In this document: one piece after another, positions 1-41,471 of the stretch
How the letters are laid out: each line of letters starts with the position of its first letter
How positions within the stretch are numbered: the stretch's first letter is position 1
Assembly (NCBI RefSeq): GCF_014837105.1
Contig: NZ_JACSPO010000016.1
Location: 1 to 41,471, forward strand
Direction of reading: 5' to 3'
Source: Oceanitalea stevensii
GTDB taxonomy: Bacteria; Actinomycetota; Actinomycetes; Actinomycetales; Actinomycetaceae
Length of the DNA stretch: 41,471 nucleotides
Made by a program: the position numbers and the translations under genes
Notes under the pieces: generated by a model
What the model saw: the letters and a program-made list of their open reading frames with translations, nothing else
Database searches by the model: none
Told to the model about the DNA's origin: nothing

Positions 1-565
1 CGACCCCACCCCCTCTGCGGGTTCCGACTGCTCTGCCGTCCTGCTCCAAGGCTATGACCGACCACTGACATCCGAGCTCCGTCCGTCCTCAGGGCAGCTC
101 GGACGTCCGCAGCCCGGAGAGGGGCGCCGCAGAGGAGGTGGCGAGGCGAGCCACAGCGCCGTCATCGCACTGGTCATGACCAAGGCGCCCCACTTCCGGC
201 GACGACGGCGGTGAGCGGCACGACGCCGAGCATCTACCCGCTGGCCACCAGGACGGTGCCCAGCGCCCGCGACGGCGCGAGACGGGACACGAAGCTGGCC
301 CCCCACCATCGCGATGGAATGAGCACCGCCGGCGAGAGCCGACTGGCTGGAAGCGCCACAACTCGACCGGTCCACGAAGAAGAGGGGCAGCGGCAGCAGG
401 CTCGTTGCCCGAGACGGTCCTGGCCGTCCCATGAAAAACGACAGCTGTCGAGGCCGACGTCGGTAGGGTGGCGGTGCCCGCCGATCTGCGGGCACCAGTC
501 CCCGCCGGCAACGCTCGCCGGCGGCGGCTGCGCACGGCCGTACCGCTCACCTGCATAGGAGCTCC

Positions 566-2131
566 ATGGAACTCGCCGGCACCGCCCTGATCGTCGTCGT
601 GGCGGTCGTTGCCCTCATCGCCCTCGTCATCATCGGCTTCGTCTACGCCAAGGTGCGCTTCAAGATCGCCACCCCGGACGAGGCGCTCATCATCACCGGC
701 CGCAAGAGCGGCAAGCCCGTCATCAACCCGGAGACCGGGGACGAGACCACCGACCTGTCCGGCCAGCGCGTCGTCATCGGGGGCGGCACCTTCGTCAAGC
801 CGGTCTTCGAGCAGGTCGTGCGCCTGTCGCTGGCCTCCCAGAGCTTCTCGGTCGCCGCCGAGGACGCGACGACGAAGAGCGGTGTCGGCGTCACGCTGCG
901 CTCCATCGCCGTCGTCAAGGTCGGTGGCACCGAGCGGATGGTGCGCGCCGCCGCCCAGCGCTTCGCGGGCCGCAGCCAGGAGCAGGTCATCGAGCAGCAG
1001 ACGAGCGAGGTGCTCGTCGGTGTGCTCCGCACGATCGCCGGAACGCTGACCGTCGAGTCGATCCTCTACGAGCGCCAGGAGTTCTCGAAGGAGGTCAAGG
1101 ACATCGCCGTCCCGATGCTCGCCGAGCGTGGCCTCGTCCTGGAGAACTTCGAGATCCAGACCGTCGAGGACTCCGGGGACTACATCCGCAACCTCGGGCG
1201 TCCCCGCGCCGCCGCCGTCGCCCGTGACGCGGAGATCGCCGAGGCGCAGGCGCAGCAGGAGAGCACCGAGCGGTCCAACGAGGCCGCGGTCCAGATCGCC
1301 GAGTCGAACAAGGCCCTGGCCCTGCGCAACGCCCAGATCGCCCAGCAGACGGCGCAGGCGCAGGCCGAGGCGGAGGCGGCGAAGGAGCGCGCCGAGGCTG
1401 AGGCCCAGCAGGCCGTCCTCGTCGAGCAGGAGCAGGTCGCCGTGCGCCGCGCCGCGCTGCGCGAGCAGGAGCTGCAGACCGAGGTCCGCAAGCCCGCCGA
1501 GGCCCGCAAGTACGAGGCCGCGCAGGAGGCCGACGCCCGCAAGTACTCCGTCGAGCAGGAGGCGGAGGCGTCCAAGACCACCGCCATCCGTAAGGCCGAG
1601 GCGGAGGCCCAGCGGACCATCGCGCAGGCCGACGCCGAGGCGTCCGCCGCCCGCGCCCGCGCCGAGGCCGACCTCGTCCAGCAGCAGCGCCGCGCCGAGG
1701 GTGCGCTCGCCCTCGCTCGTGCCGAGGCGGACGGCGTCCAGGCCCGCGGTGAGGCCGAGGCGGCCGCCGAGCGCGCCAAGGGTGAGGCCCGCGGTGCCGC
1801 GATCAAGGCCGAGTCCGACGCCTACCAGGCGTTCCCCGAGTCGGCCCGTCTCCAGATGATCCTCGACGCGCTGCCCCGCATGGCCCAGCCCTACGCGGAC
1901 GCGCTCGGCAGCATCGACGACATCACCGTCATCGACAAGGCCGGCGCCTCGCGCCTCACCGAGCAGGTCTCCGTGGGTGTCCAGGAGCTCGGCACGCTGC
2001 TCAAGGCCCAGACCGGCATCGACCTGCTCGACCTCGTCCGCGGCCGCACGATGGACGCGCAGCAGCCCGCGCCGGTGGGCGTGGGGCGCCCCACCGCGGG
2101 CGACGACAGCGAGAGCAGCACCTCCGCCTGA
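566..2131 (+). CDS. Flotillin / SPFH (band-7) domain membrane protein with a long Ala/Glu/Gln-rich coiled-coil
   Basis: ATG at 566 is preceded by AGGAG. There is an N-terminal TM helix (LIVVVAVVALIALVIIGFVY). The SPFH-like core runs about residues 30-200 and is followed by roughly 200 aa of EA/AQ-rich repeats typical of bacterial flotillins (YqiK/FloT-like). Confidence 0.85.
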   Translation: MELAGTALIVVVAVVALIALVIIGFVYAKVRFKIATPDEALIITGRKSGKPVINPETGDETTDLSGQRVVIGGGTFVKPVFEQVVRLSLASQSFSVAAEDATTKSGVGVTLRSIAVVKVGGTERMVRAAAQRFAGRSQEQVIEQQTSEVLVGVLRTIAGTLTVESILYERQEFSKEVKDIAVPMLAERGLVLENFEIQTVEDSGDYIRNLGRPRAAAVARDAEIAEAQAQQESTERSNEAAVQIAESNKALALRNAQIAQQTAQAQAEAEAAKERAEAEAQQAVLVEQEQVAVRRAALREQELQTEVRKPAEARKYEAAQEADARKYSVEQEAEASKTTAIRKAEAEAQRTIAQADAEASAARARAEADLVQQQRRAEGALALARAEADGVQARGEAEAAAERAKGEARGAAIKAESDAYQAFPESARLQMILDALPRMAQPYADALGSIDDITVIDKAGASRLTEQVSVGVQELGTLLKAQTGIDLLDLVRGRTMDAQQPAPVGVGRPTAGDDSESSTSA

Positions 2132-2317
2132 CACCACCCGGCGGTCCCGGCACGGCCGGGACCGCCGGGTGAGCGAGGTCATCTGGGCCGCGCCACGCCG
2201 CGCCACTAAGGTGGACGGTCGGAGCAGGCCGGTCCCCCGCGCCTCGCTCATCAGGCCCGACGGCGCGCCTCCCAGTCCTGACCACCGGCGCCTGCGCCGT
2301 CGACCACGGGAGACCTC

Positions 2318-3856
2318 GTGACCTCACCCCTCGCTGCGCCCACCGGCCCCAGCCCCATGGAGCGTCGACGGGCCCACAGCGAGGACGTCACCTCCGTCGT
2401 CGGCGCGCTGCGCAGCCCGCGCCGCCTGCGCACCGAGGTCCTGGCCGGCCTCGTCGTCGCCCTCGCGCTCATCCCCGAGGCGATCTCGTTCTCGATCATC
2501 GCCGGCGTGGACCCCCGCGTGGGCCTCTTCGCCTCCTTCACCATGGCGGTCTCCATCGCCTTCCTCGGTGGTCGGCCCGCGATGATCTCGGCGGCGACCG
2601 GTGCCGTCGCGCTCGTCATCGCGCCGGTCATGCGCGAGCACGGGATGGACTACCTCATCGCGACCGTGATCCTCGCCGGGCTCATCCAGGTGCTGCTCGC
2701 CGTCGTCGGCGTGGCCCGGCTCATGCGGTTCATCCCGCGCAGCGTCATGGTCGGCTTCGTCAACGCGCTGGCGATCCTCGTCCTGCTCGCCCAGCTCCCC
2801 TACCTCACCGACGTCTCCTGGCACGTCTACGCCATGGTCGCGGCCGGGATCGCGATGATCGTCCTCGTCCCCCGGCTCACCAGGGCGGTGCCCGGCCCGC
2901 TCGTCGCCATCGTCGTCCTCACGACGGTGACGGTCGCCTTCGGGCTCGCGGTCCCGGACGTGGGCGACCAGGGCGAGCTGCCCGACTCCCTGCCCTCGTT
3001 CTTCCTGCCCGACGTCCCGCTCACGCTGGAGACGCTGCAGACCATCGGCCCGTTCGCCGTCGCCATGGCCCTCGTCGGGCTCATGGAGTCGCTCATGACG
3101 GCGAAGCTCGTCGACGACGTCACCGACACGCACTCCGACAAGACCCGCGAGGCGTGGGGCCAGGGCGCCGCCAACGTCATCACCGGCTTCCTCGGCGGGA
3201 TGGGCGGCTGCGCGATGATCGGCCAGACGATGATCAACACGAAGGTCTCCGGCGCCCGCACCCGCATCTCGACCTTCGTCGCCGGAGTCTTCCTCCTCGT
3301 CCTCGTCGTCGCGCTCGGTGACGTCGTCGGCACGATCCCGATGGCGGCGCTCGTCGCGGTGATGGTCATGGTGTGCGTCGCCACCTTCGACTGGCACTCC
3401 GTGCGTCCCTCGACGCTGCGCCGCATGCCGAAGAGCGAGACGACCGTCATGCTGTCGACCGTCGTCGTCACCGTGCTCACCGAGAACCTCGCCTACGGCG
3501 TCGTCGCGGGCGTCGTCGTCGCGGCCGTCATGTTCGTCAACCGGGTCGCCCACGTCACCGAGGTCGTCGAGGTGGCCCACCCCGACGAGGACACCCGCGT
3601 CTACGCGGTCGTCGGTGAGCTGCTGTGGGCGTCGTCCAACGACCTCGTCTACCAGTTCGACTACACCGGGGACCCGAAGAACGTCGTCATCGACCTCTCG
3701 CGGTCCCACATCTGGGACGCGTCGACCGTCGCGACGCTCGACGCGATCACGACGAAGTACGCCGCAAAGGGCAAGAACGTCACCATCACCGGGCTGAACG
3801 AGGCGAGCGCCCAGCGTCACGCCCGCCTCGCCGGCCACCTCGGCGGGGAGTCCTAG
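2318..3856 (+). CDS. SulP-family inorganic anion (sulfate/bicarbonate) transporter with C-terminal STAS domain
   Basis: Multi-TM core carrying SulP signature segments (LIPEAISFSIIAGV, LAAVVGVARLMRFIPRSVMVGFVNALAI). The C-terminal STAS-like region reads VYAVVGELLWASSNDL...VIDLSRSHIWDASTVATLD. The start could be an internal Met about 13 codons downstream. Confidence 0.9.
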   Translation: MTSPLAAPTGPSPMERRRAHSEDVTSVVGALRSPRRLRTEVLAGLVVALALIPEAISFSIIAGVDPRVGLFASFTMAVSIAFLGGRPAMISAATGAVALVIAPVMREHGMDYLIATVILAGLIQVLLAVVGVARLMRFIPRSVMVGFVNALAILVLLAQLPYLTDVSWHVYAMVAAGIAMIVLVPRLTRAVPGPLVAIVVLTTVTVAFGLAVPDVGDQGELPDSLPSFFLPDVPLTLETLQTIGPFAVAMALVGLMESLMTAKLVDDVTDTHSDKTREAWGQGAANVITGFLGGMGGCAMIGQTMINTKVSGARTRISTFVAGVFLLVLVVALGDVVGTIPMAALVAVMVMVCVATFDWHSVRPSTLRRMPKSETTVMLSTVVVTVLTENLAYGVVAGVVVAAVMFVNRVAHVTEVVEVAHPDEDTRVYAVVGELLWASSNDLVYQFDYTGDPKNVVIDLSRSHIWDASTVATLDAITTKYAAKGKNVTITGLNEASAQRHARLAGHLGGES

Positions 3857-5331
3857 GAGCGGACCTCGCCCGCCGTCCCCCTCCGCGCGTCGACGACGGC
3901 GACCACGAGGGTGACGAGCAGCAGTGCCGCCGTGGTCGCGAACCCCGCGGTGACGGCGAGCGGCCAGCCGTTGCCGTCGAGCACCGCGAAGGCGACGGCG
4001 GTGATGACGCCCAGCCCCATCGCGGTGCCGATGCGCTGGCCGGTCTGGAGCACGCCACCGGCGCTGCCCGCGTACTCGAGGGGCACCTCCCCCAGCGTGA
4101 TCGTCTGGTTCGGGGTGATGACCAGGCCCTGAGCGCCGCCGACGAAGGCGAGCGTGAGGAGCATCCACCACACGCTCACCCGGCCCGCGTCGACGAGCTG
4201 GACGACGGCGATGCTCAGCCCCAGGCCGACGATCGCGCTGCAGATCCCGGCGACGACGATGCGCCGGCCGTGGCGGCTCACCCGCCGGCCGGACCAGTTC
4301 GCGGTGAACGCGGACAGGACCGCGGCGGGCATGCCGATGAGCCCCGCCTCCAGGGCGCTGCGGCCCAGGCCGTTCTGCACGTAGAGCGCGACGAGCACCC
4401 ACACGGACGTCACGCCCATGAAGTACAGGCCGGCGATGAGCGTGCCGGTGGTGAAGCTGCGGACCCGGAAGAGCGCGAGGTCGACCATGGGCGCGTGCCC
4501 GCGGTCGCGGTAGCGGCGCTCCCACCACAGCCACACGCCGAGGAGCACGACGGCGACGGGCAGGACGAGCCAGCCGCCCGGCCCGAGGGACCGCTCGACG
4601 AAGGGCAGGAGCAGGGCGAGGACCGCGAGGCCGAGCAGGACGGCGCCCACCGGGTCGAGCTCGCGCACCACCGACCGCCCGCCGCGCTCGCGCGGGTTCC
4701 GCAGCGGGCGGGGCAGCCAGCGCAGCGCGAGGACGATCGCGGCGATGCCGACGGGCACGTTGACGAGGAAGGTCCACCGCCAGCCCTGGGCGTCCCCGGC
4801 GAGCTGGACGATGAGCCCGCCGATGACGGGGCCGATGGCGACGGACACTCCGATGACGCTGCCGAGCGCGCCGTAGGCGCGGCCCCGTTCGGGCCCGCGG
4901 AAGTACTGCTGGATCATCCCCACGGCCTGCGGGTTGAGCAGGCCCGACCCCAGGCCCTGAAGGACGCGCGCGATGTTGAGGCTCAGCGGGTCGGGAGCGA
5001 GACCGCCGGCGATCGAGGAGAGGGTGAAGAGGGCGACGCCGGCGATGAACAGCGGGCCCCGGCCGAGGATGTCCCCGGCGCGGCCGGCGGCGACGAGGAC
5101 GACGCCGAAGGTGAGGGCGTAGCCGGTGAGCACCCACTGCAGCTCGGAGTCCGAGGCGTCCAGCCCGCGCTGGATCGAGGGCAGGACGACGTTGATGATG
5201 CTCACGCCCACGAGCGACATGAAGATCGCGACGAGGAGCACCGCGAGGATGCGCCAGCGCCGCGGGTCGGGGGTGGTGCCGTCGTCCGCCGGGCTCAGGG
5301 TGGGCCGCCTCTCCTCGGTGTTCTGCCCCAC
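3853..5331 (-). CDS. MFS transporter, DHA2 (14-TMS drug:H+ antiporter, EmrB/QacA-like)
   Basis: 492 aa with 14 predicted TM segments. MFS motif A-like GRAGDILGRGP is present. The N-terminal layout (WRILAVLLVAIFMSLVGVSIINVVLPSI) is typical of DHA2. Confidence 0.85.
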   Translation of the reverse strand: MGQNTEERRPTLSPADDGTTPDPRRWRILAVLLVAIFMSLVGVSIINVVLPSIQRGLDASDSELQWVLTGYALTFGVVLVAAGRAGDILGRGPLFIAGVALFTLSSIAGGLAPDPLSLNIARVLQGLGSGLLNPQAVGMIQQYFRGPERGRAYGALGSVIGVSVAIGPVIGGLIVQLAGDAQGWRWTFLVNVPVGIAAIVLALRWLPRPLRNPRERGGRSVVRELDPVGAVLLGLAVLALLLPFVERSLGPGGWLVLPVAVVLLGVWLWWERRYRDRGHAPMVDLALFRVRSFTTGTLIAGLYFMGVTSVWVLVALYVQNGLGRSALEAGLIGMPAAVLSAFTANWSGRRVSRHGRRIVVAGICSAIVGLGLSIAVVQLVDAGRVSVWWMLLTLAFVGGAQGLVITPNQTITLGEVPLEYAGSAGGVLQTGQRIGTAMGLGVITAVAFAVLDGNGWPLAVTAGFATTAALLLVTLVVAVVDARRGTAGEVRS

Positions 5332-5373
5332 GAATGCTACGCACCGCCACCGTCAGGTGGATCATGGAGCATC

Positions 5374-6735
5374 GTGACCACACCTCTCTCCCGCTTCGGT
5401 GACCGTGCCCGCCGGTCGGCGTGGGCCGTGTGGCTGGCCGGCGGCGGGGTCTACTTCCTCGCCCTTCTCCACCGCGCCTCGCTCGGCGTGGCGGGCCCGG
5501 ACGCGGTGGACCGTCTCGGGATCACGTCCACCCAGCTCGGCTCCTTCGTCATGGTCCAGCTGGGCCTGTACGCCGTCATGCAGGTGCCCGCCGGCGTCGC
5601 CATCGACCGCTTCGGGCCGCGACGCGTCCTGTTCGTCGCCACGCTCGTCCTCGGGACGGCACAGCTGGGCTTCGCGCTCGCCACGAGCTACCCCGTCGCC
5701 CTCGGGGCCCGCGCCCTGCTCGGCATCGGGGACGCGGCCGTCTTCATCGCCGTCCTGCGGCTGGCCGCGATGTGGTTCCCGCACCACCGGTACGCCTTCC
5801 TCACGATGCTCACCGGGCTCATCGGGATGGCCGGGAACCTCGCCGCCACCGTCCCGCTCGCCGCCGCCCTGGGCTGGCTGGGCTGGACACGCACCTTCGC
5901 CTTCACCGCGGGCGCCTCGCTCCTCTACGCGCTCCTGCTGCTGCGCCCCGCGGTCGCTGCGCCCTACCGTGCGGTGCCGTCGCCTGACGTGCCCGCCGTC
6001 CCGCGCAGCGCCGTCGCCGACGTCCGCGCCGCCTGGACCCGCCGCGAGACCCGCCTGGGCTTCTGGACCCACCAGGCCACGATGACCCCCGGCGTCGTCA
6101 TCTCCCTCGTCTGGGGCTTCCCCTACCTCACCGGCGGGCTCGGCTGGTCCGACGCCGCGGCCGCCTCCCAGCTGTCGGTCTTCGTCCTCGGCACGCTCGC
6201 GATGAGCTTCGTCGTCGGGCCGCTCGCGGGGCGCAGGCCCACGTGGCGCTCCCCGATGGCGATCGCCGTCGCGCTCCTCGGCATCCTCGCCCTCGCCCTC
6301 CTCGTCCTGTGGCCGGGCGGGCAGCCGCCGCACGCCGTCGTGACGATCGCCTTCCTCATGCTCGCGATCGGTGGCCCCGGCTCGCAGATCGGCTTCCACA
6401 TCGCCCGCGACTACAACGCGCCCGTGCGGATCTCGACGGCGACCGGCCTGGTCAACGCGGGTGGCTTCGTCGGGGCGATGGTCGCCGCCATCGTCGTCGG
6501 GCGGGTCCTGGACCTGCGCGGTGGCACCGACCCCAGCCTGCTCGACTACCGGTGGGCCGTGGCCTCCATCGCCCTCATCGCCGTCTTCTCCACCCTCGCG
6601 CAGGTCCTCACGCTCCTCGGGGTGCGCGCGGACATCCTCGAGCGGATGGCCCGCGGCGAGCACGTCGTCGTCCCGCAGACCGAGCACTGGTGGGACCGCG
6701 CCTACCGGCGGCTGGCCCGCCGCCCGCGCCCGTAG
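5374..6735 (+). CDS. MFS transporter (12-TMS)
   Basis: This is the C-terminal 454 aa of the long 3625..6735 frame; the upstream part of that frame is a high-GC artefact. I infer a GTG start at about 5374 (VTTPLSRF...). MFS motifs DRFGPRRVL and GIGDAAVF are present. Start is uncertain by a few codons. Confidence 0.8.
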   Translation: MTTPLSRFGDRARRSAWAVWLAGGGVYFLALLHRASLGVAGPDAVDRLGITSTQLGSFVMVQLGLYAVMQVPAGVAIDRFGPRRVLFVATLVLGTAQLGFALATSYPVALGARALLGIGDAAVFIAVLRLAAMWFPHHRYAFLTMLTGLIGMAGNLAATVPLAAALGWLGWTRTFAFTAGASLLYALLLLRPAVAAPYRAVPSPDVPAVPRSAVADVRAAWTRRETRLGFWTHQATMTPGVVISLVWGFPYLTGGLGWSDAAAASQLSVFVLGTLAMSFVVGPLAGRRPTWRSPMAIAVALLGILALALLVLWPGGQPPHAVVTIAFLMLAIGGPGSQIGFHIARDYNAPVRISTATGLVNAGGFVGAMVAAIVVGRVLDLRGGTDPSLLDYRWAVASIALIAVFSTLAQVLTLLGVRADILERMARGEHVVVPQTEHWWDRAYRRLARRPRP

Positions 6736-7946
6736 CGGTAGCCGGCCCCGGCGAGGAGCACGACGACGCCGCCCGCCACCGCCGTCGGCGGCAGTGACGC
6801 GGCGAGGACGAGGCACCCGACGACGCCCAGGACCTGCAGCAGCCGCGGGGACCGGCGCCGGTGGCGGGGCTGGGTGAAGGCCGCCGCGTTGGCCACGGCG
6901 TAGTAGAGCAGGACGCCGAAGGAGGAGAAGCCGATCGCCTCGCGCAGGTCGACGACCAGCACCAGGACGGCGCCGACGACGGCGAGCACCACCTCCGCGC
7001 GGTGGGGCACCCGGAAGCGCGGGTGCACGGCGGCGAGCCACCCCGGCAGGTCGCCGTTCCGGGCCATGGCCAGGCTCGTCCGGCCGATGCCGGCGAGGAG
7101 CGCGAGCAGCGCGCCGAGCGCCGCGAGCGCCGCCGCGACCCGCACGAGCGGCGCGAGCCACGTCCCGGCGACGGCCTCGGCCACCGGAGCGGCCGAGGCC
7201 GCCAGCCGCTCGGGGCCGAGGGCGAGGAGGACCGTGCCGCCCACGAGCGCGTAGAGCACGAGCGTCAGGCCCAGCGCCGTGAGGATCGCACGGGGGATCA
7301 CCCGCTCGGGGTCGCGCACCTCCTCGCCCAGCGTCGCGACGCGTGCGTAGCCGGCGAAGGCGAAGAAGAGGAGACCCGCCGACTGCAGGACACCGAACCA
7401 GGACAGCTCGGTCGGCACGAGCACCGCCAGGTCGCGGTCTGCCGTGCCCACCCCGACGGTGACCGCGAGCAGCAGGACGAGGACGACGACCGTGACGATC
7501 ACGCGGGCGACCGCTGCGGTGCGGGTGACGCCGACGTAGTTGACCGCGGCGAGGGCGAGGACCGCGAGCGCCGCGGACGGTCGCTGCCACCCCGGCGGGG
7601 CCGCGTAGGCGGCGAAGGTCAGCGCCATGGCGGCGCAGCTCGCGGTCTTGCCGACGACGAAGGACCAGCCGGCGAGGAAGCCGGGCCACGCACCGAGCCG
7701 TTCGCGGCCGTACACGTACGTCCCGCCGGACGTGGGGTACTGCGCGGCGAGCTGGGCCGAGGCCGTCGCGTTGCACCAGGCGACGAGGCCCGCGACCGCG
7801 AGCCCGACGAGGAGGCCGGCGCCGGCCACGGCGGCCGCGGGCGCGAAGGCCGCGAAGACCCCGGCACCGACCATCGAGGACAGCCCGATGACGACGGCGT
7901 CCCCCGTGCCCAGCCGTCGGGCCAGGTCGTCCTCACCGGCGCTCAT
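6702..7946 (-). CDS. APC-superfamily amino acid permease
   Basis: 414 aa, about 12 TM segments. N-terminal GLSSMVGAGVFAAFAPAAA and the YPTSGGTYVYGRERLG segment match APC family signatures. Its 3' end overlaps the MFS gene above by about 34 bp in convergent orientation. Confidence 0.85.
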   Translation of the reverse strand: MSAGEDDLARRLGTGDAVVIGLSSMVGAGVFAAFAPAAAVAGAGLLVGLAVAGLVAWCNATASAQLAAQYPTSGGTYVYGRERLGAWPGFLAGWSFVVGKTASCAAMALTFAAYAAPPGWQRPSAALAVLALAAVNYVGVTRTAAVARVIVTVVVLVLLLAVTVGVGTADRDLAVLVPTELSWFGVLQSAGLLFFAFAGYARVATLGEEVRDPERVIPRAILTALGLTLVLYALVGGTVLLALGPERLAASAAPVAEAVAGTWLAPLVRVAAALAALGALLALLAGIGRTSLAMARNGDLPGWLAAVHPRFRVPHRAEVVLAVVGAVLVLVVDLREAIGFSSFGVLLYYAVANAAAFTQPRHRRRSPRLLQVLGVVGCLVLAASLPPTAVAGGVVVLLAGAGYRYGRGRRASRR

Positions 7947-8051
7947 GACGACTCACCTCCTCCTCCGGCCGGGCGCGGCGTGCGGCCCGGCGGCACACGG
8001 TAGGTCCGCCGGGTGTCCGGACGGTGAACGGGCACCGGCACGACGGCGGGG

Positions 8052-9704
8052 TCAGGCGGCCCCGACGTCGCGGCGGCGCAGCCCGACCAGTCCGGCGAGC
8101 AGGAGCAGGGCGGCGAGTGCGGCCATGACGACCAGCGGGGCGGGCGCGAGGTCGGCGTCGGGGACCGCCGGGGTGTGGGCGAGGGGTGAGACGTCGCGCG
8201 CCCAGTCGGGCAGCCCGAGGAGGTCCCCGAGGACGGCGACGATCACCACCCACACCACCAGTGCCCACGCGAGGGAGGCCGCCCGTGGGGCGAGGCCGTA
8301 CAGCGCCACGGCCAGCGCGCCGACGAGCAGGATCGCGGGCAGGTGGGCGAGCGCGGCGAGCGTGAGCTCACCGACCCAGCCGGCCTCACCGGTGGCCAGC
8401 GCGACACCGGCTCCCACGCCGAGCCCGATGAGCACCTGGACGAGGACGGTCTCGACGAGCACGACGGCGACCCACCGGACGAGGAGGGCGGTGCGCGAGC
8501 TCCCGGAGACGAGCAGGCCCTCCACCCGGCCCGCCCGCTCCTCCGCCCGCAGCTGCAGGACGCCGGAGACGACGAGCGCGGCCGGCCCGACGGCGAGGAA
8601 CCCGAGCATGACCGCGGCGAAGGAGCGGGTGAGGTCGCTGAGGTCGAGGTCGATCCACTCCCCCACCGCGGGGATGTCGGCGACCATGCCCTCGAGGGAG
8701 TTCGCGAGCGTCCCGAAGGCGAGGGCGAAGAGGAACAGGGCGACGGCCCAGCCGATGAAGGTGCCGGACACGAGGCGCCGGGCGAGACCGGTGGGTGCGA
8801 GCAGCGACCGGGACGCGGCCGGCGGCCCGGGGCGGGCGGGCCGCAGCCCGGCGCCGAGGTCGCGCTGCCGGGCGAGGGAGACCGCGAGGACGAGCAGCAG
8901 GACGGTGACGAGGGCCGACACCGCCAGTGGCCACCAGCGCAGGTCGACGTAGAGGCGGGTCTGCTGCGCCCACGCGAAGGGGGAGAGCCACGACAGCCAG
9001 GAGCCCTGGGGCTCGATGACGTCACCGATCCCGCGGACGAGGAACGCGACGGCCACCGCCCCCAGCGCCATGCCCGAGGCGGCCCGGGCGTGCTCGGTGA
9101 GCTGCGCCGTGACCGCGGCGACCGCGCCGAAGACGAGGCCGGTGAGTGCCGTAGCGACGCCGAGCGCCACGGAGTCCGCCACGGCCATCCCGGTTCCCAC
9201 GAGCGCGCCCGTGACGGCGGCACCCACGGCGAGGTCGGCGACGGTGACGGTGAGCACGGCGGCCAGCGCCGGGGCGAAGCGGCCCACGGGCAGTGAGCGC
9301 AGCATCTCCAGGCGGCCGGACTCCTCCTCGCCGCGGGTGTGGCGCACGACGAGGAGCACGCTCATGATCGCGGCCGGCAGGAACACCCACAGCGAGAGCT
9401 CGTTGGCGAGCATGGCGCCGAAGGTGTAGTCGTCCAGCGCGAACGCGGGCCCGGTCATCATGACGGCGGCCGGGCTGTCCATGAGGGCGGCGCGGGCCTG
9501 CAGCGCCTGCGCGTCGGGGTAGGTGTCCTCGAGCGTGGCCACCGAGCCGGCGACGAGGGCGGCGAAGGCGAGCGCCCAGATGAGGATCTGCCGGCGCGAG
9601 ACCCGCAGGAAGAGGCGCAGCAGCCCACCCGTGGCGGTGAGGAGCTCACCGCCGTCGGCCCTCGCGGGCACGGTGGCCGCCGGGGCGGTGCTCGTCGTCG
9701 TCAT
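8052..9704 (-). CDS. ABC-2 type exporter permease (550 aa, duplicated 6-TM halves)
   Basis: Large polytopic membrane protein lying immediately downstream of an ABC ATPase, with an ATGA start/stop overlap at 9701-9704. The topology resembles ABC-2 family permeases. Confidence 0.75.
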   Translation of the reverse strand: MTTTSTAPAATVPARADGGELLTATGGLLRLFLRVSRRQILIWALAFAALVAGSVATLEDTYPDAQALQARAALMDSPAAVMMTGPAFALDDYTFGAMLANELSLWVFLPAAIMSVLLVVRHTRGEEESGRLEMLRSLPVGRFAPALAAVLTVTVADLAVGAAVTGALVGTGMAVADSVALGVATALTGLVFGAVAAVTAQLTEHARAASGMALGAVAVAFLVRGIGDVIEPQGSWLSWLSPFAWAQQTRLYVDLRWWPLAVSALVTVLLLVLAVSLARQRDLGAGLRPARPGPPAASRSLLAPTGLARRLVSGTFIGWAVALFLFALAFGTLANSLEGMVADIPAVGEWIDLDLSDLTRSFAAVMLGFLAVGPAALVVSGVLQLRAEERAGRVEGLLVSGSSRTALLVRWVAVVLVETVLVQVLIGLGVGAGVALATGEAGWVGELTLAALAHLPAILLVGALAVALYGLAPRAASLAWALVVWVVIVAVLGDLLGLPDWARDVSPLAHTPAVPDADLAPAPLVVMAALAALLLLAGLVGLRRRDVGAA

Positions 9705-10627
9705 CGTGCGGCCCTCCCCCCTGCGGTCTCGTGCTCCGGCTCGTCGCCGTAGTGGCGCAGGAACAGGTCCTCGAGCGAGGGCGGGGTGATGGTGAGGTTG
9801 TGCACGCCGAGCTCCGCGAGCACGGGGAGCAGCTGCGGGACGGCGGTGTCGTCGACGTCGAAGCGCAGCCGGCCGCCGTCGACGGCGAGGTCGTGCACCC
9901 CCGGTGCCCGTCGGACGCGGGCGAGGTCCGCCGTCGTCGTGGCCGTGACGGTGGACCGGGTGAGGTGGCGCAGCTCGGCCAGGGTGCCGGTCTCGACGTC
10001 GCGGCCCGCGCGGATGATCGTCACGGTGTCGCAGAGCTTCTCGACCTCGGCGAGGATGTGGCTGGAGAGCAGGACGGTGCGTCCCTGGTCCCGCAGGCGG
10101 CGGACCTCCTCGGTGAAGACGGCCTCCATGAGGGGGTCCAGGCCGGAGGTCGGCTCGTCGAGCAGGTAGAGCTCGACGTCGCGGGACAGGGCCGCGACGA
10201 GCGCGACCTTCTGGCGGTTGCCCTTGGAGTAGGTCCGGGTCCGCTTGGTGGGGTCGAGCTCGAAGCGCTCGAGCAGCTCGGCGCGCCGGCGGCGGTGGGC
10301 GGTGCCCGTCTCGTGCCGGGTGAGCACGTCGATCGCCTCACCGCCCGTGAGGGCCGGCCACAGGCTCGTGTCACCGGGGACGTAGGCGAGGCGGCGGTGG
10401 ACGGCGACGGCGTCGCTCCACGGGTCACGGCCGAGGACCTGGGCGGTGCCCGAGTCCGCTCGCAGCATGCCGAGCAGGACGCGGATGGTCGTCGACTTGC
10501 CCGACCCGTTGGGGCCGAGGAAGCCGGTGACCTGACCGGCCGGCACGCGGAGCGAGAAGCCGTCGAGGGCGCGGGTGGAGCCGAAGGTCTTGACGAGGTC
10601 CTGCGCGAGGATGGCGGTGTCCGACAT
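9701..10627 (-). CDS. ABC transporter ATP-binding protein (ABC-2/DrrA-like)
   Basis: The true start is an internal ATG at 10625-10627 (MSDTAILAQDLVKTFG), preceded by GGAGA; the longer ORF in the track is a read-through artefact. Walker A is GPNGSGKST, the ABC signature is YSKGNRQKV and Walker B is LYLLDEPTSGLD. Confidence 0.9.
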   Translation of the reverse strand: MSDTAILAQDLVKTFGSTRALDGFSLRVPAGQVTGFLGPNGSGKSTTIRVLLGMLRADSGTAQVLGRDPWSDAVAVHRRLAYVPGDTSLWPALTGGEAIDVLTRHETGTAHRRRRAELLERFELDPTKRTRTYSKGNRQKVALVAALSRDVELYLLDEPTSGLDPLMEAVFTEEVRRLRDQGRTVLLSSHILAEVEKLCDTVTIIRAGRDVETGTLAELRHLTRSTVTATTTADLARVRRAPGVHDLAVDGGRLRFDVDDTAVPQLLPVLAELGVHNLTITPPSLEDLFLRHYGDEPEHETAGGRAAR

Positions 10628-10638
10628 CGTGTCTCCTG

Positions 10639-11301
10639 TCAGCGTTCGGGTGCCTGGCCGGTGCGGCTCTCGACGTAGGAGTCGAGCAGGGACCGGTCGG
10701 TGAGCAACGGCTCGGTGTAGACCTCGAGGAGCGGGCCGACGATGCGCTCGGAGTAGGCGCGCAGCCAGCCCGGCAGCTCGTCGAGGTCGAGGTGCTCCTG
10801 CTGGGCGGGCAGCTGGAGGAGCAGCGCGCCGAGCGCCTGCTCGGTGAGGACCCGCGCACGGGCCTCGGGGTTCCTGCTGGGCCGGACGACGCCGGCCGCC
10901 TCCCCCTGCCGGAGGTACTCGACGGCGTCGCTGACGAAGCCGTCGACGAGCTGGGTGGCCAGCGGGCCGCCGGCCTGCAGCCGGCGCAGGACGTAGCCGA
11001 CGACAGGCGCGTAGCCCTCGATCTGCGCCAGCTGCGTGAGCATCGCCCCCGCCCCACCGCCACCGCCGAGCACGGGGGCCTTGTTCTCGCGGGCCACCGT
11101 GAGGACGTGGGCGTCGCATGCCTCGCGCAGCCCGTCGCGGGAGCCGAAGTGGTGGAGGATGAGCGCCGCGCTCACCCCGGCGTCGGCCGCGACGGTGCGG
11201 AGCGGGGCGGCCACGCCGTCGGCGGCGAAGCGACGCACGGCGGCGTGGAGGATGCGGGCACGGGCGGTGAGCTCGCCACCGACGGCCTGGGCTGAACCCA
11301 T
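10639..11301 (-). CDS. TetR/AcrR-family transcriptional regulator
   Basis: ATG at 11299-11301 (MGSAQAVGGELTARARILHAAVRRFAADGVAAPLRTVAADAGVSAALILHHFGSRDGL). The N-terminal HTH is TetR-type. It lies 11 bp upstream of the ABC ATPase on the same strand. Confidence 0.85.
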   Translation of the reverse strand: MGSAQAVGGELTARARILHAAVRRFAADGVAAPLRTVAADAGVSAALILHHFGSRDGLREACDAHVLTVARENKAPVLGGGGGAGAMLTQLAQIEGYAPVVGYVLRRLQAGGPLATQLVDGFVSDAVEYLRQGEAAGVVRPSRNPEARARVLTEQALGALLLQLPAQQEHLDLDELPGWLRAYSERIVGPLLEVYTEPLLTDRSLLDSYVESRTGQAPER

Positions 11302-11326
11302 GTTCAATAGGCTAAACACGTGTTCA
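11293..11326. promoter_or_regulatory. Candidate TetR operator: two adjacent palindromes overlapping the tetR start codon
   Basis: The first palindrome is TGAACccatGTTCA (11293-11306), a perfect 5-bp inverted repeat spanning the ATG. The second is AAACACGTGTTCA (11314-11326), containing the perfect 10-bp palindrome AACACGTGTT. Both sit in the 46-bp gap between tetR and the upstream FtsX gene. Confidence 0.5.
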
Positions 11327-11347
11327 GCCGCGGTCAAGGGGAGCGCC

Positions 11348-12571
11348 TCAGAGTCCTCCGCGCAGTGCTGCCACCGGCTCGAGGGACGCCGCCTTGAGCG
11401 CCGGGTAGGCCCCGGCGAGCAGGCCGATGACACCGCCGAGGGCTGCCGAGCCGGCGACCAGGCCGAGGTCGAGGATGGGCGTCCACTTCTGGACCACGCT
11501 GATCCCCACGACGGCGAAGGCGCCCATCGAGGCCCCGATGAGCCCGCCGAGCAGGCCGATGGTCACCGACTCGGCGATGAACTGGGTGGCGATCTGTCGG
11601 CGGCTGGCGCCCAGCGCCCGCCGCAGGCCGATCTCCCCCACCCGCTCCATGACGCCCAGCAGCGTGACGTTGGCGATCCCGAGCCCACCGACGAGCAGGG
11701 CCACCCCGCCGAGCGCGAGGAAGATCGCGTTGATGTCGCCCTGGACGTTCTCCCGCAGCACGTTCCCCAGGGACGGCGCCTGGACGGTGACGTTCTCCGG
11801 GGTGTTCGGCGAGAGCGCGAGCGGTGCCTGCTCGGCCAGCAGCGGGCCGGCGCCGACGGCGATGCGCACCTGCACCTCGGTGGCCGCCGTGAGGTCGAGG
11901 TCGGCGCGCGCGGTCCCCAGCGGGAGGATGACGGCGTCGAGGACGTCCTTGCGGCGGGCGACGTCGTCGATGATGCCGATGACCGTGTAGGCCTCCTCAC
12001 CGATGAAGATGGCGGGCTGGGAGTCCACGCGGTTGATGCTCAGCCGCTGGGCGGCGCCGGAGCCGAGGACGACGACGCGGTCGGCGCGGGCGTCGTGCCC
12101 GGCGTCGAACATGCGCCCGGTGGCCAGCTCCCCGCGCAGGGCGGGCAGCAGCTGGTCCGAGCTCGCCACGAGGCTGGGCTGCGCCTGGGTGGCCGCCGCG
12201 GGGTCGACGAGCGGCACGGAGGTGATCCGGCGTCCCCCGGCGTCGAGGTCGGCCATGAGGACGGCGGCCTCGACCCCGGCCAGGCGCTCGAGCCGCTCGG
12301 AGCTGTCCCACGGCAGCGCCGTGCGTGAGCGGCTCGCGCCGCCCGCGCCCTCCGCGGTGCCGGGCGTGACGACGGCCTGGGTGGCCGCGACGGCGTCGAA
12401 CTGGCGGGCGATCTGCCCGCCACCGGTCTGGGCCATCCCGATGGTGACGACGAGCGCCGCGATGCCGAGCACCGTGCCGAGGATCGTGAGGGCGAGCTTG
12501 CCCGGGCGCGCGCCGATGCCGTGCGCGGACTCGCGCAGCAGGTCGCGCAGCCCGAAGCCGTTGCCGTTCAC
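11348..12571 (-). CDS. ABC transporter permease, FtsX/MacB-like (4 TM with large extracytoplasmic domain)
   Basis: The N-terminal TM helix is followed by an extracytoplasmic domain of about 230 aa and then three C-terminal TM helices (FIAESVTIGLLGGLIGASMGAF...), which is the classic MacB/FtsX topology. It overlaps the ATPase stop by 4 bp. Confidence 0.85.
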   Translation of the reverse strand: MNGNGFGLRDLLRESAHGIGARPGKLALTILGTVLGIAALVVTIGMAQTGGGQIARQFDAVAATQAVVTPGTAEGAGGASRSRTALPWDSSERLERLAGVEAAVLMADLDAGGRRITSVPLVDPAAATQAQPSLVASSDQLLPALRGELATGRMFDAGHDARADRVVVLGSGAAQRLSINRVDSQPAIFIGEEAYTVIGIIDDVARRKDVLDAVILPLGTARADLDLTAATEVQVRIAVGAGPLLAEQAPLALSPNTPENVTVQAPSLGNVLRENVQGDINAIFLALGGVALLVGGLGIANVTLLGVMERVGEIGLRRALGASRRQIATQFIAESVTIGLLGGLIGASMGAFAVVGISVVQKWTPILDLGLVAGSAALGGVIGLLAGAYPALKAASLEPVAALRGGL

Positions 12572-13290
12572 GGCACCTCCCGCAGCACGCCGTCGGTGAT
12601 CCGCACGCGGCGCTGGGCGCGGGCGGCGACGGCGTCGTCGTGGGTGATGACGAGGAGGGTGAGGCCGTCGGCGTGCAGCTCGTCGAAGAGGTCGAGGACC
12701 TCCCCGGACGTCACGGTGTCGAGGTTGCCGGTGGGCTCGTCGGCGAGCAGCAGCCGCGGCGCGGTGACGACCGCCCGGGCGACGGCGACGCGCTGGCGCT
12801 CCCCGCCGGAGAGCGTGGTGGGGCGGAAGCCGATGCGGTGCTCGAGGCCCACCCGCTGCAGGGCGGCGTAGGCGCGGTGCAGCCGCTCCTCGCGCGGCAG
12901 GCCGGAGTACATCGTGGCGAGCAGGACGTTCTCCAGGACCGTGCGGTGCGGGAGCAGGTGGAAGGCCTGGAAGACGAAGCCGATGAGCCCGCCACGCAGC
13001 GCCGTGCGCTGCCGCTCGCCCACCGTGTGGGTGGGGATGCCGTCGAGCCAGTACTCCCCGGCCGAGGGCCGGTCGAGGAGGCCGAGGAGGTTGAGCAGCG
13101 TCGACTTGCCCGAGCCGGAAGGCCCGACGATGGAGAGGTACTCCCCGCGTGGCACCCGCAGGGAGACCGGGTGCAGCGCCGTGACGGCGGGCGGTCCGGG
13201 GAAGGAGCGGGAGACCTCACGCAGGTCGACGACGGGCGGCACCTCGCCGTCCTCGACGACCGCGTCCTCGCGGACCGGCGCGGCCGTCAC
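12568..13290 (-). CDS. ABC transporter ATP-binding protein, MacB/LolD/FtsE-like
   Basis: Walker A is GPSGSGKST, Q-loop FQAFHLL, signature LSGGERQRVAVARA, Walker B LLLADEPTGNLD and H-loop ITHD. Confidence 0.9.
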   Translation of the reverse strand: MTAAPVREDAVVEDGEVPPVVDLREVSRSFPGPPAVTALHPVSLRVPRGEYLSIVGPSGSGKSTLLNLLGLLDRPSAGEYWLDGIPTHTVGERQRTALRGGLIGFVFQAFHLLPHRTVLENVLLATMYSGLPREERLHRAYAALQRVGLEHRIGFRPTTLSGGERQRVAVARAVVTAPRLLLADEPTGNLDTVTSGEVLDLFDELHADGLTLLVITHDDAVAARAQRRVRITDGVLREVP

Positions 13291-14873
13291 CGGCCGACCA
13301 CCACGAGGTCGCCGACGGCCAGGCCCTCAGCGCTGACCTCGACGTACCCGTCGGCCGTGAGGCCGGTCTCGACGACGACGATCTCGGTGCGCTCACCGCC
13401 GCGGTCGACCTCCACACGGCTCTCCCCGCCGGCGCCGGCGGTCAGCGCGGCGACGGGCACGACGAGGACCTCCCCGCCGGTCGACTCGAGCGGGACCGTC
13501 ACGCGGACGTTGGAGCCGACGATCTCGGCGCGCTGCTCCTCGGTGATCTCGACCGGGACGAGGACGAGCTCGTGCCGGTCCCCGCCGCCACCGCCACCGC
13601 CGCCGTCCTCGCCGTCGCCCTCGCCGTCGGCGGTGGGCCGGGCGCTGGGGGTGCGCGTCTCCGTGACGGTCGCCTCGATCTCCTCCTCCCCCACGGTGAA
13701 GTAGGCCGTCGTCCCCTCGGGCACGAGGGCGGCGTCGGCGTCGGAGACGCTGGCGAGGACCTGGAGGGTCGCCCCGGAGATGGTGAGGGCCTCCCCGCTC
13801 ACCGTGTCCCCGCGGCGCACCATGACGGAGTCGACCCGGCGCGGCAGGGTGTCGACGTAGACGACCTCCGCCGCGGGCAGCGGGGTCATCGCGGTGTTGC
13901 GCGCCTCGGCGAGCGCGCGCGCGGCGTCCTCGACGGCGGTGGCGGCGGCGTCACGGGCGGAGCGCTCGGCGGAGGTGTCCGGGGCGGTGAGCGCCTCCTC
14001 GCGCTCGGCGCGGACGACCGCCAGCTCCTCCCGGGCCTGGGTGACGGCCTCGGCGCCCTCCGGCGCGGCGAGCTGGACGGCTCGCTCGGCGCGGGCCACC
14101 GCGGTGTCCAGCCGCAGCCGCTCCGAGCGGGGCAGCCCGCCGGCCGCACGGTCGACCTCTGCCTGCGCCTGCGCGTAGGCCTCCTCGGCCATCCGCAGCC
14201 CCTCACGGGCGGCGGTGAGCGCCTCGCCGGCCCCCTCCTCCGCGACGGGCGACGCGTAACCGGCCTCCTGGTAGAGGGCGTCGACGGCGGCGGAGGTGGC
14301 GGCGTCGAAGACGTCGGAGTCGCGGTTGCCGACGCCCAGGCCCAGCGAGTGCAGCGCGTCCTTGAGCTGGGTGACGTCGGGGCCCGAGCTGCCCACGCGC
14401 AGCGTGCGGTAGACGGGCAGCTCCCCGGGCAGCACGATGACCGGCCGCCCGGCGACCTCCATGATCACCTGCCCGGCCTCGACGAGGTCCCCGACCTCGG
14501 GCACCTGCCCGGTGACGATGGCGGGTCCACCCATGTCGGTGGTCTCGAGGGCCACGGAGACCGGGTCGTCGTAGAGCGCGTCACCGCGCAGGGTGAGGTC
14601 GGTGGACAGCTCGCGCTCCTCGACCGGCACGGTGATGAGCCCGGCCTCGGGCGGCGCGGCCTCCGCCGCACGCTGCGCCGGGGAGATGACGAGGTTGCTC
14701 ACCCCGATCCCGGCCGCGAGGCTCGCGACGGCGGTCGCGGCGACGACGACGATCGTCCGGTTCGCGCGGGGCGGCCGGACCCCGGGCGGCAGCTCCTCCT
14801 CGGGCTCCCCCGGCAGGTCGAGGACGGCGTCGACCGGCTCGCCGGGCTGCTGCCGGCGGCGGAGGCGGATCAC
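13287..14873 (-). CDS. Periplasmic adaptor / membrane-fusion protein (HlyD/MacA-like) with a peptidoglycan-binding domain
   Basis: An N-terminal TM anchor (IVVVAATAVASLAAGIGV) is followed by beta-barrel/lipoyl-like segments, a long coiled-coil (AEEAYAQAQAEVDRA...) and a PG_binding_1-like motif (GPDVTQLKDALHSLGLGVGNRDSDVFDAATSAAVDALYQEAGY). A poly-Gly acidic linker lies near the C-terminus. It overlaps both neighbouring genes by 4 bp. Confidence 0.8.
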   Translation of the reverse strand: MIRLRRRQQPGEPVDAVLDLPGEPEEELPPGVRPPRANRTIVVVAATAVASLAAGIGVSNLVISPAQRAAEAAPPEAGLITVPVEERELSTDLTLRGDALYDDPVSVALETTDMGGPAIVTGQVPEVGDLVEAGQVIMEVAGRPVIVLPGELPVYRTLRVGSSGPDVTQLKDALHSLGLGVGNRDSDVFDAATSAAVDALYQEAGYASPVAEEGAGEALTAAREGLRMAEEAYAQAQAEVDRAAGGLPRSERLRLDTAVARAERAVQLAAPEGAEAVTQAREELAVVRAEREEALTAPDTSAERSARDAAATAVEDAARALAEARNTAMTPLPAAEVVYVDTLPRRVDSVMVRRGDTVSGEALTISGATLQVLASVSDADAALVPEGTTAYFTVGEEEIEATVTETRTPSARPTADGEGDGEDGGGGGGGGDRHELVLVPVEITEEQRAEIVGSNVRVTVPLESTGGEVLVVPVAALTAGAGGESRVEVDRGGERTEIVVVETGLTADGYVEVSAEGLAVGDLVVVGR

Positions 14874-15931
14874 GCGTCCTTCCCGTACGCCGCGACGACG
14901 GCGTCGATGTCCGCCTGGTAGGTCTCGATGAACTTCTTCTCGAGCTCGAACTGGATCTCGAGCGACCGGGCCTCCACGTCCAGCTCCTCCTGGCAGCGGA
15001 AGTCGGCGACGGCGGCGGCGATCTCGCGCTCGCGGAGCTCGGCGAGCCCCATCTCCTCCATGACCTCCGCGACGGGGTCGCCACCGCCCGCGGCGTCCAG
15101 GGCCTCCCAGTCGAGGTTCTCCCAGTCGATCTCGGCGTCGGCCTTCTGGTAGAGCGCGTCGTACTCCTCGTAGAACTGCTCGGTCGCCGCCATGGGGGTG
15201 GTCATGCCGGTGATGCCGGCGTCAGCCATGCAGGCGGCCCACTCGTCGTTGACCTCCCGCATGCGGGGGTCCTTCTCACCGTCCTGGTAGAGCTGGTCCA
15301 TGGCCTCGAAGAGCTCGGTGAAGGCCGGGTCGGACCACGGGTCCCCCTCCTCGTAGACCTCGTGGGTGGCCAGGCCCTGGCAGCCGGCCTCCTCCCAGTC
15401 GTACTCCTCGAGGATCTCCTCGTCCTCGACCCACTCCTCCTCCTCGAAGGTCTGTGGGCCGTAGAGGGCCTCGAAGTAGGCCTCCTGCTCGGAGGCCGAC
15501 ATCCCGTTGACGTACTCGTCGTTGGGGTCGACCCACTCCTCCTCGGGCTCCGCGACCTCCTCCTCCTGCGCCGACCACGGGTCGGTGGTCACCCCGTAGC
15601 CGTACTGCTGGGCCCACTCCTCGGTGTTCCAGTCCTCGTCCTCGGTGACGATCGTGGTACCCATGTCGTACTCGACGGGCGTGTACTCGAAGCCCTCGTC
15701 CGCCATGCAGGAGGCGACGGTCTCCTCGACCTGCCGCATGCGCTCCGCCTCCTCGCGCTCCATCTCCTCCGGGTCCTGCCCGCTGCCCCAGACGACGCCG
15801 AGCGCCTCGTTGAGGGGGCTGTCCTCCCAGGTGAGCTCGGCGCTCTCGGCGGCGGGGCCGTCCGAACAGGCGGTCAGCGCCGCGAGAGCAGCGACGGAGG
15901 CAAGGACGACTCGGGCGGTGCGCATGGGCAT
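14870..15931 (-). CDS. Secreted lipoprotein, extremely acidic and Trp-rich, with an internal duplication (hypothetical)
   Basis: Signal peptide plus lipobox (LAALTAC, Cys22). About 12 Trp residues in EEW/DEW/DPW contexts and a very high Glu/Asp content. The motif x-ACMAD-xG occurs twice (VASCMADEGF and WAACMADAGI). It is the first gene of the adaptor-ATPase-permease operon, sharing a 4-bp overlap with the adaptor. Confidence 0.6.
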   Translation of the reverse strand: MPMRTARVVLASVAALAALTACSDGPAAESAELTWEDSPLNEALGVVWGSGQDPEEMEREEAERMRQVEETVASCMADEGFEYTPVEYDMGTTIVTEDEDWNTEEWAQQYGYGVTTDPWSAQEEEVAEPEEEWVDPNDEYVNGMSASEQEAYFEALYGPQTFEEEEWVEDEEILEEYDWEEAGCQGLATHEVYEEGDPWSDPAFTELFEAMDQLYQDGEKDPRMREVNDEWAACMADAGITGMTTPMAATEQFYEEYDALYQKADAEIDWENLDWEALDAAGGGDPVAEVMEEMGLAELREREIAAAVADFRCQEELDVEARSLEIQFELEKKFIETYQADIDAVVAAYGKDA

Positions 15932-16079
15932 CTCCTCGGGTGGGGCGCGCTCCAGTGCGAGCCGATGCGAGTGACGCTAGTGAGCGGGCCACCTCGGCGG
16001 CGTCGTACCAAGGAATGATTTCCGTCGCCCGGGGGACTCGATTCGGTAACGGTCGGGCGCCAGCACCTAGAGTGGGACG

Positions 16080-16766
16080 GTGCCTGCAACCATCAAGGAC
16101 CCGATCGTCTGGATCGACTGCGAGATGACCGGGCTGGACCTCAGCCGGGACGCGCTCATCGAGGTCGCCGTCGTCGTCACCGACTCCGAGCTGCGGCCGG
16201 TGGACGCGGGGATCGACCTCGTCATCGCACCGCCCGCCGAGGCCGTGGAGCAGATGGGTGACGTCGTGCGCGAGATGCACACGACCTCCGGCCTCCTCGA
16301 GGAGCTCGACGCCGGGCTCACCATGGCCGACGCGCAGGAGCGGGTCCTGGCCTACGTGCGCCGCTGGGTGCCCGAGCCGCGCAAGGCCCCGCTCGCGGGC
16401 AACTCCGTGGGCACCGACCGCACCTTCCTCGAGCGCGACATGCCCGCGCTCGTCGAGCACCTGCACTACCGGATCATCGACGTGTCCTCGGTCAAGGAGC
16501 TGGCCCGGCGCTGGTACCCGCGCGCCTACTTCCACTCCCCGCAGAAGCACGGTGGCCACCGCGCGCTGGCGGACATCCTCGAGAGCATCGACGAGCTGCG
16601 CTACTACCGCGCCGTCCTGTGGCCCGAGGGGGAGGGACCGGACACGCCCACCGTCAAGGCGGCCGCCGAGGCCGTCACCTCGAGCCCGACGGCGGCGGAG
16701 GTCGAGCGCCTCGCCGCGAAGGCGGCCGCCAGGGCCGCCGGTGAGACACGCATCACCGGCTCCTGA
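16080..16766 (+). CDS. orn: Oligoribonuclease (3'-5' exoribonuclease, DEDDh family)
   Basis: GTG start at 16080. Exo I motif is WIDCEMTGLD. Text reads ...LAGNSVGTDRTFLERDMPALVEHLHYRIIDVSSVKELARRWYP. In actinobacteria orn is conserved immediately upstream of tRNA-His. Confidence 0.9.
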   Translation: MPATIKDPIVWIDCEMTGLDLSRDALIEVAVVVTDSELRPVDAGIDLVIAPPAEAVEQMGDVVREMHTTSGLLEELDAGLTMADAQERVLAYVRRWVPEPRKAPLAGNSVGTDRTFLERDMPALVEHLHYRIIDVSSVKELARRWYPRAYFHSPQKHGGHRALADILESIDELRYYRAVLWPEGEGPDTPTVKAAAEAVTSSPTAAEVERLAAKAAARAAGETRITGS

Positions 16767-16839
16767 GCCGTCCGGATTCCACACCGCTGGGGTCCAGCGG
16801 CTACAGTGGGTGACTGCTGCGCCTCCCTGAGGCGTGCAT

Positions 16840-16916
16840 GGTGGGTGTAGCTCAGCTGGTAGAGCGCCGCGTTGTGGTCGCGGATGTCGCGGGTTCAAGT
16901 CCCGTCACTCACCCGG
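16840..16916 (+). tRNA. tRNA-His (anticodon GTG), with encoded G-1
   Basis: Acceptor stem gGTGGGTG/CACTCAC with one G.T pair; D-arm AGCTCAGCTGGTAGAGC; anticodon stem-loop CCGCG-TTGTGGT-CGCGG; T-arm GCGGG-TTCAAGT-CCCGT; discriminator C; no encoded CCA. Confidence 0.85.
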
Positions 16917-16920
16917 AGAG

Positions 16921-16950
16921 CGAGGCCCGGACCGACAGGTCCGGGCCTCG
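16921..16950 (+). terminator. Perfect 12-bp stem / 6-nt loop hairpin directly after tRNA-His
   Basis: CGAGGCCCGGAC-cgacag-GTCCGGGCCTCG. GC-rich intrinsic-terminator-like structure; there is no U-tract, which is common in high-GC actinobacteria. Confidence 0.55.
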
Positions 16951-16980
16951 CCCATTTCCCGCGGCCCCGGCAGCGCCTCC

Positions 16981-17440
16981 GGCCCCCGGCTCCCGCCTCC
17001 GGGCCCCAGCTCCCGCCTCCGGGCCCCAGCTCCCGCCTCGGGGCCCCAGCTCCCGCCTCCGGGCCCCAGCTCCCGCCTCCCCCGGTCCACGCTGCTGATG
17101 CTGATCCGCGCGGCGGATATACCAGCAGCGCGGACCGGTATCAGCAGCGGGGTCCGCCCGGCATCACCAGCGGGGTCCGCCCACCTCCCCGCCCCCGGCT
17201 CCCGCCTCCGGGGCGCCGGTTCCCGCCTCCGGGCCCCAGCCTCCGGGGCGCCGGCTCGCGCCTCCGGGGCGCCGGCTCCCGCCTCCCCCGGTCCACGCTG
17301 CTGATGCTGATCCGCGCGGCGGATATATCAGCAGCGCGGACCGGTATCAGCAGCGGGGCCCGACCGATATCAGCAGCGGGGTCCGCCCGGCAGCAGCGGG
17401 TCCGGTTCAGCAGCGAGGTCCGCGGGGGCGCGGACCGTAC
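16981..17440. repeat. Composite non-coding repeat array
   Basis: Five tandem copies of a 20-mer GGGCCCCAGCTCCCGCCTCC (16981-17080) are followed by a roughly 45-bp unit containing the inverted repeat GCTGCTGAT...ATCAGCAGC around a GATATATC core (17081-17160). The whole block recurs about 206 bp later in degenerate form (17190-17370). At least eight spaced copies of (AT)CAGCAGCGGGG lie in 17121-17420. Confidence 0.7.
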
Positions 17441-17449
17441 GATCACGCG

Positions 17450-18136
17450 GTGGACGACGATCTCGGCGCGGCGCGCGCGCTCCTCAGCACCCGGCGCCTC
17501 GTGGTGCTCGACCTCGACGGTCCCCTCACCCGGCTCCTGCCCGGCCAGGAGTACCTCCGCGTGACGGCCGGCGCTCTCGAGCTCGCCCTCTCGCTCGGGC
17601 TCGAGCCCGACGACGACCTCGGCACCGAGACCGACCACGTCCAGCTCCTGCGCCTCGTCGCCGAGCGGGACCCGGACGCCGGACGCGTCGTCGAGCGGTG
17701 GTGCACCGAGCGGGAGGTCGCGGCGGCGGCCGGCGCCCTGCTCGTTCCCGGGGCCGAGGCCTTCGTCGTCACGTGCCTCGACCGGGGTGCCGCCGTCGCC
17801 GTCGTCACGAACAACGCACCGGAGGCGGCGGCCGCCGTCCTCGCCACGGGTGGGCCGGTCCTCGCAGGGCTCCCGGTGCACGGGCGGGACCCGGAGCGGC
17901 CGGAGCACCTCAAGCCCTCCCCGCACCCGCTGCTGGCCGCGGCCGAAGGCGCCGGCGTGGCTCCCGCGGACGCCGTCATGGTCGGCGACTCGCCCAGCGA
18001 CGTCCACGCGGCGACGGCGGCCGGGATGCCGTGCATCGGCCTGTCCCCTGACTCCGGGCGGCGCGCGGAGCTGCGCGCCGTGGGCGCGGTCGCGGCGGCG
18101 CCGAACCTGGCCGTTCTGCGCCCCGGCCCCGTCTAG
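17450..18136 (+). CDS. HAD-superfamily hydrolase (subfamily IA phosphatase-like)
   Basis: GTG start at 17450. Motif I is VVLDLDGPLT, motif III-like is VVTNNAPE, motif IV is VMVGDSPSDVHAATAAGMPCIG. It is followed 40 bp later by the GCHII fusion gene on the same strand. Confidence 0.75.
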   Translation: MDDDLGAARALLSTRRLVVLDLDGPLTRLLPGQEYLRVTAGALELALSLGLEPDDDLGTETDHVQLLRLVAERDPDAGRVVERWCTEREVAAAAGALLVPGAEAFVVTCLDRGAAVAVVTNNAPEAAAAVLATGGPVLAGLPVHGRDPERPEHLKPSPHPLLAAAEGAGVAPADAVMVGDSPSDVHAATAAGMPCIGLSPDSGRRAELRAVGAVAAAPNLAVLRPGPV

Positions 18137-18176
18137 AGTGGCGAGGTCGCCAGACCGGTGCAGGAAGGATCAACCG

Positions 18177-19589
18177 ATGTCCCAGCTCGAGGAGCGTGCC
18201 GAACCCCTGGCCGCGCAGCCGCCCGCCGTCGTCGAGCGTGAGGTCGAGACCGTCCTGCCCACCCGGCACGGCGCCTTCCGGATGCTCGGCTTCCGTGACG
18301 TCACCGGCACCGAGCACGTCGCCCTGGTCATGGGGCTCACCGAGCCGGACCCGCTCGACGCGCCGCTCGTGCGGGTCCACTCCGAGTGCCTCACCGGTGA
18401 CGCCTTCGGCTCCTGGCGCTGCGACTGCGGCGAGCAGCTGGACGCCGCGCTGGCGGCGGTGGCCGCCGAGGGCGAGGGCGCCGTCGTCTACGTCCGGGGG
18501 CACGAGGGCCGCGGCATCGGTCTCCTCGAGAAGCTGCGCGCCTACGCCCTGCAGGACCTCGGCGCCGACACCGTCGACGCCAACCTCGCCCTCGGGCACA
18601 GCGCCGACGCCCGCAGCTACGACCAGTCCGCCGCGATCCTCCACGACCTCGGCGTGCACCGGATCCGCCTCCTGTCCTCCAACCCCGCCAAGGAGGAGGC
18701 CCTCAGCGCCCTGGGCGTCGACGTCGTCGAGCGGGTGAGCCTCATCGTCCCCGCCCACCCCGAGAACGAGGCGTACCTCGCGACCAAGCGCGAGCGCATG
18801 CGGCACGACCGCCCGCGCGCGGACGACGCCTGGGACGCCCTCCTGGGGGGTGCGGTTCCCGCCGTGACACCGGACGACCCCGCGCACGAGCTGGTGGAGC
18901 GCTACGGCCCGCTCGTCGCCCTCGGCTCCCACGCCGTCGTCGCCCAGCTCGGCCAGAGCCTGGACGGCTTCATCGCCTCGAGGACCGGTGACGCGGAGTT
19001 CGTCACCGGTGAGGAGGACCGCGAGCACCTGCACCGGCTGCGGGCGCTCGTGGACGCCGTCGTCGTCGGGGTCGGGACGGTCACCGCCGACGACTGCCGC
19101 CTCACCGTGCGCGCCGTCCCCGGCCACCACCCCGTCCGGGTGGTCCTCGACCCGCGTGCCCGCACGCCCCTCGCCTCCCACGTGCTCACCGACGGCGCGG
19201 CGCCGACCCTGTGGCTCGTCGGCCCCGGCGCCGTCGTGCCCGACGACCTCCCCGGCCACGTCCACGTCGTCCGCCTGGACGACGACGGCCCGGCGGCCCC
19301 GGCGCGCGTGCTCGAGCTGCTGCGCGAGCGCGGCCTGGGCCGGGTGCTCGTCGAGGGCGGGGGCCGCGTCGTCTCCGCCTTCCTCGACGCCGGCGTGCTC
19401 GACCGCCTCTTCCTCACGACGGCGCCGGTCCTCATCGGCGACGGCGTCCCCGGGGTCCGCTTCACCGGCTCCGACCTCCTCGCCGACGCCGTCCGCACCC
19501 GCACGCGCCGGTTCCTCCTGGGCGAGGACGTGTGCACCGAGCTGGACCTGCGGGCGCTGCGCTCAGCCCGGGCCGAGACCGCGCCGTAG
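18177..19589 (+). CDS. ribA: Bifunctional GTP cyclohydrolase II (RibA-like) fused to a RibD C-terminal-type (DHFR-fold) reductase domain
   Basis: ATG at 18177 follows AGGAAGGA. The N-terminal domain carries the GCHII zinc motif RVHSECLTGDAFGSWRCDCGEQL and GRGIGLLEKLRAYALQDLGADTVDAN, so the ring-opening Tyr is retained. The C-terminal roughly 230 aa match RibD_C/DHFR-like reductase (LDGFIA...VVVGVGTVTADD...RVLVEGGGRVVSAFLDAGVLDRLFLTTAPVLIGDG). No deaminase domain is present. The N-terminal extension in the track ORF is a frame artefact. Confidence 0.8.
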   Translation: MSQLEERAEPLAAQPPAVVEREVETVLPTRHGAFRMLGFRDVTGTEHVALVMGLTEPDPLDAPLVRVHSECLTGDAFGSWRCDCGEQLDAALAAVAAEGEGAVVYVRGHEGRGIGLLEKLRAYALQDLGADTVDANLALGHSADARSYDQSAAILHDLGVHRIRLLSSNPAKEEALSALGVDVVERVSLIVPAHPENEAYLATKRERMRHDRPRADDAWDALLGGAVPAVTPDDPAHELVERYGPLVALGSHAVVAQLGQSLDGFIASRTGDAEFVTGEEDREHLHRLRALVDAVVVGVGTVTADDCRLTVRAVPGHHPVRVVLDPRARTPLASHVLTDGAAPTLWLVGPGAVVPDDLPGHVHVVRLDDDGPAAPARVLELLRERGLGRVLVEGGGRVVSAFLDAGVLDRLFLTTAPVLIGDGVPGVRFTGSDLLADAVRTRTRRFLLGEDVCTELDLRALRSARAETAP

Positions 19590-20615
19590 GTCCGCCGCGG
19601 TGTCGGCCCACGTGCGCAGGTGCTGCCGGCGCGCGAGGGCGGCCGCGCGCCACGCCGCGCGCTGCTCCGTGTCGGTCAGCCACCGGCGCAGCACCCGCGC
19701 CCACGCGCCGGGGTCCGCGGGCGGCACGGCGGTGCCGGCCGCGTCGTCGGGCAGCGGCTCGGGCCGGCCGGTGAGGGCCTCGACGGCGCCGGTGCCCGCG
19801 GACACGACCGCGGGCACGCCGTGGGCGAGCGCCTCGGTGACGACGAGCCCGTAGGTCTCCACGAGCGAGGGGACGAGCAGCAGGTCGGTGCGCTGCCACA
19901 GCCCCTCGAGGGCGTCCCCGGTGACGACGCCGGGAAGCGACACCCGGTCCGCCAGCCCCACCGTGTCGAGCGCGCGGAGCAGGTGCTCGGCGACGGCGGG
20001 CTGGGCGGTGCCCGGACCCGCGAAGGTCGCCTGCCACGGCAGGTCGCGCACGGCGTCGAGCGCCGGGACGAGCCCGGCGTGGTTCTTCACCCGGGTGAGG
20101 GCGCCGAGCGCGAGGAGGTGCGGCGGGCGGCTACCTGCCGCGACCGCGGCGGGCTCGGCCCCGGGCTTGGCCACGAGGACGCCGGTCCGCCCGTAGCGGC
20201 GGGTGAGGTCCGCGGCCGCCCAGCGGCTCGTCGTGACGACGGCGGACGCGGCGTGGACGGTACGGGACTCCAGCGCGGCGAGCCGGTCCGCGTCCGCGCG
20301 CGGTAGTCCGAGCTCGGCCGGCAGCGGGAGGTGGACGAGGAGGACCACGCGCACGCCGGCGGCGACGGCGGCACTCACCTCCCCGGGGCAGGCACTGCCC
20401 ACGAGGCCGTCGAGCACGACGGTGCCGGACGTGCCCAGCGCCCCTCGCAGCGCCTCCCGCTCGGCCGGCCCGGGCCGCGGCCACGACCCCGGCAGGGCGA
20501 GCACCTCCACCGGCCCGTGCGCGGCCTGCCAGGCGCGGGCCAGGCACGCGTCGTAGACGTCGCCCCCGCTCGGCCCGTCCCCGCGCGCGGGGACGACGAA
20601 CCGCAGCGCCGGCAC
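19563..20615 (-). CDS. Glycosyltransferase, GT-B fold (GT4-like, group 1)
   Basis: 350 aa with the C-terminal EX7E motif ETYGLVVTEALAHGVPAV typical of retaining GT4 enzymes. Its 3' end overlaps the GCHII-fusion gene convergently by 27 bp. Confidence 0.8.
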   Translation of the reverse strand: MPALRFVVPARGDGPSGGDVYDACLARAWQAAHGPVEVLALPGSWPRPGPAEREALRGALGTSGTVVLDGLVGSACPGEVSAAVAAGVRVVLLVHLPLPAELGLPRADADRLAALESRTVHAASAVVTTSRWAAADLTRRYGRTGVLVAKPGAEPAAVAAGSRPPHLLALGALTRVKNHAGLVPALDAVRDLPWQATFAGPGTAQPAVAEHLLRALDTVGLADRVSLPGVVTGDALEGLWQRTDLLLVPSLVETYGLVVTEALAHGVPAVVSAGTGAVEALTGRPEPLPDDAAGTAVPPADPGAWARVLRRWLTDTEQRAAWRAAALARRQHLRTWADTAADLRRGLGPG

Positions 20616-20618
20616 CGG

Positions 20619-21005
20619 CTAGCTCCCGGGGAGCTCGAGTCGGTAGGTCGCCCAGGCGTCGGGGTGCTCGCGCAGCGTGACCTCCAGCGCCGTGTACGGG
20701 GTCATGTCCAGCCCCTCGGCGAGACGGTGGGCCACGTGCCGGGCCACGACCTCGGTGGTGGTGACGAGCCCCGCGAAGTCCTCGAGGTCGTCGAGGTTTC
20801 GGTAGCGCAGCGCGCCGGTGACCTCACCGAGCCGCTCGGTCGCCGCGCCGATGTCGATGACGACGCCGTGCTCGTCGAGCTCGGGGCGGAACCACGTCGC
20901 CTCGACGACGTAGGTGACGCCGTGCAGCCCCTGGGCGGGGCCGAAGAACGGGTCGGGCAGGCTGTGGGCGACCATCATGTGGTCGCGGACCGTCACGCTG
21001 AACAC
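20619..21005 (-). CDS. 6-pyruvoyl-tetrahydropterin synthase (PTPS/QueD, COG0720) fold protein, divergent subfamily
   Basis: 128 aa. MFSVTVRDHMMVAHSLP aligns to the QueD/PTPS N-terminus (first zinc-ligand His is present). The position equivalent to the CxxxHGH motif reads AQGLHGV, so the catalytic Cys and one zinc His are replaced. It is tightly packed between the GT and the dehydrogenase (gaps of 3 bp and 0 bp). Confidence 0.7.
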   Translation of the reverse strand: MFSVTVRDHMMVAHSLPDPFFGPAQGLHGVTYVVEATWFRPELDEHGVVIDIGAATERLGEVTGALRYRNLDDLEDFAGLVTTTEVVARHVAHRLAEGLDMTPYTALEVTLREHPDAWATYRLELPGS

Positions 21006-21980
21006 TCAGCTCTCCTCGGGGTAGCGGATGACGTGGCACAGGGCCGGGAGCCGGCCGGAGGCGATGTCCGCCATGGTCCCGGGCAGCTCGGCGAAGGCGC
21101 TGGCGCCGGTGAGGAGGGCGTCGAAGCGCGGGTCGCGCAGCGCGTCCAGGGCCACTCCCAGCCGGTCCGCGGTGGTGCGGCGGGCGCGGCGGGCGGCGCT
21201 GACGGCACCGACCTGGCTGGCGCGGACGGTGAGCCGACGGGCGTGGAAGGCCTCCCCCAGCGGGACGCGCGGCGCGTCGGTGCCGTACCACGACAGCTCG
21301 ACGACCTCCGCCTCCTCCCCGGCCAGCCGCAGGGCGGTGGCGAGGCCGGCCTCGCTCGCCGAGCAGTGCAGGACGACGTCGCAGTCCCCGGCGGCCTCCT
21401 CCGGGGTGACGAGCTCCAGCCCGAGGCGCGCGGCGAGCTCCCCACGGCGCGGGTCGACGTCCACCACCTGGAGCCGCCCGAGCGGGAAGCCGCCGAGCAG
21501 GGCGGCGACGGACGCGCCGATCATCCCCATGCCGACGACGGCGACCCTGTCGCCCAGCCGTGGGGCGGCGTCCCACAGGGCGTTGACGGCGGTCTCGACG
21601 GCGCCGGCGAGCAGGGCGCGCTCGGTGGGCACGTCGTCGGGCACGGGGACGACGGCGGTGGCGGGCACGACGTACCGCGTCTGGTGGGGGTACAGGCAGA
21701 ACACCCGCCGGCCGACCAGCTCCTCGGGGCCGGCGTCGACGACGCCGACGGAGAGGTAGCCGTACTTCACCGGGCCGGGCAGGTCGCCCTCCTGAAACGG
21801 GGCGCGCATGAGCGGGCGGACGGCCTCGGGCACCGCGTGGCGGTGGACGAGCGTCTCGGTGCCCCGGCTGATCGCCGAGGCCAGGGTGCGGACGAGCACC
21901 TCGCCGGGTCCGGGAGCGTCGAGGGACGTCTGCCGGAGCTGTCCCTCCTCGGGACCGACCGTCCAGTACGCCTCGACCAT
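21006..21980 (-). CDS. Zn-dependent medium-chain dehydrogenase/reductase (threonine/sorbitol-dehydrogenase-like)
   Basis: True start is an internal ATG at about 21978-21980 (MVEAYWTVGPEEGQL...). The GroES-like N-domain reads GEVLVRTLASAISRGTE. A Rossmann GxGxxG-like motif is VAVVGMGMIGASVAALL. The upstream part of the track ORF is an artefact. Confidence 0.8.
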   Translation of the reverse strand: MVEAYWTVGPEEGQLRQTSLDAPGPGEVLVRTLASAISRGTETLVHRHAVPEAVRPLMRAPFQEGDLPGPVKYGYLSVGVVDAGPEELVGRRVFCLYPHQTRYVVPATAVVPVPDDVPTERALLAGAVETAVNALWDAAPRLGDRVAVVGMGMIGASVAALLGGFPLGRLQVVDVDPRRGELAARLGLELVTPEEAAGDCDVVLHCSASEAGLATALRLAGEEAEVVELSWYGTDAPRVPLGEAFHARRLTVRASQVGAVSAARRARRTTADRLGVALDALRDPRFDALLTGASAFAELPGTMADIASGRLPALCHVIRYPEES

Positions 21981-22116
21981 CACGGGCCCATCCTGCCCGC
22001 CGGGCACGTGTCGACGCGAACGGGCACGCGCGCGCCGACGGGCGTCCCAGCACTTATGCTCACGCTGACCCAGGGGCGCGGGGAACCCGTGCCCGCGTGA
22101 ACGGAAGTGAGATCTC

Positions 22117-23067
22117 ATGGCCGGTGGCCTTGCTGCACTGCTCGACGACATCGCCGCCCTGGCCAAGATCGCCGCGGCCTCGGTCGACGACATCGGTGCC
22201 GCAGCGGGCCGCGCCAGCGCCAAGGCCGTGGGCGTCGTCATCGACGACACCGCGGTGACGCCGCGCTACGTCCACGGCTTCACCTCCAACCGCGAGCTGC
22301 CGATGATCCGGAAGATCGCGACCGGCTCCCTGCGCAACAAGCTCGTCTTCATCCTCCCGGCGATCCTGCTGCTCAGCCAGTTCCTCCCGTGGCTGCTCAC
22401 CCCGATCCTCATGGTCGGTGGTCTCTACCTCAGTTACGAGGGCGCGGAGAAGCTCTACGAGTACGTCACCGGGCACCACAAGGAGAAGACGGCGGCCCCC
22501 GCCGCCGCGAAGGGCGAGGACCACGAGAAGACGATGGTGAGCGGCGCGATCCGCACCGACTTCATCCTCTCCGCCGAGATCATGGTCATCGCGCTCAACG
22601 AGGTCGCCGACGAGCCGCTCCTCAACCGGGCGATCATCCTCGTCGTCGTGGCCCTGGGGATCACGGCGCTCGTCTACGGCGTCGTCGCGCTCATCGTTAA
22701 GATGGACGACATCGGCCTCAGCCTCGCGAAGCGGGACTCCGCCGGCTCCCAGAAGGTCGGCCGCCTCCTCGTCAAGGGGATGCCGAAGGTGCTCGCGGTG
22801 CTCTCCGTCGTCGGCGTCGTGGCGATGCTCTGGGTCGGTGGGCACATCCTGCTCGTCGGGGTCGACGACCTCGGCTGGCACGCGCCCTACGAGCTCGTCC
22901 ACCACCTCGAGGAGGCCGTGGCCGGTGGGCTCGGAGCGCTGAGCGGCTTCGTCACCTGGCTCGTCAACACGCTGTCCTCGGCGGTCGTCGGGCTCGTCGT
23001 GGGCGCCGTCGTCGTCGTCATCATGCACCTGGTCCCGCGCCGGAAGAAGGACGCCGCCGCCCACTGA
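22117..23067 (+). CDS. DUF808-family inner-membrane protein (YedI-like)
   Basis: The N-terminus MAGGLAALLDDIAALAKIAAASVDD...NRELPMIRKIATGSLRNKLVFILP is characteristic of the YedI/DUF808 family. There are several TM helices. Confidence 0.8.
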   Translation: MAGGLAALLDDIAALAKIAAASVDDIGAAAGRASAKAVGVVIDDTAVTPRYVHGFTSNRELPMIRKIATGSLRNKLVFILPAILLLSQFLPWLLTPILMVGGLYLSYEGAEKLYEYVTGHHKEKTAAPAAAKGEDHEKTMVSGAIRTDFILSAEIMVIALNEVADEPLLNRAIILVVVALGITALVYGVVALIVKMDDIGLSLAKRDSAGSQKVGRLLVKGMPKVLAVLSVVGVVAMLWVGGHILLVGVDDLGWHAPYELVHHLEEAVAGGLGALSGFVTWLVNTLSSAVVGLVVGAVVVVIMHLVPRRKKDAAAH

Positions 23068-23080
23068 CCCAGGAACAAGT

Positions 23081-23117
23081 CAGCTCTCGGCGACGGGCGT
23101 CCTGTCGCCGAGAGCTG
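23081..23117. terminator. Bidirectional terminator hairpin between the convergent DUF808 and nadE genes
   Basis: CAGCTCTCGGCGAC-gggcgtcct-GTCGCCGAGAGCTG, a perfect 14-bp stem. Confidence 0.6.
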
Positions 23118-23139
23118 ACGTGTTACTGGGCCCTGAGTC

Positions 23140-23981
23140 TCAGGGGCGGCCGAGGTAGCCGTCGGGCGTGACGGGCAGTGCCCGCTTGTGGCCGGTGCGG
23201 CGGTACCAGCCGACGATGGTCGCCTCGTCCTCGGCCGAGACCTCGCGGCCCTCGAGGTAGTCGTCCACGGCCTCGTAGCGCACCCCGAGCGCCTCCTCGT
23301 CGGCGAGCAGCGGCTTGTCCGACTCGAGGTCGGCGGTGGGGACCTTGTTGACGAGCTCGTCCGGCGTGCCGAGGCGGCGCCCGATGTCGCGCACCCGACG
23401 CTTGGGCAGCCCGAACAGCGGGGTGACGTCCGCGGCGCCGTCGCCGTGCTTGGTGTAGAAGCCGACGCACGCCTCGGCCGCCTGGTCGGTGCCGACGACG
23501 AGCATGCCGCGAGCACCGGCGATCGCGTACTGGCTGACCATCCGCATCCGGGCCTTGACGTTGCCCTTGTGGTAGTCGTCCTTGGCGTCGGTGACCGGTG
23601 TGCGCGAGGCGAGGACCTGGTCCCACAGGGCGTCGGTGGCCGGCCCGATGTCGATGGTCTCGACGAGGTCGGCGTCGATGAACTCGATGGCGGCGACGGC
23701 GTCGTGCTCGTCCTTCTGCACCCGGTAGGGCAGGCGCACGGCCACGAACTGGGCCTCGCCGCCTGCCTCGCGCACCCGCTCGCAGGCGAGCTGGCACAGG
23801 CGTCCGGCGACCGTCGAGTCGACGCCGCCGCTGATCCCGAGGACGAGGCCCTTGGCCCCGGTGTCCTGGAGGTACCGGGCGAGGAACTCGATGCGACGCT
23901 CCGCCTCGGCGGCGGCGTCGAACGTCTCGGGGTCGACGACCTCGAGCGCGGCGATGATCTCCGACTGCAGCTGGGTGTCCA
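23140..23981 (-). CDS. nadE: NH3-dependent NAD+ synthetase
   Basis: Start at the internal ATG 23979-23981 (MDTQLQSEIIAAL), which aligns with the E. coli NadE N-terminus. The PP-loop is SGGVDS. Conserved regions read FVAVRLPYRVQ, GTDQAAEACVGFYTKHGDGAADVTPL and KVPTADLE...DEEALGVRYEAVDDYLEG. Confidence 0.9.
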
Positions 23982-24075
23982 TTCCCGTGAATCTACTGGT
24001 GCAATGTTTCGTCGTCATTCCGGACGGCCGGACTCTCGGCGGGTGCCCGGGGCGCGGCGCCTCTAGCGTGGGCGG

Positions 24076-25617
24076 ATGAGCCCACGCCCCGCCTCACCGC
24101 TCGACCTGTCCCTGCCCGACGGCGGTGGCCGGCGGGTCCTCGTCACCGGTGCCAGCGGCTACGTCGGCGGACGCCTCGTCCCCGAGCTCGTCGCCGCCGG
24201 CTTCACGGTGCGTGCCGGGGCGCGCGACCCGCGCAAGCTCGAGGACCGGCCCTGGGCCAAGGACGTCGAGCTCGTCACCGCCGACCTCGAGGACGCCGAG
24301 CAGGTGGGCGCCGCGATGGCCGACGTCCACACGGTCCTCTACCTCGTCCACTCGATGGGTGGGGGCGGGGACTTCGTCGAGCGGGAGGCGCAGATCGCCC
24401 GGACGGTGGCCGAGGCGGCCGCCGCACAGGGCGTGCAGCAGATCGTCTACCTCGGCGGCCTGCACCCGGACCGGGAGCTCGACGAGCTGTCGGACCACAT
24501 GCGCTCGCGCGAGCAGGTGGGCCGCATCCTGCTCGGCTCCAGCGTCCCCACGGTCGTGCTGCGCGCCGGCGTCGTCATCGGGTCCGGCTCGGCCTCCTTC
24601 GAGATGATCCGCCACCTCACCGAACGGCTGCCCGTCATGCCCGGGCCCCGCTGGCTCGACAACCTCATCGAGCCGATCGCCATCCGCGACGTCCTCTACT
24701 ACCTCGCCCACGCGAGCGCGCTGGCGGAGCCGGTCAACCGCACCTTCGACATCGGCTCCGGCAAGCCGCAGCCCTTCAAGGACCTGCTCTCGGACTACGC
24801 GAAGGTGGCCGGGCTGCGGCCCCGGCGGATCTGGGCGCTGCCGATCCCGGCCCCGCGCCTGTCAGGCTTCTGGATCGGGATGACGACGCCGATCCCCCGC
24901 GCGCTGGCGATGCCGCTCGCCGCGTCGATGGCCGAGGACGCCGTGGCCGGGGACCACGAGATCGCCACGGTCATCCCCGACCCGCCCGGCGGGCTCACCC
25001 AGTACCCCGACGCGTGCCGGCTCGCGATCGAGCGGCAGGTCTCCGGCCGGGTGACGGCCAGCTGGGACGACGACGTCACCGCGTCCGCCGGCCCCGCCGA
25101 CCCGCTGCCCTCGGACCCCGACTGGGCCGGGCACACCGTCTACACCGACGTCCGCGAGCGCGACGGCAGGGCCGCGCCGGAGTCGGTGTGGCGGGTGGTC
25201 CAGGGCATCGGCGGCGAGAACGGGTGGTACTCCCCGGCGTTGCTGTGGAGGCTGCGCGGGTTCCTCGACAAGCTCGTCGGCGGGCCCGGCATGGCGCGCG
25301 GACGGCGCCACCCGCACCGGCTGCAGGTCGGGGACCACGTGGACTTCTGGCGGGTGGAGTCGGTGGAGCCCGGACGGCGTCTCACGCTGCGCGCCGAGAT
25401 GCGCGCGTCCGGCCGGGCCTGGCTGGAGCTGTCCGTCGACGCCCTGCCGAGCGGCGGCTCCCGCTACCGGCAGCGCGCGATCTTCTTCCCCCGCGGCATC
25501 TTCGGGCGCCTGTACTGGCTGGCCGTGCTGCCTTTCCACACCCTGATCTTCCCGGTCATGGCGCGCAACATCCTCCACGAGGCCGAGCGGCACCCGGTGA
25601 CCGGCAGCGCGTCCTGA
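24076..25617 (+). CDS. NAD(P)-binding (SDR/NmrA-like) domain fused to DUF2867
   Basis: The N-terminal Rossmann motif is VLVTGASGYVGGRLVPEL. A C-terminal domain of about 170 aa has the DUF2867-like character seen in this known fusion architecture. Confidence 0.7.
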   Translation: MSPRPASPLDLSLPDGGGRRVLVTGASGYVGGRLVPELVAAGFTVRAGARDPRKLEDRPWAKDVELVTADLEDAEQVGAAMADVHTVLYLVHSMGGGGDFVEREAQIARTVAEAAAAQGVQQIVYLGGLHPDRELDELSDHMRSREQVGRILLGSSVPTVVLRAGVVIGSGSASFEMIRHLTERLPVMPGPRWLDNLIEPIAIRDVLYYLAHASALAEPVNRTFDIGSGKPQPFKDLLSDYAKVAGLRPRRIWALPIPAPRLSGFWIGMTTPIPRALAMPLAASMAEDAVAGDHEIATVIPDPPGGLTQYPDACRLAIERQVSGRVTASWDDDVTASAGPADPLPSDPDWAGHTVYTDVRERDGRAAPESVWRVVQGIGGENGWYSPALLWRLRGFLDKLVGGPGMARGRRHPHRLQVGDHVDFWRVESVEPGRRLTLRAEMRASGRAWLELSVDALPSGGSRYRQRAIFFPRGIFGRLYWLAVLPFHTLIFPVMARNILHEAERHPVTGSAS

Positions 25618-25644
25618 CGCTGGGAGCCCGGTCCGTCGCGAGGG

Positions 25645-26121
25645 TCAGACGTAGAAGCCCTCGCGCAGGTTGATGCCGTGCTCGACCCAGGCCTTCATCG
25701 CGCCCAGCATGCTCGTCCAGCCCTCGCAGTTGTCGAAGGCCCGGCGCGCGCCGTCCGGCGTCGCGCGCCACGAGGACTCGGTGATGGTGACGAGGGTGCG
25801 CGAGTCGTCGTCGAGCGGCTCGAGCTCGAAGACGACCGTCGTCGTCCCCCGCTCGCTCGTCGTCGCCTCGCCGTCCCACTCGATGACGATGCGCCGGGGC
25901 TTGTCGGCCTCGAGGACGCGCACGGGGAAGGCGCCGGGGAAGTCGTGGAAGTCCCACGTCACCTCGGCGCCGGCCTCGAGGCGTCCGCGCGCGCCGCCGG
26001 TGGTGAAGTACCTCGAGAGCCGCTCGGGGTCGGCGATCGCCTCGTAGACCTCGGCGCAGGGCCGTGAGACGCGGCCCGACACGGTGAAGCTCAGCTCGCT
26101 CAGCTGCTCTGACGTGTTCAT
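25645..26121 (-). CDS. SRPBCC-fold protein (AHSA1 / activator of Hsp90 ATPase homolog-like)
   Basis: 158 aa. Pattern and size match the AHSA1/SRPBCC domain. It is divergently paired with an ArsR regulator, a recurrent arrangement. Confidence 0.7.
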   Translation of the reverse strand: MNTSEQLSELSFTVSGRVSRPCAEVYEAIADPERLSRYFTTGGARGRLEAGAEVTWDFHDFPGAFPVRVLEADKPRRIVIEWDGEATTSERGTTTVVFELEPLDDDSRTLVTITESSWRATPDGARRAFDNCEGWTSMLGAMKAWVEHGINLREGFYV

Positions 26122-26137
26122 GTGATATTTTTACAAC

Positions 26138-26464
26138 GTGTCTGCGGGTGAGGTCAACGGGTCCGACGACGATCTCGTCTTCAAGGCGCTCGCCTCCCCC
26201 ACCCGCCGCCGCATCCTCGACCTCCTCAGGGCCGGCTCGAGGACCACCGGCGAGGTCGCGGCCCACGTCCCCGAGCTCGACCGCACGACCGTCCTCCAGC
26301 ACCTGCGGGTGCTGGAGCGCGCCGAGCTCGTCACCGGGCGCAAGGTCGGGCGCGAGCGCCACCTGTCCCTCGCACCGCTGCCGATCAAGCGCATCCACGA
26401 CCGCTGGATCGGCGAGTACGCCCGCGCGGCCGTCGAGCTGCTCGAGGACCTCGACCGCCACTGA
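26138..26464 (+). CDS. ArsR/SmtB-family HTH transcriptional regulator
   Basis: LASPTRRRILDLLRAGSRTTGEVAAHVPELDRTTVLQHLRVLERAELV is the ArsR winged-helix signature. The start may be a GTG a few codons downstream. Confidence 0.8.
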   Translation: MSAGEVNGSDDDLVFKALASPTRRRILDLLRAGSRTTGEVAAHVPELDRTTVLQHLRVLERAELVTGRKVGRERHLSLAPLPIKRIHDRWIGEYARAAVELLEDLDRH

Positions 26465-26500
26465 CCTGCGCCCGGTCGCCGCCTGTCGAAGAATGGCCAG

Positions 26501-27052
26501 ATGCCTCTGCTCACCGTGGGACACGGATCGCTCGAGAGTGCCGGGCTCGCCTCCCTCCTCACCAACCGGCGGGTGGCCGCCGTCGTCGACATCCGCCGCT
26601 TCCCCGGCAGCCGCCGCAACGCCGACGTCGCGCGGGACGCCATGGCGCAGTGGCTGCCCGAGGCTGGGGTCGCCTACCGGTGGGAGCCGCGCCTGGGCGG
26701 GCGCCGCCACCTCCGCAAGGCCGAGGACGCCGCCTCCCCGGACACGTGGTGGCAGGTGGACGCCTTCCGCGCCTACGCGGGCTACACGCGGACCGAGGAG
26801 TTCACGGCCGCTCTCGGCGAGGTGGCCGAGGAGGCCCGCGGGGACGCTCGCATCGCCGTCATGTGCTCCGAGGCGGTGTGGTGGCGCTGCCACCGCCGGC
26901 TGGTCGCCGACGTCGCGACGCTGCTGCTCGACCTGCCCGTCCACCACCTCATGCACGACGGCGAGGTGCGCCTCCACGAGCCGTCCGACGGCGCCCGGGT
27001 GCGTGACGGCGTCGTCGTGTGGGACGGCACGCCCGCCCCAGCGGACCCGTGA
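26501..27052 (+). CDS. DUF488-family protein
   Basis: The N-terminus LLTVGHGS and the motif IAVMCSEAVWWRCHRRLVAD are characteristic of DUF488. Confidence 0.7.
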   Translation: MPLLTVGHGSLESAGLASLLTNRRVAAVVDIRRFPGSRRNADVARDAMAQWLPEAGVAYRWEPRLGGRRHLRKAEDAASPDTWWQVDAFRAYAGYTRTEEFTAALGEVAEEARGDARIAVMCSEAVWWRCHRRLVADVATLLLDLPVHHLMHDGEVRLHEPSDGARVRDGVVVWDGTPAPADP

Positions 27053-27121
27053 ACGGCTCCTGAACGTCGGCACGCGCCGCCGCGAGCGGTGGCCGCCCGG
27101 TGCGGCCGGCGACGGTCGCGC

Positions 27122-27700
27122 TCAGCGGCGCCGGTCGTAGGTGAGCACGACGTTCCCGCCGGCGAAGGTCCGCACGTCCGTGAGCTCGACCTCGCTCGGG
27201 GCGAAGCCGGCTCCCTCGAGCATCGGGTGCCCGGCGCCGGCGACCACGGGGTAGACCTTGACGATGAACCGGTCGATCTCCGCCAGCAGCGCCCCGGCCA
27301 GCCGCGCACCGCCCGCGAGGTAGATGTCGAGCGGGGAGTCCTCGGCCTTGAGCCGGCGCACGAGCGCGACCGGGTCGTCACGGACGATGGTGACGTCGGG
27401 GTCCAGCTCCTCCTGCGTCGTCGAGACGACGTACTGGCGCAGGTGCGCGTACGGGCTGGTGACGCCCTCCCGCAGTCCCGGCTCGTAGGTCCGCCTGCCC
27501 ATGACGACGGTGTCGAAGCGCGTGTTCGGGCGGTCGGTGAGGCCGAGGTGCGCACGGCCGTGGCTGGGGATCGTGTCCGGGTACTCCTCCAGCATCCACG
27601 CGGTGTAGTCCTCCGGCTGCGGGTAGAAGTCGAACTCGTCGCTCGGGCCGGAGATCCGGCCGTCGAGCGAGACGGCGATGTAGTAGGTGAGGCGGCGCAC
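27122..27700 (-). CDS. Dihydrofolate-reductase-family (RibD C-terminal domain-like) reductase
   Basis: GTG start at 27698-27700, preceded by GGGGGAG. LTYYIAVSLDGRISGP...VVMGRRTYE...IYLAGGARLAGALL matches the RibD_C/YwjB-like DHFR family. The upstream part of the track ORF is an artefact. Confidence 0.75.
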   Translation of the reverse strand: MRRLTYYIAVSLDGRISGPSDEFDFYPQPEDYTAWMLEEYPDTIPSHGRAHLGLTDRPNTRFDTVVMGRRTYEPGLREGVTSPYAHLRQYVVSTTQEELDPDVTIVRDDPVALVRRLKAEDSPLDIYLAGGARLAGALLAEIDRFIVKVYPVVAGAGHPMLEGAGFAPSEVELTDVRTFAGGNVVLTYDRRR

Positions 27701-27828
27701 GGAGTCTCCCCCTGTCGGTGACGTCGGTTCGCGGCCATCCTGGCGGTGACGGCCCACCGCGCGCCAGGGAATACGCGAGGACGATGACGGCGGGCAGCCC
27801 CGCCGTCGTCGTCCTCGCGCCTCCCGGG

Positions 27829-28053
27829 CTACTTCTTCTGGACGGTGATCGACCACTCCGCGTCACCGATGCGGCGGTAGTCCGTCACCGGGTAGCCCTC
27901 CTGCGCGGCCCAGCGCGGGATGGCGTCGGTGGCCTGGGTGCAGTCGAAGTGGATGGTGAGGTGGTCGCCCTCGGGCAGGGCCGCGATGGCGTCCTTGGCC
28001 TCGACGAGCGGGAAGGGGCAGACCTGTCCGGAGGTCTGAAGGGTGATGGGCAC
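27829..28053 (-). CDS. TusA-like sulfurtransferase (YeeD/SirA family)
   Basis: 74 aa with a GTG start after GAAAGGA. It has the CPxP active-site motif (QVCPFPL). It lies immediately downstream of YeeE/YedE, as in tsuA-tsuB pairs. Confidence 0.7.
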   Translation of the reverse strand: MPITLQTSGQVCPFPLVEAKDAIAALPEGDHLTIHFDCTQATDAIPRWAAQEGYPVTDYRRIGDAEWSITVQKK

Positions 28054-28066
28054 GGGTGGTCCTTTC

Positions 28067-29122
28067 TCAGGCGTCCACGAGGGACGGGGTCGAGCTGCGC
28101 TGCGCCACCGGGCGGTGGCGCAGGATGAAGACGTGCGTGGCGGCGCCGGTGCCGAGCACCATGAAGCCGAAGGACAGCCAGCCCTGGTAGGAGAACTGGG
28201 CCGTGTTGACCATGGCGTTGCCGATGGTGCAGCCGCCCGCGAGCGCCGCACCGACGCCCATGAGCGTGCCGCCGGTGATCGAGCGGACCATGGTCGTGGC
28301 GTCGGGGACGCGCAGGCGGAACTCCCCGGAGGCCTTGGCGGCGATGAACGCGCCGACGAGGATGCCGAGGACGAGGAGGACGCCCCAGTCGACGAGCTCG
28401 ACGTCGCCGGTGACGAGGAAGGCGACGGTGTTGGCCGACGGCGTGGTGATCCCGAGGCCCGCGGGACGGCCCGCGGCGGTGCTCAGCGGCCACGCGACGA
28501 TGGCGATGACGCCGATGACGACGGCCGTGGCGAAGGCGTGCCACGGCCTCTCGAGGAGCAGGTGGGCCAGGCCGGTGCGGCGCGGCGGCAGCGACGCGAG
28601 CGTCGGCTCGGCCGCGAGGTGGCGGCTTGCCGCGTACCCGACAGCGAGGACGAGGGCGGCGACGAGCCACCACGGGGAGATGCCGAGGGTCTCGTGGATC
28701 GAGGTGAGCCCCACGGTCTGGGCGCGGGCGGCGGCGGTGAGGTCGGCGAAGACGCCGTACTTCATGGCCGCCGCCGAGCCGGCGTAGAAGATGAGCGCGA
28801 ACCAGGAGCCGATGAGGCCCTCGCCGGAGCGGTAGAAGGTGCCGGTGGCGCAGCCCCCGGCGAGGACGATCGCGAAACCGAAGATGAAGGCGCCGACGAT
28901 CGTCGCGACGGGCGCCAGCTCCCCGGAGCTCAGCTGGATGACGCCGAGGGCGTCGAGGGCGAAGATCCCGACGCTCTGGACCGCGATGACGATGAGGAAC
29001 GCGGTGATCCAGCGCGTGTTGCGCCCGATCCACACGTCGCGGAAGGCACCGGTGACGCAGAAGCGTCCCCGCTGCATGGCGAAGCCGAGGGCTCCGCCGA
29101 CGGCAAGTCCGGTGAGGACCAT
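28067..29122 (-). CDS. YeeE/YedE-family membrane transporter (thiosulfate uptake, TsuA-like)
   Basis: 351 aa polytopic protein. The conserved Cys-containing motifs are GRFCVTGAF, LAGGCATGTF and LAGGCTIGNAM, duplicated across the two halves. Confidence 0.85.
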   Translation of the reverse strand: MVLTGLAVGGALGFAMQRGRFCVTGAFRDVWIGRNTRWITAFLIVIAVQSVGIFALDALGVIQLSSGELAPVATIVGAFIFGFAIVLAGGCATGTFYRSGEGLIGSWFALIFYAGSAAAMKYGVFADLTAAARAQTVGLTSIHETLGISPWWLVAALVLAVGYAASRHLAAEPTLASLPPRRTGLAHLLLERPWHAFATAVVIGVIAIVAWPLSTAAGRPAGLGITTPSANTVAFLVTGDVELVDWGVLLVLGILVGAFIAAKASGEFRLRVPDATTMVRSITGGTLMGVGAALAGGCTIGNAMVNTAQFSYQGWLSFGFMVLGTGAATHVFILRHRPVAQRSSTPSLVDA

Positions 29123-29454
29123 GAGTGGTGTTCCTTTGCCAGGTGTGGGTGCAGGTCCCGGCGCGGCGGCGCGCGCGGGCAGGGCGCGCCGGCACGGCGC
29201 GCGGACATGGCGAAGGTGCGAAAGGGCCGGCGCACCGCCGGGGTCGGTCGCTCGAGCCGGTCAGGCGAGCGGGGTCACCGACACTCGCCGGTACACAGGC
29301 GACGGGCAGCAGCGCGCGGCGACAGGTACGTGTGGCTGAGCATGGTGGTCCCCCTTGTCAGGTCCTTCGACCTGGGGGCGACGCTAGGAGCGGGCGCGCG
29401 GGCGGGTCCACCGCCGTCCGGTCACTGAGACGGGCGCGGTGGCGCGCCCGCGGG

Positions 29455-30369
29455 TCACCAGAAGGCGCGGGAGGCGATGGCGTCGGCGAAGCCGCCCACG
29501 GCACCGTCGACGGCACCGAGGTAGAGGGACGCGTCGACGAGCGAGACCTCCATGACGCAGGGCTCGCCGTTGTCGCCCTCGACCATGTCGATACGGCTGA
29601 ACAGGAGCTGGGCGTCGCGGCCCATCCGCGACTTGATGTACCCGTGGATCGCGGCCCGGGCGCGCTCACCGACGCGCAGCTCGGCCTCGGTGGCGTGCCG
29701 GGCGACGGCGACCTCGTCGCCCGTCTCGTCGGCGGCGGCCTGCTCACCGAGGAGCATGGGCTCCTTCTCCACGACGTGCGACAGCACACCGTTGAGGTAG
29801 ATCAGCGCCGTCTCACCGCGCTCGTCCACCGACTCCACGTACCGCTGCACCATGACGGCGCGCCCGTCCTGGAGGAGCTGGTAGGCGTGCTGGATCGCGT
29901 GCATGCGCGACGTCGCGTCGCGGGCGGTGTACCGGCCGGTGTCGCGGGAGCCGGAGGACACGGCCGGCTTGACGACGAAGTCGCCCAGCGAGGGGAAGCG
30001 CGTGTGCACCTGGTGCTTGGACAGGTTCTTCTCCGGCTCCAGCCACACGGTGTCGATCGTGGGCATGCCGCGCCGGCCGAGCTCCTGGAGGTAGTGCTTG
30101 TCGGTGTTCCACTCGACGGTGTCCGCGCTGTTGAGCAGCTTGCCGATGCCCTTGGCCCACGCGAGGAAGTCCTGCCGACGGGTCGCGTAGTTGTGGACCG
30201 AGCGCAGCACGACGATGCCCGCCTCGGACCAGTCCACGGACTCGTCGTCCCACGCGGCGACGCGCGGGTCGATGCCCCGCTCGGCGAGGGCGTCCGGCAG
30301 CCCCTCCTCCCCCTGGTCCAGCTCGGGGTGGTCCAGGCAGGTCGCGAGAGTGACACGAGGCTTCGACAC
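29455..30369 (-). CDS. ATP-grasp-fold protein (RimK/glutathione-synthetase-like), function unknown
   Basis: 304 aa. The segment ...VVKPAVSSGSRDTGRY... and the overall size resemble ATP-grasp ligases. Assignment is tentative. Confidence 0.5.
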   Translation of the reverse strand: MSKPRVTLATCLDHPELDQGEEGLPDALAERGIDPRVAAWDDESVDWSEAGIVVLRSVHNYATRRQDFLAWAKGIGKLLNSADTVEWNTDKHYLQELGRRGMPTIDTVWLEPEKNLSKHQVHTRFPSLGDFVVKPAVSSGSRDTGRYTARDATSRMHAIQHAYQLLQDGRAVMVQRYVESVDERGETALIYLNGVLSHVVEKEPMLLGEQAAADETGDEVAVARHATEAELRVGERARAAIHGYIKSRMGRDAQLLFSRIDMVEGDNGEPCVMEVSLVDASLYLGAVDGAVGGFADAIASRAFW

Positions 30370-30507
30370 GCGCTCAACCTATCCGAAACCGCGGTATGCC
30401 GCGGCTTGCTCGCGAGGGCCGGTGATACTCGTCACGAGGGGCCCTCCCGGCTGGGCAGCGCCCGGAGCCGGTGGTAATGTTTGGGACTGCCGCAAGGGCA
30501 ACAGCAA

Positions 30508-30561
<54 letters not shown>

Positions 30562-30583
<22 letters not shown>

Positions 30584-31458
30584 GCCGAAGGCCGTCTCCC
30601 CCGGGAGGCGGCCTTTCGCGTTCCCTCACCGAGCTCGAGCACCTGGCCGTTCTCCGGGAAGTCCGGCAGCGCGCTCGGCCTGCGCCGGCCCGTCGCCCAC
30701 CGCGGGTCGCGCTCGCCGTCGGCGCCGACACCGCGCCACCGCATCGGGACACCCGCCGCCGCGGTGGGCCGCTCACGGTCCATCAGCTGCACGTGCAGGT
30801 GCGGCTCGGAGGTGTTGCCGGTGTTGCCCACCTCGGCGAGCACCTCACCGGCACGCACCACCTCGCCGTCCCGGACACCGACCGAGCCGCGGCGCAGGTG
30901 GGCGTAGACGGCGACCGTGCCGTCGTCGTGCCGCACGACGACGTGGTTGCCGAGGATCCTGCCGACACCGGCCAGGTCCCGGAGGAACCCCTCGGCGGTC
31001 ATCATCCACACGAGCAGCGGCCACGTGTCCCGGGCCCCGTGGTCCCGCTGGGAGTCGCGGGCGCGGACCACCGTGCCGCCGGCCACGGCGTGCACCGGAC
31101 GGCCGAAGGACGGGTAGGTCTCCGGACGGCGGGGACGCAGTCCCCAGCCGATCGAGGTCGGCGCGTCGGGAGCGGGCTGGAGGACGTCGACGGCGTACGC
31201 CTGTCCGTAGGCCTTGACCCCGTGGCTGGGCACCGCCGTCCCCGGGCCGTTGACGACGACCCAGCGGCCCCGCAGCGGCGGATCGACCTCGACCGGCTCG
31301 CGGGTGGTCGCCGGCGGGCGGACGAGGGACAGGGCGAAGAGCACGGCGGCGACGACGAGCCCCCAGGGCCGCGGGACCGGCAGGAGCGCCGCGGCGAGGA
31401 CGGCCGCGACGAACAGCCGCGTCCACCACGTCTGCCAGCGGGCGACCGCGCGCTTCAT
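30562..31458 (-). CDS. M23-family metallopeptidase (membrane-anchored)
   Basis: Internal ATG start (MKRAVARWQTWWTRLFVAAVLAAALL..., two TM helices). M23 motifs are HVVVRHDDGTVAVYAHL and GNTGNTSEPHLHVQL. Its 3' end runs about 20 bp antisense into tRNA-Lys. The start overlaps the upstream regulator stop (ATGA). Confidence 0.8.
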
Positions 31459-31946
31459 CGCCGCCCCCCGAGGACGACGGCGAGCAGCGGGACGACCCGC
31501 GCGACGGGGACCTCGTACCGGCCGCCGCCCAGCGCCCGCAGCCAGCCGGCGGCGGTGAGCTGACGCAGGTGGTGGTAGACCTGCCCGCTCGTGCCGACGC
31601 CGTCGGTGTCGACGAGCTCCGCGACGGTCGTCGCGCCACCGAGGACGCGCTGGAGCAGGCGCAGCCGCACCGGGTGCCCGAGCGCGACGAGCACGTCGGC
31701 CTCCTCGGTCCAGTCCGCGCCGAGGAGGTCGTCGGTCACGGCCCCGAGCTGCCACTGTGCGCGGCGCCCGTCAGGGAGCTCGACGTGCCCGACGAGGAGC
31801 ACGGCGCCGGGGTCCTCCACCCGCTCCTGCAGGCCCTCGAGCGCCCACAGCGGGCTGTCGGGCGTGACCGCGGCAGCGGGGGTGGCGAGGCGGGACTCGA
31901 GGGCGGCGACGCGCTCCTCGAGGGCGGCGAGGCGTTCTGCTGACAT
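31455..31946 (-). CDS. Winged-helix (ArsR-like HTH_20) transcriptional regulator with N-terminal coiled-coil
   Basis: The N-terminal heptad segment is MSAERLAALEERVAALESRLA. The HTH reads LGHPVRLRLLQRVLGGATTVAELVDTDGVGTSGQVYHHLRQLTAAGWL. It is translationally coupled to the M23 peptidase. Confidence 0.65.
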   Translation of the reverse strand: MSAERLAALEERVAALESRLATPAAAVTPDSPLWALEGLQERVEDPGAVLLVGHVELPDGRRAQWQLGAVTDDLLGADWTEEADVLVALGHPVRLRLLQRVLGGATTVAELVDTDGVGTSGQVYHHLRQLTAAGWLRALGGGRYEVPVARVVPLLAVVLGGRR

Positions 31947-32044
31947 GCCGCAACGCTATTACGAACTTCCGTACTTGCATAGTCCGCGGTGGCGGCGGGC
32001 CGTGCGATGCTGGACGGGACGCCCACGACGACGACGGAGGACCC

Positions 32045-32521
32045 GTGCCCCAGCTCTCCCCCGGCGAGACCGCCCCGGACTTCACCCTGCCCACCGCCGA
32101 CGGCGCCTCGGTGAGCCTCGCGGAGCTGCGCGCCTCGGCCGACAAGGGCGTCGTCGTCTACTTCTACCCGGCCGCGTCCACGCCCGGCTGCACCACCCAG
32201 GCCTGCGACTTCCGCGACAGCCTGGCGGCCCTCCAGGGCCAGGGCTACGCCGTCGTCGGCGTCTCGCCCGACGGCACCGACAAGCTCGCCCGCTTCGCCG
32301 AGGCCGAGTCCCTCACCTTCCCGCTCGCCTCCGACCCCGACCACGAGGTCATCGAGGCGTGGGGCGCCTGGGGCGAGAAGAAGAACTACGGGCGCACCTA
32401 CACGGGCCTCATCCGCTCCACGGTCGTCGTCGACGCCGAGGGCACCGTCACGCTGGCGCGGTACAACGTCAAGGCCACCGGCCACGTCGCCCGCCTGCGC
32501 AAGGACCTGGGCATCGACTGA
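32045..32521 (+). CDS. bcp: Thioredoxin-dependent thiol peroxidase (peroxiredoxin Bcp/PrxQ)
   Basis: Peroxidatic motif is VVVYFYPAASTPGCTTQACDFRD, with the resolving Cys 5 residues later. The remaining text is typical BCP. Confidence 0.9.
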   Translation: MPQLSPGETAPDFTLPTADGASVSLAELRASADKGVVVYFYPAASTPGCTTQACDFRDSLAALQGQGYAVVGVSPDGTDKLARFAEAESLTFPLASDPDHEVIEAWGAWGEKKNYGRTYTGLIRSTVVVDAEGTVTLARYNVKATGHVARLRKDLGID

Positions 32522-32540
32522 CCCCGTAGGCTTGTCCCGC

Positions 32541-32622
32541 GCGCGAGTGGCGTAACTGGCAGCCGCGCCAGGTTTAGGTCCTGGTGTCCTCGGACGTGCG
32601 GGTTCGAGTCCCGCCTCGCGCA
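32541..32622 (+). tRNA. tRNA-Leu (anticodon TAG), class II with long variable arm
   Basis: Acceptor GCGCGAG/CTCGCGC; anticodon stem-loop CCAGG-TTTAGGT-CCTGG; long variable arm; T-arm GCGGG-TTCGAGT-CCCGC; discriminator A; no encoded CCA. Confidence 0.85.
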
Positions 32623-32672
32623 CGACGTACTCGCCCCGCGCGGGCACCCACGCAACACGGAAGAGAAGCACC

Positions 32673-33206
32673 ATGAGCGGACTGGCCTCGGACGACATCA
32701 CCCCCTGGCTCCCGCCGGAGGACCTCGAGAGGGTCCGCCGCCAGGTCCCGATGCTCTACGTCGACGTCCTGCCCGTGCGGGTGGACGCCACCGGCCAGGT
32801 CCAGCAGGTGGGCCTGCTCCTGCGCGCCACGGACGGCCGCCTCCAGCGCGCGCTGGTCTCCGGCCGCGTCCTCTTCCACGAGACCCTGCGCGAGGCGCTC
32901 ACGCGCCACCTGGAGAAGGACCTCGGCTCGCTGTGCCTGCCCCGCGTGCCGCTCTCCCCGCAGCCCTTCACGGTCGGTGAGTACTTCCCGACCCCCGGTC
33001 AGGGCTTCCACGACCCGCGCCAGCACGCGGTGTCGCTCGCCTACGTCGTCCCCGTCGACGGCGACTGCCACCCCCAGCAGGACACCCTCGAGGTCGGCTG
33101 GTTCACCCCCCGCGAGGCGCTGCTCCCCGAGGTGCAGGCCGAGCTCGTCGACGGGCACAGCACCCTCCTGCGCCAGGCGCTGGCGCACGTGGGCCGCCTG
33201 CCGTGA
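32673..33206 (+). CDS. Hypothetical protein, NUDIX-like fold with degenerate Nudix box
   Basis: SGRVLFHETLREALTRHLEKDLG resembles the Nudix box Gx5Ex7REuxEExGu, but with catalytic Glu substitutions. Assignment is tentative. Confidence 0.4.
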   Translation: MSGLASDDITPWLPPEDLERVRRQVPMLYVDVLPVRVDATGQVQQVGLLLRATDGRLQRALVSGRVLFHETLREALTRHLEKDLGSLCLPRVPLSPQPFTVGEYFPTPGQGFHDPRQHAVSLAYVVPVDGDCHPQQDTLEVGWFTPREALLPEVQAELVDGHSTLLRQALAHVGRLP

Positions 33207-33634
33207 GCATCCAGCCCGGCACCGGCCCGCAGGGGCTGGACGTGGGCCGCGCGTCGCGGGCCGCCGGGCCCGGGACGTGGGGCCAGCGGGGCGCCGCGAT
33301 GCTGCTCGACATGGCGGCGGTCGTGCTCTTCGCCTACCTCGGGCGCGGGGCGCACGAGGGCGGTCGGTCGGTGACCGACGTCCTCGAGGTGGCGCTGCCC
33401 TTCCTCCTCGCGCGGCTCCTCGTCACCGTGCTCGTCCAGCACGGGTCGCTGCGGCTGTGGCCCGGTGGCGTCGTCGCCTGGCTCGTCACGTGGGCCGGCG
33501 GCCTGGGACTGCGGGCCGCGCTGGGCGACGGCACGGCGCTGCCCTTCGTCCTCGTGGCGCTCGGGGTGCTGGGCGCGCTGCTCCTCGGCTGGCGCGCCGT
33601 CTGGCTGATGGTGGCGCGAGCCCGCCGCCCCTGA
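33203..33634 (+). CDS. Small integral membrane protein (DUF3054-like)
   Basis: 143 aa with 3-4 TM helices. The codon usage is coding-like. It overlaps the upstream gene by 4 bp. Confidence 0.5.
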   Translation: MSIQPGTGPQGLDVGRASRAAGPGTWGQRGAAMLLDMAAVVLFAYLGRGAHEGGRSVTDVLEVALPFLLARLLVTVLVQHGSLRLWPGGVVAWLVTWAGGLGLRAALGDGTALPFVLVALGVLGALLLGWRAVWLMVARARRP

Positions 33635-33757
33635 CCCACGTCCTTCTCGCCGAGTACGCACATACGGTCGCCTGGACGCCCGGCGGGCGCCCCCCAGGTG
33701 ACCGTGTGTGCGTACTCGCGGGGTCCGGGGCGGGCGTGGCGAGGCGGGGGCTGCGGG

Positions 33758-34381
33758 TCAGCCGGCAAGGACGCGCACGACGTGCGGCGCGAGAGCGCGG
33801 AATGCCTTGCCGCGGTGGGAGATCGCGTTCTTCTCCTCCGCGCTGAGCTCGGCCGCGGAGCGGTCCTCGCCGTCCGGCTGGAGGATCGGGTCGTAGCCGA
33901 AGCCGCCGCTGCCCCGGGGCGCGGTGAGCAGCCGCCCGGGCATCTCGCCGGTCTCGACGACCTCCTCGCCGCCGGGCGTGACGAGTGCGGCGGCGCAGAC
34001 GAAGCGGGCGCGCCGGTGCTCGGCCGGCACGTCGGAGAGCTGGGCGAGGAGGAGCTCGAGGTTGGCGCGGTCGTCCCCGTGCCGGCCGGACCAGCGCGCG
34101 GAGAAGATGCCCGGCGCCCCGCCGAGGACGTCGACGGCGAGGCCGGAGTCGTCCGCGACGGCCGGCAGGCCCGTGGCGGCGGCCAGCGCACGGGCCTTGA
34201 TGAGCGCGTTCTCGGCGAAGGTGACGCCGTCCTCGACGGGCTCGGGCGCCCCGCCGTCGGCGGCGCCCACCCCCGAGGCGGGGTCGAGGTCGGGCAGGAG
34301 CGGGGCGAGGATCGCGCGCAGCTCCCCGATCTTGTGCGCGTTGTGCGTGGCGAGGACGAGCCGCGCCGGGCTCCCGGTCAC
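33758..34381 (-). CDS. rdgB: Non-canonical purine NTP pyrophosphatase (dITP/XTP), RdgB/Ham1 family
   Basis: GTG start at 34379-34381, overlapping the rph stop (GTGA). Conserved text reads [18 protein letters not shown]...[11 protein letters not shown]...[18 protein letters not shown]...GGFGYDPIL. The long track ORF is an upstream read-through artefact. Confidence 0.9.
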
Positions 34382-35148
34382 CGGCCGGGGACCGGCGCGG
34401 CGAGCGCCGTGCGCTGGAGCTCGGTGAGCTTGGCGGTGCCGGTGACGGCGAGGTCGAGCAGCTCGTCGAGCTCGTGGCGCTCGAACGGCTTGCGCTCGGC
34501 CGTGCCCTGGACCTCGACGAAGCCGCCGGACCCGGTGACGACGACGTTCATGTCGGTCTCGGCGGCGACGTCCTCGACGTAGGGCAGGTCGAGGACCGGC
34601 TGCCCGTCGACGATGCCGACGGAGACGGCGGCGACGGAGTCGGTGAGCACCGGCGTCGCGCCCTGGGTGATGGCGCCCTTGGCGATGCCCCACGCGACGG
34701 CGTCGGCGAGCGCGACGTAGGCGCCGGTGATGGCAGCGGTGCGGGTGCCGCCGTCGGCCTGGAGGACGTCGCAGTCGAGGACGATCGTGTTCTCGCCCAG
34801 CGCGCTCACGTCGATGATCGCGCGCAGGGAGCGTCCGATGAGGCGGGAGATCTCGTGGGTGCGGCCGCCGACGCGGCCCTTGATGGACTCGCGGTCGCTG
34901 CGGGTGTTGGTGGAGCGGGGCAGCATCGCGTACTCGGCGGTGACCCAGCCCTGGCCCGAGCCCTTGCGCCAGCGCGGGACGCCCGGGGTGAAGGAGGCGG
35001 CGCACAGCACCCGGGTGCCGCCGAACTCGACGAGGACGCTGCCCTCGGCACTGTCGAGCCAGCCTCGGGTGAACCGGACCTCACGGAGCTCGTCGGGGGC
35101 GCGGCCGTCGGCGCGCGGAACGATGGTGCTCGCGGAGGTTGAGGTCAT
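34378..35148 (-). CDS. rph: Ribonuclease PH
   Basis: RNase PH signatures are present throughout: [34 protein letters not shown] and [20 protein letters not shown]. Confidence 0.95.
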
Positions 35149-35246
35149 CCCGACAGGCTAGCGACTACCCCGCCGTCAGGGCGAGGCGCCGACGCCCGAG
35201 GTGACCTTCCTCGCCACGTCCACCCGCGGCGCCGCGCGTCGGGCCG

Positions 35247-35975
35247 TCACATCGCGTCGAGGAAGGAGAGCAGCTCGGGGATCCGGCCGAGGGCGTCGCG
35301 CGCGACGAGGAAGCCGACGATCCCGACGATCCACGCCGTCGTCTCCCCTCCGGTCCGCTCCATCCAGGCCGCCACCCGCTCGAGCAGCGGCTGCACGAGG
35401 CGTGCCGCGGCGAGCCGGCCGCCGAGCAGCAGGAGCGCCGGCAGCACCATGACGACGCAGTACGCGGCGAGCACCCCGAGGCGGGCCGGCGCCGCGAGCG
35501 AGGAGGAGCCGATGATGCCCGTCGCCGCGAGGTAGGGCAGCATCGTCGCGACCTCGAGCAGCGCGGCGGCGAGCGCGAGCGTGACGAGGCCGCCCACGCC
35601 GGTGTCGGTCTCCGTCCCCATCGCCCGCTCCCGCCACCGCAGCAGCCTGCCGGGCCGCGCGGGCTCCCCCGGCCGCTTGCGCCCGACGAAGAAGCTGCCG
35701 ACGAGCATCGCCGTCCCGAGCACGAGCTGGAGCCGGGCGACGAGCGGGTTCTCGAGGACGGTGTCGAGGTCGCCGAGCACCGCGCCTAGCCCGGCGACGA
35801 GCGCGATGCCGAGGAGCAGGTAGAACCCCGCCACCGTCCCGAGGAAGACGAGGATCCGCCCGACCCGGACCCGGCCGGGCGTGAGGAGGAACCAGATCGG
35901 GATGAGGAGCGTGCCGAAGCTCGTCGAGTCGACGAGGGCGAGGACGGCGAGGGTCGCGGCGGTCGCGGTGGTCAT
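35247..35975 (-). CDS. GAP-family (DUF2910-like) integral membrane protein
   Basis: About 242 aa from an internal ATG (MTTATAATLAVLALVDSTSFGTLLIPIWFLL), with about six TM helices. The coordinate is good to plus or minus a few nt. Confidence 0.6.
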   Translation of the reverse strand: MTTATAATLAVLALVDSTSFGTLLIPIWFLLTPGRVRVGRILVFLGTVAGFYLLLGIALVAGLGAVLGDLDTVLENPLVARLQLVLGTAMLVGSFFVGRKRPGEPARPGRLLRWRERAMGTETDTGVGGLVTLALAAALLEVATMLPYLAATGIIGSSSLAAPARLGVLAAYCVVMVLPALLLLGGRLAAARLVQPLLERVAAWMERTGGETTAWIVGIVGFLVARDALGRIPELLSFLDAM

Positions 35976-36096
35976 GCCCTCGACGGTGCCGCCCGCCCGC
36001 CCTCGCCGTCGTCCGCCGACGGGCCGACGCCACCACCACCGCGCGTACATCCTTCGACGGACCTGGTCGCGTCCGGGCGTGTGCTGGGATGGGGAC

Positions 36097-37308
36097 GTGC
36101 CAGGCCTGGTCGGGACGTTGCGGGAGCGGGTGCGCGGGACCGAGCGCGCCCGTGTGGTGAGCGACGCCCTCGCCACGTTCGTCGCCGGCCTGGCCCTCCT
36201 CGCCGTCGGGCTGGTCGGCCTGTGGGGCGGCGGCCCGTCGCTCGCGACGAACCGGTGGTGGTTCGTCCTCACCCTCGCCGTCATGTGCGCCGTCATGCTC
36301 GCGAAGGCGCGCACCCCGCTGCTCTCGCTCGGTGCGGGCGTGCTCGTCTTCGCGGTCGACGCGCTGCTCGGAGGCAGCATGGGCGCGATGCTCGGCCTGC
36401 TCGACCTCATCTACTCGGCCGCCCTGCGGGTGAGCGGCTCCGCCCTCCGCAGGCTGAGCGTGGCGGTCGTCCTCAGCGTCACGGGCGGCGCGGCGGCGGC
36501 CTTCGTCGCGACCGGTGACCTGCGGGCCACGGCGAACGTCGCCCTCCTCGCGTTCGCGGTGCTCGGCACCCCGCTCTGGTGGGGACGGTCGGTACGCCAG
36601 CAGACCGAGCTCGCCGCGCTGGCCTCGGCCCGCGCCCGCGATCTGGCCCGGATCGGTGAGCTGCGGGAGCAGGAGGTGGTCCACGCCGAGCGCACCCGGA
36701 TGGCCGGTGACCTGCACGACGCGCTCGCCAGCCACCTCTCCGCGATCGCGATCCACTCCGAGGCCGCCCTGAGCTCGCCGCGACCCGACGAGGAGGACCG
36801 TGCGGCCCGCCGCGACCGGCAGGCACTCACCGCGATCCGCTCGGCGAGCGTGGCGGCCCTGCGGGAGATGCGCGCGATGATCGATCTCCTGCGCACGGGC
36901 GACGAGGCCCGCACGAGCCCCGCCCGGCTCGCCGAGCTCGACGCGCTCGCCGCCGGGTTCCGCGGCCAGGGGATGGAGCTCACCGTCGCGTCCCCCGCCG
37001 CGTCCCCCGAGCTGCCCGCGGCCGTCGACCAGGCCGCCTACCGCATCGTCCAGGAGTCCCTCGCCAACGCCCTCAAGCACGGCCGCAGCGGGCCCGTCGA
37101 CGTCACCGTCGCCCTCACCGGCGCGGCGGTGCGGGTCGAGGTCGCCAACGCCGTCGACGGCGTGCTCCCCCCGCCCCCGGCGGGCACGGGCGTCGGCCTG
37201 CTCACCATGCGGGAGCGCGCCGAGGCCCTCGGCGGGAGCTTCCACGCCGGCCCGTCCGACGGCCGGTGGCACGTCCGCGCCACCATCCCCCTCGAGGAGA
37301 CCCCGTGA
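36097..37308 (+). CDS. Sensor histidine kinase, NarL-type (HisKA_3 + HATPase_c), five N-terminal TM helices
   Basis: Proposed GTG start at 36097; the start is uncertain. The H-box is MAGDLHDALASHLSAIAIHSEAA. The ATPase N/G boxes are VQESLANALKHG and GTGVGLLTMRERAEALGG. Its stop overlaps the response-regulator start (GTGA). Confidence 0.85.
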   Translation: MPGLVGTLRERVRGTERARVVSDALATFVAGLALLAVGLVGLWGGGPSLATNRWWFVLTLAVMCAVMLAKARTPLLSLGAGVLVFAVDALLGGSMGAMLGLLDLIYSAALRVSGSALRRLSVAVVLSVTGGAAAAFVATGDLRATANVALLAFAVLGTPLWWGRSVRQQTELAALASARARDLARIGELREQEVVHAERTRMAGDLHDALASHLSAIAIHSEAALSSPRPDEEDRAARRDRQALTAIRSASVAALREMRAMIDLLRTGDEARTSPARLAELDALAAGFRGQGMELTVASPAASPELPAAVDQAAYRIVQESLANALKHGRSGPVDVTVALTGAAVRVEVANAVDGVLPPPPAGTGVGLLTMRERAEALGGSFHAGPSDGRWHVRATIPLEETP

Positions 37309-37952
37309 CCATCCGCGTCCTCGTCGCCGACGACCACGCCGCGATCCGCTCCGGGCTGCGGCTCATCCTCGAGGGCGACGAGGACGTCGCCGTCGTCGCC
37401 GAGGCCGCCGACGGCGCGAGCGCCCTGACGAACGCGCGGGCGCTGCGCCCCGACGTCGTCCTCATGGACATCCGCATGCCCGGGACCGACGGGATCGCCG
37501 CGACCCGGGCGATCGTCGCGGAGGGGCTGGCCGACGTCCTCGTCCTCACCACCTTCGACCTCGACGAGTACGTCTTCGGGGCGCTCCGGGCCGGCGCCGC
37601 GGGCTTCCTCCTCAAGACCGCCGACGCCGCGACGCTCCTCGACGCCGTCCGCCGCGTCGCTGCCGGGGAGGGTGTCGTCGCGCCGGAGGTGACCCGTCGG
37701 CTGCTCGCCGCCTTCGCGCAGGCACCGGAGCCCGTGGAGGCGGAGGTCCCGGCCGACGTCGCCGCACTCACCGACAGGGAGCGGGAGGTGCTGGCCGGGC
37801 TCGGGCAGGGGCTCTCGAACGCGGGCCTGGCGCAGGCGCTGCACATCGGTGAGGCGACCGCCAAGACCCACGTGTCGCGCGTGCTCGCCAAGCTGGGCTG
37901 CACCTCGCGGGTGCAGGCCGCCATCCGCGCCCGCGAGGCCGGCCTCGCGTGA
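37305..37952 (+). CDS. Response regulator, NarL/LuxR family (REC + LuxR-type HTH)
   Basis: GTG at 37305. The REC domain reads IRVLVADDHAAIRSGLRL...VVLMDIRMPGTDGI. The LuxR HTH reads LTDREREVLAGLGQGLSNAGLAQALHIGEATAKTHVSRVLAKLG. Confidence 0.9.
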   Translation: MTIRVLVADDHAAIRSGLRLILEGDEDVAVVAEAADGASALTNARALRPDVVLMDIRMPGTDGIAATRAIVAEGLADVLVLTTFDLDEYVFGALRAGAAGFLLKTADAATLLDAVRRVAAGEGVVAPEVTRRLLAAFAQAPEPVEAEVPADVAALTDREREVLAGLGQGLSNAGLAQALHIGEATAKTHVSRVLAKLGCTSRVQAAIRAREAGLA

Positions 37953-37955
37953 GAC

Positions 37956-37999
37956 GGCCCCGCACGCCGCACCGGGCAGGTGGCGCGATGTGCGGGGCC
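37956..37999. terminator. Inverted repeat (10-bp stem) between the convergent response-regulator and beta-glucosidase genes
   Basis: GGCCCCGCAC ...24 nt... GTGCGGGGCC. Confidence 0.4.
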
Positions 38000-38009
38000 G
38001 AGCGGTTCC

Positions 38010-39446
38010 TCAGGCCTGCTGGGCCTTGATGAGGTCGGCGTACCAGTGGGCGCTGGCCTTCTTCGTGCGCTCCTGGGTCTCGTAGTTCACGTGGACGATG
38101 CCGAAGCGCTTGGAGTAGCCGTAGCCCCACTCGAAGTTGTCGAGCAGTGACCACACGTAGTAGCCGCGCACGGGCGCACCGGCCGCGACGGCGTCGCTCA
38201 CGGCCTGGACGTGGTCGCGCAGGTACTCGATGCGGTCCAGGTCCTGGATGCTGCCGTCGGTCTCGACACGGTCGGGGAAGGCCGCCCCGTTCTCGGTCAC
38301 CATGAGCTGCAGGCCCGGGTGCTCGCGGTGCATCCGCACGAGGAGCTCGGTGAGGCCGCGGGCGTCGATGGACCAGCCCATCTCGGTGTACGGGCCGGGC
38401 TGCTGCGGGAACTCGATGTCCGAGCAGGCGGGCCACGGGCTGGCCGTGCTCGCCCCGTGACCGTCGGCCTCCTCGCGCTCCCCCACACCGTCGTACGCCC
38501 GCACGACGGTGGGGCTGTAGTAGTTCACCCCGAGGACGTCGAGGGGCTGGCGGATGAGCTCGAGGTCGCCGTCCCGGACGAAGGACCAGTCACTGACCGA
38601 GGCCGTCGCCTCGATGATGTCCTGCGGGTAGGAGCCCGTGAGCACCGGGTCGAGGAAGACCCGGTTCTGCAGGCCGTCGATGCGCTGCGCGGCCGCGACG
38701 TCGGCGGGGGCGTCGGTGGCCGGGTTCACCCAGGCGAGGTTGAGCGTGAGCCCGACCGTCGCGTCGGGACGCTCGGCGCGGATCGCCGTCGTCGCCAGGC
38801 CGTGGGCGAGGTTGAGGTGGTGGACGGCGGCGAGGACGTCGGCGTGGTCCGTGCGGCCGGGGGCGTGGACACCGCTGCCGTAGCCGAGGTAGGCCGAGCA
38901 CCACGGCTCGTTGAGGGTGATGAAGGTGCGCAGGCGGTCACCGAGGCGGGCGGCGACGACGCCCGCGTACTCGGCGAAGCGCTCCGCCGTCGCCCGTGCC
39001 GGCCAGCCGCCGGCGTCCTCGAGCGCCTGGGGCAGGTCCCAGTGGTAGAGCGTCGCGGCCGGGGTGATGCCGGCGGCGAGGAGCTCGTCGACGAGGCGGG
39101 AGTAGAAGTCGATGCCCTCCTCGTTGACCGGGCCGAGGCTGTCGGCGGTGACCTGCGGGGTGATGCGGGGCCAGGCGATGGAGAAGCGGTAGGTCTGCAG
39201 ACCCAGCTCCTTCATGGTCGCGACGTCCTCGCGGAAGCGGTGGTAGTGGTCGTCGGCGACGTCGCCGGTGTCCCCGTTCTGCACCTTGCCGGGGGTGTGG
39301 CTGTAGGTGTCCCAGATGGAGGGGGTACGGCCGCCCGCGTCGGCGGCGCCCTCGATCTGGTAGGCCGCGGTCGCCGCGCCCCAGACGAAGCTCTTGGGCA
39401 GGTCGAGGCGGAGCGCGTCGGGCGCGGTGGTGGTCTGGATGCTCAT
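38010..39446 (-). CDS. GH1 beta-glucosidase
   Basis: [15 protein letters not shown] is the N-terminal GH1 signature. The acid/base motif is TLNEPW and the nucleophile motif is VTENGAAF. C-terminal text reads [20 protein letters not shown]. Confidence 0.95.
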
Positions 39447-39501
39447 GGTGTGAATCAGGGCGCTGACGCCCTGCTCCCTTCTTCGTGGGTGAGAGGTGGC
39501 G

Positions 39502-40392
39502 TCAGCCCTTGACGGCGCCGGCCATGATGCCGCTGACGATCTGGCGGCCGAGCAGGATGAAGACGACGACGACGGGAAGCGTGCCGATGAGCGTGCCGGC
39601 CATGATGATGGCGGTGTCGGGCACGTAGCCGCTGCCGAGGTTGTTGAGCGCGACCTGGACGGTCGGGTTGGTGGAGTTCAGGGTGATGACCGGCCAGAAG
39701 AAGTCGTTCCAGGCCGTCATGAACGTGAGCATGCCGAGCACCGCCATCCCGGGGCGCGCGATCGGCAGGACGATGCTCCAGAAGGTGCGCAGCGACGTCG
39801 CGCCGTCCACACGCGCGGCCTCGATGAGCTCGTCCGGCAGGGACTGCATGAGGTACTGGCGCATGAAGAAGACGCCGAAGGCCGAGACCAGCGTGGGGAG
39901 GATGACCGAGGACAGCCGCCCGGCGAGGTCCAGCTCGGACATCACCATGTAGAGCGGCACGACGCCGAGCGTCGGCGGGATCATCATCGTGCCCAGCGTC
40001 ATGGCGAACAGCTGCTTCTTGCCCTTGAAGTGGAGCTTGGCGAAGGCGAAGCCGGCCAGCGTGCAGAAGAGCAGCGTCGCGACGGTGACCGTGCCGGAGA
40101 CGATGACCGAGTTCGTGATGGCCAGGCCGATGTTCTGCTGGTCGAGCGCCGTCTGGATGTTCGCCACCAGGTTCGGGCCCGGGGTGAGCGGCGGCGGGGA
40201 CTGGACCATCTCCGACATCGGCCGGCTCGCCGCGACGATCATGTAGTAGAAGGGCGCGATGAAGAGGAAGGCCGTGACGCCGAGGACGACGTAGGTGAGC
40301 CAGCCGGCCCCGTGGTTGTCGCGCTTGCGCGAACGGCGCGGCGCGGCCAGCGGCGTGCCGGGGATGGCAGGCGGTCGGGTGATCGTCGTCAT
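39502..40392 (-). CDS. Carbohydrate ABC transporter permease (CUT1, MalG-like)
   Basis: Internal ATG at 40390-40392, overlapping the upstream permease stop (ATGA). The EAA loop reads [20 protein letters not shown]. Six TM helices. Confidence 0.85.
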
Positions 40393-41396
40393 CGGTCTCC
40401 CCCGTCGGTGAGGCGCTGGCGGGTGCGCAGGCGCACGAGTGCGGTGTTGAGCAGGACCAGGACGATGATGAGCAGGAAGGTCACCCACGCGACGGCGGCC
40501 GCCCGGCCGAGGCTGCCGAACTGCCAGCCCTGCTGGTACATGAACAGCCCCAGCGTCTGGTACTGGTTGACGGCGCCGCCGTTGGGCGTGCCACCGCCGA
40601 AGAGCAAGGGTTCACCGAAGAGCTGGGTCGCGCCGATGGTCGAGACGACGACGGTGAACACGATCGTCGGGCGCAGGCCCGGCAGGGTGATGTGGCGGAA
40701 CTGCTGCCACCGGCTCGCGCCGTCGAGCGAGGCCGCCTCGTAGAGGTCGAAGGGGATCGACTGCATGCCGGCGAGGTAGATGAGCGCGTTGTAGCCCGTC
40801 CATCGCCAGGTGACGATGACCGCGATGGCGATCTGCGCGGTGACGTTGCCGTTGCGCCAGTCGATGGCGTCCATGCCGATGAGCGAGAGCATCCAGTTCG
40901 CGAAGCCGCCGTCACGCCCGAAGATCTGGGCGAAGACGAGCGTCGACGCCGCGACGGAGGTCGCGTACGGCATGATCATCGCGATCCGGAAGAAGTTCCG
41001 GGCCCGCATCCGGTAGTTGAGCAGGTGCGCCAGGCCGAGGGCGAGAATCAGCTGCGGCACCGTCGAGAGGACCCCGATGGTGAAGGTCTTGAGCAGCGCG
41101 TTGTAGAACTTCGGGTTCTCGAAGAGCCAGACGAAGTTGTCCAGCCCCACCCAGGTCATCTCCGAGTTGAGGCGGAAGTCGTAGAGGCTCACCCACACCG
41201 TGTAGATGAGGGGGAACAGCCCGAAGGCGGCGAAGAGCAGGAAGAACGGCGCGACGTAGACGTAGGGCGCCGTCACGGCCTCCCACCGGAAGATCCGGGA
41301 CCGCAGGGTGCGGCGGGGCGGCTCGGGCGCGGGACGCGCGGGGGGCTCGGGGGCCGGCGCGCTCGCTGCCGGCCGCACGGGGGCGGTGGAAGTCAT
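40389..41396 (-). CDS. Carbohydrate ABC transporter permease (CUT1, MalF-like)
   Basis: 335 aa. The EAA loop reads EAASLDGASRWQQFRHITLP. A Pro/Ala-rich N-terminal tail precedes the first TM helix. The cognate binding-protein gene would lie beyond the window end. Confidence 0.85.
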   Translation of the reverse strand: MTSTAPVRPAASAPAPEPPARPAPEPPRRTLRSRIFRWEAVTAPYVYVAPFFLLFAAFGLFPLIYTVWVSLYDFRLNSEMTWVGLDNFVWLFENPKFYNALLKTFTIGVLSTVPQLILALGLAHLLNYRMRARNFFRIAMIMPYATSVAASTLVFAQIFGRDGGFANWMLSLIGMDAIDWRNGNVTAQIAIAVIVTWRWTGYNALIYLAGMQSIPFDLYEAASLDGASRWQQFRHITLPGLRPTIVFTVVVSTIGATQLFGEPLLFGGGTPNGGAVNQYQTLGLFMYQQGWQFGSLGRAAAVAWVTFLLIIVLVLLNTALVRLRTRQRLTDGGDR

Positions 41397-41431
41397 GGGG
41401 GCCTCTCGTCTGGTCAGGGCGGGACGGACCG

Positions 41432-41471
41432 GTGGGGGGGGGGGGGGGGGGCCCCCCCCCCCCCGGGGGGG
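41432..41471. other. Homopolymer G/C tail (probable sequencing or assembly artefact at contig end)
   Basis: GGGGGGGGGGGGGGGGGGGGGCCCCCCCCCCCCCGGGGGGG at the extreme 3' end of the window. It is not biological-looking. Confidence 0.6.

What the first reader, a model, noticed from the sequence alone, without database searches (positions are those of the whole stretch)
13287..15931. Acidic Trp-rich lipoprotein with duplicated ACMAD motif heading a MacAB-like exporter operon
The first gene of a four-gene operon with 4-bp overlaps (lipoprotein, PG-binding periplasmic adaptor, FtsE-like ATPase, FtsX-like permease) encodes a 353-aa lipoprotein with the lipobox LAALTAC. It is dominated by Glu/Asp and has about 12 Trp in EEW, DEW, DPW and IDW contexts. 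An internal duplication is marked by x-ACMAD-xG (VASCMADEGFEY and WAACMADAGITG), and there are four non-lipobox Cys. I do not recognise this as a known family. Its position suggests either a substrate or cargo, or an extracytoplasmic accessory or immunity component of the MacB-type transporter. This is analogous to YknWXYZ or to the lipoprotein partners of MacB/FtsX systems, but with a very different protein.
Basis: seen in the sequence. Interest (0 to 1): 0.6.

Follow-up and report, generated by a model that had tools for sequence, protein, structure and literature searches.

The report
Unclassified acidic lipoprotein tied to MacB-type pump
A very acidic, helical lipoprotein with four invariant cysteines, matching no described protein family or solved fold, is almost always encoded directly in front of a cell-wall-binding adaptor and a MacB-type ABC pump in many actinobacteria, so it is probably an uncharacterised fourth component of that pump, though what it does there is unknown.

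Summary
Window 14870-15931 (- strand) is a real gene (GC3 0.97). It encodes a 353-aa lipoprotein with lipobox LTAC, 27.8% Asp+Glu, 12 Trp and 4 non-lipobox Cys. It heads a four-gene operon with three 4-nt overlaps: lipoprotein, adaptor, ABC ATPase, MacB-type permease.

The lipoprotein matches no Pfam, NCBIfam or PDB sequence. A confident AlphaFold model (pLDDT 88.6) is all-helical and has no meaningful PDB fold match. The family is large: 9124 clusters at 50% identity in the representative library. All named members are called "hypothetical". The four Cys are invariant, and the acidity is family-wide.

In every one of 75 genome loci long enough to judge, lipoprotein, adaptor, ATPase and permease follow in the same order on the same strand. 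Nesterenkonia, Jiangella and two metagenome contigs keep the cassette too. One Bifidobacteriaceae copy beside a transposase is orphaned. Twelve of 80 loci carry 2-4 lipoprotein paralogues.

The adaptor model matches MacA/AcrA/MexA (Foldseek E about 1e-15) and carries an inserted peptidoglycan-binding domain.

[quoted passage not shown] Its exact role (ligand capture, adaptor regulation or cargo) is inferred, not shown. The internal duplication is only weakly supported.

The parts
14870..15931 (-). Acidic all-alpha lipoprotein, 353 aa. Signal peptide 1-21 and lipobox L-T-A-C22. Short tether, then a globular domain from about residue 35. Invariant Cys at 75, 184, 234 and 313. The motif A-x-CMAD-x-G occurs at 73-80 and 232-239.
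   Evidence: ORF and composition. GC3 0.969. No Pfam/NCBIfam/PDB match. AF2 pLDDT 88.6, 13 helices. No fold match. Conservation.
15932..16079 (-). Upstream intergenic region shared with the divergently transcribed oligoribonuclease-like gene. It holds the GAGGAG ribosome-binding site and presumably the operon promoter, which was not identified.
   Evidence: Sequence. The consensus promoter scan found nothing in 10500-16300.
13287..14873 (-). Periplasmic adaptor (membrane fusion protein), 528 aa. N-terminal TM helix 39-61, lipoyl-like beta domain, inserted PG_binding_1-like domain (about 163-203), long alpha-hairpin (215-328), and beta-barrel/membrane-proximal domains (337-527).
   Evidence: Weak PG_binding_1 hit, found in 42 of 64 homologues, with HlyD_3 in 5. 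AF2 pLDDT 88.5. Foldseek E 8e-16 to 1e-12 to TMexC, MacA, AcrA and MexA, and 5e-9 to Spr0693.
12568..13290 (-). ABC ATPase of the MacB/LolD/FtsE type, 240 aa.
   Evidence: ABC_tran E 1.5e-33. NCBIfam LolD, MacB and FtsE models score about 207-212 bits, all below their equivalog cut-offs.
11348..12571 (-). Type VII (MacB-type) ABC permease, 407 aa. Four TM helices with a roughly 220-aa extracytoplasmic MacB_PCD between TM1 and TM2.
   Evidence: MacB_PCD E 7.9e-18 and FtsX E 6.8e-16. PDB sequence hits to Spr0695 (5xu1, 8.7e-21) and MacB (5lil, 6e-19). TM scan.

Best explanation
The gene encodes a Sec-exported, lipid-anchored, all-helical protein. It is held about 15 residues from the outer face of the cytoplasmic membrane and is probably stabilised by two disulfides.

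[quoted passage not shown] That machine consists of a MacB-type permease, its ATPase, and a membrane-anchored adaptor carrying a peptidoglycan-binding domain.

The four genes are made together from one translationally coupled operon. The most likely mode of action has three steps:
- The lipoprotein docks on the adaptor, less probably on the MacB periplasmic domain, in the wall-membrane space.
- Its polyanionic, aromatic-rich surface binds a cationic or amphipathic ligand at the membrane surface.
- ATP-driven mechanotransmission by the MacB dimer then expels that ligand through the adaptor channel, away from the membrane.

Shown: gene reality, lipobox, conservation, absence from known families and folds, obligate synteny, and the adaptor and permease identities.

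Inferred: physical interaction, disulfides, ligand binding, and the direction and nature of transport.
For: Synteny:
- 75 of 75 genome loci that reach far enough keep lipoprotein, adaptor, ATPase and permease in the same order on the same strand, across at least 18 genera.
- The same holds in Beutenbergia, Nesterenkonia, Jiangella and two metagenome contigs.
- The flanking genes are not conserved between genera.

Coupling:
- The window has three 4-nt overlaps.
- An in-frame adaptor start lies within 20 nt of the lipoprotein stop in 64 of 77 loci, and 26 of those are exact 4-nt overlaps.

Localisation:
- The lipobox L-[ATSG]-[GA]-C is present in essentially all members.
- The tether is 12-23 aa, which places the domain at the height of the MacB periplasmic domain and the membrane-proximal adaptor domains.

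Fold and conservation:
- The model is a compact, confident all-alpha fold (pTM 0.80).
- Four Cys are invariant in 117 sequences.
- Acidity is a family trait: median 23.7% D+E against 4.9% K+R, with about 10% aromatic residues.

Partners:
- The adaptor is a true MacA/AcrA-like adaptor, and the permease is MacB-type.

Co-evolution:
- Pairwise distances of the lipoprotein track those of the adaptor best (r 0.92).
- The partial r controlling for the permease is 0.56, against 0.14 for the lipoprotein-permease pair controlling for the adaptor. This is a weak hint only.

Precedent:
- Type VII ABC systems characteristically work with a dedicated extracytoplasmic partner: EnvC, LolA and TesA (PMC12646458), and YknW with YknXYZ (PMC5985334).
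Against: - No interaction, ligand or phenotype evidence exists. All family members carry the name 'hypothetical'.
- One to four paralogous lipoproteins can precede a single pump. That is not expected of a fixed-stoichiometry structural subunit and fits specificity factors or cargo equally well.
- The adaptor ectodomain in this organism is also acidic (17.8% D+E), so part of the acidity may be a general trait of exported proteins in this haloalkaliphilic lineage.
- The mirror-tree signal can arise simply because both proteins are fast-evolving and extracytoplasmic.
- Orphan or displaced copies exist: the Bifidobacteriaceae copy beside a transposase, and the Cellulomonas paralogue 2 kb downstream of the pump.
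- Only the best 80 of 417 genome matches were inspected.
Confidence: 0.55

Rival explanations
1. Cargo. The lipoprotein is itself the substrate. After Sec export and lipidation, the MacB-type transporter extracts it from the outer leaflet (Lol-like or Aat-like) and releases or displays it in the cell wall or on the surface. There its polyanionic surface has a structural or cation-binding role.
For: - The cargo-next-to-transporter arrangement has a precedent in the Aat system, which traffics the lipoprotein CexE (PMC7943197), and LolCDE extracts lipoproteins (PMC5985334).
- The lipoprotein is the first gene in the operon.
- It is the fastest-evolving component (mean distance 0.56 against 0.28-0.46 for the others).
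- It can be multiplied to 2-4 paralogues per pump.
Against: - The model is a compact, roughly 330-residue, probably disulfide-bonded globule. That is much larger than the roughly 10 kDa upper range quoted for MacB substrates (PMC5985334), so passage through an adaptor channel is implausible.
- No LolA-like acceptor is encoded in the cassette.
- Tight 4-nt translational coupling to the adaptor suggests matched stoichiometry rather than bulk cargo.
- The permease scores far better against MacB than against LolC/E models (78.7 bits against about 20).
Confidence: 0.15
2. Regulator or assembly factor without ligand binding. The lipoprotein controls oligomerisation or the conformational state of the adaptor, as proposed for YknW with YknX. 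Alternatively it is a coiled-coil-like coupling protein, in the manner of EnvC, PcsB or SweC/D with FtsEX, that relays MacB mechanotransmission to the wall-bound adaptor or to a cell-wall enzyme encoded elsewhere.
For: - The protein has a long C-terminal helical hairpin (H286-317 and H319-349).
- The adaptor carries a PG-binding domain.
- The lipoprotein co-varies best with the adaptor.
- In Microbacterium the cassette sits in a housekeeping region (pyrG-xerD ... parA-scpAB) with no regulator nearby, which would fit a constitutive envelope function.
- YknW and FtsEX partners are precedents (PMC5985334, PMC7668044).
Against: - No hydrolase is conserved in the neighbourhood.
- This reading does not explain why extreme acidity and aromatic richness are conserved family-wide, or why paralogues multiply.
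Confidence: 0.2
3. Unrelated neighbour. The lipoprotein is merely co-located and has a function independent of the transporter.
For: One orphan copy lies next to a transposase (L085). Cellulomonas paralogues are not directly adjacent to a pump.
Against: Order and strand are conserved in 75 of 75 loci across many genera while the flanks vary. The reverse look-up from an adaptor orthologue (Nesterenkonia) finds the lipoprotein immediately upstream. The genes have overlapping stop and start codons.
Confidence: 0.04

Closest known systems
YknWXYZ of Bacillus (four-component Gram-positive MacAB-like system)
   Same: Both combine a Gram-positive MacB-type permease, an ATPase and a MacA-like adaptor with a co-transcribed fourth protein encoded first in the operon. 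YknX binds peptidoglycan (PMC5985334). Here the adaptor has an explicit PG_binding_1 domain.
   Different: YknW is an integral multi-pass membrane protein. This protein is a lipid-anchored soluble all-alpha domain with no TM helix beyond the signal peptide. No sequence or fold relationship to YknW was found by any search, though a direct comparison was not run.
Spr0693-0694-0695 of Streptococcus pneumoniae (MacAB-like pump, PDB 5xu0/5xu1)
   Same: The permease is the best PDB sequence match (5xu1, E 8.7e-21). The adaptor model matches Spr0693 (E 5e-9). Both are monoderm systems without an outer-membrane duct.
   Different: The pneumococcal operon has three genes and no lipoprotein partner, and its adaptor has no PG_binding_1 insert (PMC5768738 abstract).
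YbjP, lipoprotein partner of TolC in MacAB-TolC and AcrABZ-TolC (PDB 9qgy, 9tg4, 9v53)
   Same: YbjP is a recently recognised lipoprotein that is a stoichiometric extra component of tripartite pumps (PMC13082787, PMC13095208). These entries appeared as matches to the adaptor model.
   Different: YbjP binds the outer-membrane duct TolC in diderms and is not encoded with the pump. The protein here is in monoderms, is encoded in the operon, and its model did not match any chain of those entries.
Extracytoplasmic partners of other Type VII ABC transporters: EnvC (FtsEX), LolA (LolCDE), TesA (YbbAP)
   Same: The general principle is the same: a MacB-fold transporter works on, or through, a dedicated partner protein outside the membrane, often encoded nearby (PMC12646458, PMC7668044).
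   Different: There is no fold similarity to any of them. None of them is an acidic four-Cys helical lipoprotein. Here an adaptor is present as well.
Aat system with its lipoprotein cargo CexE/dispersin
   Same: A MacB/Lol-like ABC system with an adaptor handles a lipidated protein encoded in the same locus (PMC7943197).
   Different: The Aat cargo is small, glycine-acylated by AatD and exported through a TolC-like duct in diderms. Here there is no acyltransferase and no duct, the lipobox is a classical Cys type, and the protein has about 330 residues.

Membership tests
Bacterial lipoprotein (Lgt/LspA substrate) | N-terminal signal peptide ending in a lipobox [LVI]-[ASTVI]-[GAS]-C | tested here: met
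   The window protein has LTAC at 19-22 after a hydrophobic stretch at 5-21. In 113 family members the box is LAGC, LTGC, LAAC, LTAC and similar. Actual lipidation cannot be tested here.
Any described protein family (Pfam-A 2025, NCBIfam 20.0) for the lipoprotein | Score above the curated cut-off of some model | tested here: not met
   For the window protein, the only hits are chance-level (E 0.03-0.07, far below cut-off). Across 117 members, no family is hit by more than 4. The precomputed Pfam column is empty for all 120 plus 120 listed homologues.
Type VII (MacB-type) ABC transporter, for the permease and ATPase | Four-TM FtsX-type membrane domain with a large extracytoplasmic MacB_PCD between TM1 and TM2, plus a separate or fused ABC ATPase | tested here: met
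   MacB_PCD at 27-237 and FtsX at 287-399. The TM scan gives 1+3 helices. PDB hits to MacB and Spr0695. ABC_tran E 1.5e-33.
MacB proper (macrolide exporter equivalog) / LolCDE / FtsEX | Score above NCBIfam equivalog cut-offs | tested here: not met
   Permease: MacB 78.7 bits against a cut-off of 966, LolE/C about 20 against 439-473, FtsX_actino 26 against 250. ATPase: LolD 211.7 against 307.75, FtsE 207.5 against 264.85. The system is therefore a distinct subfamily of the superfamily, not an orthologue of any of these.
Periplasmic adaptor protein / membrane fusion protein (MacA/AcrA/HlyD class), for the adaptor | Lipoyl domain, alpha-hairpin, beta-barrel and membrane-proximal domain architecture | tested here: met
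   The AF2 model has a beta domain, four long helices at 215-328 and C-terminal beta domains. Foldseek probability is 1.00, with E 8e-16 to 1e-9 to TMexC, MacA, AcrA, MexA, CusB and EmrA. HlyD_3 is detected in 5 of 64 homologues. Hexamer formation cannot be tested here.
PG_binding_1 domain in the adaptor | Pfam PF01471 above gathering score | tested here: inconclusive
   The window protein scores 18.1 bits against a cut-off of 23. However, 42 of 64 homologues match at E of 0.01 or better, with a best E of 2e-6. The model shows the expected small helical domain at 165-203.
YknW-like fourth component | Multi-pass integral membrane protein co-transcribed with YknXYZ | tested here: not met
   The lipoprotein has only one hydrophobic segment, the signal peptide. 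It resembles YknW in operon position only.
   hhalign of the N-half against the C-half gives 50 aligned columns, E 1.2e-4 and probability 55%. The A-x-CMAD-x-G motif is conserved in both places. Cys-Cys distances could not be read because model coordinates are not exposed.

The most novel reading that the evidence does not exclude
The lipoprotein defines a new class of extracytoplasmic partner for Type VII ABC transporters. It would be a membrane-tethered, polyanionic 'capture' protein, functionally the exporter-side counterpart of a substrate-binding protein. It would select cationic or amphipathic molecules at the membrane surface and feed them to a wall-anchored MacAB-like pump in monoderm actinobacteria, with paralogue expansion tuning specificity. 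An equally novel alternative is a Lol-like extraction system for a specific lipoprotein in a monoderm.
Probability: 0.25. Interest if true: 0.75.

Novelty: new variant of a known kind. Interest (0 to 1): 0.58.

Why it matters
What MacAB-like pumps and their adaptors do in bacteria without an outer membrane is an acknowledged open question (PMC5985334). Recent work shows that Type VII ABC transporters, and tripartite pumps generally, have overlooked partner proteins: YbjP and TesA (PMC13082787, PMC12646458).

This finding gives a large, unannotated protein family, with thousands of sequence clusters and no Pfam model, a firm genomic assignment to one such machine. It also comes with a confident structural model that has no solved relative.

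That makes the family a concrete target for complex prediction, pull-downs and knockouts in tractable Microbacterium or Cellulomonas strains, and a candidate for a new Pfam or NCBIfam entry. If the protein proves to be a ligand-capture or specificity subunit, it would add a new functional principle to ABC exporters in Gram-positive bacteria.

Tried and rejected
Searches that found nothing:
- Pfam and NCBIfam scans of the window protein and of all 117 aligned members gave no consistent family.
- A profile search of PDB sequences matched only the signal peptide of LpqN, at E about 3.
- The Foldseek afdb50 library was not available.
- Longer family members (P0126, P0219, P0234, P0216) showed no fused domains. 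Their extensions look like mis-called starts or frameshifts.
- A search of the plasmid collection found no copy.
- Consensus promoter and terminator scans around the operon found nothing.
- Five literature searches found no paper on this family or on an actinobacterial MacAB-like system with a lipoprotein.

Ideas considered and rejected:
- Antisense artefact: rejected on GC3 and on conservation in hundreds of genomes.
- A conserved regulator next to the cassette: none of the 80 best loci has a two-component system within 7 kb. The recurrent neighbours in Microbacterium are housekeeping genes. Two-component systems appear only in two divergent lineages.
- Heme or metal-centre motifs: no CXXCH-type motif is present. 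This rests on reading the sequence only.

Limitations of my own analyses:
- My ORF caller mis-picked antisense ORFs in some loci, so synteny claims rest on tblastn and on the called genes from the look-up of encoding contigs.
- Residue-level co-evolution between lipoprotein and partners was not attempted, because only 74 paired sequences were in hand.


Full report
**Source and anatomy.** The window is a contig of Oceanitalea stevensii: a database protein is 100% identical and sits on a 41,471-bp contig. On the minus strand lie four genes:
- a 353-aa ORF at 14870-15931;
- a 528-aa ORF at 13287-14873;
- a 240-aa ABC ATPase at 12568-13290;
- a 407-aa permease at 11348-12571.

All three junctions are 4-nt GTGA overlaps, and GAGGAG precedes the first ATG. 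GC at third codon positions is 0.97 in all four frames, against 0.57-0.70 in the overlapping alternative ORFs. The first gene is therefore real and not an antisense artefact.

**Check of the observation.** The first protein has a hydrophobic N-terminus ending in LTAC22. It contains 19.3% Glu and 8.5% Asp, 12 Trp, and four further Cys at 75, 184, 234 and 313. The mature protein has a net charge of about -84.

The repeated motif is A-x-CMAD-x-G (ASCMADEG and AACMADAG) rather than ACMAD twice. A repeated Cys-containing tetrapeptide arises in 2.4% of shuffles.

**The lipoprotein family.**
- A word-indexed search found 127 relatives, all 'hypothetical' and all without Pfam domains. They come from Georgenia, Beutenbergia, Microbacterium, Cellulomonas, Agromyces, Modestobacter, Xylanimonas and others.
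- A profile search of a 1.84-billion-protein representative library found 9124 clusters at E of 1e-3 or better, and 1562 at 1e-30 or better.
- In an alignment of 117 members, the four non-lipobox Cys are invariant. So are G80, F81, Y83, P85, G111, G113, G158, G183, A188, E303 and A307. W179 and W231 are nearly invariant.
- The lipobox is L-[ATSG]-[GA]-C almost throughout. Only 12-23 residues (median 15) separate the lipid-modified Cys from the first conserved motif, DSPL.
- Acidity is a family trait: median 23.7% D+E against 4.9% K+R, with about 33 aromatic residues per protein.
- The Trp count is partly lineage-specific, with a family median of 7 against 12 here.

**No known family or fold.**
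- Pfam-A and NCBIfam give nothing for the window protein.
- No family is shared by more than 4 of the 117 members.
- A profile search of all PDB sequences matches only a signal peptide.
- An AlphaFold2 model built on the 117-sequence alignment is confident (mean pLDDT 88.6, pTM 0.80). It is entirely helical, with 13 helices, and ends in a long hairpin at 286-317 and 319-349.
- Foldseek against the PDB gives no hit at E of 1e-3 or better.
- The AlphaFold-database library could not be searched.

**Internal duplication.** Splitting the family alignment at residue 195 and comparing the halves with hhalign aligns 50 columns. These cover the helix leading into the CM-x-[DE]-x-G-F motif, with E 1.2e-4 but only 55% probability. 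An ancient duplication of a helix-plus-motif element is plausible, but two full repeated domains are not demonstrated.

**Link to the transporter.** A scan of one genome per species (GTDB r232) found 417 stretches encoding a relative, and the best 80 loci were fetched.
- tblastn with the four window proteins shows lipoprotein, adaptor, ATPase and permease in the same order on the same strand in every locus whose contig reaches far enough (75 of 75). The other five loci are truncated.
- The Oceanitalea neighbours (oligoribonuclease, TetR) are shared only with Georgenia.
- In Microbacterium the cassette lies between xerD and parA-scpAB, downstream of pyrG. In Beutenbergia it follows a galactose operon. 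The four-gene cassette is therefore the conserved unit.
- A reverse look-up from an adaptor orthologue in Nesterenkonia finds a 48%-identical lipoprotein immediately upstream, again with a 4-nt overlap.
- More divergent members keep the cassette too: Jiangella (32% identical lipoprotein, 41% adaptor) and two metagenome contigs.
- An in-frame adaptor start lies within 20 nt of the lipoprotein stop in 64 of 77 loci, and 26 are exact 4-nt overlaps.
- Exceptions exist. A Bifidobacteriaceae MAG has an orphan copy beside a DDE transposase and a PG_binding fragment. A few Cellulomonas species have an extra paralogue about 2 kb beyond the permease.
- There are no plasmid copies.

**Paralogues.** Twelve of 80 loci hold two to four family members, nearly always in tandem directly upstream of the adaptor. 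There are three before one pump in a Propionicimonas MAG (L068), and three plus one for the two pumps in a Microbacterium (L007).

**The partners.**
- The permease has MacB_PCD and FtsX domains. Its best PDB sequence matches are S. pneumoniae Spr0695 and MacB. It is far below the NCBIfam equivalog cut-offs for MacB, LolC/E and FtsX. It is thus a distinct Type VII ABC subfamily.
- The second gene gives only a sub-threshold PG_binding_1 hit, but 42 of 64 homologues match that domain and 5 match HlyD_3.
- The adaptor's AlphaFold model (pLDDT 88.5) shows an N-terminal TM helix, a beta domain, a small helical insert at 165-203, four long helices at 215-328 and C-terminal beta domains.
- That model matches TMexC, MacA, AcrA, MexA, CusB, EmrA and Spr0693 with Foldseek E from 8e-16 to about 4e-7.
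- It is therefore a genuine periplasmic adaptor carrying a cell-wall-binding insert.

**Which partner?** On 74 complete loci, pairwise sequence distances of the lipoprotein correlate best with those of the adaptor (r 0.92). The partial correlation controlling for the permease is 0.56. The lipoprotein-permease correlation controlling for the adaptor falls to 0.14. This is a weak hint of closer coupling to the adaptor. It could also reflect shared extracytoplasmic evolutionary rates. The lipoprotein evolves fastest of the four (mean distance 0.56, against 0.46, 0.28 and 0.37).

**Mechanism.**
Shown:
- a real, Sec/lipobox-type exported protein;
- a short tether;
- a compact helical model;
- four invariant Cys;
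- family-wide acidity and aromatic richness;
- obligate, translationally coupled synteny with a PG-binding adaptor and a MacB-type ABC transporter.

Inferred:
- It is a dedicated extracytoplasmic component of this machine. This rests on the established pattern that Type VII ABC transporters act from outside the membrane by mechanotransmission and work with dedicated partners: EnvC, LolA, TesA and YknW (PMC5985334, PMC12646458, PMC7668044).
- It sits at the height of the MacB periplasmic domain and the membrane-proximal adaptor domains.
- It probably binds a cationic or amphipathic ligand through its acidic and aromatic surface, handing it to the pump for expulsion through the adaptor channel. 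The ligand-capture step is my inference from composition and paralogue expansion only.

Rivals:
- Cargo, by analogy with Aat/CexE (PMC7943197). This is disfavoured by the size and compact fold of the protein, by the absence of an acceptor, and by the coupling.
- A non-ligand-binding regulator or assembly factor of the adaptor, like YknW.
- An unrelated neighbour, which is nearly excluded.

In two divergent lineages an OmpR-type two-component system adjoins the cassette. That would suit an envelope-stress or antimicrobial response. None of the 80 best loci has one.

**Comparison with what is known.** The system works like the Gram-positive MacAB-like pumps YknWXYZ and Spr0693-0695. It differs in having an explicit PG_binding_1 insert in the adaptor and a fourth component unrelated to YknW. 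The closest conceptual analogue for a lipoprotein added to a tripartite pump is YbjP (PMC13082787, PMC13095208), but YbjP binds TolC in diderms and has no fold similarity. No paper on this family was found.

**Verdict.** This is a new variant of a known kind of system, containing a protein family and fold that are themselves undescribed. Interest is moderate to fairly high: it would not overturn anything, but it gives a concrete handle on the open question of what MacAB-like pumps do in monoderm bacteria.

Noticed in passing
window 16841-17388: A tRNA-His gene (16841-16914, + strand) is followed by a 206-bp unit repeated twice (16982-17388, 89% match). The unit is itself built from 20-23-bp GC-rich sub-repeats (for example CGCCTCCGGGCCCCAGCTCC, 5.3 copies at 16974-17080).
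   Followed up: partly
window 8052-11433 (- strand): Directly downstream of the permease lies a TetR-like regulator ORF (within 10639-11433), followed by a second, unrelated ABC ATPase (within 9701-11119) and a 550-aa ORF (8052-9704). tblastn found the TetR gene only in L001-L003 of the Georgenia loci L001-L004, and L004's contig ends immediately after the permease.
   Followed up: partly
L068:1232-8870 and L007:1-11700: There are tandem expansions of the lipoprotein. A Propionicimonas MAG has three paralogues in a row before one adaptor/ATPase/permease set. One Microbacterium has three paralogues before one pump and a fourth before a second complete pump.
   Followed up: partly
L084:4218-6900 and L086:11831-14060: In Jiangella and in one metagenome contig, an OmpR-type response regulator and a HAMP/HisKA kinase directly adjoin the cassette. 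They are divergent upstream in Jiangella and co-directional downstream in the metagenome contig. None of the 80 best genome loci has such a pair within 7 kb.
   Followed up: partly
L085:6266-9064: A Bifidobacteriaceae MAG carries an orphan lipoprotein homologue between a 154-aa PG_binding_1-like fragment and a DDE transposase, with no ABC genes nearby. This looks like a cassette disrupted by an insertion element.
   Followed up: no
L005-L025 and other Microbacterium loci, roughly 1-7000 and 11600-15000: In Microbacterium the cassette is inserted into the conserved housekeeping block recN - pyrG (CTP synthase) - NUDIX - xerD | cassette | parA - scpA - scpB - rluB.
   Followed up: partly
window 14793-14873: The public annotation starts the adaptor 27 codons downstream (501 aa), which would remove the 4-nt overlap with the lipoprotein gene. 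Close homologues align over the whole 528 aa, which favours the longer form.
   Followed up: partly
L084:8164-9504 compared with window 13287-14873: The Jiangella adaptor lacks about 55 residues of the alpha-hairpin region present in the Oceanitalea protein, so hairpin length varies within this adaptor subfamily.
   Followed up: no

Follow-up and report, generated by a model that had tools for sequence, protein, structure and literature searches.

A hypervariable palindromic and tandem-repeat tract between tRNA-His and a HAD hydrolase operon in Actinomycetota

The spacer between a tRNA-His gene and a HAD-family hydrolase gene holds a composite repeat array of ~480 bp (16959-17436) that looks like unstable, lineage-specific repeat DNA, a new example of a hypervariable intergenic palindromic and tandem repeat and not a new kind of genetic element. 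The tract differs in length between close strains and species, its sequence diverges about as fast as third codon positions, and no other copy was present in any of the DNA sampled. We consider it about an even call that a palindromic insertion was gained a single time between a terminator and a promoter and was then expanded and collapsed in the manner of a VNTR, which would make the tract a largely neutral spacer with at most side effects on the promoter. The window, that is, the whole stretch of 41,471 nt that was analysed, is ordinary core chromosome of a member of Actinomycetota with ~75% GC, in which orn, tRNA-His, a terminator hairpin, the repeat tract, the HAD hydrolase and a GTP-cyclohydrolase-II/RibD_C fusion follow one another in this order.

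A preliminary description had placed a repeat array with a period of ~206 bp and a recurring hairpin at 16981-17440, directly behind the orn-tRNA-His terminator hairpin. The array proved to be real, and both its period and its position were borne out: TRF found a 206-bp period in 2.0 copies at 16982-17388 (89% matches, score 652), and the repeats set in at 16959, right after the hairpin. The borders had to be moved to 16959-17436, and the recurring hairpin turned out to be a 74-bp palindrome. Each of the two ~206-bp blocks is composed of about five C-rich 20/21-bp units, one such palindrome and further direct 17-mers 17-23 bp apart (Table 1), and TRF also picked up 23-bp units, in 2-2.6 copies, at 17135-17182 and 17339-17397. 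With up to three mismatches allowed, the 17-mer consensus ATCAGCAGCGGGGTCCG occurs nine times in the array and once elsewhere in the 41 kb, against an expectation of 0.38 per window from shuffled sequences, none of which (0/100) reached ten matches; the 20-mer has six copies, all within the array, compared with 0.15 expected. The direct 17-mers are spaced by 19 and 23 bp in block 1 and by 19, 23, 20 and 17 bp in block 2, and the motif copies, like the C-rich units, recur about every 20-23 bp, close to two turns of the helix. Each palindrome is built from one 17-19-bp motif, present twice inverted and twice direct, and has 37-nt arms that are 78-81% complementary and meet without a spacer. The two blocks differ from each other by 7-11%, and their C-rich parts are differently structured. 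GC lies between 0.73 and 0.81 across the array, with no AT-rich stretch. On the minus strand of the first C-rich tract, 16983-17083 (GGGAG CTGGGG CCCGGAGGC GGG...) is the longest of 15 G-quadruplex-prone clusters that a regex scan found in the 41 kb, ~370-470 bp upstream of the HAD start.

Table 1. Features of the repeat tract and its flanks (window coordinates)
Feature	Position	Strand	Description and evidence
orn (RNase_T)	16080-16766		Pfam
tRNA-His (GTG)	16841-16914	+	ARAGORN; Rfam tRNA, 64 bits; upstream neighbour of the tract
Terminator-type hairpin 3' of the tRNA	16920-16951	+	14-bp perfect arms, 4-nt loop, weak TTT tail
C-rich tandem tract 1	16959-17082	+	Lead-in plus 20-bp unit CTCCCGCCTCCGGGCCCCAG x5.3; TRF (16974-17080, 95% matches)
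Palindrome 1	17083-17156	no strand	37-nt arms without spacer; DNA fold -32.4 kcal/mol, z = -5.5
Extra direct 17-mer ATCACCAGCGGGGTCCG	17163-17179	+	23 bp past the preceding copy
C-rich tandem tract 2	17188-17286	+	Degenerate 21-bp units x4.7; TRF (17195-17286, 74% matches)
Palindrome 2	17289-17362	no strand	93% identical to palindrome 1; centre GATATATC; DNA fold -31.1 kcal/mol, z = -5.3
Three further direct motif copies	17369-17422	+	At 17369, shortened near 17389, and at 17406
Promoter-proximal perfect palindrome GGTCCGCG-GGGG-CGCGGACC	17417-17436	no strand	8-bp arms; ends 1 nt before the -10 box
TACGAT, inferred -10 hexamer (TANNNT)	17438-17443	+	Alignment, invariant T524 A525 A528 T529; TANNNT rule (PMC3898074)
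HAD-family hydrolase	17450-18136	+	Pfam, homologues; GTG start at 17450; first gene of the HAD / GTP cyclohydrolase II-RibD_C operon

The tract is non-coding. Open reading frames drawn across it have a flat codon-position GC (0.76/0.82/0.76, as against 0.72/0.48/0.96 for orn), lack a Pfam match and run over the tRNA. They are therefore not genes, in agreement with the earlier dismissal of them. The terminator hairpin in front of the tract has a calculated RNA fold of -38.6 kcal/mol and is kept in the five relatives that retain tRNA-His, with a sequence common to the four closest in the alignment. Comparison with Pfam of 30 ORFs of the window with gene-like GC3 revealed no integrase, transposase or Rep protein, and the called genes of the relatives likewise included no integrase or transposase; the two sets together account for all high-GC3 ORFs of the window. 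No RAYT (IS200/IS605-like) transposase gene was found among the window ORFs scanned. The 3'-terminal 26-mer of tRNA-His is single-copy in the 41 kb, as expected from the first reading, which had noted neither an integrase nor a duplicated tRNA 3' end. An attachment site of an integrative element at the tRNA was therefore rejected on both counts, for the window ORFs and the relatives' called genes.

To compare the spacer between genomes, relatives' loci were retrieved from seven other assemblies through their HAD homologues, the closest of which (G. satyanarayanai) is 88% identical, and the spacers were read and aligned. The tract is absent in CP154848 (L123), G. wutianyii (L127) and QKLZ01 (L128). 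It measures ~60 bp in one G. satyanarayanai locus (L121/L122), ~105 bp in a locus represented by Logan and ENA assemblies (L125/L126), where it consists of one palindrome and one 17-mer, and ~190 bp in another G. satyanarayanai locus (L124). The window included, seven Georgenia loci thus give lengths of 0, ~60, ~105, ~190 and ~480 bp for head-to-tail copies in a non-coding spacer. The four carriers are mutual closest relatives over 6.5 kb of flanking DNA, so that a single gain suffices. The same neighbours flank filled and empty sites, and three Georgenia relatives have this operon and its -10 box but no tract, which indicates that the tract is dispensable. L121 looks like a deletion derivative, because it retains the left border (window 16962-16970) and the segment corresponding to window 17350-17386 (34/37 identical), and L124 contains short fragments that align to block 2.

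Divergence of the array from the window amounts to 8% in L121, 11% in L125 and 20% in L124, measured on just 37-117 aligned bases per genome; in the same order of genomes, the values for third codon positions in orn and HAD are 11-13%, 10-18% and 13-23%. Since the two sets of values are similar, the tract appears to evolve at about the neutral rate, with no purifying selection visible in an alignment of this size. Its variation from 0 to 480 bp between Georgenia genomes, together with this near-neutral divergence, argues against a conserved, dedicated function. The centre of the palindrome reads GATATATC in the window and GACATGTC in L125, a paired T:A to C:G change that keeps the symmetry and could be due to selection or to hairpin-templated repair.

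The dominant signal of actinobacterial promoters is a TANNNT -10 box with its centre 7-12 bp ahead of the start site; a -35 consensus does not exist, and leaderless mRNAs are common in this group (PMC3898074). The repeat tract ends 1 nt before a TACGAT hexamer, which itself lies 6 nt upstream of the GTG of the HAD gene. In every one of the seven Georgenia loci, whatever lies upstream, we found TA(C/G)(G/C)AT and, after a gap of 6 nt (7 in L127), GTG or ATG, which is the textbook pattern for leaderless mRNAs in actinobacteria; L128 keeps the box despite a different upstream gene, and in L123 and L128 an upstream terminator hairpin ends only 10-17 nt before it. Given this conserved TANNNT at a nearly constant spacing and the promoter rule cited above, we infer that the HAD mRNA is leaderless, starting at ~17450, and that TACGAT is its -10 box. 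The array would then be upstream promoter DNA and probably not part of the HAD transcript, in keeping with the initial view of it as the promoter region of the HAD/GCHII operon. The last 17-mer (17406-17422) overlaps the -35 position, and the perfect palindrome next to the -10 box is present in shorter versions in L125 and L121. In two relatives the automatically called HAD start lies upstream of the conserved one, by 33 nt in L125 (10001-10033, 239 aa), where the call runs into the repeat tract, and by >100 nt in L127 (10001-10113, 262 aa); both are probable start-codon misannotations.

The HAD gene stands at the head of a conserved cluster (window 17450-22250; ~10001-14600 in L121 and L123-L128), which comprises the HAD hydrolase, the GTP cyclohydrolase II-RibD_C fusion and, on the minus strand, a GT4 glycosyltransferase, a PTPS/QueD-like protein and a 2-hydroxyacid-dehydrogenase-like protein. 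Its presence in 7/7 Georgenia loci points to an uncharacterised pathway of a flavin/pterin-like or modified-pyrimidine type. RibD_C occurs a second time, as a stand-alone gene at 27122-27856. On the other side of the tract, the minus strand of window 13287-15931 carries two conserved genes of unassigned function, encoding proteins of 528 aa (weak peptidoglycan-binding match) and 353 aa (no Pfam match), upstream of a MacB/FtsX-type ABC transporter pair and divergent from orn; both are kept in L121, L123, L125 and L127 and missing in L124.

Searches for further copies covered several collections. Neither the 17-mer nor the 20-mer revealed a second copy of the array in the 41-kb window, and in ~190 kb of Georgenia loci there was no other copy and the motif stood at no other promoter sampled. 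No match was obtained by blastn in PLSDB plasmids or INPHARED phages, and a degenerate 17-mer gave single chance-like matches only in IMG/VR. Six-frame translations of the palindrome block returned nothing at E <= 1 from 5.8 billion predicted proteins, a weak negative, as short intergenic copies are rarely called genes. A scan of genome contigs with the loose pattern CAGCAGCGNGGNCCGN{4,8}CAGCAGCG gave at least 120 single chance matches in unrelated phyla, none of them array-like among the matches listed. A specific 24-mer pattern had one match in JGI metagenomes (L129; Ga0079224_100230408, 2552-2670), which comes from a near-identical strain and represents its orthologous HAD locus. With a sample for dispersal of ~1-3% of a genome, a high-copy REP family is unlikely and a low-copy MITE family is possible. 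A literature search on Georgenia repeats yielded nothing relevant.

The metagenome contig also bears on the assembly. It is independent of the window and equals ~17330-17449 base for base, leaving no difference in the right-hand 120 bp of the array. It terminates inside palindrome 2, which shows that the repeat disrupts assembly from short reads. Because this contig agrees exactly and the blocks differ by 7-11%, a simple duplication in assembly is unlikely. The window itself ends in a G18-C13-G7 run (41434-41471; GGTGGGGGGGGGGGGGGGGGGGCCCCCCCCCCCCCGGGGGGG), which looks like a homopolymer sequencing or assembly artefact at the contig end, or an extreme G:C hairpin.

Several other explanations were weighed. 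The tract may be an operator- or iteron-like array, in which a DNA-binding protein would cooperatively bind the phased 17-mers and palindromes and activate or repress the leaderless HAD/GCHII promoter. Motif copies 17-23 bp apart, first head-to-head and then direct, with the last one at -35 and a perfect palindrome abutting the -10 box, look as protein-binding sites do; the core ATCAGCAGCG(A/G)(G/T)GTCC recurs in L124 and L125, and in L121 with one further mismatch, and the compensatory change at the palindrome centre points the same way. We nevertheless regard this reading as unlikely, given that three Georgenia relatives have the same operon and promoter without the tract, that copy number runs from 2 to about 12, that the array shows no conservation above the neutral rate (8-20% vs 10-23% at third codon positions), that no regulator gene travels with it between filled and empty sites with the same neighbours, and that the motif recurs at no other sampled promoter. 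DnaA boxes (of which there is only GTCCAC, in two copies), parS, dif and known actinobacterial regulator boxes were dropped as well, as they do not seem to resemble the motifs. If the 17-mers did bind a protein, they would form an unusually fast-evolving operator array. Direct copies of a 17-22-bp motif phased at ~22 bp, as the spacing above provides, are a trait of iterons; replication-type iterons were discarded for want of an adjacent rep gene, an AT-rich unwinding element and any plasmid similarity. We think it improbable that the tract is a putative iteron-like switch, in which some protein, or a G-quadruplex/i-motif in the C-rich 20-mers, would read the number of phased repeats, so that expansion and contraction set the expression of HAD/GCHII-RibD_C; an actinobacterium would then tune an uncharacterised flavin/pterin-like pathway by a heritable rheostat driven by a VNTR. 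An action at the RNA level seems very improbable to us, whether read-through from orn-tRNA-His produced hairpins that served to back up the terminator or to protect 3' ends, or the tract encoded a small RNA. The hairpins would be very stable (RNA fold -54 kcal/mol for the plus strand), the U tail of the tRNA terminator is weak, and folding of the full tract is stronger than that of shuffled sequences (z = -4.7). However, the minus strand folds about equally (-51 kcal/mol), with no G-U asymmetry, so nothing points to a strand-specific transcript, and the tract is absent in three relatives and is located between a strong terminator hairpin and the HAD -10 box. Rfam at gathering thresholds recovered the tRNA only and nothing in the tract, and a relaxed E-value search gave only sub-threshold miRNA-hairpin look-alikes (19-27 bits vs 70-197 required). 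A sigma-70 and terminator consensus scan of 16700-17600 found no promoter-like site in the tract; it also missed the tRNA terminator and the TANNNT box and is hence uninformative for a GC-rich host. The structured ncRNA proposed at the outset, or a riboswitch, found no support, given the Rfam result, the equal folding of both strands and the position upstream of the conserved -10 box.

The tract could also belong to a dispersed, genus-specific REP/MITE-like family, with the 105-bp palindrome as a non-autonomous element whose transposase lies elsewhere and whose present copy was later expanded in place. The founding unit is an imperfect palindrome with imperfect terminal inverted repeats (GTCCNCGCTGC... 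/ ...GCGCGGAC), the ends in L125 (GTCCCCGCTGCG / CGGAGCGCGGAC) match at ~10/12 positions, and the element adjoins a terminator hairpin, a common target of REP/MITE-like elements; the break of the L129 contig within the array would fit as well. Relative to the empty site of L123, the founding unit sits between CCG and CCG (CCCCCG/TACGAT in L123 vs CCCCCG/GTCC...GGACCG/TACGAT in L125, the slash marking the junction), but a 3-nt repeat of this kind is trivial and not significant at 75% GC. The sole metagenome match is orthologous, though the remainder of that genome should be in the sample too, and neither a second copy nor a parent IS with matching ends was found in the DNA sampled (~1-3% of a genome), nor a transposase in the window, so that we rate a dispersed family as an unlikely explanation. 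An assembly artefact, the spurious expansion of a shorter repeat, is extremely improbable. Tandem repeats are prone to misassembly, an independent contig ends inside this one, and the run at the window end looks like a sequencing artefact; against this stand the sequence and structural differences between the blocks, the exact agreement of the right-hand 120 bp with an independent assembly and the homologous shorter versions in relatives.

We therefore return to a single gain followed by VNTR-like change, in a tract for which the present data show no dedicated function. A ~105-bp palindromic element with head-to-head 17-19-bp motifs would have been inserted a single time, in an ancestor common to the Georgenia satyanarayanai group, into the short stretch that separates the tRNA-His terminator from the HAD -10 box. 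The C-rich 20-mers and the 17-mers may then have multiplied, and the entire 206-bp block doubled, through slippage or unequal recombination, and deletions between short repeats may have collapsed the tract in sister lineages. The symmetry of the palindromes was probably kept by hairpin-templated repair and not by selection. As a side effect, the terminator would have been pushed 480 bp from the promoter and the tract would supply the -35 sequence, which could tune HAD/GCHII expression. The tract is a possible strain-typing marker for the G. satyanarayanai group, and the natural series of 0, 60, 105, 190 and 480 bp bears on how upstream repeat DNA affects a leaderless actinobacterial promoter. 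It is also a warning to annotators, as gene calling in one relative drew the HAD start back into the repeat, and the window has spurious ORFs across the tract.

Parts of the tract resemble known systems. The 17-bp iterons of RK2 and the 17-bp half-sites of AraC, phased at 21 bp, are matched by a 17-bp motif directly repeated at ~19-23 bp with inverted copies beside a promoter; unlike those arrays, the tract has no rep gene, AT-rich unwinding region or identified partner protein, and it occupies a core chromosomal site, is dispensable in Georgenia relatives and diverges at a near-neutral rate. REP/BIME, ERIC, BOX and Correia-type elements and MITEs occur in tens to hundreds of dispersed copies, REPs together with a RAYT transposase, whereas no second copy of the tract was met in the DNA sampled and it shows no similarity to plasmid or phage records. 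It shares with them imperfect palindromes of ~75-105 bp that are capable of forming hairpins, a modular build like that of BOX elements, with their A-B-C modules and variable number of B units, and a location behind a terminator and in front of the following promoter, from which elements of these kinds can affect expression. Mycobacterial MIRUs form a family at about 40 loci with a defined 46-100-bp unit, whereas our tract is known at one locus only (in the 41-kb window and ~190 kb of relatives' loci) and is composite, combining 20-mers, 17-mers at 17-23-bp spacing and a 206-bp super-repeat with long palindromes. Like MIRU-VNTR loci, it consists of head-to-tail repeats of tens of bp, has no coding capacity, lies in a spacer between co-directional genes of a high-GC actinobacterial host, and varies in copy number between close strains.

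Follow-up and report, generated by a model that had tools for sequence, protein, structure and literature searches.

A conserved PTPS-IV gene cluster of Oceanitalea stevensii and its possible role in a GTP-derived glycoside pathway

The window analysed here is a 41,471-nucleotide contig of Oceanitalea stevensii. It contains, at 17450-21980, a compact block of five ORFs, two on the plus strand and three on the minus strand (Table 1). A previous sequence-only reading had described six genes in two convergent, overlapping units; the convergence is real, with the 3' ends of the fusion gene (stop 19589) and of the glycosyltransferase (GT) gene (stop 19563) overlapping by 27 bp, and the number six applies to catalytic domains rather than to genes. 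On the plus strand, 40 bp separate the HAD stop codon from the start codon of the fusion (ATG 18177), which is preceded by the ribosome-binding site AGGAAGGA. On the minus strand, the TGA stop codon of the oxidoreductase (DH, start ATG 21980) directly abuts the GTG start codon of the PTPS gene (0 bp) and the TAG stop codon of the latter lies 3 bp from the GTG start codon of the GT gene. These gaps are those originally noticed and, on this spacing, DH-PTPS-GT is read as a translationally coupled operon.

Table 1. Genes of the block in the O. stevensii window
Feature	Coordinates	Strand	Length	Matches and remarks
HAD-IA family phosphatase	17450..18136	+	228 aa	Pfam PF00702 2e-14, PF13419
GTP cyclohydrolase II::RibD_C fusion	18177..19589	+	470 aa	PF00925 5e-63, PF01872 1.5e-37
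GT4 glycosyltransferase	19563..20615	-	350 aa	PF13692/PF00534 ~1e-19
PTPS-IV T-fold protein	20619..21005	-	128 aa	PF01242 4.5e-24
MDR-superfamily oxidoreductase	21006..21980	-	324 aa	ORF 21006-22250; weak ADH_zinc_N, 2-Hacid_dh_C and BchC-like matches

The neighbours within about 5 kb encode an oligoribonuclease, tRNA-His, a DUF808 protein, NAD synthase and an NmrA/DUF2867 protein. As first reported, no folate, queuosine or riboflavin gene is adjacent, and neither these nor a riboswitch were found within about 5 kb of the block. A stand-alone gene of the RibD_C family is located at 27125-27862, 5 kb from the block.

The fusion protein, recognised as such from the outset, is composed of an N-terminal GTP cyclohydrolase II (GCH II) domain (~18234-18737) and a C-terminal RibD_C domain, a pyrimidine reductase of DHFR fold (~18936-19454). 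It exceeds the cut-off of the TIGR00505 ribA model (224.5 bits for 205.85) and matches the solved structures of RibBA (4i14, 2e-66) and of DARPP reductase (6p8c, 1e-26), the latter being the top hit among solved structures for the reductase domain, which remains under the cut-off of the archaeal reductase equivalog (103 bits for 186). The three zinc Cys and the active-site Tyr and Arg, which we take to be the counterparts of E. coli Tyr105 and Arg128, are conserved in the fusion and in 49/49 fused orthologs. Judged by these residues, the GCH II active site is complete and canonical, and the fusion should therefore make 2,5-diamino-6-ribosylamino-4(3H)-pyrimidinone 5'-phosphate (DARPP). No deaminase domain is present in the fusion protein, nor was a deaminase found among the conserved cluster genes of the examined loci. 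The preceding gene product displays, by reading of its sequence, the HAD motifs I to IV (DLDGPLT, VVTNN, the K in HLKPSP and GDSPSDV), and its matches to NCBIfam models are phosphoglycolate-phosphatase-like and all sub-threshold.

The PTPS-like protein is the ortholog of S. coelicolor SCO6650 (55% identity; PDB 3D7J, E 2.9e-35) and carries the FGPAQ signature cited for PTPS-IV (PMC5445326), an assignment within COG0720 that had been left for checking. Compared with the subfamily motif CxxxHGH (PMC5041015), it reads GPAQGLHGV, so that the catalytic Cys is replaced by Ala and the last His by Val, as the sequence-only reading had seen. Both the sequence and the alignment with 3D7J show the loss of the zinc site and of the Cys/Asp/His triad found in active PTPS and QueD, and the QueD model gives 32.7 bits for a cut-off of 89. 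QueD, PTPS-II and PTPS-III were thus rejected on motifs and NCBIfam scores, in agreement with the initial view that this is not an ordinary QueD. Glu113, presumably the ring-binding Glu of the T-fold, is kept. Across 11 diverse PTPS-IV orthologs, 38 columns are invariant, including the polar residues R7, D8, H14, S15, H28, T31, R40, D51, Y68, N70, D72, E85, E113 and W118; with 65-70% identity across orders, this suggests that PTPS-IV is an enzyme maintained by selection. This level of conservation, the new set of invariant polar residues and the invariable tight coupling with DH and GT all argue against a degenerate enzyme kept as a non-catalytic ligand-binding or scaffold subunit, with DH and GT performing the chemistry after the reductase. 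We consider that reading improbable, even if the missing zinc site and triad speak for it, as does the 3D7J paper, in which PTPS activity was reportedly not detected.

The oxidoreductase has the GroES-like and Rossmann domains of an NAD(P)-dependent enzyme of the MDR superfamily. It had been described as a Zn-dependent MDR dehydrogenase; the fold stands and the zinc dependence is not supported, the catalytic ligands and the structural-zinc lobe being both missing. Indeed, the catalytic ligand positions, placed by motif reading and not by alignment output, read Ser38, Tyr75 and Leu76, and neither the sequence (one Cys in the first 100 residues) nor the model shows a Cys-rich lobe. The top Foldseek matches of the AF2 model (pLDDT 88, pTM 0.86) are secondary-alcohol and polyol MDRs (HpsP 8wwd and butanediol, threonine, sorbitol, xylitol and idonate dehydrogenases; TM 0.74-0.79, 16-21% identity), and the zinc site common to all the polyol dehydrogenases that resemble DH is missing from it. 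Its invariant residues are S38, R39, G40, E42, Y73, Y75 and H99. By analogy with other zinc-less MDRs, it could alternatively act as a C=C or C=N reductase.

The glycosyltransferase belongs to the GT4 family (GT-B fold, retaining type), and the family alignment shows no variation at the two Glu of its E-x7-E motif (E253 and E261). Searched against the PDB, the family profile retrieved sucrose-phosphate synthase (SPS) Tll1590 (4e-27) and MshA (7e-27) and, more weakly, PimB' (2e-15) and BGluT (5.5e-9), PimA being also among the solved relatives. A specific affinity with pteridine glycosyltransferases was rejected, since BGluT reaches 39 bits against 97-98 for SPS and MshA. The similarity to these two spans part of the protein (profile positions ~100-338), so the acceptor is not readable from the match. 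Clustering with mycothiol-type GT4 enzymes, which the sequence-only reading had named as evidence against its proposal, was therefore found in part: MshA is among the top matches, but the protein scores 47 bits with the MshA model, far under the cut-off of 462.

Conservation of the gene order was observed in 80 genomic loci, the set spanning several actinobacterial orders, and the 60 related loci whose flanks were long enough were cross-tabulated. DH-PTPS-GT is present in 59/60 of them, RibD_C in 46 and GCHII in 43, with PTPS always tightly coupled between DH and GT. Dozens of genomes share this gene set, so the arrangement is not due to chance, and these counts support the two units as one co-conserved functional module, the subject of a neighbourhood check proposed at first. 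The units are convergent in most loci, co-directional in Streptomyces and in one Serinicoccus locus (L064), and divergent or convergent in Agrobacterium; plasmid copies occur in Microbacterium and on Agrobacterium pAt, where the cluster also holds a gene annotated "sulfatase" (relatives in 6/84 loci by tblastn).

Many loci add a gene for a SAM-methyltransferase-like protein, a CDP-alcohol phosphatidyltransferase (30/60) and a flippase-like LPG_synthase_TM protein (24/60). The last two, whose position and strand relative to the core differ between loci, co-vary in presence with the methyltransferase gene. None of the three genes was found on the 41-kb contig, and the window therefore represents a "short form" (n=23, against 37 long-form loci). 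In seven short-form loci (L001-L003, L006, L011, L025 and L030), a HAD ortholog lies immediately upstream of the GCHII fusion; identities are 36-88%, and given its recurrence at the same position in the distant loci, at 36-40%, the phosphatase is retained and not incidental. In 7/23 short-form loci, DH-PTPS-GT stands alone, GCHII and RibD_C being missing within the fetched flanks (<=10 kb).

These solitary units would suit a coincidental neighbourhood, in which HAD and the fusion provide an auxiliary or archaeal-type supply of an early riboflavin/F420 precursor next to an unrelated DH-PTPS-GT sugar or envelope operon. GCH II and RibD_C are indeed riboflavin-pathway families, and dephosphorylation during riboflavin synthesis falls to HAD phosphatases. 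A review also states, as unpublished work, that PTPS-IV takes part in archaeal F420 synthesis (PMC5041015). We nevertheless give this explanation little credence: both units occur together in 43-46/60 loci in differing relative orientations and share plasmids in Microbacterium and Agrobacterium, no ribB, ribH, ribE, deaminase gene or FMN riboswitch was found in the window region, and a T-fold protein with the ring-binding Glu suits a guanine-derived substrate.

Most relatives carry the accessory genes, which makes a connection of the ancestral or full pathway with a membrane lipid probable. It may then be asked whether the cluster serves a phospholipid or an envelope polymer, whose polar head group would be derived from GTP. 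On the model of PgsA/PIP synthase and PimA, CDP-diacylglycerol would receive a polyol phosphate, and the product would undergo dephosphorylation, glycosylation and flipping to the outside; in O. stevensii the same head group would be made with lipid-linking genes located elsewhere in the genome. The frequency and co-variation of the accessory genes favour this scheme, together with their presence in Streptomyces, on the Microbacterium plasmid and on Agrobacterium pAt ("sulfatase" gene included) and the PimB' and PimA relatives of the GT. We regard it as rather unlikely. The 41-kb contig lacks the three genes, which are missing together in 21/60 loci, a pattern better explained by an optional add-on module than by scattered genes; the HAD phosphatase tends to replace them in the short form (6/23 loci against 5/37 in the long form); and no such lipid was found in the literature searched.

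We tentatively prefer, as plausible without being assured, to see the five genes as the short form of a conserved PTPS-IV (SCO6650-type) cluster devoted to a small-molecule pathway starting from GTP. The cluster is real, conserved, widespread and previously noticed in Streptomyces; from GTP it probably makes an aminopyrimidine or pterin-like compound that bears a sugar. The cryptic pyrimidine- or pteridine-glycoside pathway proposed by the sequence-only reading thus remains reasonable in its logic, which pairs a sugar transferase with a pyrimidine or pterin made from GTP, but is not a new find: the T-fold structure 3D7J was already available, and the link of PTPS-IV to GCH II (PF00925) and RibD_C (PF01872) genes was published in 2017 (PMC5445326). 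No report of a named product was found in the literature searched.

In the preferred pathway, GCH II would convert GTP into DARPP, which the reductase would directly reduce, in the archaeal/fungal style, to 2,5-diamino-6-ribitylamino-4(3H)-pyrimidinone 5'-phosphate, retaining the 2-amino-4-oxo face bound by T-fold proteins. The zinc-less MDR enzyme and the zinc-less PTPS-IV would then remodel this compound; our favoured conjecture is that a secondary hydroxyl on the ribityl chain is oxidised and, if this were C2', the 5-amino group could close on it to give a 7,8-dihydroneopterin-phosphate-like pterin. GT4 may add a sugar onto the still-phosphorylated intermediate, its nearest solved relatives (SPS and MshA) glycosylating phosphorylated acceptors, and HAD would then take off the phosphate, following the order of the SPS/SPP and MshA schemes. 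In O. stevensii the pathway would end with a glycosylated, soluble aminopyrimidine or pterin, which the accessory enzymes of long-form relatives probably methylate, link to lipid and export. Several points speak against this pathway, among them the missing zinc site of DH, the short-form loci with DH-PTPS-GT alone and the partial coverage of the GT matches. The Streptomyces version has no RibD_C gene and instead a Met-type GCH II and a creatininase-family protein, so ribityl reduction may not be shared by all versions, and the RibD_C domain could intervene at a later stage, perhaps reducing a pterin in the manner of DHFR. Furthermore, the published F420 remark does not obviously fit a glycoside route.

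Among the closest known systems is the S. coelicolor SCO6650-SCO6655 cluster, which shares the orthologous PTPS with FGPAQ and the same Cys and His loss, the DH-PTPS-GT4 order and a GCH II gene (SCO6655 variant); in the Streptomyces locus examined, PTPS is 98% identical to SCO6650. There, GCH II is unfused and its active-site Tyr is replaced by Met (KLRAMALQ), whereas that of the window is Tyr-type and fused to RibD_C; in the work of Spoonamore & Bandarian from 2008, the Met-type enzyme is said to stop at the formylated intermediate. The Streptomyces cluster includes a creatininase-family gene (PF02633) and the three accessory genes, all three absent from the window, and is mostly co-directional, unlike the convergent units of the window with their HAD; RibD_C was not found in the fetched Streptomyces locus and HAD was not called in the cluster. 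With its formyl intermediate and creatininase-family deformylase, this variant recalls ArfA and ArfB of the archaeal/fungal riboflavin-F420 route (ArfA/ArfB/ArfC; yeast Rib7; reduction before deamination), which resembles the window in following GTP ring-opening by a RibD_C-type reductase with no prior deaminase. The window differs from that route by having no linked deaminase, lumazine synthase, riboflavin synthase or Fo synthase and by linking its reductase to a T-fold protein, an MDR oxidoreductase and a GT4.

The cyanobacterial and Chlorobium pteridine-glycoside pathways (GTP cyclohydrolase I, PTPS-II, sepiapterin reductase and BGluT/PgtA) show the same overall logic of GTP-opening enzyme, PTPS fold, reductase and GT-B, and to that extent the original analogy holds. 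The parts differ, with GCH II for GCH I, an MDR/RibD_C reductase for an SDR, a PTPS devoid of zinc and catalytic triad and a GT that is not BGluT-like; nor did the analogy capture the lipid-linking genes that relatives of the window carry, unlike the soluble cyanobacterial pterin glycosides. The SPS/phosphatase (GT4 and HAD) and MshA/MshA2 (mycothiol) systems correspond to the two best solved relatives of the GT; the window likewise co-encodes a HAD, and its presumed substrate also carries a polyol 5'-phosphate. Finally, PI/PIM biosynthesis (PgsA1, phosphatase, PimA/PimB') differs from the window, which has no phosphatidyltransferase and whose precursor would be derived from GTP and not from inositol phosphate, but it offers a possible analogy for the long form, which combines a CDP-alcohol phosphatidyltransferase, a PimB'/PimA-related GT4 and sometimes a phosphatase.

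The five genes in this part of the window almost certainly belong to the PTPS-IV/SCO6650 cluster, whose name combines a subfamily of T-fold proteins (PTPS-IV) with its Streptomyces coelicolor representative. The sequence-only reading had counted six genes between 17450 and 21980, where there are five real ones. The other large ORFs of this region, which has a G+C content of 73-79%, are antisense shadows of a kind usual in high-G+C DNA; they reach 589 aa over real genes (20331-22100 on the plus strand, others within 17-22 kb) and are artefacts of base composition, not genes. The tight packing was described correctly: the start of the PTPS gene abuts the stop of the oxidoreductase (DH) gene, 3 bp separate PTPS from the glycosyltransferase (GT), the tails of the fusion and GT genes overlap by 27 bp, and a strong ribosome-binding site (AGGAAGGA) is found at the fusion start. 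The cluster is flanked on one side by oligoribonuclease and tRNA-His genes and on the other by genes for a DUF808 protein, NAD synthase and an NmrA/DUF2867 protein. As it lies directly downstream of the tRNA-His gene, the latter might indicate a site of insertion. The gap between this tRNA gene and the HAD start is filled by G+C-rich tandem repeats, about 420 bp in all (units of 20-23 bp, and a 206-bp unit present twice at 89% identity). Rfam searches of the window at gathering and relaxed thresholds returned three tRNAs, two chance miRNA-like matches and no riboswitch, and the promoter and terminator scan was uninformative in this 75% G+C DNA.

Features of the window cluster and its surroundings, with the number of loci carrying each gene among the 60 loci with a flank of at least 5-6 kb on each side
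Feature	Position in window	Strand	Loci (of 60)
tRNA-His gene	16841-16914
tRNA-His gene with the following tandem repeats	16841-17397
HAD-IA phosphatase (HAD)	17450-18136	+	9 (+2 with another HAD type)
GTP cyclohydrolase II (GCH II) + RibD_C reductase fusion, 470 aa	18177-19589	+	GCH II 43; RibD_C 46
GT4 glycosyltransferase (GT)	19563-20615	-	59
PTPS-fold protein, 128 aa	20619-21005	-
MDR-fold oxidoreductase (DH), 324 aa	21006-21980	-	59
Stand-alone RibD_C-family protein	27125-27862	-
SAM-methyltransferase-like			37
CDP-alcohol phosphatidyltransferase			30
LPG_synthase_TM flippase-like			24
Sulfatase-family membrane protein			5; also Agrobacterium pAt

The PTPS-fold protein reads FFGPAQGLHGV, in which FGPAQ replaces the CxxxHGH of QueD, and FGPAQ is the typical signature of subfamily PTPS-IV (PMC5445326). 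It is an ortholog of SCO6650 (phmmer E 2.9e-35 over residues 1-122; the next PDB match, a PTPS, is at 2e-4), and 3D7J, deposited as 'Uncharacterized protein SCO6650', is the sole solved structure that matches it well. The suspicion that it is no ordinary QueD was borne out, with Cys replaced by Ala, the last His by Val, and a TIGR03367 score of 32.7 bits for a cut-off of 89.25; assignment within the family places it in subfamily IV, neither QueD nor PTPS-III. PTPS-II and PTPS-III were rejected, AQGLHGV containing neither CxxxxxHGH nor ExxHGH, the motifs listed for these subfamilies in PMC5041015, and Pfam analysis of the flanks found no queC, queE or queF adjoining the cluster. According to our own motif comparison, it retains the T-fold Glu (E113) and, of the three His of the former zinc site, two. 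With part of the metal site gone, PTPS-IV might be a non-catalytic binding subunit, an explanation that we find very unlikely; the many polar residues that are invariant across orders make it look like an enzyme under selection, not a relic. A Rosetta-stone search among long proteins with PTPS-IV domains returned tandem triple repeats or apparent DH read-throughs and no new functional link. Proteins with two or three tandem PTPS-IV-like domains and no other Pfam domain (P0362, 855 aa; P0382, 824 aa; P0363, 488 aa; P0364, 375 aa) were observed in the representative protein library, and their source could be eukaryotic.

A pattern scan in which each species was represented by a single genome yielded at least 489 stretches encoding confirmed PTPS-IV relatives, PTPS-IV comprised 472 representative clusters at E <= 1e-10, and 80 loci were fetched from a wide range of genera, among them members of Micrococcales, Propionibacteriales and Kineosporiaceae. 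The sequence-only reading had suggested comparing gene neighbourhoods among relatives, and the neighbourhood proved strongly conserved: in tblastn searches with the window proteins, the order and strand of DH-PTPS-GT were constant in essentially all loci long enough to judge, and the GCHII::RibD_C fusion was convergent and downstream of this trio in most. The orn, DUF808 and nadE flanks are common only to the two closest Georgenia genomes, which indicates that the module moves as a unit. The cluster is plasmid-borne in 21 plasmid records from several Actinomycetota and Proteobacteria, including Streptomyces, Rhizobium, Methylosinus, Thiodictyon and Palleronia. On the 59-kb Microbacterium plasmid pSGAir0570_2 (locus L083), recombinase and Mu-transposase genes lie a few kilobases from the cluster, and on Agrobacterium pAt (L084) the annotated genes comprise sulfatase, flippase-like, CDP-alcohol phosphatidyltransferase, ribA, 'zinc-binding alcohol dehydrogenase', '6-carboxytetrahydropterin synthase', GT4, SAM-methyltransferase and RibD family protein. 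The NCBI label of the plasmid T-fold gene, '6-carboxytetrahydropterin synthase' with a queuosine GO term, is probably a mis-annotation. Taken together, the order and distribution of these genes show that the cluster is a conserved, mobile and co-inherited module. Identity between the window PTPS-IV and its counterparts is 67-69% for Ornithinimicrobium and several MAGs (L059, L068, L073, L076) and just 59-62% for other Georgenia species (L003, L013, L040), whose loci lack the window flanking genes; these identities and flank differences suggest that the module has been transferred horizontally among Micrococcales.

There is strong co-variation among the genes for the methyltransferase, the phosphatidyltransferase and the flippase-like protein, all three being present in 23 of the 60 loci and none in 21. 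None of these, and no creatininase-family gene, was found when searched for across the window, and the absence of all three accessory genes from this contig makes its cluster a 'short form', as opposed to the long form that carries them. The HAD gene stands directly upstream of the fusion, as in the window, in seven short-form loci, the distant ones at 36-40% HAD identity. The accessory genes of the long form would also fit a product that is a lipid head group, the window's own lipid genes being encoded elsewhere, which we regard as unlikely without dismissing it.

The GCH II domain of the fusion scores 224.5 bits with the NCBIfam ribA model TIGR00505 (cut-off 205.85), and its three zinc Cys, active-site Tyr and Arg (which we take to be Tyr105 and Arg128 of E. 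coli) are kept in the window protein and in 49 of 49 alignable fused orthologs. As the cut-off is passed and these residues are kept, the domain should yield the normal product, 2,5-diamino-6-ribosylamino-pyrimidinone 5'-phosphate and, as far as residues and profile scores can show, the first enzyme of the cluster is a competent GCH II. The best solved relative of the RibD_C domain is 6p8c (1e-26), annotated as a reductase of 2,5-diamino-6-ribosylamino-4(3H)-pyrimidinone 5'-phosphate (DARPP), and the domain scores 103 bits with the archaeal-type DARPP reductase model TIGR01508, whose cut-off is 186. A bifunctional deaminase-reductase RibD was rejected, the RibD_C domain being found alone (TIGR00326, 94 bits vs a cut-off of 156), and Pfam and NCBIfam revealed no deaminase partner in the fusion or the cluster. 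The stand-alone RibD_C-family protein of the window (Pfam 1.3e-11) is encoded some 5 kb away from the cluster, and in an Arthrobacter locus (L061, 8013-8672) an apparent stand-alone RibD_C-type gene, judged from its N-terminal sequence alone, is found beside the DH-PTPS-GT trio. An ordinary riboflavin operon was rejected because the other rib genes are absent: Pfam detected no ribB, ribH, ribE or deaminase gene in the flanks examined, and Rfam no FMN riboswitch in the window. Some loci consist of the DH-PTPS-GT trio alone, as might be expected if the two units were unrelated neighbours and the plus-strand one supplied riboflavin or F420; this explanation is contradicted by the co-occurrence of the units in varied orientations and on plasmids, and we hold it to be highly improbable. 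Finally, the HAD protein displays all four HAD motifs in our own motif reading.

The dehydrogenase had been described as Zn-dependent, a description that we do not uphold. By motif-based placement its catalytic Cys/His/Glu positions are Ser38/Tyr75/Leu76, the structural-zinc lobe is missing, only one Cys occurs within the first 100 residues and the ADH_zinc_N match is under the Pfam cut-off; by its sequence, this protein is not a zinc enzyme, and it might instead reduce C=C or C=N bonds. The folds nearest to its confidently predicted structure (pLDDT 88) are secondary-alcohol and polyol dehydrogenases (TM 0.74-0.79, 16-21% identity), namely the (S)-DHPS dehydrogenase HpsP and butanediol, threonine, sorbitol, xylitol and idonate dehydrogenases. 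The GT carries an E-x7-E motif. Comparison with pteridine glycosyltransferases, which the sequence-only reading had in mind, gave a generic GT4: the family profile against the PDB placed sucrose-phosphate synthase (SPS, 4e-27) and MshA (7e-27) nearest, at 97-98 bits, followed by PimB' (2e-15), and membership of BGluT/PgtA was rejected (BGluT at 38.7 bits, E 5.5e-9, about rank 25). The GT was likewise rejected as an MshA equivalog (TIGR03449, 47.4 bits vs a cut-off of 462.5). All five proteins retain plausible catalytic motifs, and NCBIfam (June 2026) contained no specific model for any of them.

We propose that the fusion would take GTP to 2,5-diamino-6-ribitylamino-pyrimidinone 5'-phosphate, leaving intact the 2-amino-4-oxo face by which T-fold proteins recognise their ligands, and that this compound would then be modified by the polyol-dehydrogenase-like DH and PTPS-IV. 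One attractive option is that the ribityl C2' hydroxyl would be oxidised and the 5-amino group would close a pyrazine ring, giving a dihydroneopterin-phosphate-like pterin; redox chemistry would in this way bypass the Amadori step that GTP cyclohydrolase I performs. The GT may glycosylate the still-phosphorylated intermediate, by analogy with its best GT4 relatives, which use phosphorylated acceptors whose products are later dephosphorylated, and the HAD would then take off the phosphate; in the SPS system the phosphatase is also a HAD enzyme, like that of the cluster. In long-form organisms, the three extra genes suggest methylation, phospholipid attachment and export. The zinc-less DH, the Streptomyces cluster without a RibD_C step and the trio-only loci are caveats to this pathway; taken whole, the outlined chemistry is a tentative proposal, somewhat short of probable, and any single late step commands much less confidence. 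In its most specific version, GCH II would open the ring, RibD_C would reduce the ribosylamine at C1', the MDR protein without zinc would re-oxidise C2' (the redox equivalent of the Amadori rearrangement) and the zinc-less PTPS-IV would promote closure, so that GTP would reach a pterin without GTP cyclohydrolase I before glycosylation and dephosphorylation; the long form would then methylate the product, attach it to a phospholipid and flip it outward, which would make it a new kind of glycoside, a pterin or aminopyrimidine one with a lipid anchor. We consider this full version quite unlikely.

The literature search on the cluster, PTPS-IV and GCH II contexts found the naming of the subfamily and a neighbourhood report only (PMC5041015, PMC5445326), and no product or function. 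PTPS-IV is treated there as a distinct subfamily, with an unpublished remark on a role in archaeal F420 synthesis (PMC5041015), and PF00925 and PF01872 are reported in its neighbourhood (PMC5445326), which the window matches, both being in the convergent fusion gene. The window cluster is a further, compact-form member of this already known PTPS-IV/SCO6650 orphan cluster. The proposal of a cryptic pyrimidine- or pteridine-glycoside pathway was thus right to see a real, non-trivial cluster and pointed in a sensible direction; as a genomic entity, the cluster was already known. Its orphan status persists despite the 3D7J structure and a spread over Actinomycetota and Proteobacteria plasmids. Solving it would open a new branch of GTP-derived metabolism beside folate, riboflavin, queuosine, molybdopterin and biopterin, and would give functions to proteins routinely mis-annotated as '6-carboxytetrahydropterin synthase', 'zinc-binding alcohol dehydrogenase' and 'RibD family protein'. 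Because the five-gene short form of the window encodes no membrane proteins, it offers a conveniently small system for expression in another host, through which this widespread and well-defined pathway is readily testable; the split into short and long forms yields a testable hypothesis on which steps build the core molecule and which of them tether it to the membrane.

The Streptomyces locus that we examined, whose PTPS is 98% identical to SCO6650, encodes in order (ORF reading) a CDP-alcohol phosphatidyltransferase, DH, PTPS, GT4, a methyltransferase-like protein, LPG_synthase_TM, a creatininase-family protein (PF02633, 227 bits) and GCH II. This GCH II is 229 aa long and its active-site Tyr is replaced by Met (KLRAMALQ). 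Spoonamore & Bandarian (2008) reportedly found that SCO6655 stops at a formylated intermediate owing to such a Tyr to Met substitution. By analogy with ArfB in archaea, the neighbouring creatininase-family protein would act as a deformylase that completes the reaction of the Met-type GCH II; the ArfB model scores just 38 bits on it. In the Streptomyces clusters (L081, 14119-15608; L082), a Met-type GCH II is thus accompanied by a creatininase-family gene and RibD_C is absent, whereas the window and all 49 of the 49 fused orthologs have a Tyr-type GCH II fused to RibD_C, and the two arrangements look like alternative routes to the same diaminopyrimidine intermediate.

Follow-up and report, generated by a model that had tools for sequence, protein, structure and literature searches.

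The gene at positions 18177–19589 (+) of the window, the whole 41,471-nucleotide stretch of DNA that was analysed, encodes a GTP cyclohydrolase II (GCHII) fused through a linker to a RibD_C-type reductase, and its product is probably (with a probability of roughly 0.6) a bifunctional enzyme that converts GTP into a reduced pyrimidine and that, together with the HAD-superfamily protein encoded upstream, provides the entry to an orphan PTPS-IV pathway and not to housekeeping riboflavin synthesis. In the proposed route, the N-terminal Tyr-type GCHII would convert GTP into 2,5-diamino-6-ribosylamino-4(3H)-pyrimidinone 5'-phosphate (DARPP), formate, and pyrophosphate, and the C-terminal RibD_C domain would use NAD(P)H to reduce the ribosyl group, with no prior deamination, yielding 2,5-diamino-6-ribitylamino-4(3H)-pyrimidinone 5'-phosphate. 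The upstream HAD protein would most likely strip the 5'-phosphate, and this three-step module would feed an MDR-like dehydrogenase, a SCO6650-type T-fold protein, and a GT4 glycosyltransferase. The relevant features of the window are as follows:

17450..18136, + strand: HAD-superfamily phosphatase, 228 aa (Pfam Hydrolase/HAD_2/HAD)
18177..19589, + strand: gene for GTP cyclohydrolase II, linker, and RibD_C-type pyrimidine reductase, 470 aa (domain search and homologues)
18234..18737, + strand: GTP cyclohydrolase II domain, residues 20–187 (PF00925, E 3e-63)
18936..19457, + strand: RibD_C reductase domain, Pfam residues 254–427 (PF01872, E 9e-38)
19563..20615, − strand: GT4-family glycosyltransferase, 350 aa, last operon gene (Pfam Glyco_trans_1_4/Glycos_transf_1)
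20619..21005, − strand: PTPS-IV protein, 128 aa, SCO6650 ortholog (PF01242; PDB 3d7j, E 2.9e-35)
21006..21980, − strand: divergent MDR-superfamily (BchC/threonine-dehydrogenase-like) NAD(P) dehydrogenase, 324 aa, first operon gene (weak Pfam/NCBIfam matches)
27122..27862, − strand: second RibD_C protein (Pfam E 1e-11)

Judged by its homologues, the fusion is a genuine two-enzyme protein and a common one in actinobacteria. The gene translates as a single uninterrupted frame of 470 aa, with a Shine-Dalgarno-like AGGAAGGA 8 nt 5' of the ATG, and the GCHII-RibD_C architecture recurs in full-length homologues at identities from 96% (a protein from another Georgenia) down to 38%. It is common to all of the best 120 database matches, among which Georgenia, Ornithinimicrobium, Arthrobacter, Austwickia, and the Propionibacteriaceae are represented, and clustering at 90% identity leaves more than 120 groups that have it; at least 16 representatives (50% clustering) match the fusion over both domains in one stretch. 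These homologues routinely carry the annotation GTP cyclohydrolase II alone. A scan of genome contigs with the fusion alignment returned at least four full fusions among the matches listed, the rest being mostly ordinary RibBA loci, and these matches serve as controls where Lys is compared with Gln and Tyr with Met below; they are not a census. The linker (residues 212–250) is conserved, with invariant W219, G225, V227, P228, Y243, and L246 in the family alignment, and appears structured in an AF2 model of moderate quality (pLDDT 77). The suggestion that a missed stop or a frameshift has merged two genes, as an assembly or annotation artefact, found no supporting point and runs against the frame, the near-identical Georgenia protein, the many clusters and representatives of the same architecture, and the conserved linker, so that it was rejected as exceedingly improbable. 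The first-pass annotation had described one gene in which a complete GCHII is fused to a RibD_C domain with no deaminase; Pfam, NCBIfam, and residue mapping bear this out, and the label "unusual" was overstated, the architecture being widespread in Actinomycetota.

The cyclohydrolase half scores 212.6 bits against PF00925 (cut-off 23.3) and 225.3 bits against TIGR00505 (ribA, NCBIfam), over the cut-off of 205.85, with a GCHII-like region that extends to about residue 211 of the fusion. Its identity to the GCHII portion of actinobacterial RibBA proteins is ~60%, and it gives 229 bits to Mycobacterium tuberculosis RibBA (4i14) and 187 bits to Escherichia coli RibA (2bz0). Mapping on 2bz0 places C71, C82, and C84 on the Zn ligands C54, C65, and C67 of E. 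coli RibA, Y123 on Y105, and R146 on R128, with the three Cys and R146 invariant among 20 family members; the zinc Cys triad and ring-opening Tyr that had been claimed for this domain are thus retained, as is the Arg. The Tyr105 of E. coli RibA is needed for deformylation to DARPP, and the equivalent position is referred to here as the switch residue. Neither Pfam nor NCBIfam detects a DHBP synthase domain in the fusion, which is hence not a bifunctional RibBA: RibBA models match it by their GCHII half alone (model positions ~210–406), at 276 bits against a cut-off of 569.

The reductase half gives 130.5 bits against PF01872, and its homology to the stand-alone reductases of related clusters spans residues ~236 to 460. 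No CMP/dCMP-deaminase domain is detected in the fusion by Pfam or NCBIfam, and TIGR00326 matches over model positions 128–341 alone and scores 95 bits where the cut-off is 156. D306 and the E393-G-G-G nucleotide-binding motif are conserved in the family alignment. The top PDB match is the archaeal-type DARPP reductase 6p8c (1.8e-27, 100 bits), further DARPP reductases of the archaeal/fungal type follow (2azn at 8e-21, and 5xux), bacterial RibD matches at about 1e-19, and the DHFR-like Rv2671 (4xrb) reaches 5e-9 and 39 bits versus 27 bits for DHFR, a ranking that identifies the domain as RibD_C-type, as first proposed, and not as a generic DHFR-like protein. At the position where bacterial RibD carries Lys (3zpc, 7lrh) and archaeal enzymes carry Asn, the fusion has Q257. 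Gln occupies this position in 12 of 14 cluster-linked reductases and Lys in 40 of 40 rib-operon RibD proteins among the matches listed; the equivalent Lys151 of Bacillus subtilis RibG we take to be a product-specificity residue that recognises the deaminated ring. That no deaminase is present, that the residue is of the Gln/Asn type, and that DARPP reductases rank highest by similarity together suggest that the domain reduces a non-deaminated substrate. The scores of 119 bits against TIGR00227 (trusted cut-off 150) and 104 bits against TIGR01508 (186.45) lie under both thresholds, and the family assignment therefore does not settle the substrate. The ribitylamino-pyrimidinone phosphate product predicted in the first-pass annotation finds backing in the proximity to archaeal DARPP reductases and in the replacement of the RibD Lys by Gln.

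The HAD gene, as had been noted, ends 40 nt upstream of the fusion gene. Its product is a superfamily match alone and passes no NCBIfam equivalog model; a specific action on a ribitylaminopyrimidine 5'-phosphate, like that of the riboflavin-pathway HAD phosphatases of the YigB/YbjI/YcsE/PYRP2 type, is putative. HAD homologues lie directly 5' of the fusion in three related loci and near it in a fourth, and HAD-GCHII-RibD_C triple fusions with the HAD domain N-terminal occur in three homologues. Both the adjacency and the triple fusions, which strengthen the link that had been drawn between the HAD protein and the fused enzyme, suggest that it is most likely a 5'-phosphatase for the reduced pyrimidine. 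With its first two or three steps physically joined, the pathway has their order set, a point in favour of its keeping the 2-amino group.

The fusion gene and an operon for the dehydrogenase, the PTPS-IV protein, and the GT4 glycosyltransferase meet tail-to-tail, the 3' ends of the glycosyltransferase and fusion genes overlapping by 27 nt. This convergent operon had been overlooked in the first-pass annotation. The dehydrogenase gives weak ADH_zinc_N/2-Hacid_dh_C (Pfam) and BchC/HpnZ-like (NCBIfam) matches, all under cut-off, and its PDB matches are confined to the Rossmann part. The PTPS-IV protein bears the FGPAQ signature defined for this group (PMC5445326), which here reads FFGPAQGLHGVT; F20-G21-P22-A23 and H27-G28 are invariant in the family alignment and Gln24 falls outside the invariant columns. 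True PTPS/QueD enzymes have a catalytic Cys and a third Zn-binding His; the PTPS-IV protein has neither, and it also lacks the Cys/HGH motif. From the convergent operon and the orthology of its PTPS-IV protein, the locus is identified as an orphan SCO6650-SCO6655-type cluster, and PF00925 and PF01872 have already been reported in the PTPS-IV neighbourhood (PMC5445326).

Related loci were read by tblastn with defined queries and from pre-called genes, GC3-based gene calling being unreliable in those of high GC content, where it picked antisense shadow ORFs. Across loci of at least 6 kb, the PTPS-IV gene is accompanied by the dehydrogenase gene in 52 of 52 and by the GT4 gene in 51 of 52. Synteny of the fusion with this triad is observed in Georgenia, Ammonicoccus, Austwickia, Ornithinimicrobium, Arthrobacter, Brevibacterium, Dormibacteria, Caldilineaceae, and metagenomes. 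The fusion is apart from the triad in two Arthrobacter genomes, two other loci hold a PTPS-IV cluster with a RibD_C gene and no nearby GCHII, and two Halomonas-type gammaproteobacteria also carry the PTPS-IV cluster. The Georgenia version, with five tightly packed genes, is the smallest form among the loci examined. Larger, Streptomyces-type clusters add creatininase-family, methyltransferase-like, flippase-like, and CDP-alcohol phosphatidyltransferase genes, none of which was found within the 41-kb window.

The architecture of the cyclohydrolase co-varies with its switch residue and with the presence of the creatininase-family gene. Fused cyclohydrolases have Tyr at the switch position in 14 of 14 loci and a creatininase gene in none of the 14, whereas the Met/Leu cyclohydrolases of Streptomyces and Amycolatopsis clusters are unfused and adjoin a creatininase-family gene in 11 of 11. 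The window enzyme carries Tyr123 where SCO6655-type, FAPy-forming variants carry Met, and the Met-type S. coelicolor cyclohydrolase is said, from the 2006 work of Spoonamore et al., to form formylated FAPy. In Streptomyces-type clusters, the same intermediate might be reached by three proteins, namely a formyl-retaining, Met-type SCO6655-like cyclohydrolase, a deformylase of the creatininase/ArfB kind, and a reductase encoded separately, and the fused Tyr-type enzyme would dispense with the deformylase. This pattern offers a simple, testable account of the loss of deformylase activity in SCO6655. Six of the 11 Met-type clusters have no RibD_C gene within 10 kb, implying that the pathway may not always require the reduction step.

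Three other roles for the fusion have to be weighed against an entry to the PTPS-IV pathway. The protein might be a housekeeping riboflavin enzyme working in reduce-then-deaminate order, with the deaminase and the other rib genes encoded elsewhere. The close identity of its GCHII to that of actinobacterial RibBA, the passing of the ribA cut-off, the retained Tyr, and the separation from the triad in the two Arthrobacter genomes are all in keeping with such a role, and reduction first is an established riboflavin route (PMC8256712). The fusion is nevertheless linked to the PTPS-IV triad across phyla, the window holds no ribB, ribH, ribE, or deaminase gene, and an Rfam scan of it returned three tRNAs alone and no FMN riboswitch. 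Furthermore, the scan shows ordinary operons in other Actinomycetota, with ~2 kb between the GCHII (RibBA-type) gene and a RibD reductase region of the Lys type, and the cluster cyclohydrolase of S. coelicolor coexists with functional riboflavin RibA copies, the third RibA homologue of this species having a non-flavin function (PMC13151069). On this evidence, a housekeeping role appears rather improbable.

That the module provides the synthesis of the deazaflavin cofactor F420/FO with its ribityl-pyrimidine precursor is very unlikely. The only functional claim for the cluster found in the literature is a printed remark that ties PTPS-IV to F420 synthesis, and it rests on a claim that is itself unpublished. 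The Streptomyces-type cluster does mirror the archaeal ArfA/ArfB/ArfC set (FAPy-forming cyclohydrolase, creatininase-family deformylase, and reductase), and two of the cluster hosts, Streptomyces and Amycolatopsis, are F420 producers. Against this, no F420 genes were found in the window, with neither fbiC/cofGH, cofC/D/E, nor a deaminase among its Pfam-annotated genes or in the annotated related loci; the invariant glycosyltransferase, and the CDP-alcohol phosphatidyltransferase and flippase-like protein of larger clusters, are foreign to F420 synthesis; and the cluster is present in the Halomonas-type gammaproteobacteria. The RibD_C domain could also act as a DHFR-like reductase on a later, pterin-like intermediate, the fusion then coupling the first and a late step. 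The RibD_C fold is common to DHFR, the member Rv2671 reduces dihydrofolate, a pterin-like ring is the expected ligand of the adjoining T-fold protein, and the domain reaches the trusted cut-off of neither pyrimidine-reductase model. Its far higher score to 6p8c than to Rv2671 or DHFR and its conservation of the catalytic Asp and of the ribitylphosphate-region motifs of RibD point the other way, as do the habit of fusions to join consecutive steps and the HAD triple fusion, which fits a phosphorylated ribityl product, and a late step is therefore quite unlikely.

The preferred reading, in which the fusion opens the PTPS-IV pathway, can be set against several known systems. The window and S. coelicolor sco6650-sco6655 have orthologous PTPS-IV proteins (3D7J), and both combine the core of dehydrogenase, PTPS, and GT4 genes with a gene of the GCHII family, but Streptomyces-type clusters have an unfused Met cyclohydrolase and four extra genes where the window has a Tyr enzyme fused to a reductase, and a HAD gene. 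As in the archaeal and fungal ArfA/ArfB/ArfC and Rib7 systems, DARPP would be reduced before any deamination (PMC8256712), and the closest solved relatives of the C-terminal domain (6p8c, 2azn, 5xux) are of the ArfC/Rib7 kind. Those enzymes, however, stand alone and feed riboflavin or F420, whereas the window reductase shares one protein with a bacterial GCHII, is encoded among non-flavin genes, falls under the TIGR01508 cut-off, and has Gln instead of Asn. With bacterial RibD and RibBA the fusion has in common a canonical GCHII closest to the M. tuberculosis enzyme and a reductase fold with the catalytic Asp, but it lacks both deaminase and DHBP synthase, replaces Lys by Gln, and is encoded outside a rib operon and apart from any FMN riboswitch. 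The toxoflavin ToxB/ToxE system likewise starts with a GCHII paralogue, one encoded away from the rib operon. Its ToxE combines deaminase and reductase as a complete RibD does, and a deaminated intermediate is used in toxoflavin synthesis. The analogy to toxoflavin-type pathways drawn in the first-pass annotation finds no support in the window, where no tox-like genes, and specifically none resembling ToxA, ToxC, or ToxD, were found.

A speculative and, on balance, unlikely elaboration is that the fusion starts a route that needs no GTP cyclohydrolase I and leads to a glycosylated pterin, membrane-associated in the larger clusters. GCHII would generate DARPP, the reductase and the HAD protein would convert it to 2,5-diamino-6-ribitylaminopyrimidinone, and the MDR-like dehydrogenase would re-oxidise the ribityl 2'-OH, this reduction and oxidation being equivalent to the Amadori step of GTP cyclohydrolase I. 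The resulting keto-amine could cyclise to 7,8-dihydroneopterin, which the zinc-less T-fold PTPS-IV may process or chaperone and the GT4 enzyme may glycosylate; in larger clusters, the CDP-alcohol phosphatidyltransferase and flippase-like protein might tether or export a pterin or ribityl-pyrimidine glycoconjugate. A precedent exists in the chlamydial bypass, where RibA and TrpF divert the GCHII product to dihydroneopterin via an Amadori-type isomerisation (PMC4161248), although the window cluster has no TrpF-like isomerase; reduction followed by 2'-oxidation by the cluster dehydrogenase would be the chemical equivalent. If correct, this route would lead to a metabolite class undescribed in Actinomycetota.

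The SCO6650/SCO6655 cluster has remained productless since 2006 despite a crystal structure, one in vitro activity, and thousands of homologues, and no enzymology of any fused GCHII-RibD_C member and no functional literature on the cluster gene combination or the SCO665x locus tags was found. The cluster hence lends itself in practice to heterologous expression and to the search for its metabolite, and its composition counsels caution against annotating its genes as riboflavin or queuosine enzymes.

Elsewhere in the window, the second stand-alone RibD_C reductase that had been pointed out does exist, at 27122–27862 (−), and is unrelated to the cluster. It was rejected as a cluster member on account of its low identity (33% over just 55 aa to the fusion reductase domain) and its unrelated neighbours, ArsR/DUF488/AHSA1 genes, and it is only 27% identical to the RibD_C gene that Georgenia sp. 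AZ-5 carries close to its cluster.

The cyclohydrolase-reductase fusion is a genuine bifunctional gene, and it stands in a five-gene block in which a tightly packed minus-strand operon, not seen in the first-pass annotation, converges on it:

17450-18136, plus strand: HAD phosphatase gene
18177-19589, plus strand: fusion gene, a single unbroken frame of 470 codons
Fusion residues 20-187: GTP_cyclohydro2 domain (Pfam, E 3e-63)
Fusion residues 254-427: RibD_C domain (Pfam, E 9e-38)
19563-20615, minus strand: GT4 glycosyltransferase, the last operon gene
20619-21005, minus strand: PTPS-family protein, 128 aa
21006-21980, minus strand: divergent MDR-type dehydrogenase, 324 aa

The ATG start of the fusion is preceded by AGGAAGGA. 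The protein passes the NCBIfam ribA equivalog-domain model (225 bits, cut-off 206), and the full-length RibBA and RibD models each give a half-length match far below cut-off, indicating a fusion without a DHBP synthase domain and without a deaminase domain. When aligned to E. coli RibA (2bz0), the fusion has C71, C82 and C84 at the zinc ligands C54, C65 and C67, Y123 at Y105 and R146 at R128. The first-pass description of the gene was factually correct, and the HAD gene stops 40 nt before the fusion, as it had claimed. An artefactual fusion, in which two genes had been wrongly joined, is excluded.

In a collection of 5.8 billion proteins, all of the best 120 matches to the fusion are of similar length and contain both of its Pfam domains, from 96% identity in a Georgenia sp. 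on to Ornithinimicrobium, Arthrobacter, Austwickia and the Propionibacteriaceae. In a 50%-clustered library, 16 or more of the 150 top representatives align over both domains in one stretch, down to 38% identity. The linker is helical in the AlphaFold model (pLDDT 75-90), with W219, G225, V227, P228, Y243 and L246 invariant in a 20-sequence alignment, and three related proteins (P0030, P0033, P0241) have a HAD domain joined N-terminally, in the gene order of the window. Such a spread across taxa does not fit the earlier view of the fusion as unusual: the architecture is old and widespread, non-textbook yet not rare, and the window gene is no one-off oddity but a further member of a large, already-catalogued and experimentally orphan family and cluster. 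Public annotation of the architecture is plainly GTP cyclohydrolase II (GCHII), and names are inconsistent among family members (P0002, P0120, P0121, P0123).

The convergent 3' ends of the fusion and the GT4 gene share 27 nt (19563-19589), leaving no space for a terminator; in the minus-strand operon, the PTPS start directly follows the dehydrogenase stop and 3 nt separate the PTPS stop from the GT4 start, suggesting translational coupling. For the PTPS-family protein, PDB 3D7J ('uncharacterized protein SCO6650') is a match at E 2.9e-35, and its sequence contains 'FGPAQ', described in print as the PTPS-IV signature, but neither the Cys nor the HGH motif of true PTPS/QueD. Public annotation names the PTPS-IV protein '6-carboxytetrahydropterin synthase' despite the absent catalytic motif. 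A 2017 neighbourhood-network paper describes PTPS-IV genes flanked by PF00925 and PF01872 (PMC5445326). Unrelated genes border the block, with an oligoribonuclease and tRNA-His at one end and DUF808 and NAD synthase at the opposite end. The non-coding gap of ~530 nt between tRNA-His and the HAD gene (16915-17449) holds two copies of a 206-nt unit (89% match), each a GC-rich tandem repeat of 20-21 nt (CGCCTCCGGGCCCCAGCTCC, ~5 copies) and then a 37+37-nt palindrome, which could be a REP/MITE-like element at the expected promoter site of the plus-strand genes. Further out, a 353-aa minus-strand ORF (14870-15931) without a Pfam match starts like a lipoprotein (…LAALTAC-SDG) and continues as an extremely acidic body rich in Glu, Asp and Trp.

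For comparison, 166 related loci were gathered through a genome scan, a metagenome scan and exact look-ups, and were then searched by tblastn with the window cluster proteins and four extra Streptomyces cluster proteins as queries; locus counts describe a sample among the matches listed, not a census. Among these, 52 loci that span 6 kb or more contain PTPS-IV, with the dehydrogenase in 52/52 and GT4 in 51/52. The fused cyclohydrolase-reductase occurs in 13 of the 52, and these and the window all have Tyr at the position of E. coli RibA Y105 and no creatininase-family gene detected by tblastn (0/14 among the matches listed). An unfused Met-type cyclohydrolase (Leu in one case) occurs in 11 listed loci from Streptomyces and Amycolatopsis, every one with an adjoining creatininase-family gene (PF02633, E 1e-63); in five further listed loci the cyclohydrolase is unfused and of the Tyr type, and two of these carry a creatininase-like gene at a distance. 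Of the three RibA homologues of S. coelicolor, two are true GCHII, the remaining one having a new function (PMC13151069).

The archaeal FAPy deformylase ArfB belongs to the creatininase family, and Spoonamore and colleagues reportedly found in 2006 that SCO6655 halts at the formylated intermediate FAPy, Met standing for the Tyr needed in deformylation. Met-type enzymes are strictly paired with creatininase genes, a pairing that none of the fused Tyr-type clusters shows. This pattern fits a simple scheme in which both cluster types deliver DARPP, in two steps by Met-type enzyme plus creatininase and in one by the fused Tyr-type. The gene is of value for this complementarity, for the minimal cluster and for the fixed step order that the fusions imply; with all three, the question left open in 2006 is now directly testable.

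Larger clusters add methyltransferase-like, LPG_synthase_TM (flippase-like) and CDP-alcohol phosphatidyltransferase genes, none of which was found by tblastn anywhere in the window; the Georgenia cluster is therefore a minimal version, a form shared by Georgenia sp. AZ-5. Since no RibD_C gene was detected within 10 kb in 6 of the 11 listed Met-type clusters, and several PTPS-IV clusters have RibD_C with no GCHII nearby, the entry module is more variable than the dehydrogenase-PTPS-GT4 core.

The reductase domain is, by sequence, much closer to authentic pyrimidine reductases (6p8c, annotated as a DARPP reductase, 100 bits; 7lrh, 80; M. jannaschii 2azn, 78; bacterial RibD, ~72) than to DHFR-like members (Rv2671, 39; DHFR, 27), a ranking that makes a late-acting DHFR-like role for the domain unlikely. 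One aligned position is Lys in bacterial RibD (3zpc, 7lrh), Asn in archaeal 6p8c and 2azn, and Gln257 in the fusion; among the matches listed, Lys occupies it in 40/40 rib-operon RibD proteins of the scanned loci, and Gln in 12/14 cluster-linked reductases, the others having His (Dormibacteria) and an alignment gap (Caldilineaceae). In the complex structure of B. subtilis RibG, this Lys reportedly selects the deaminated ring. The similarity ranking, the Gln/Lys split and the deaminase-free cluster together support reduction of non-deaminated DARPP by the RibD_C domain. That activity stays an inference, since the domain falls short of the trusted TIGR00227 and TIGR01508 cut-offs. Reduction before deamination is the archaeal and fungal order (PMC8256712), and the first-pass biochemical reading is largely sound. 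Housekeeping riboflavin synthesis, to which the occurrence of the fusion apart from the dehydrogenase-PTPS-GT4 triad in two Arthrobacter genomes might point, is unlikely: the 41,471-nt window contains no rib genes and no FMN riboswitch, and related taxa normally carry conventional RibD/RibBA operons of the Lys type. The idea that the module serves F420 synthesis goes back to one unpublished remark, a 2016 review stating, from unpublished work, that PTPS-IV 'is involved in the synthesis of F420' (PMC5041015), and it leaves the invariant glycosyltransferase and the lipid-type genes unexplained. The second stand-alone RibD_C/DHFR-family reductase noted earlier does exist (27122-27862, minus strand, Pfam E 1e-11), amid ArsR, DUF488 and AHSA1 genes, but is apparently unrelated to the cluster, with only 55 aa aligning to the reductase domain of the fusion, at 33% identity.

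A neighbouring HAD gene is found again in Ammonicoccus, Ornithinimicrobium, Austwickia, a Georgenia-like metagenome contig and a divergent cluster (L141), and the HAD-GCHII-RibD_C triple fusions speak for a phosphatase step directly after the reductase. T-fold proteins as a rule recognise pterins and purines by their 2-amino-4-oxopyrimidine edge, a binding mode that would suit an intermediate still bearing its 2-amino group. The MDR-like dehydrogenase might then oxidise the ribityl 2'-OH, arriving at the Amadori ketone that GTP cyclohydrolase I forms and so permitting ring closure to 7,8-dihydroneopterin, which would be glycosylated; this route is attractive but unproven, and on balance improbable. 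The chlamydial RibA and TrpF bypass, in which the GCHII product is routed to pterins, offers a precedent for a pterin reading (PMC4161248).

Several clusters depart from the common layout. Some metagenomic PTPS-IV clusters have a RibD_C gene with GCHII not within reach: L141 (13355-14739) has a HAD gene as well, and in L148 (11434-13530) a 332-aa RibD_C protein with a ~100-aa N-terminal extension adjoins a LigB-type dioxygenase. In several Streptomyces clusters (L049, 10610-13923; also L065, L068, L081), the Met-type cyclohydrolase is followed by ornithine cyclodeaminase/mu-crystallin, AlaDH_PNT_N-domain and saccharopine-dehydrogenase-like genes, and no RibD_C gene was detected in the cluster. 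PTPS-like genes adjoining the fused gene in a Dormibacteria MAG (L004, 12283-12654) and a Caldilineaceae MAG (L005, 12443-12823) depart from FGPAQ..HGxT ('FGPASRLHGHSY' and 'WHSHHY') and have the true-PTPS His motif better preserved; their products may be intermediates between catalytic PTPS and PTPS-IV. Lastly, an Arthrobacter contig with the complete large cluster (L087) has a heliorhodopsin gene (13373-14176) ~650 nt from the fused cyclohydrolase-reductase, a proximity that is probably coincidental.
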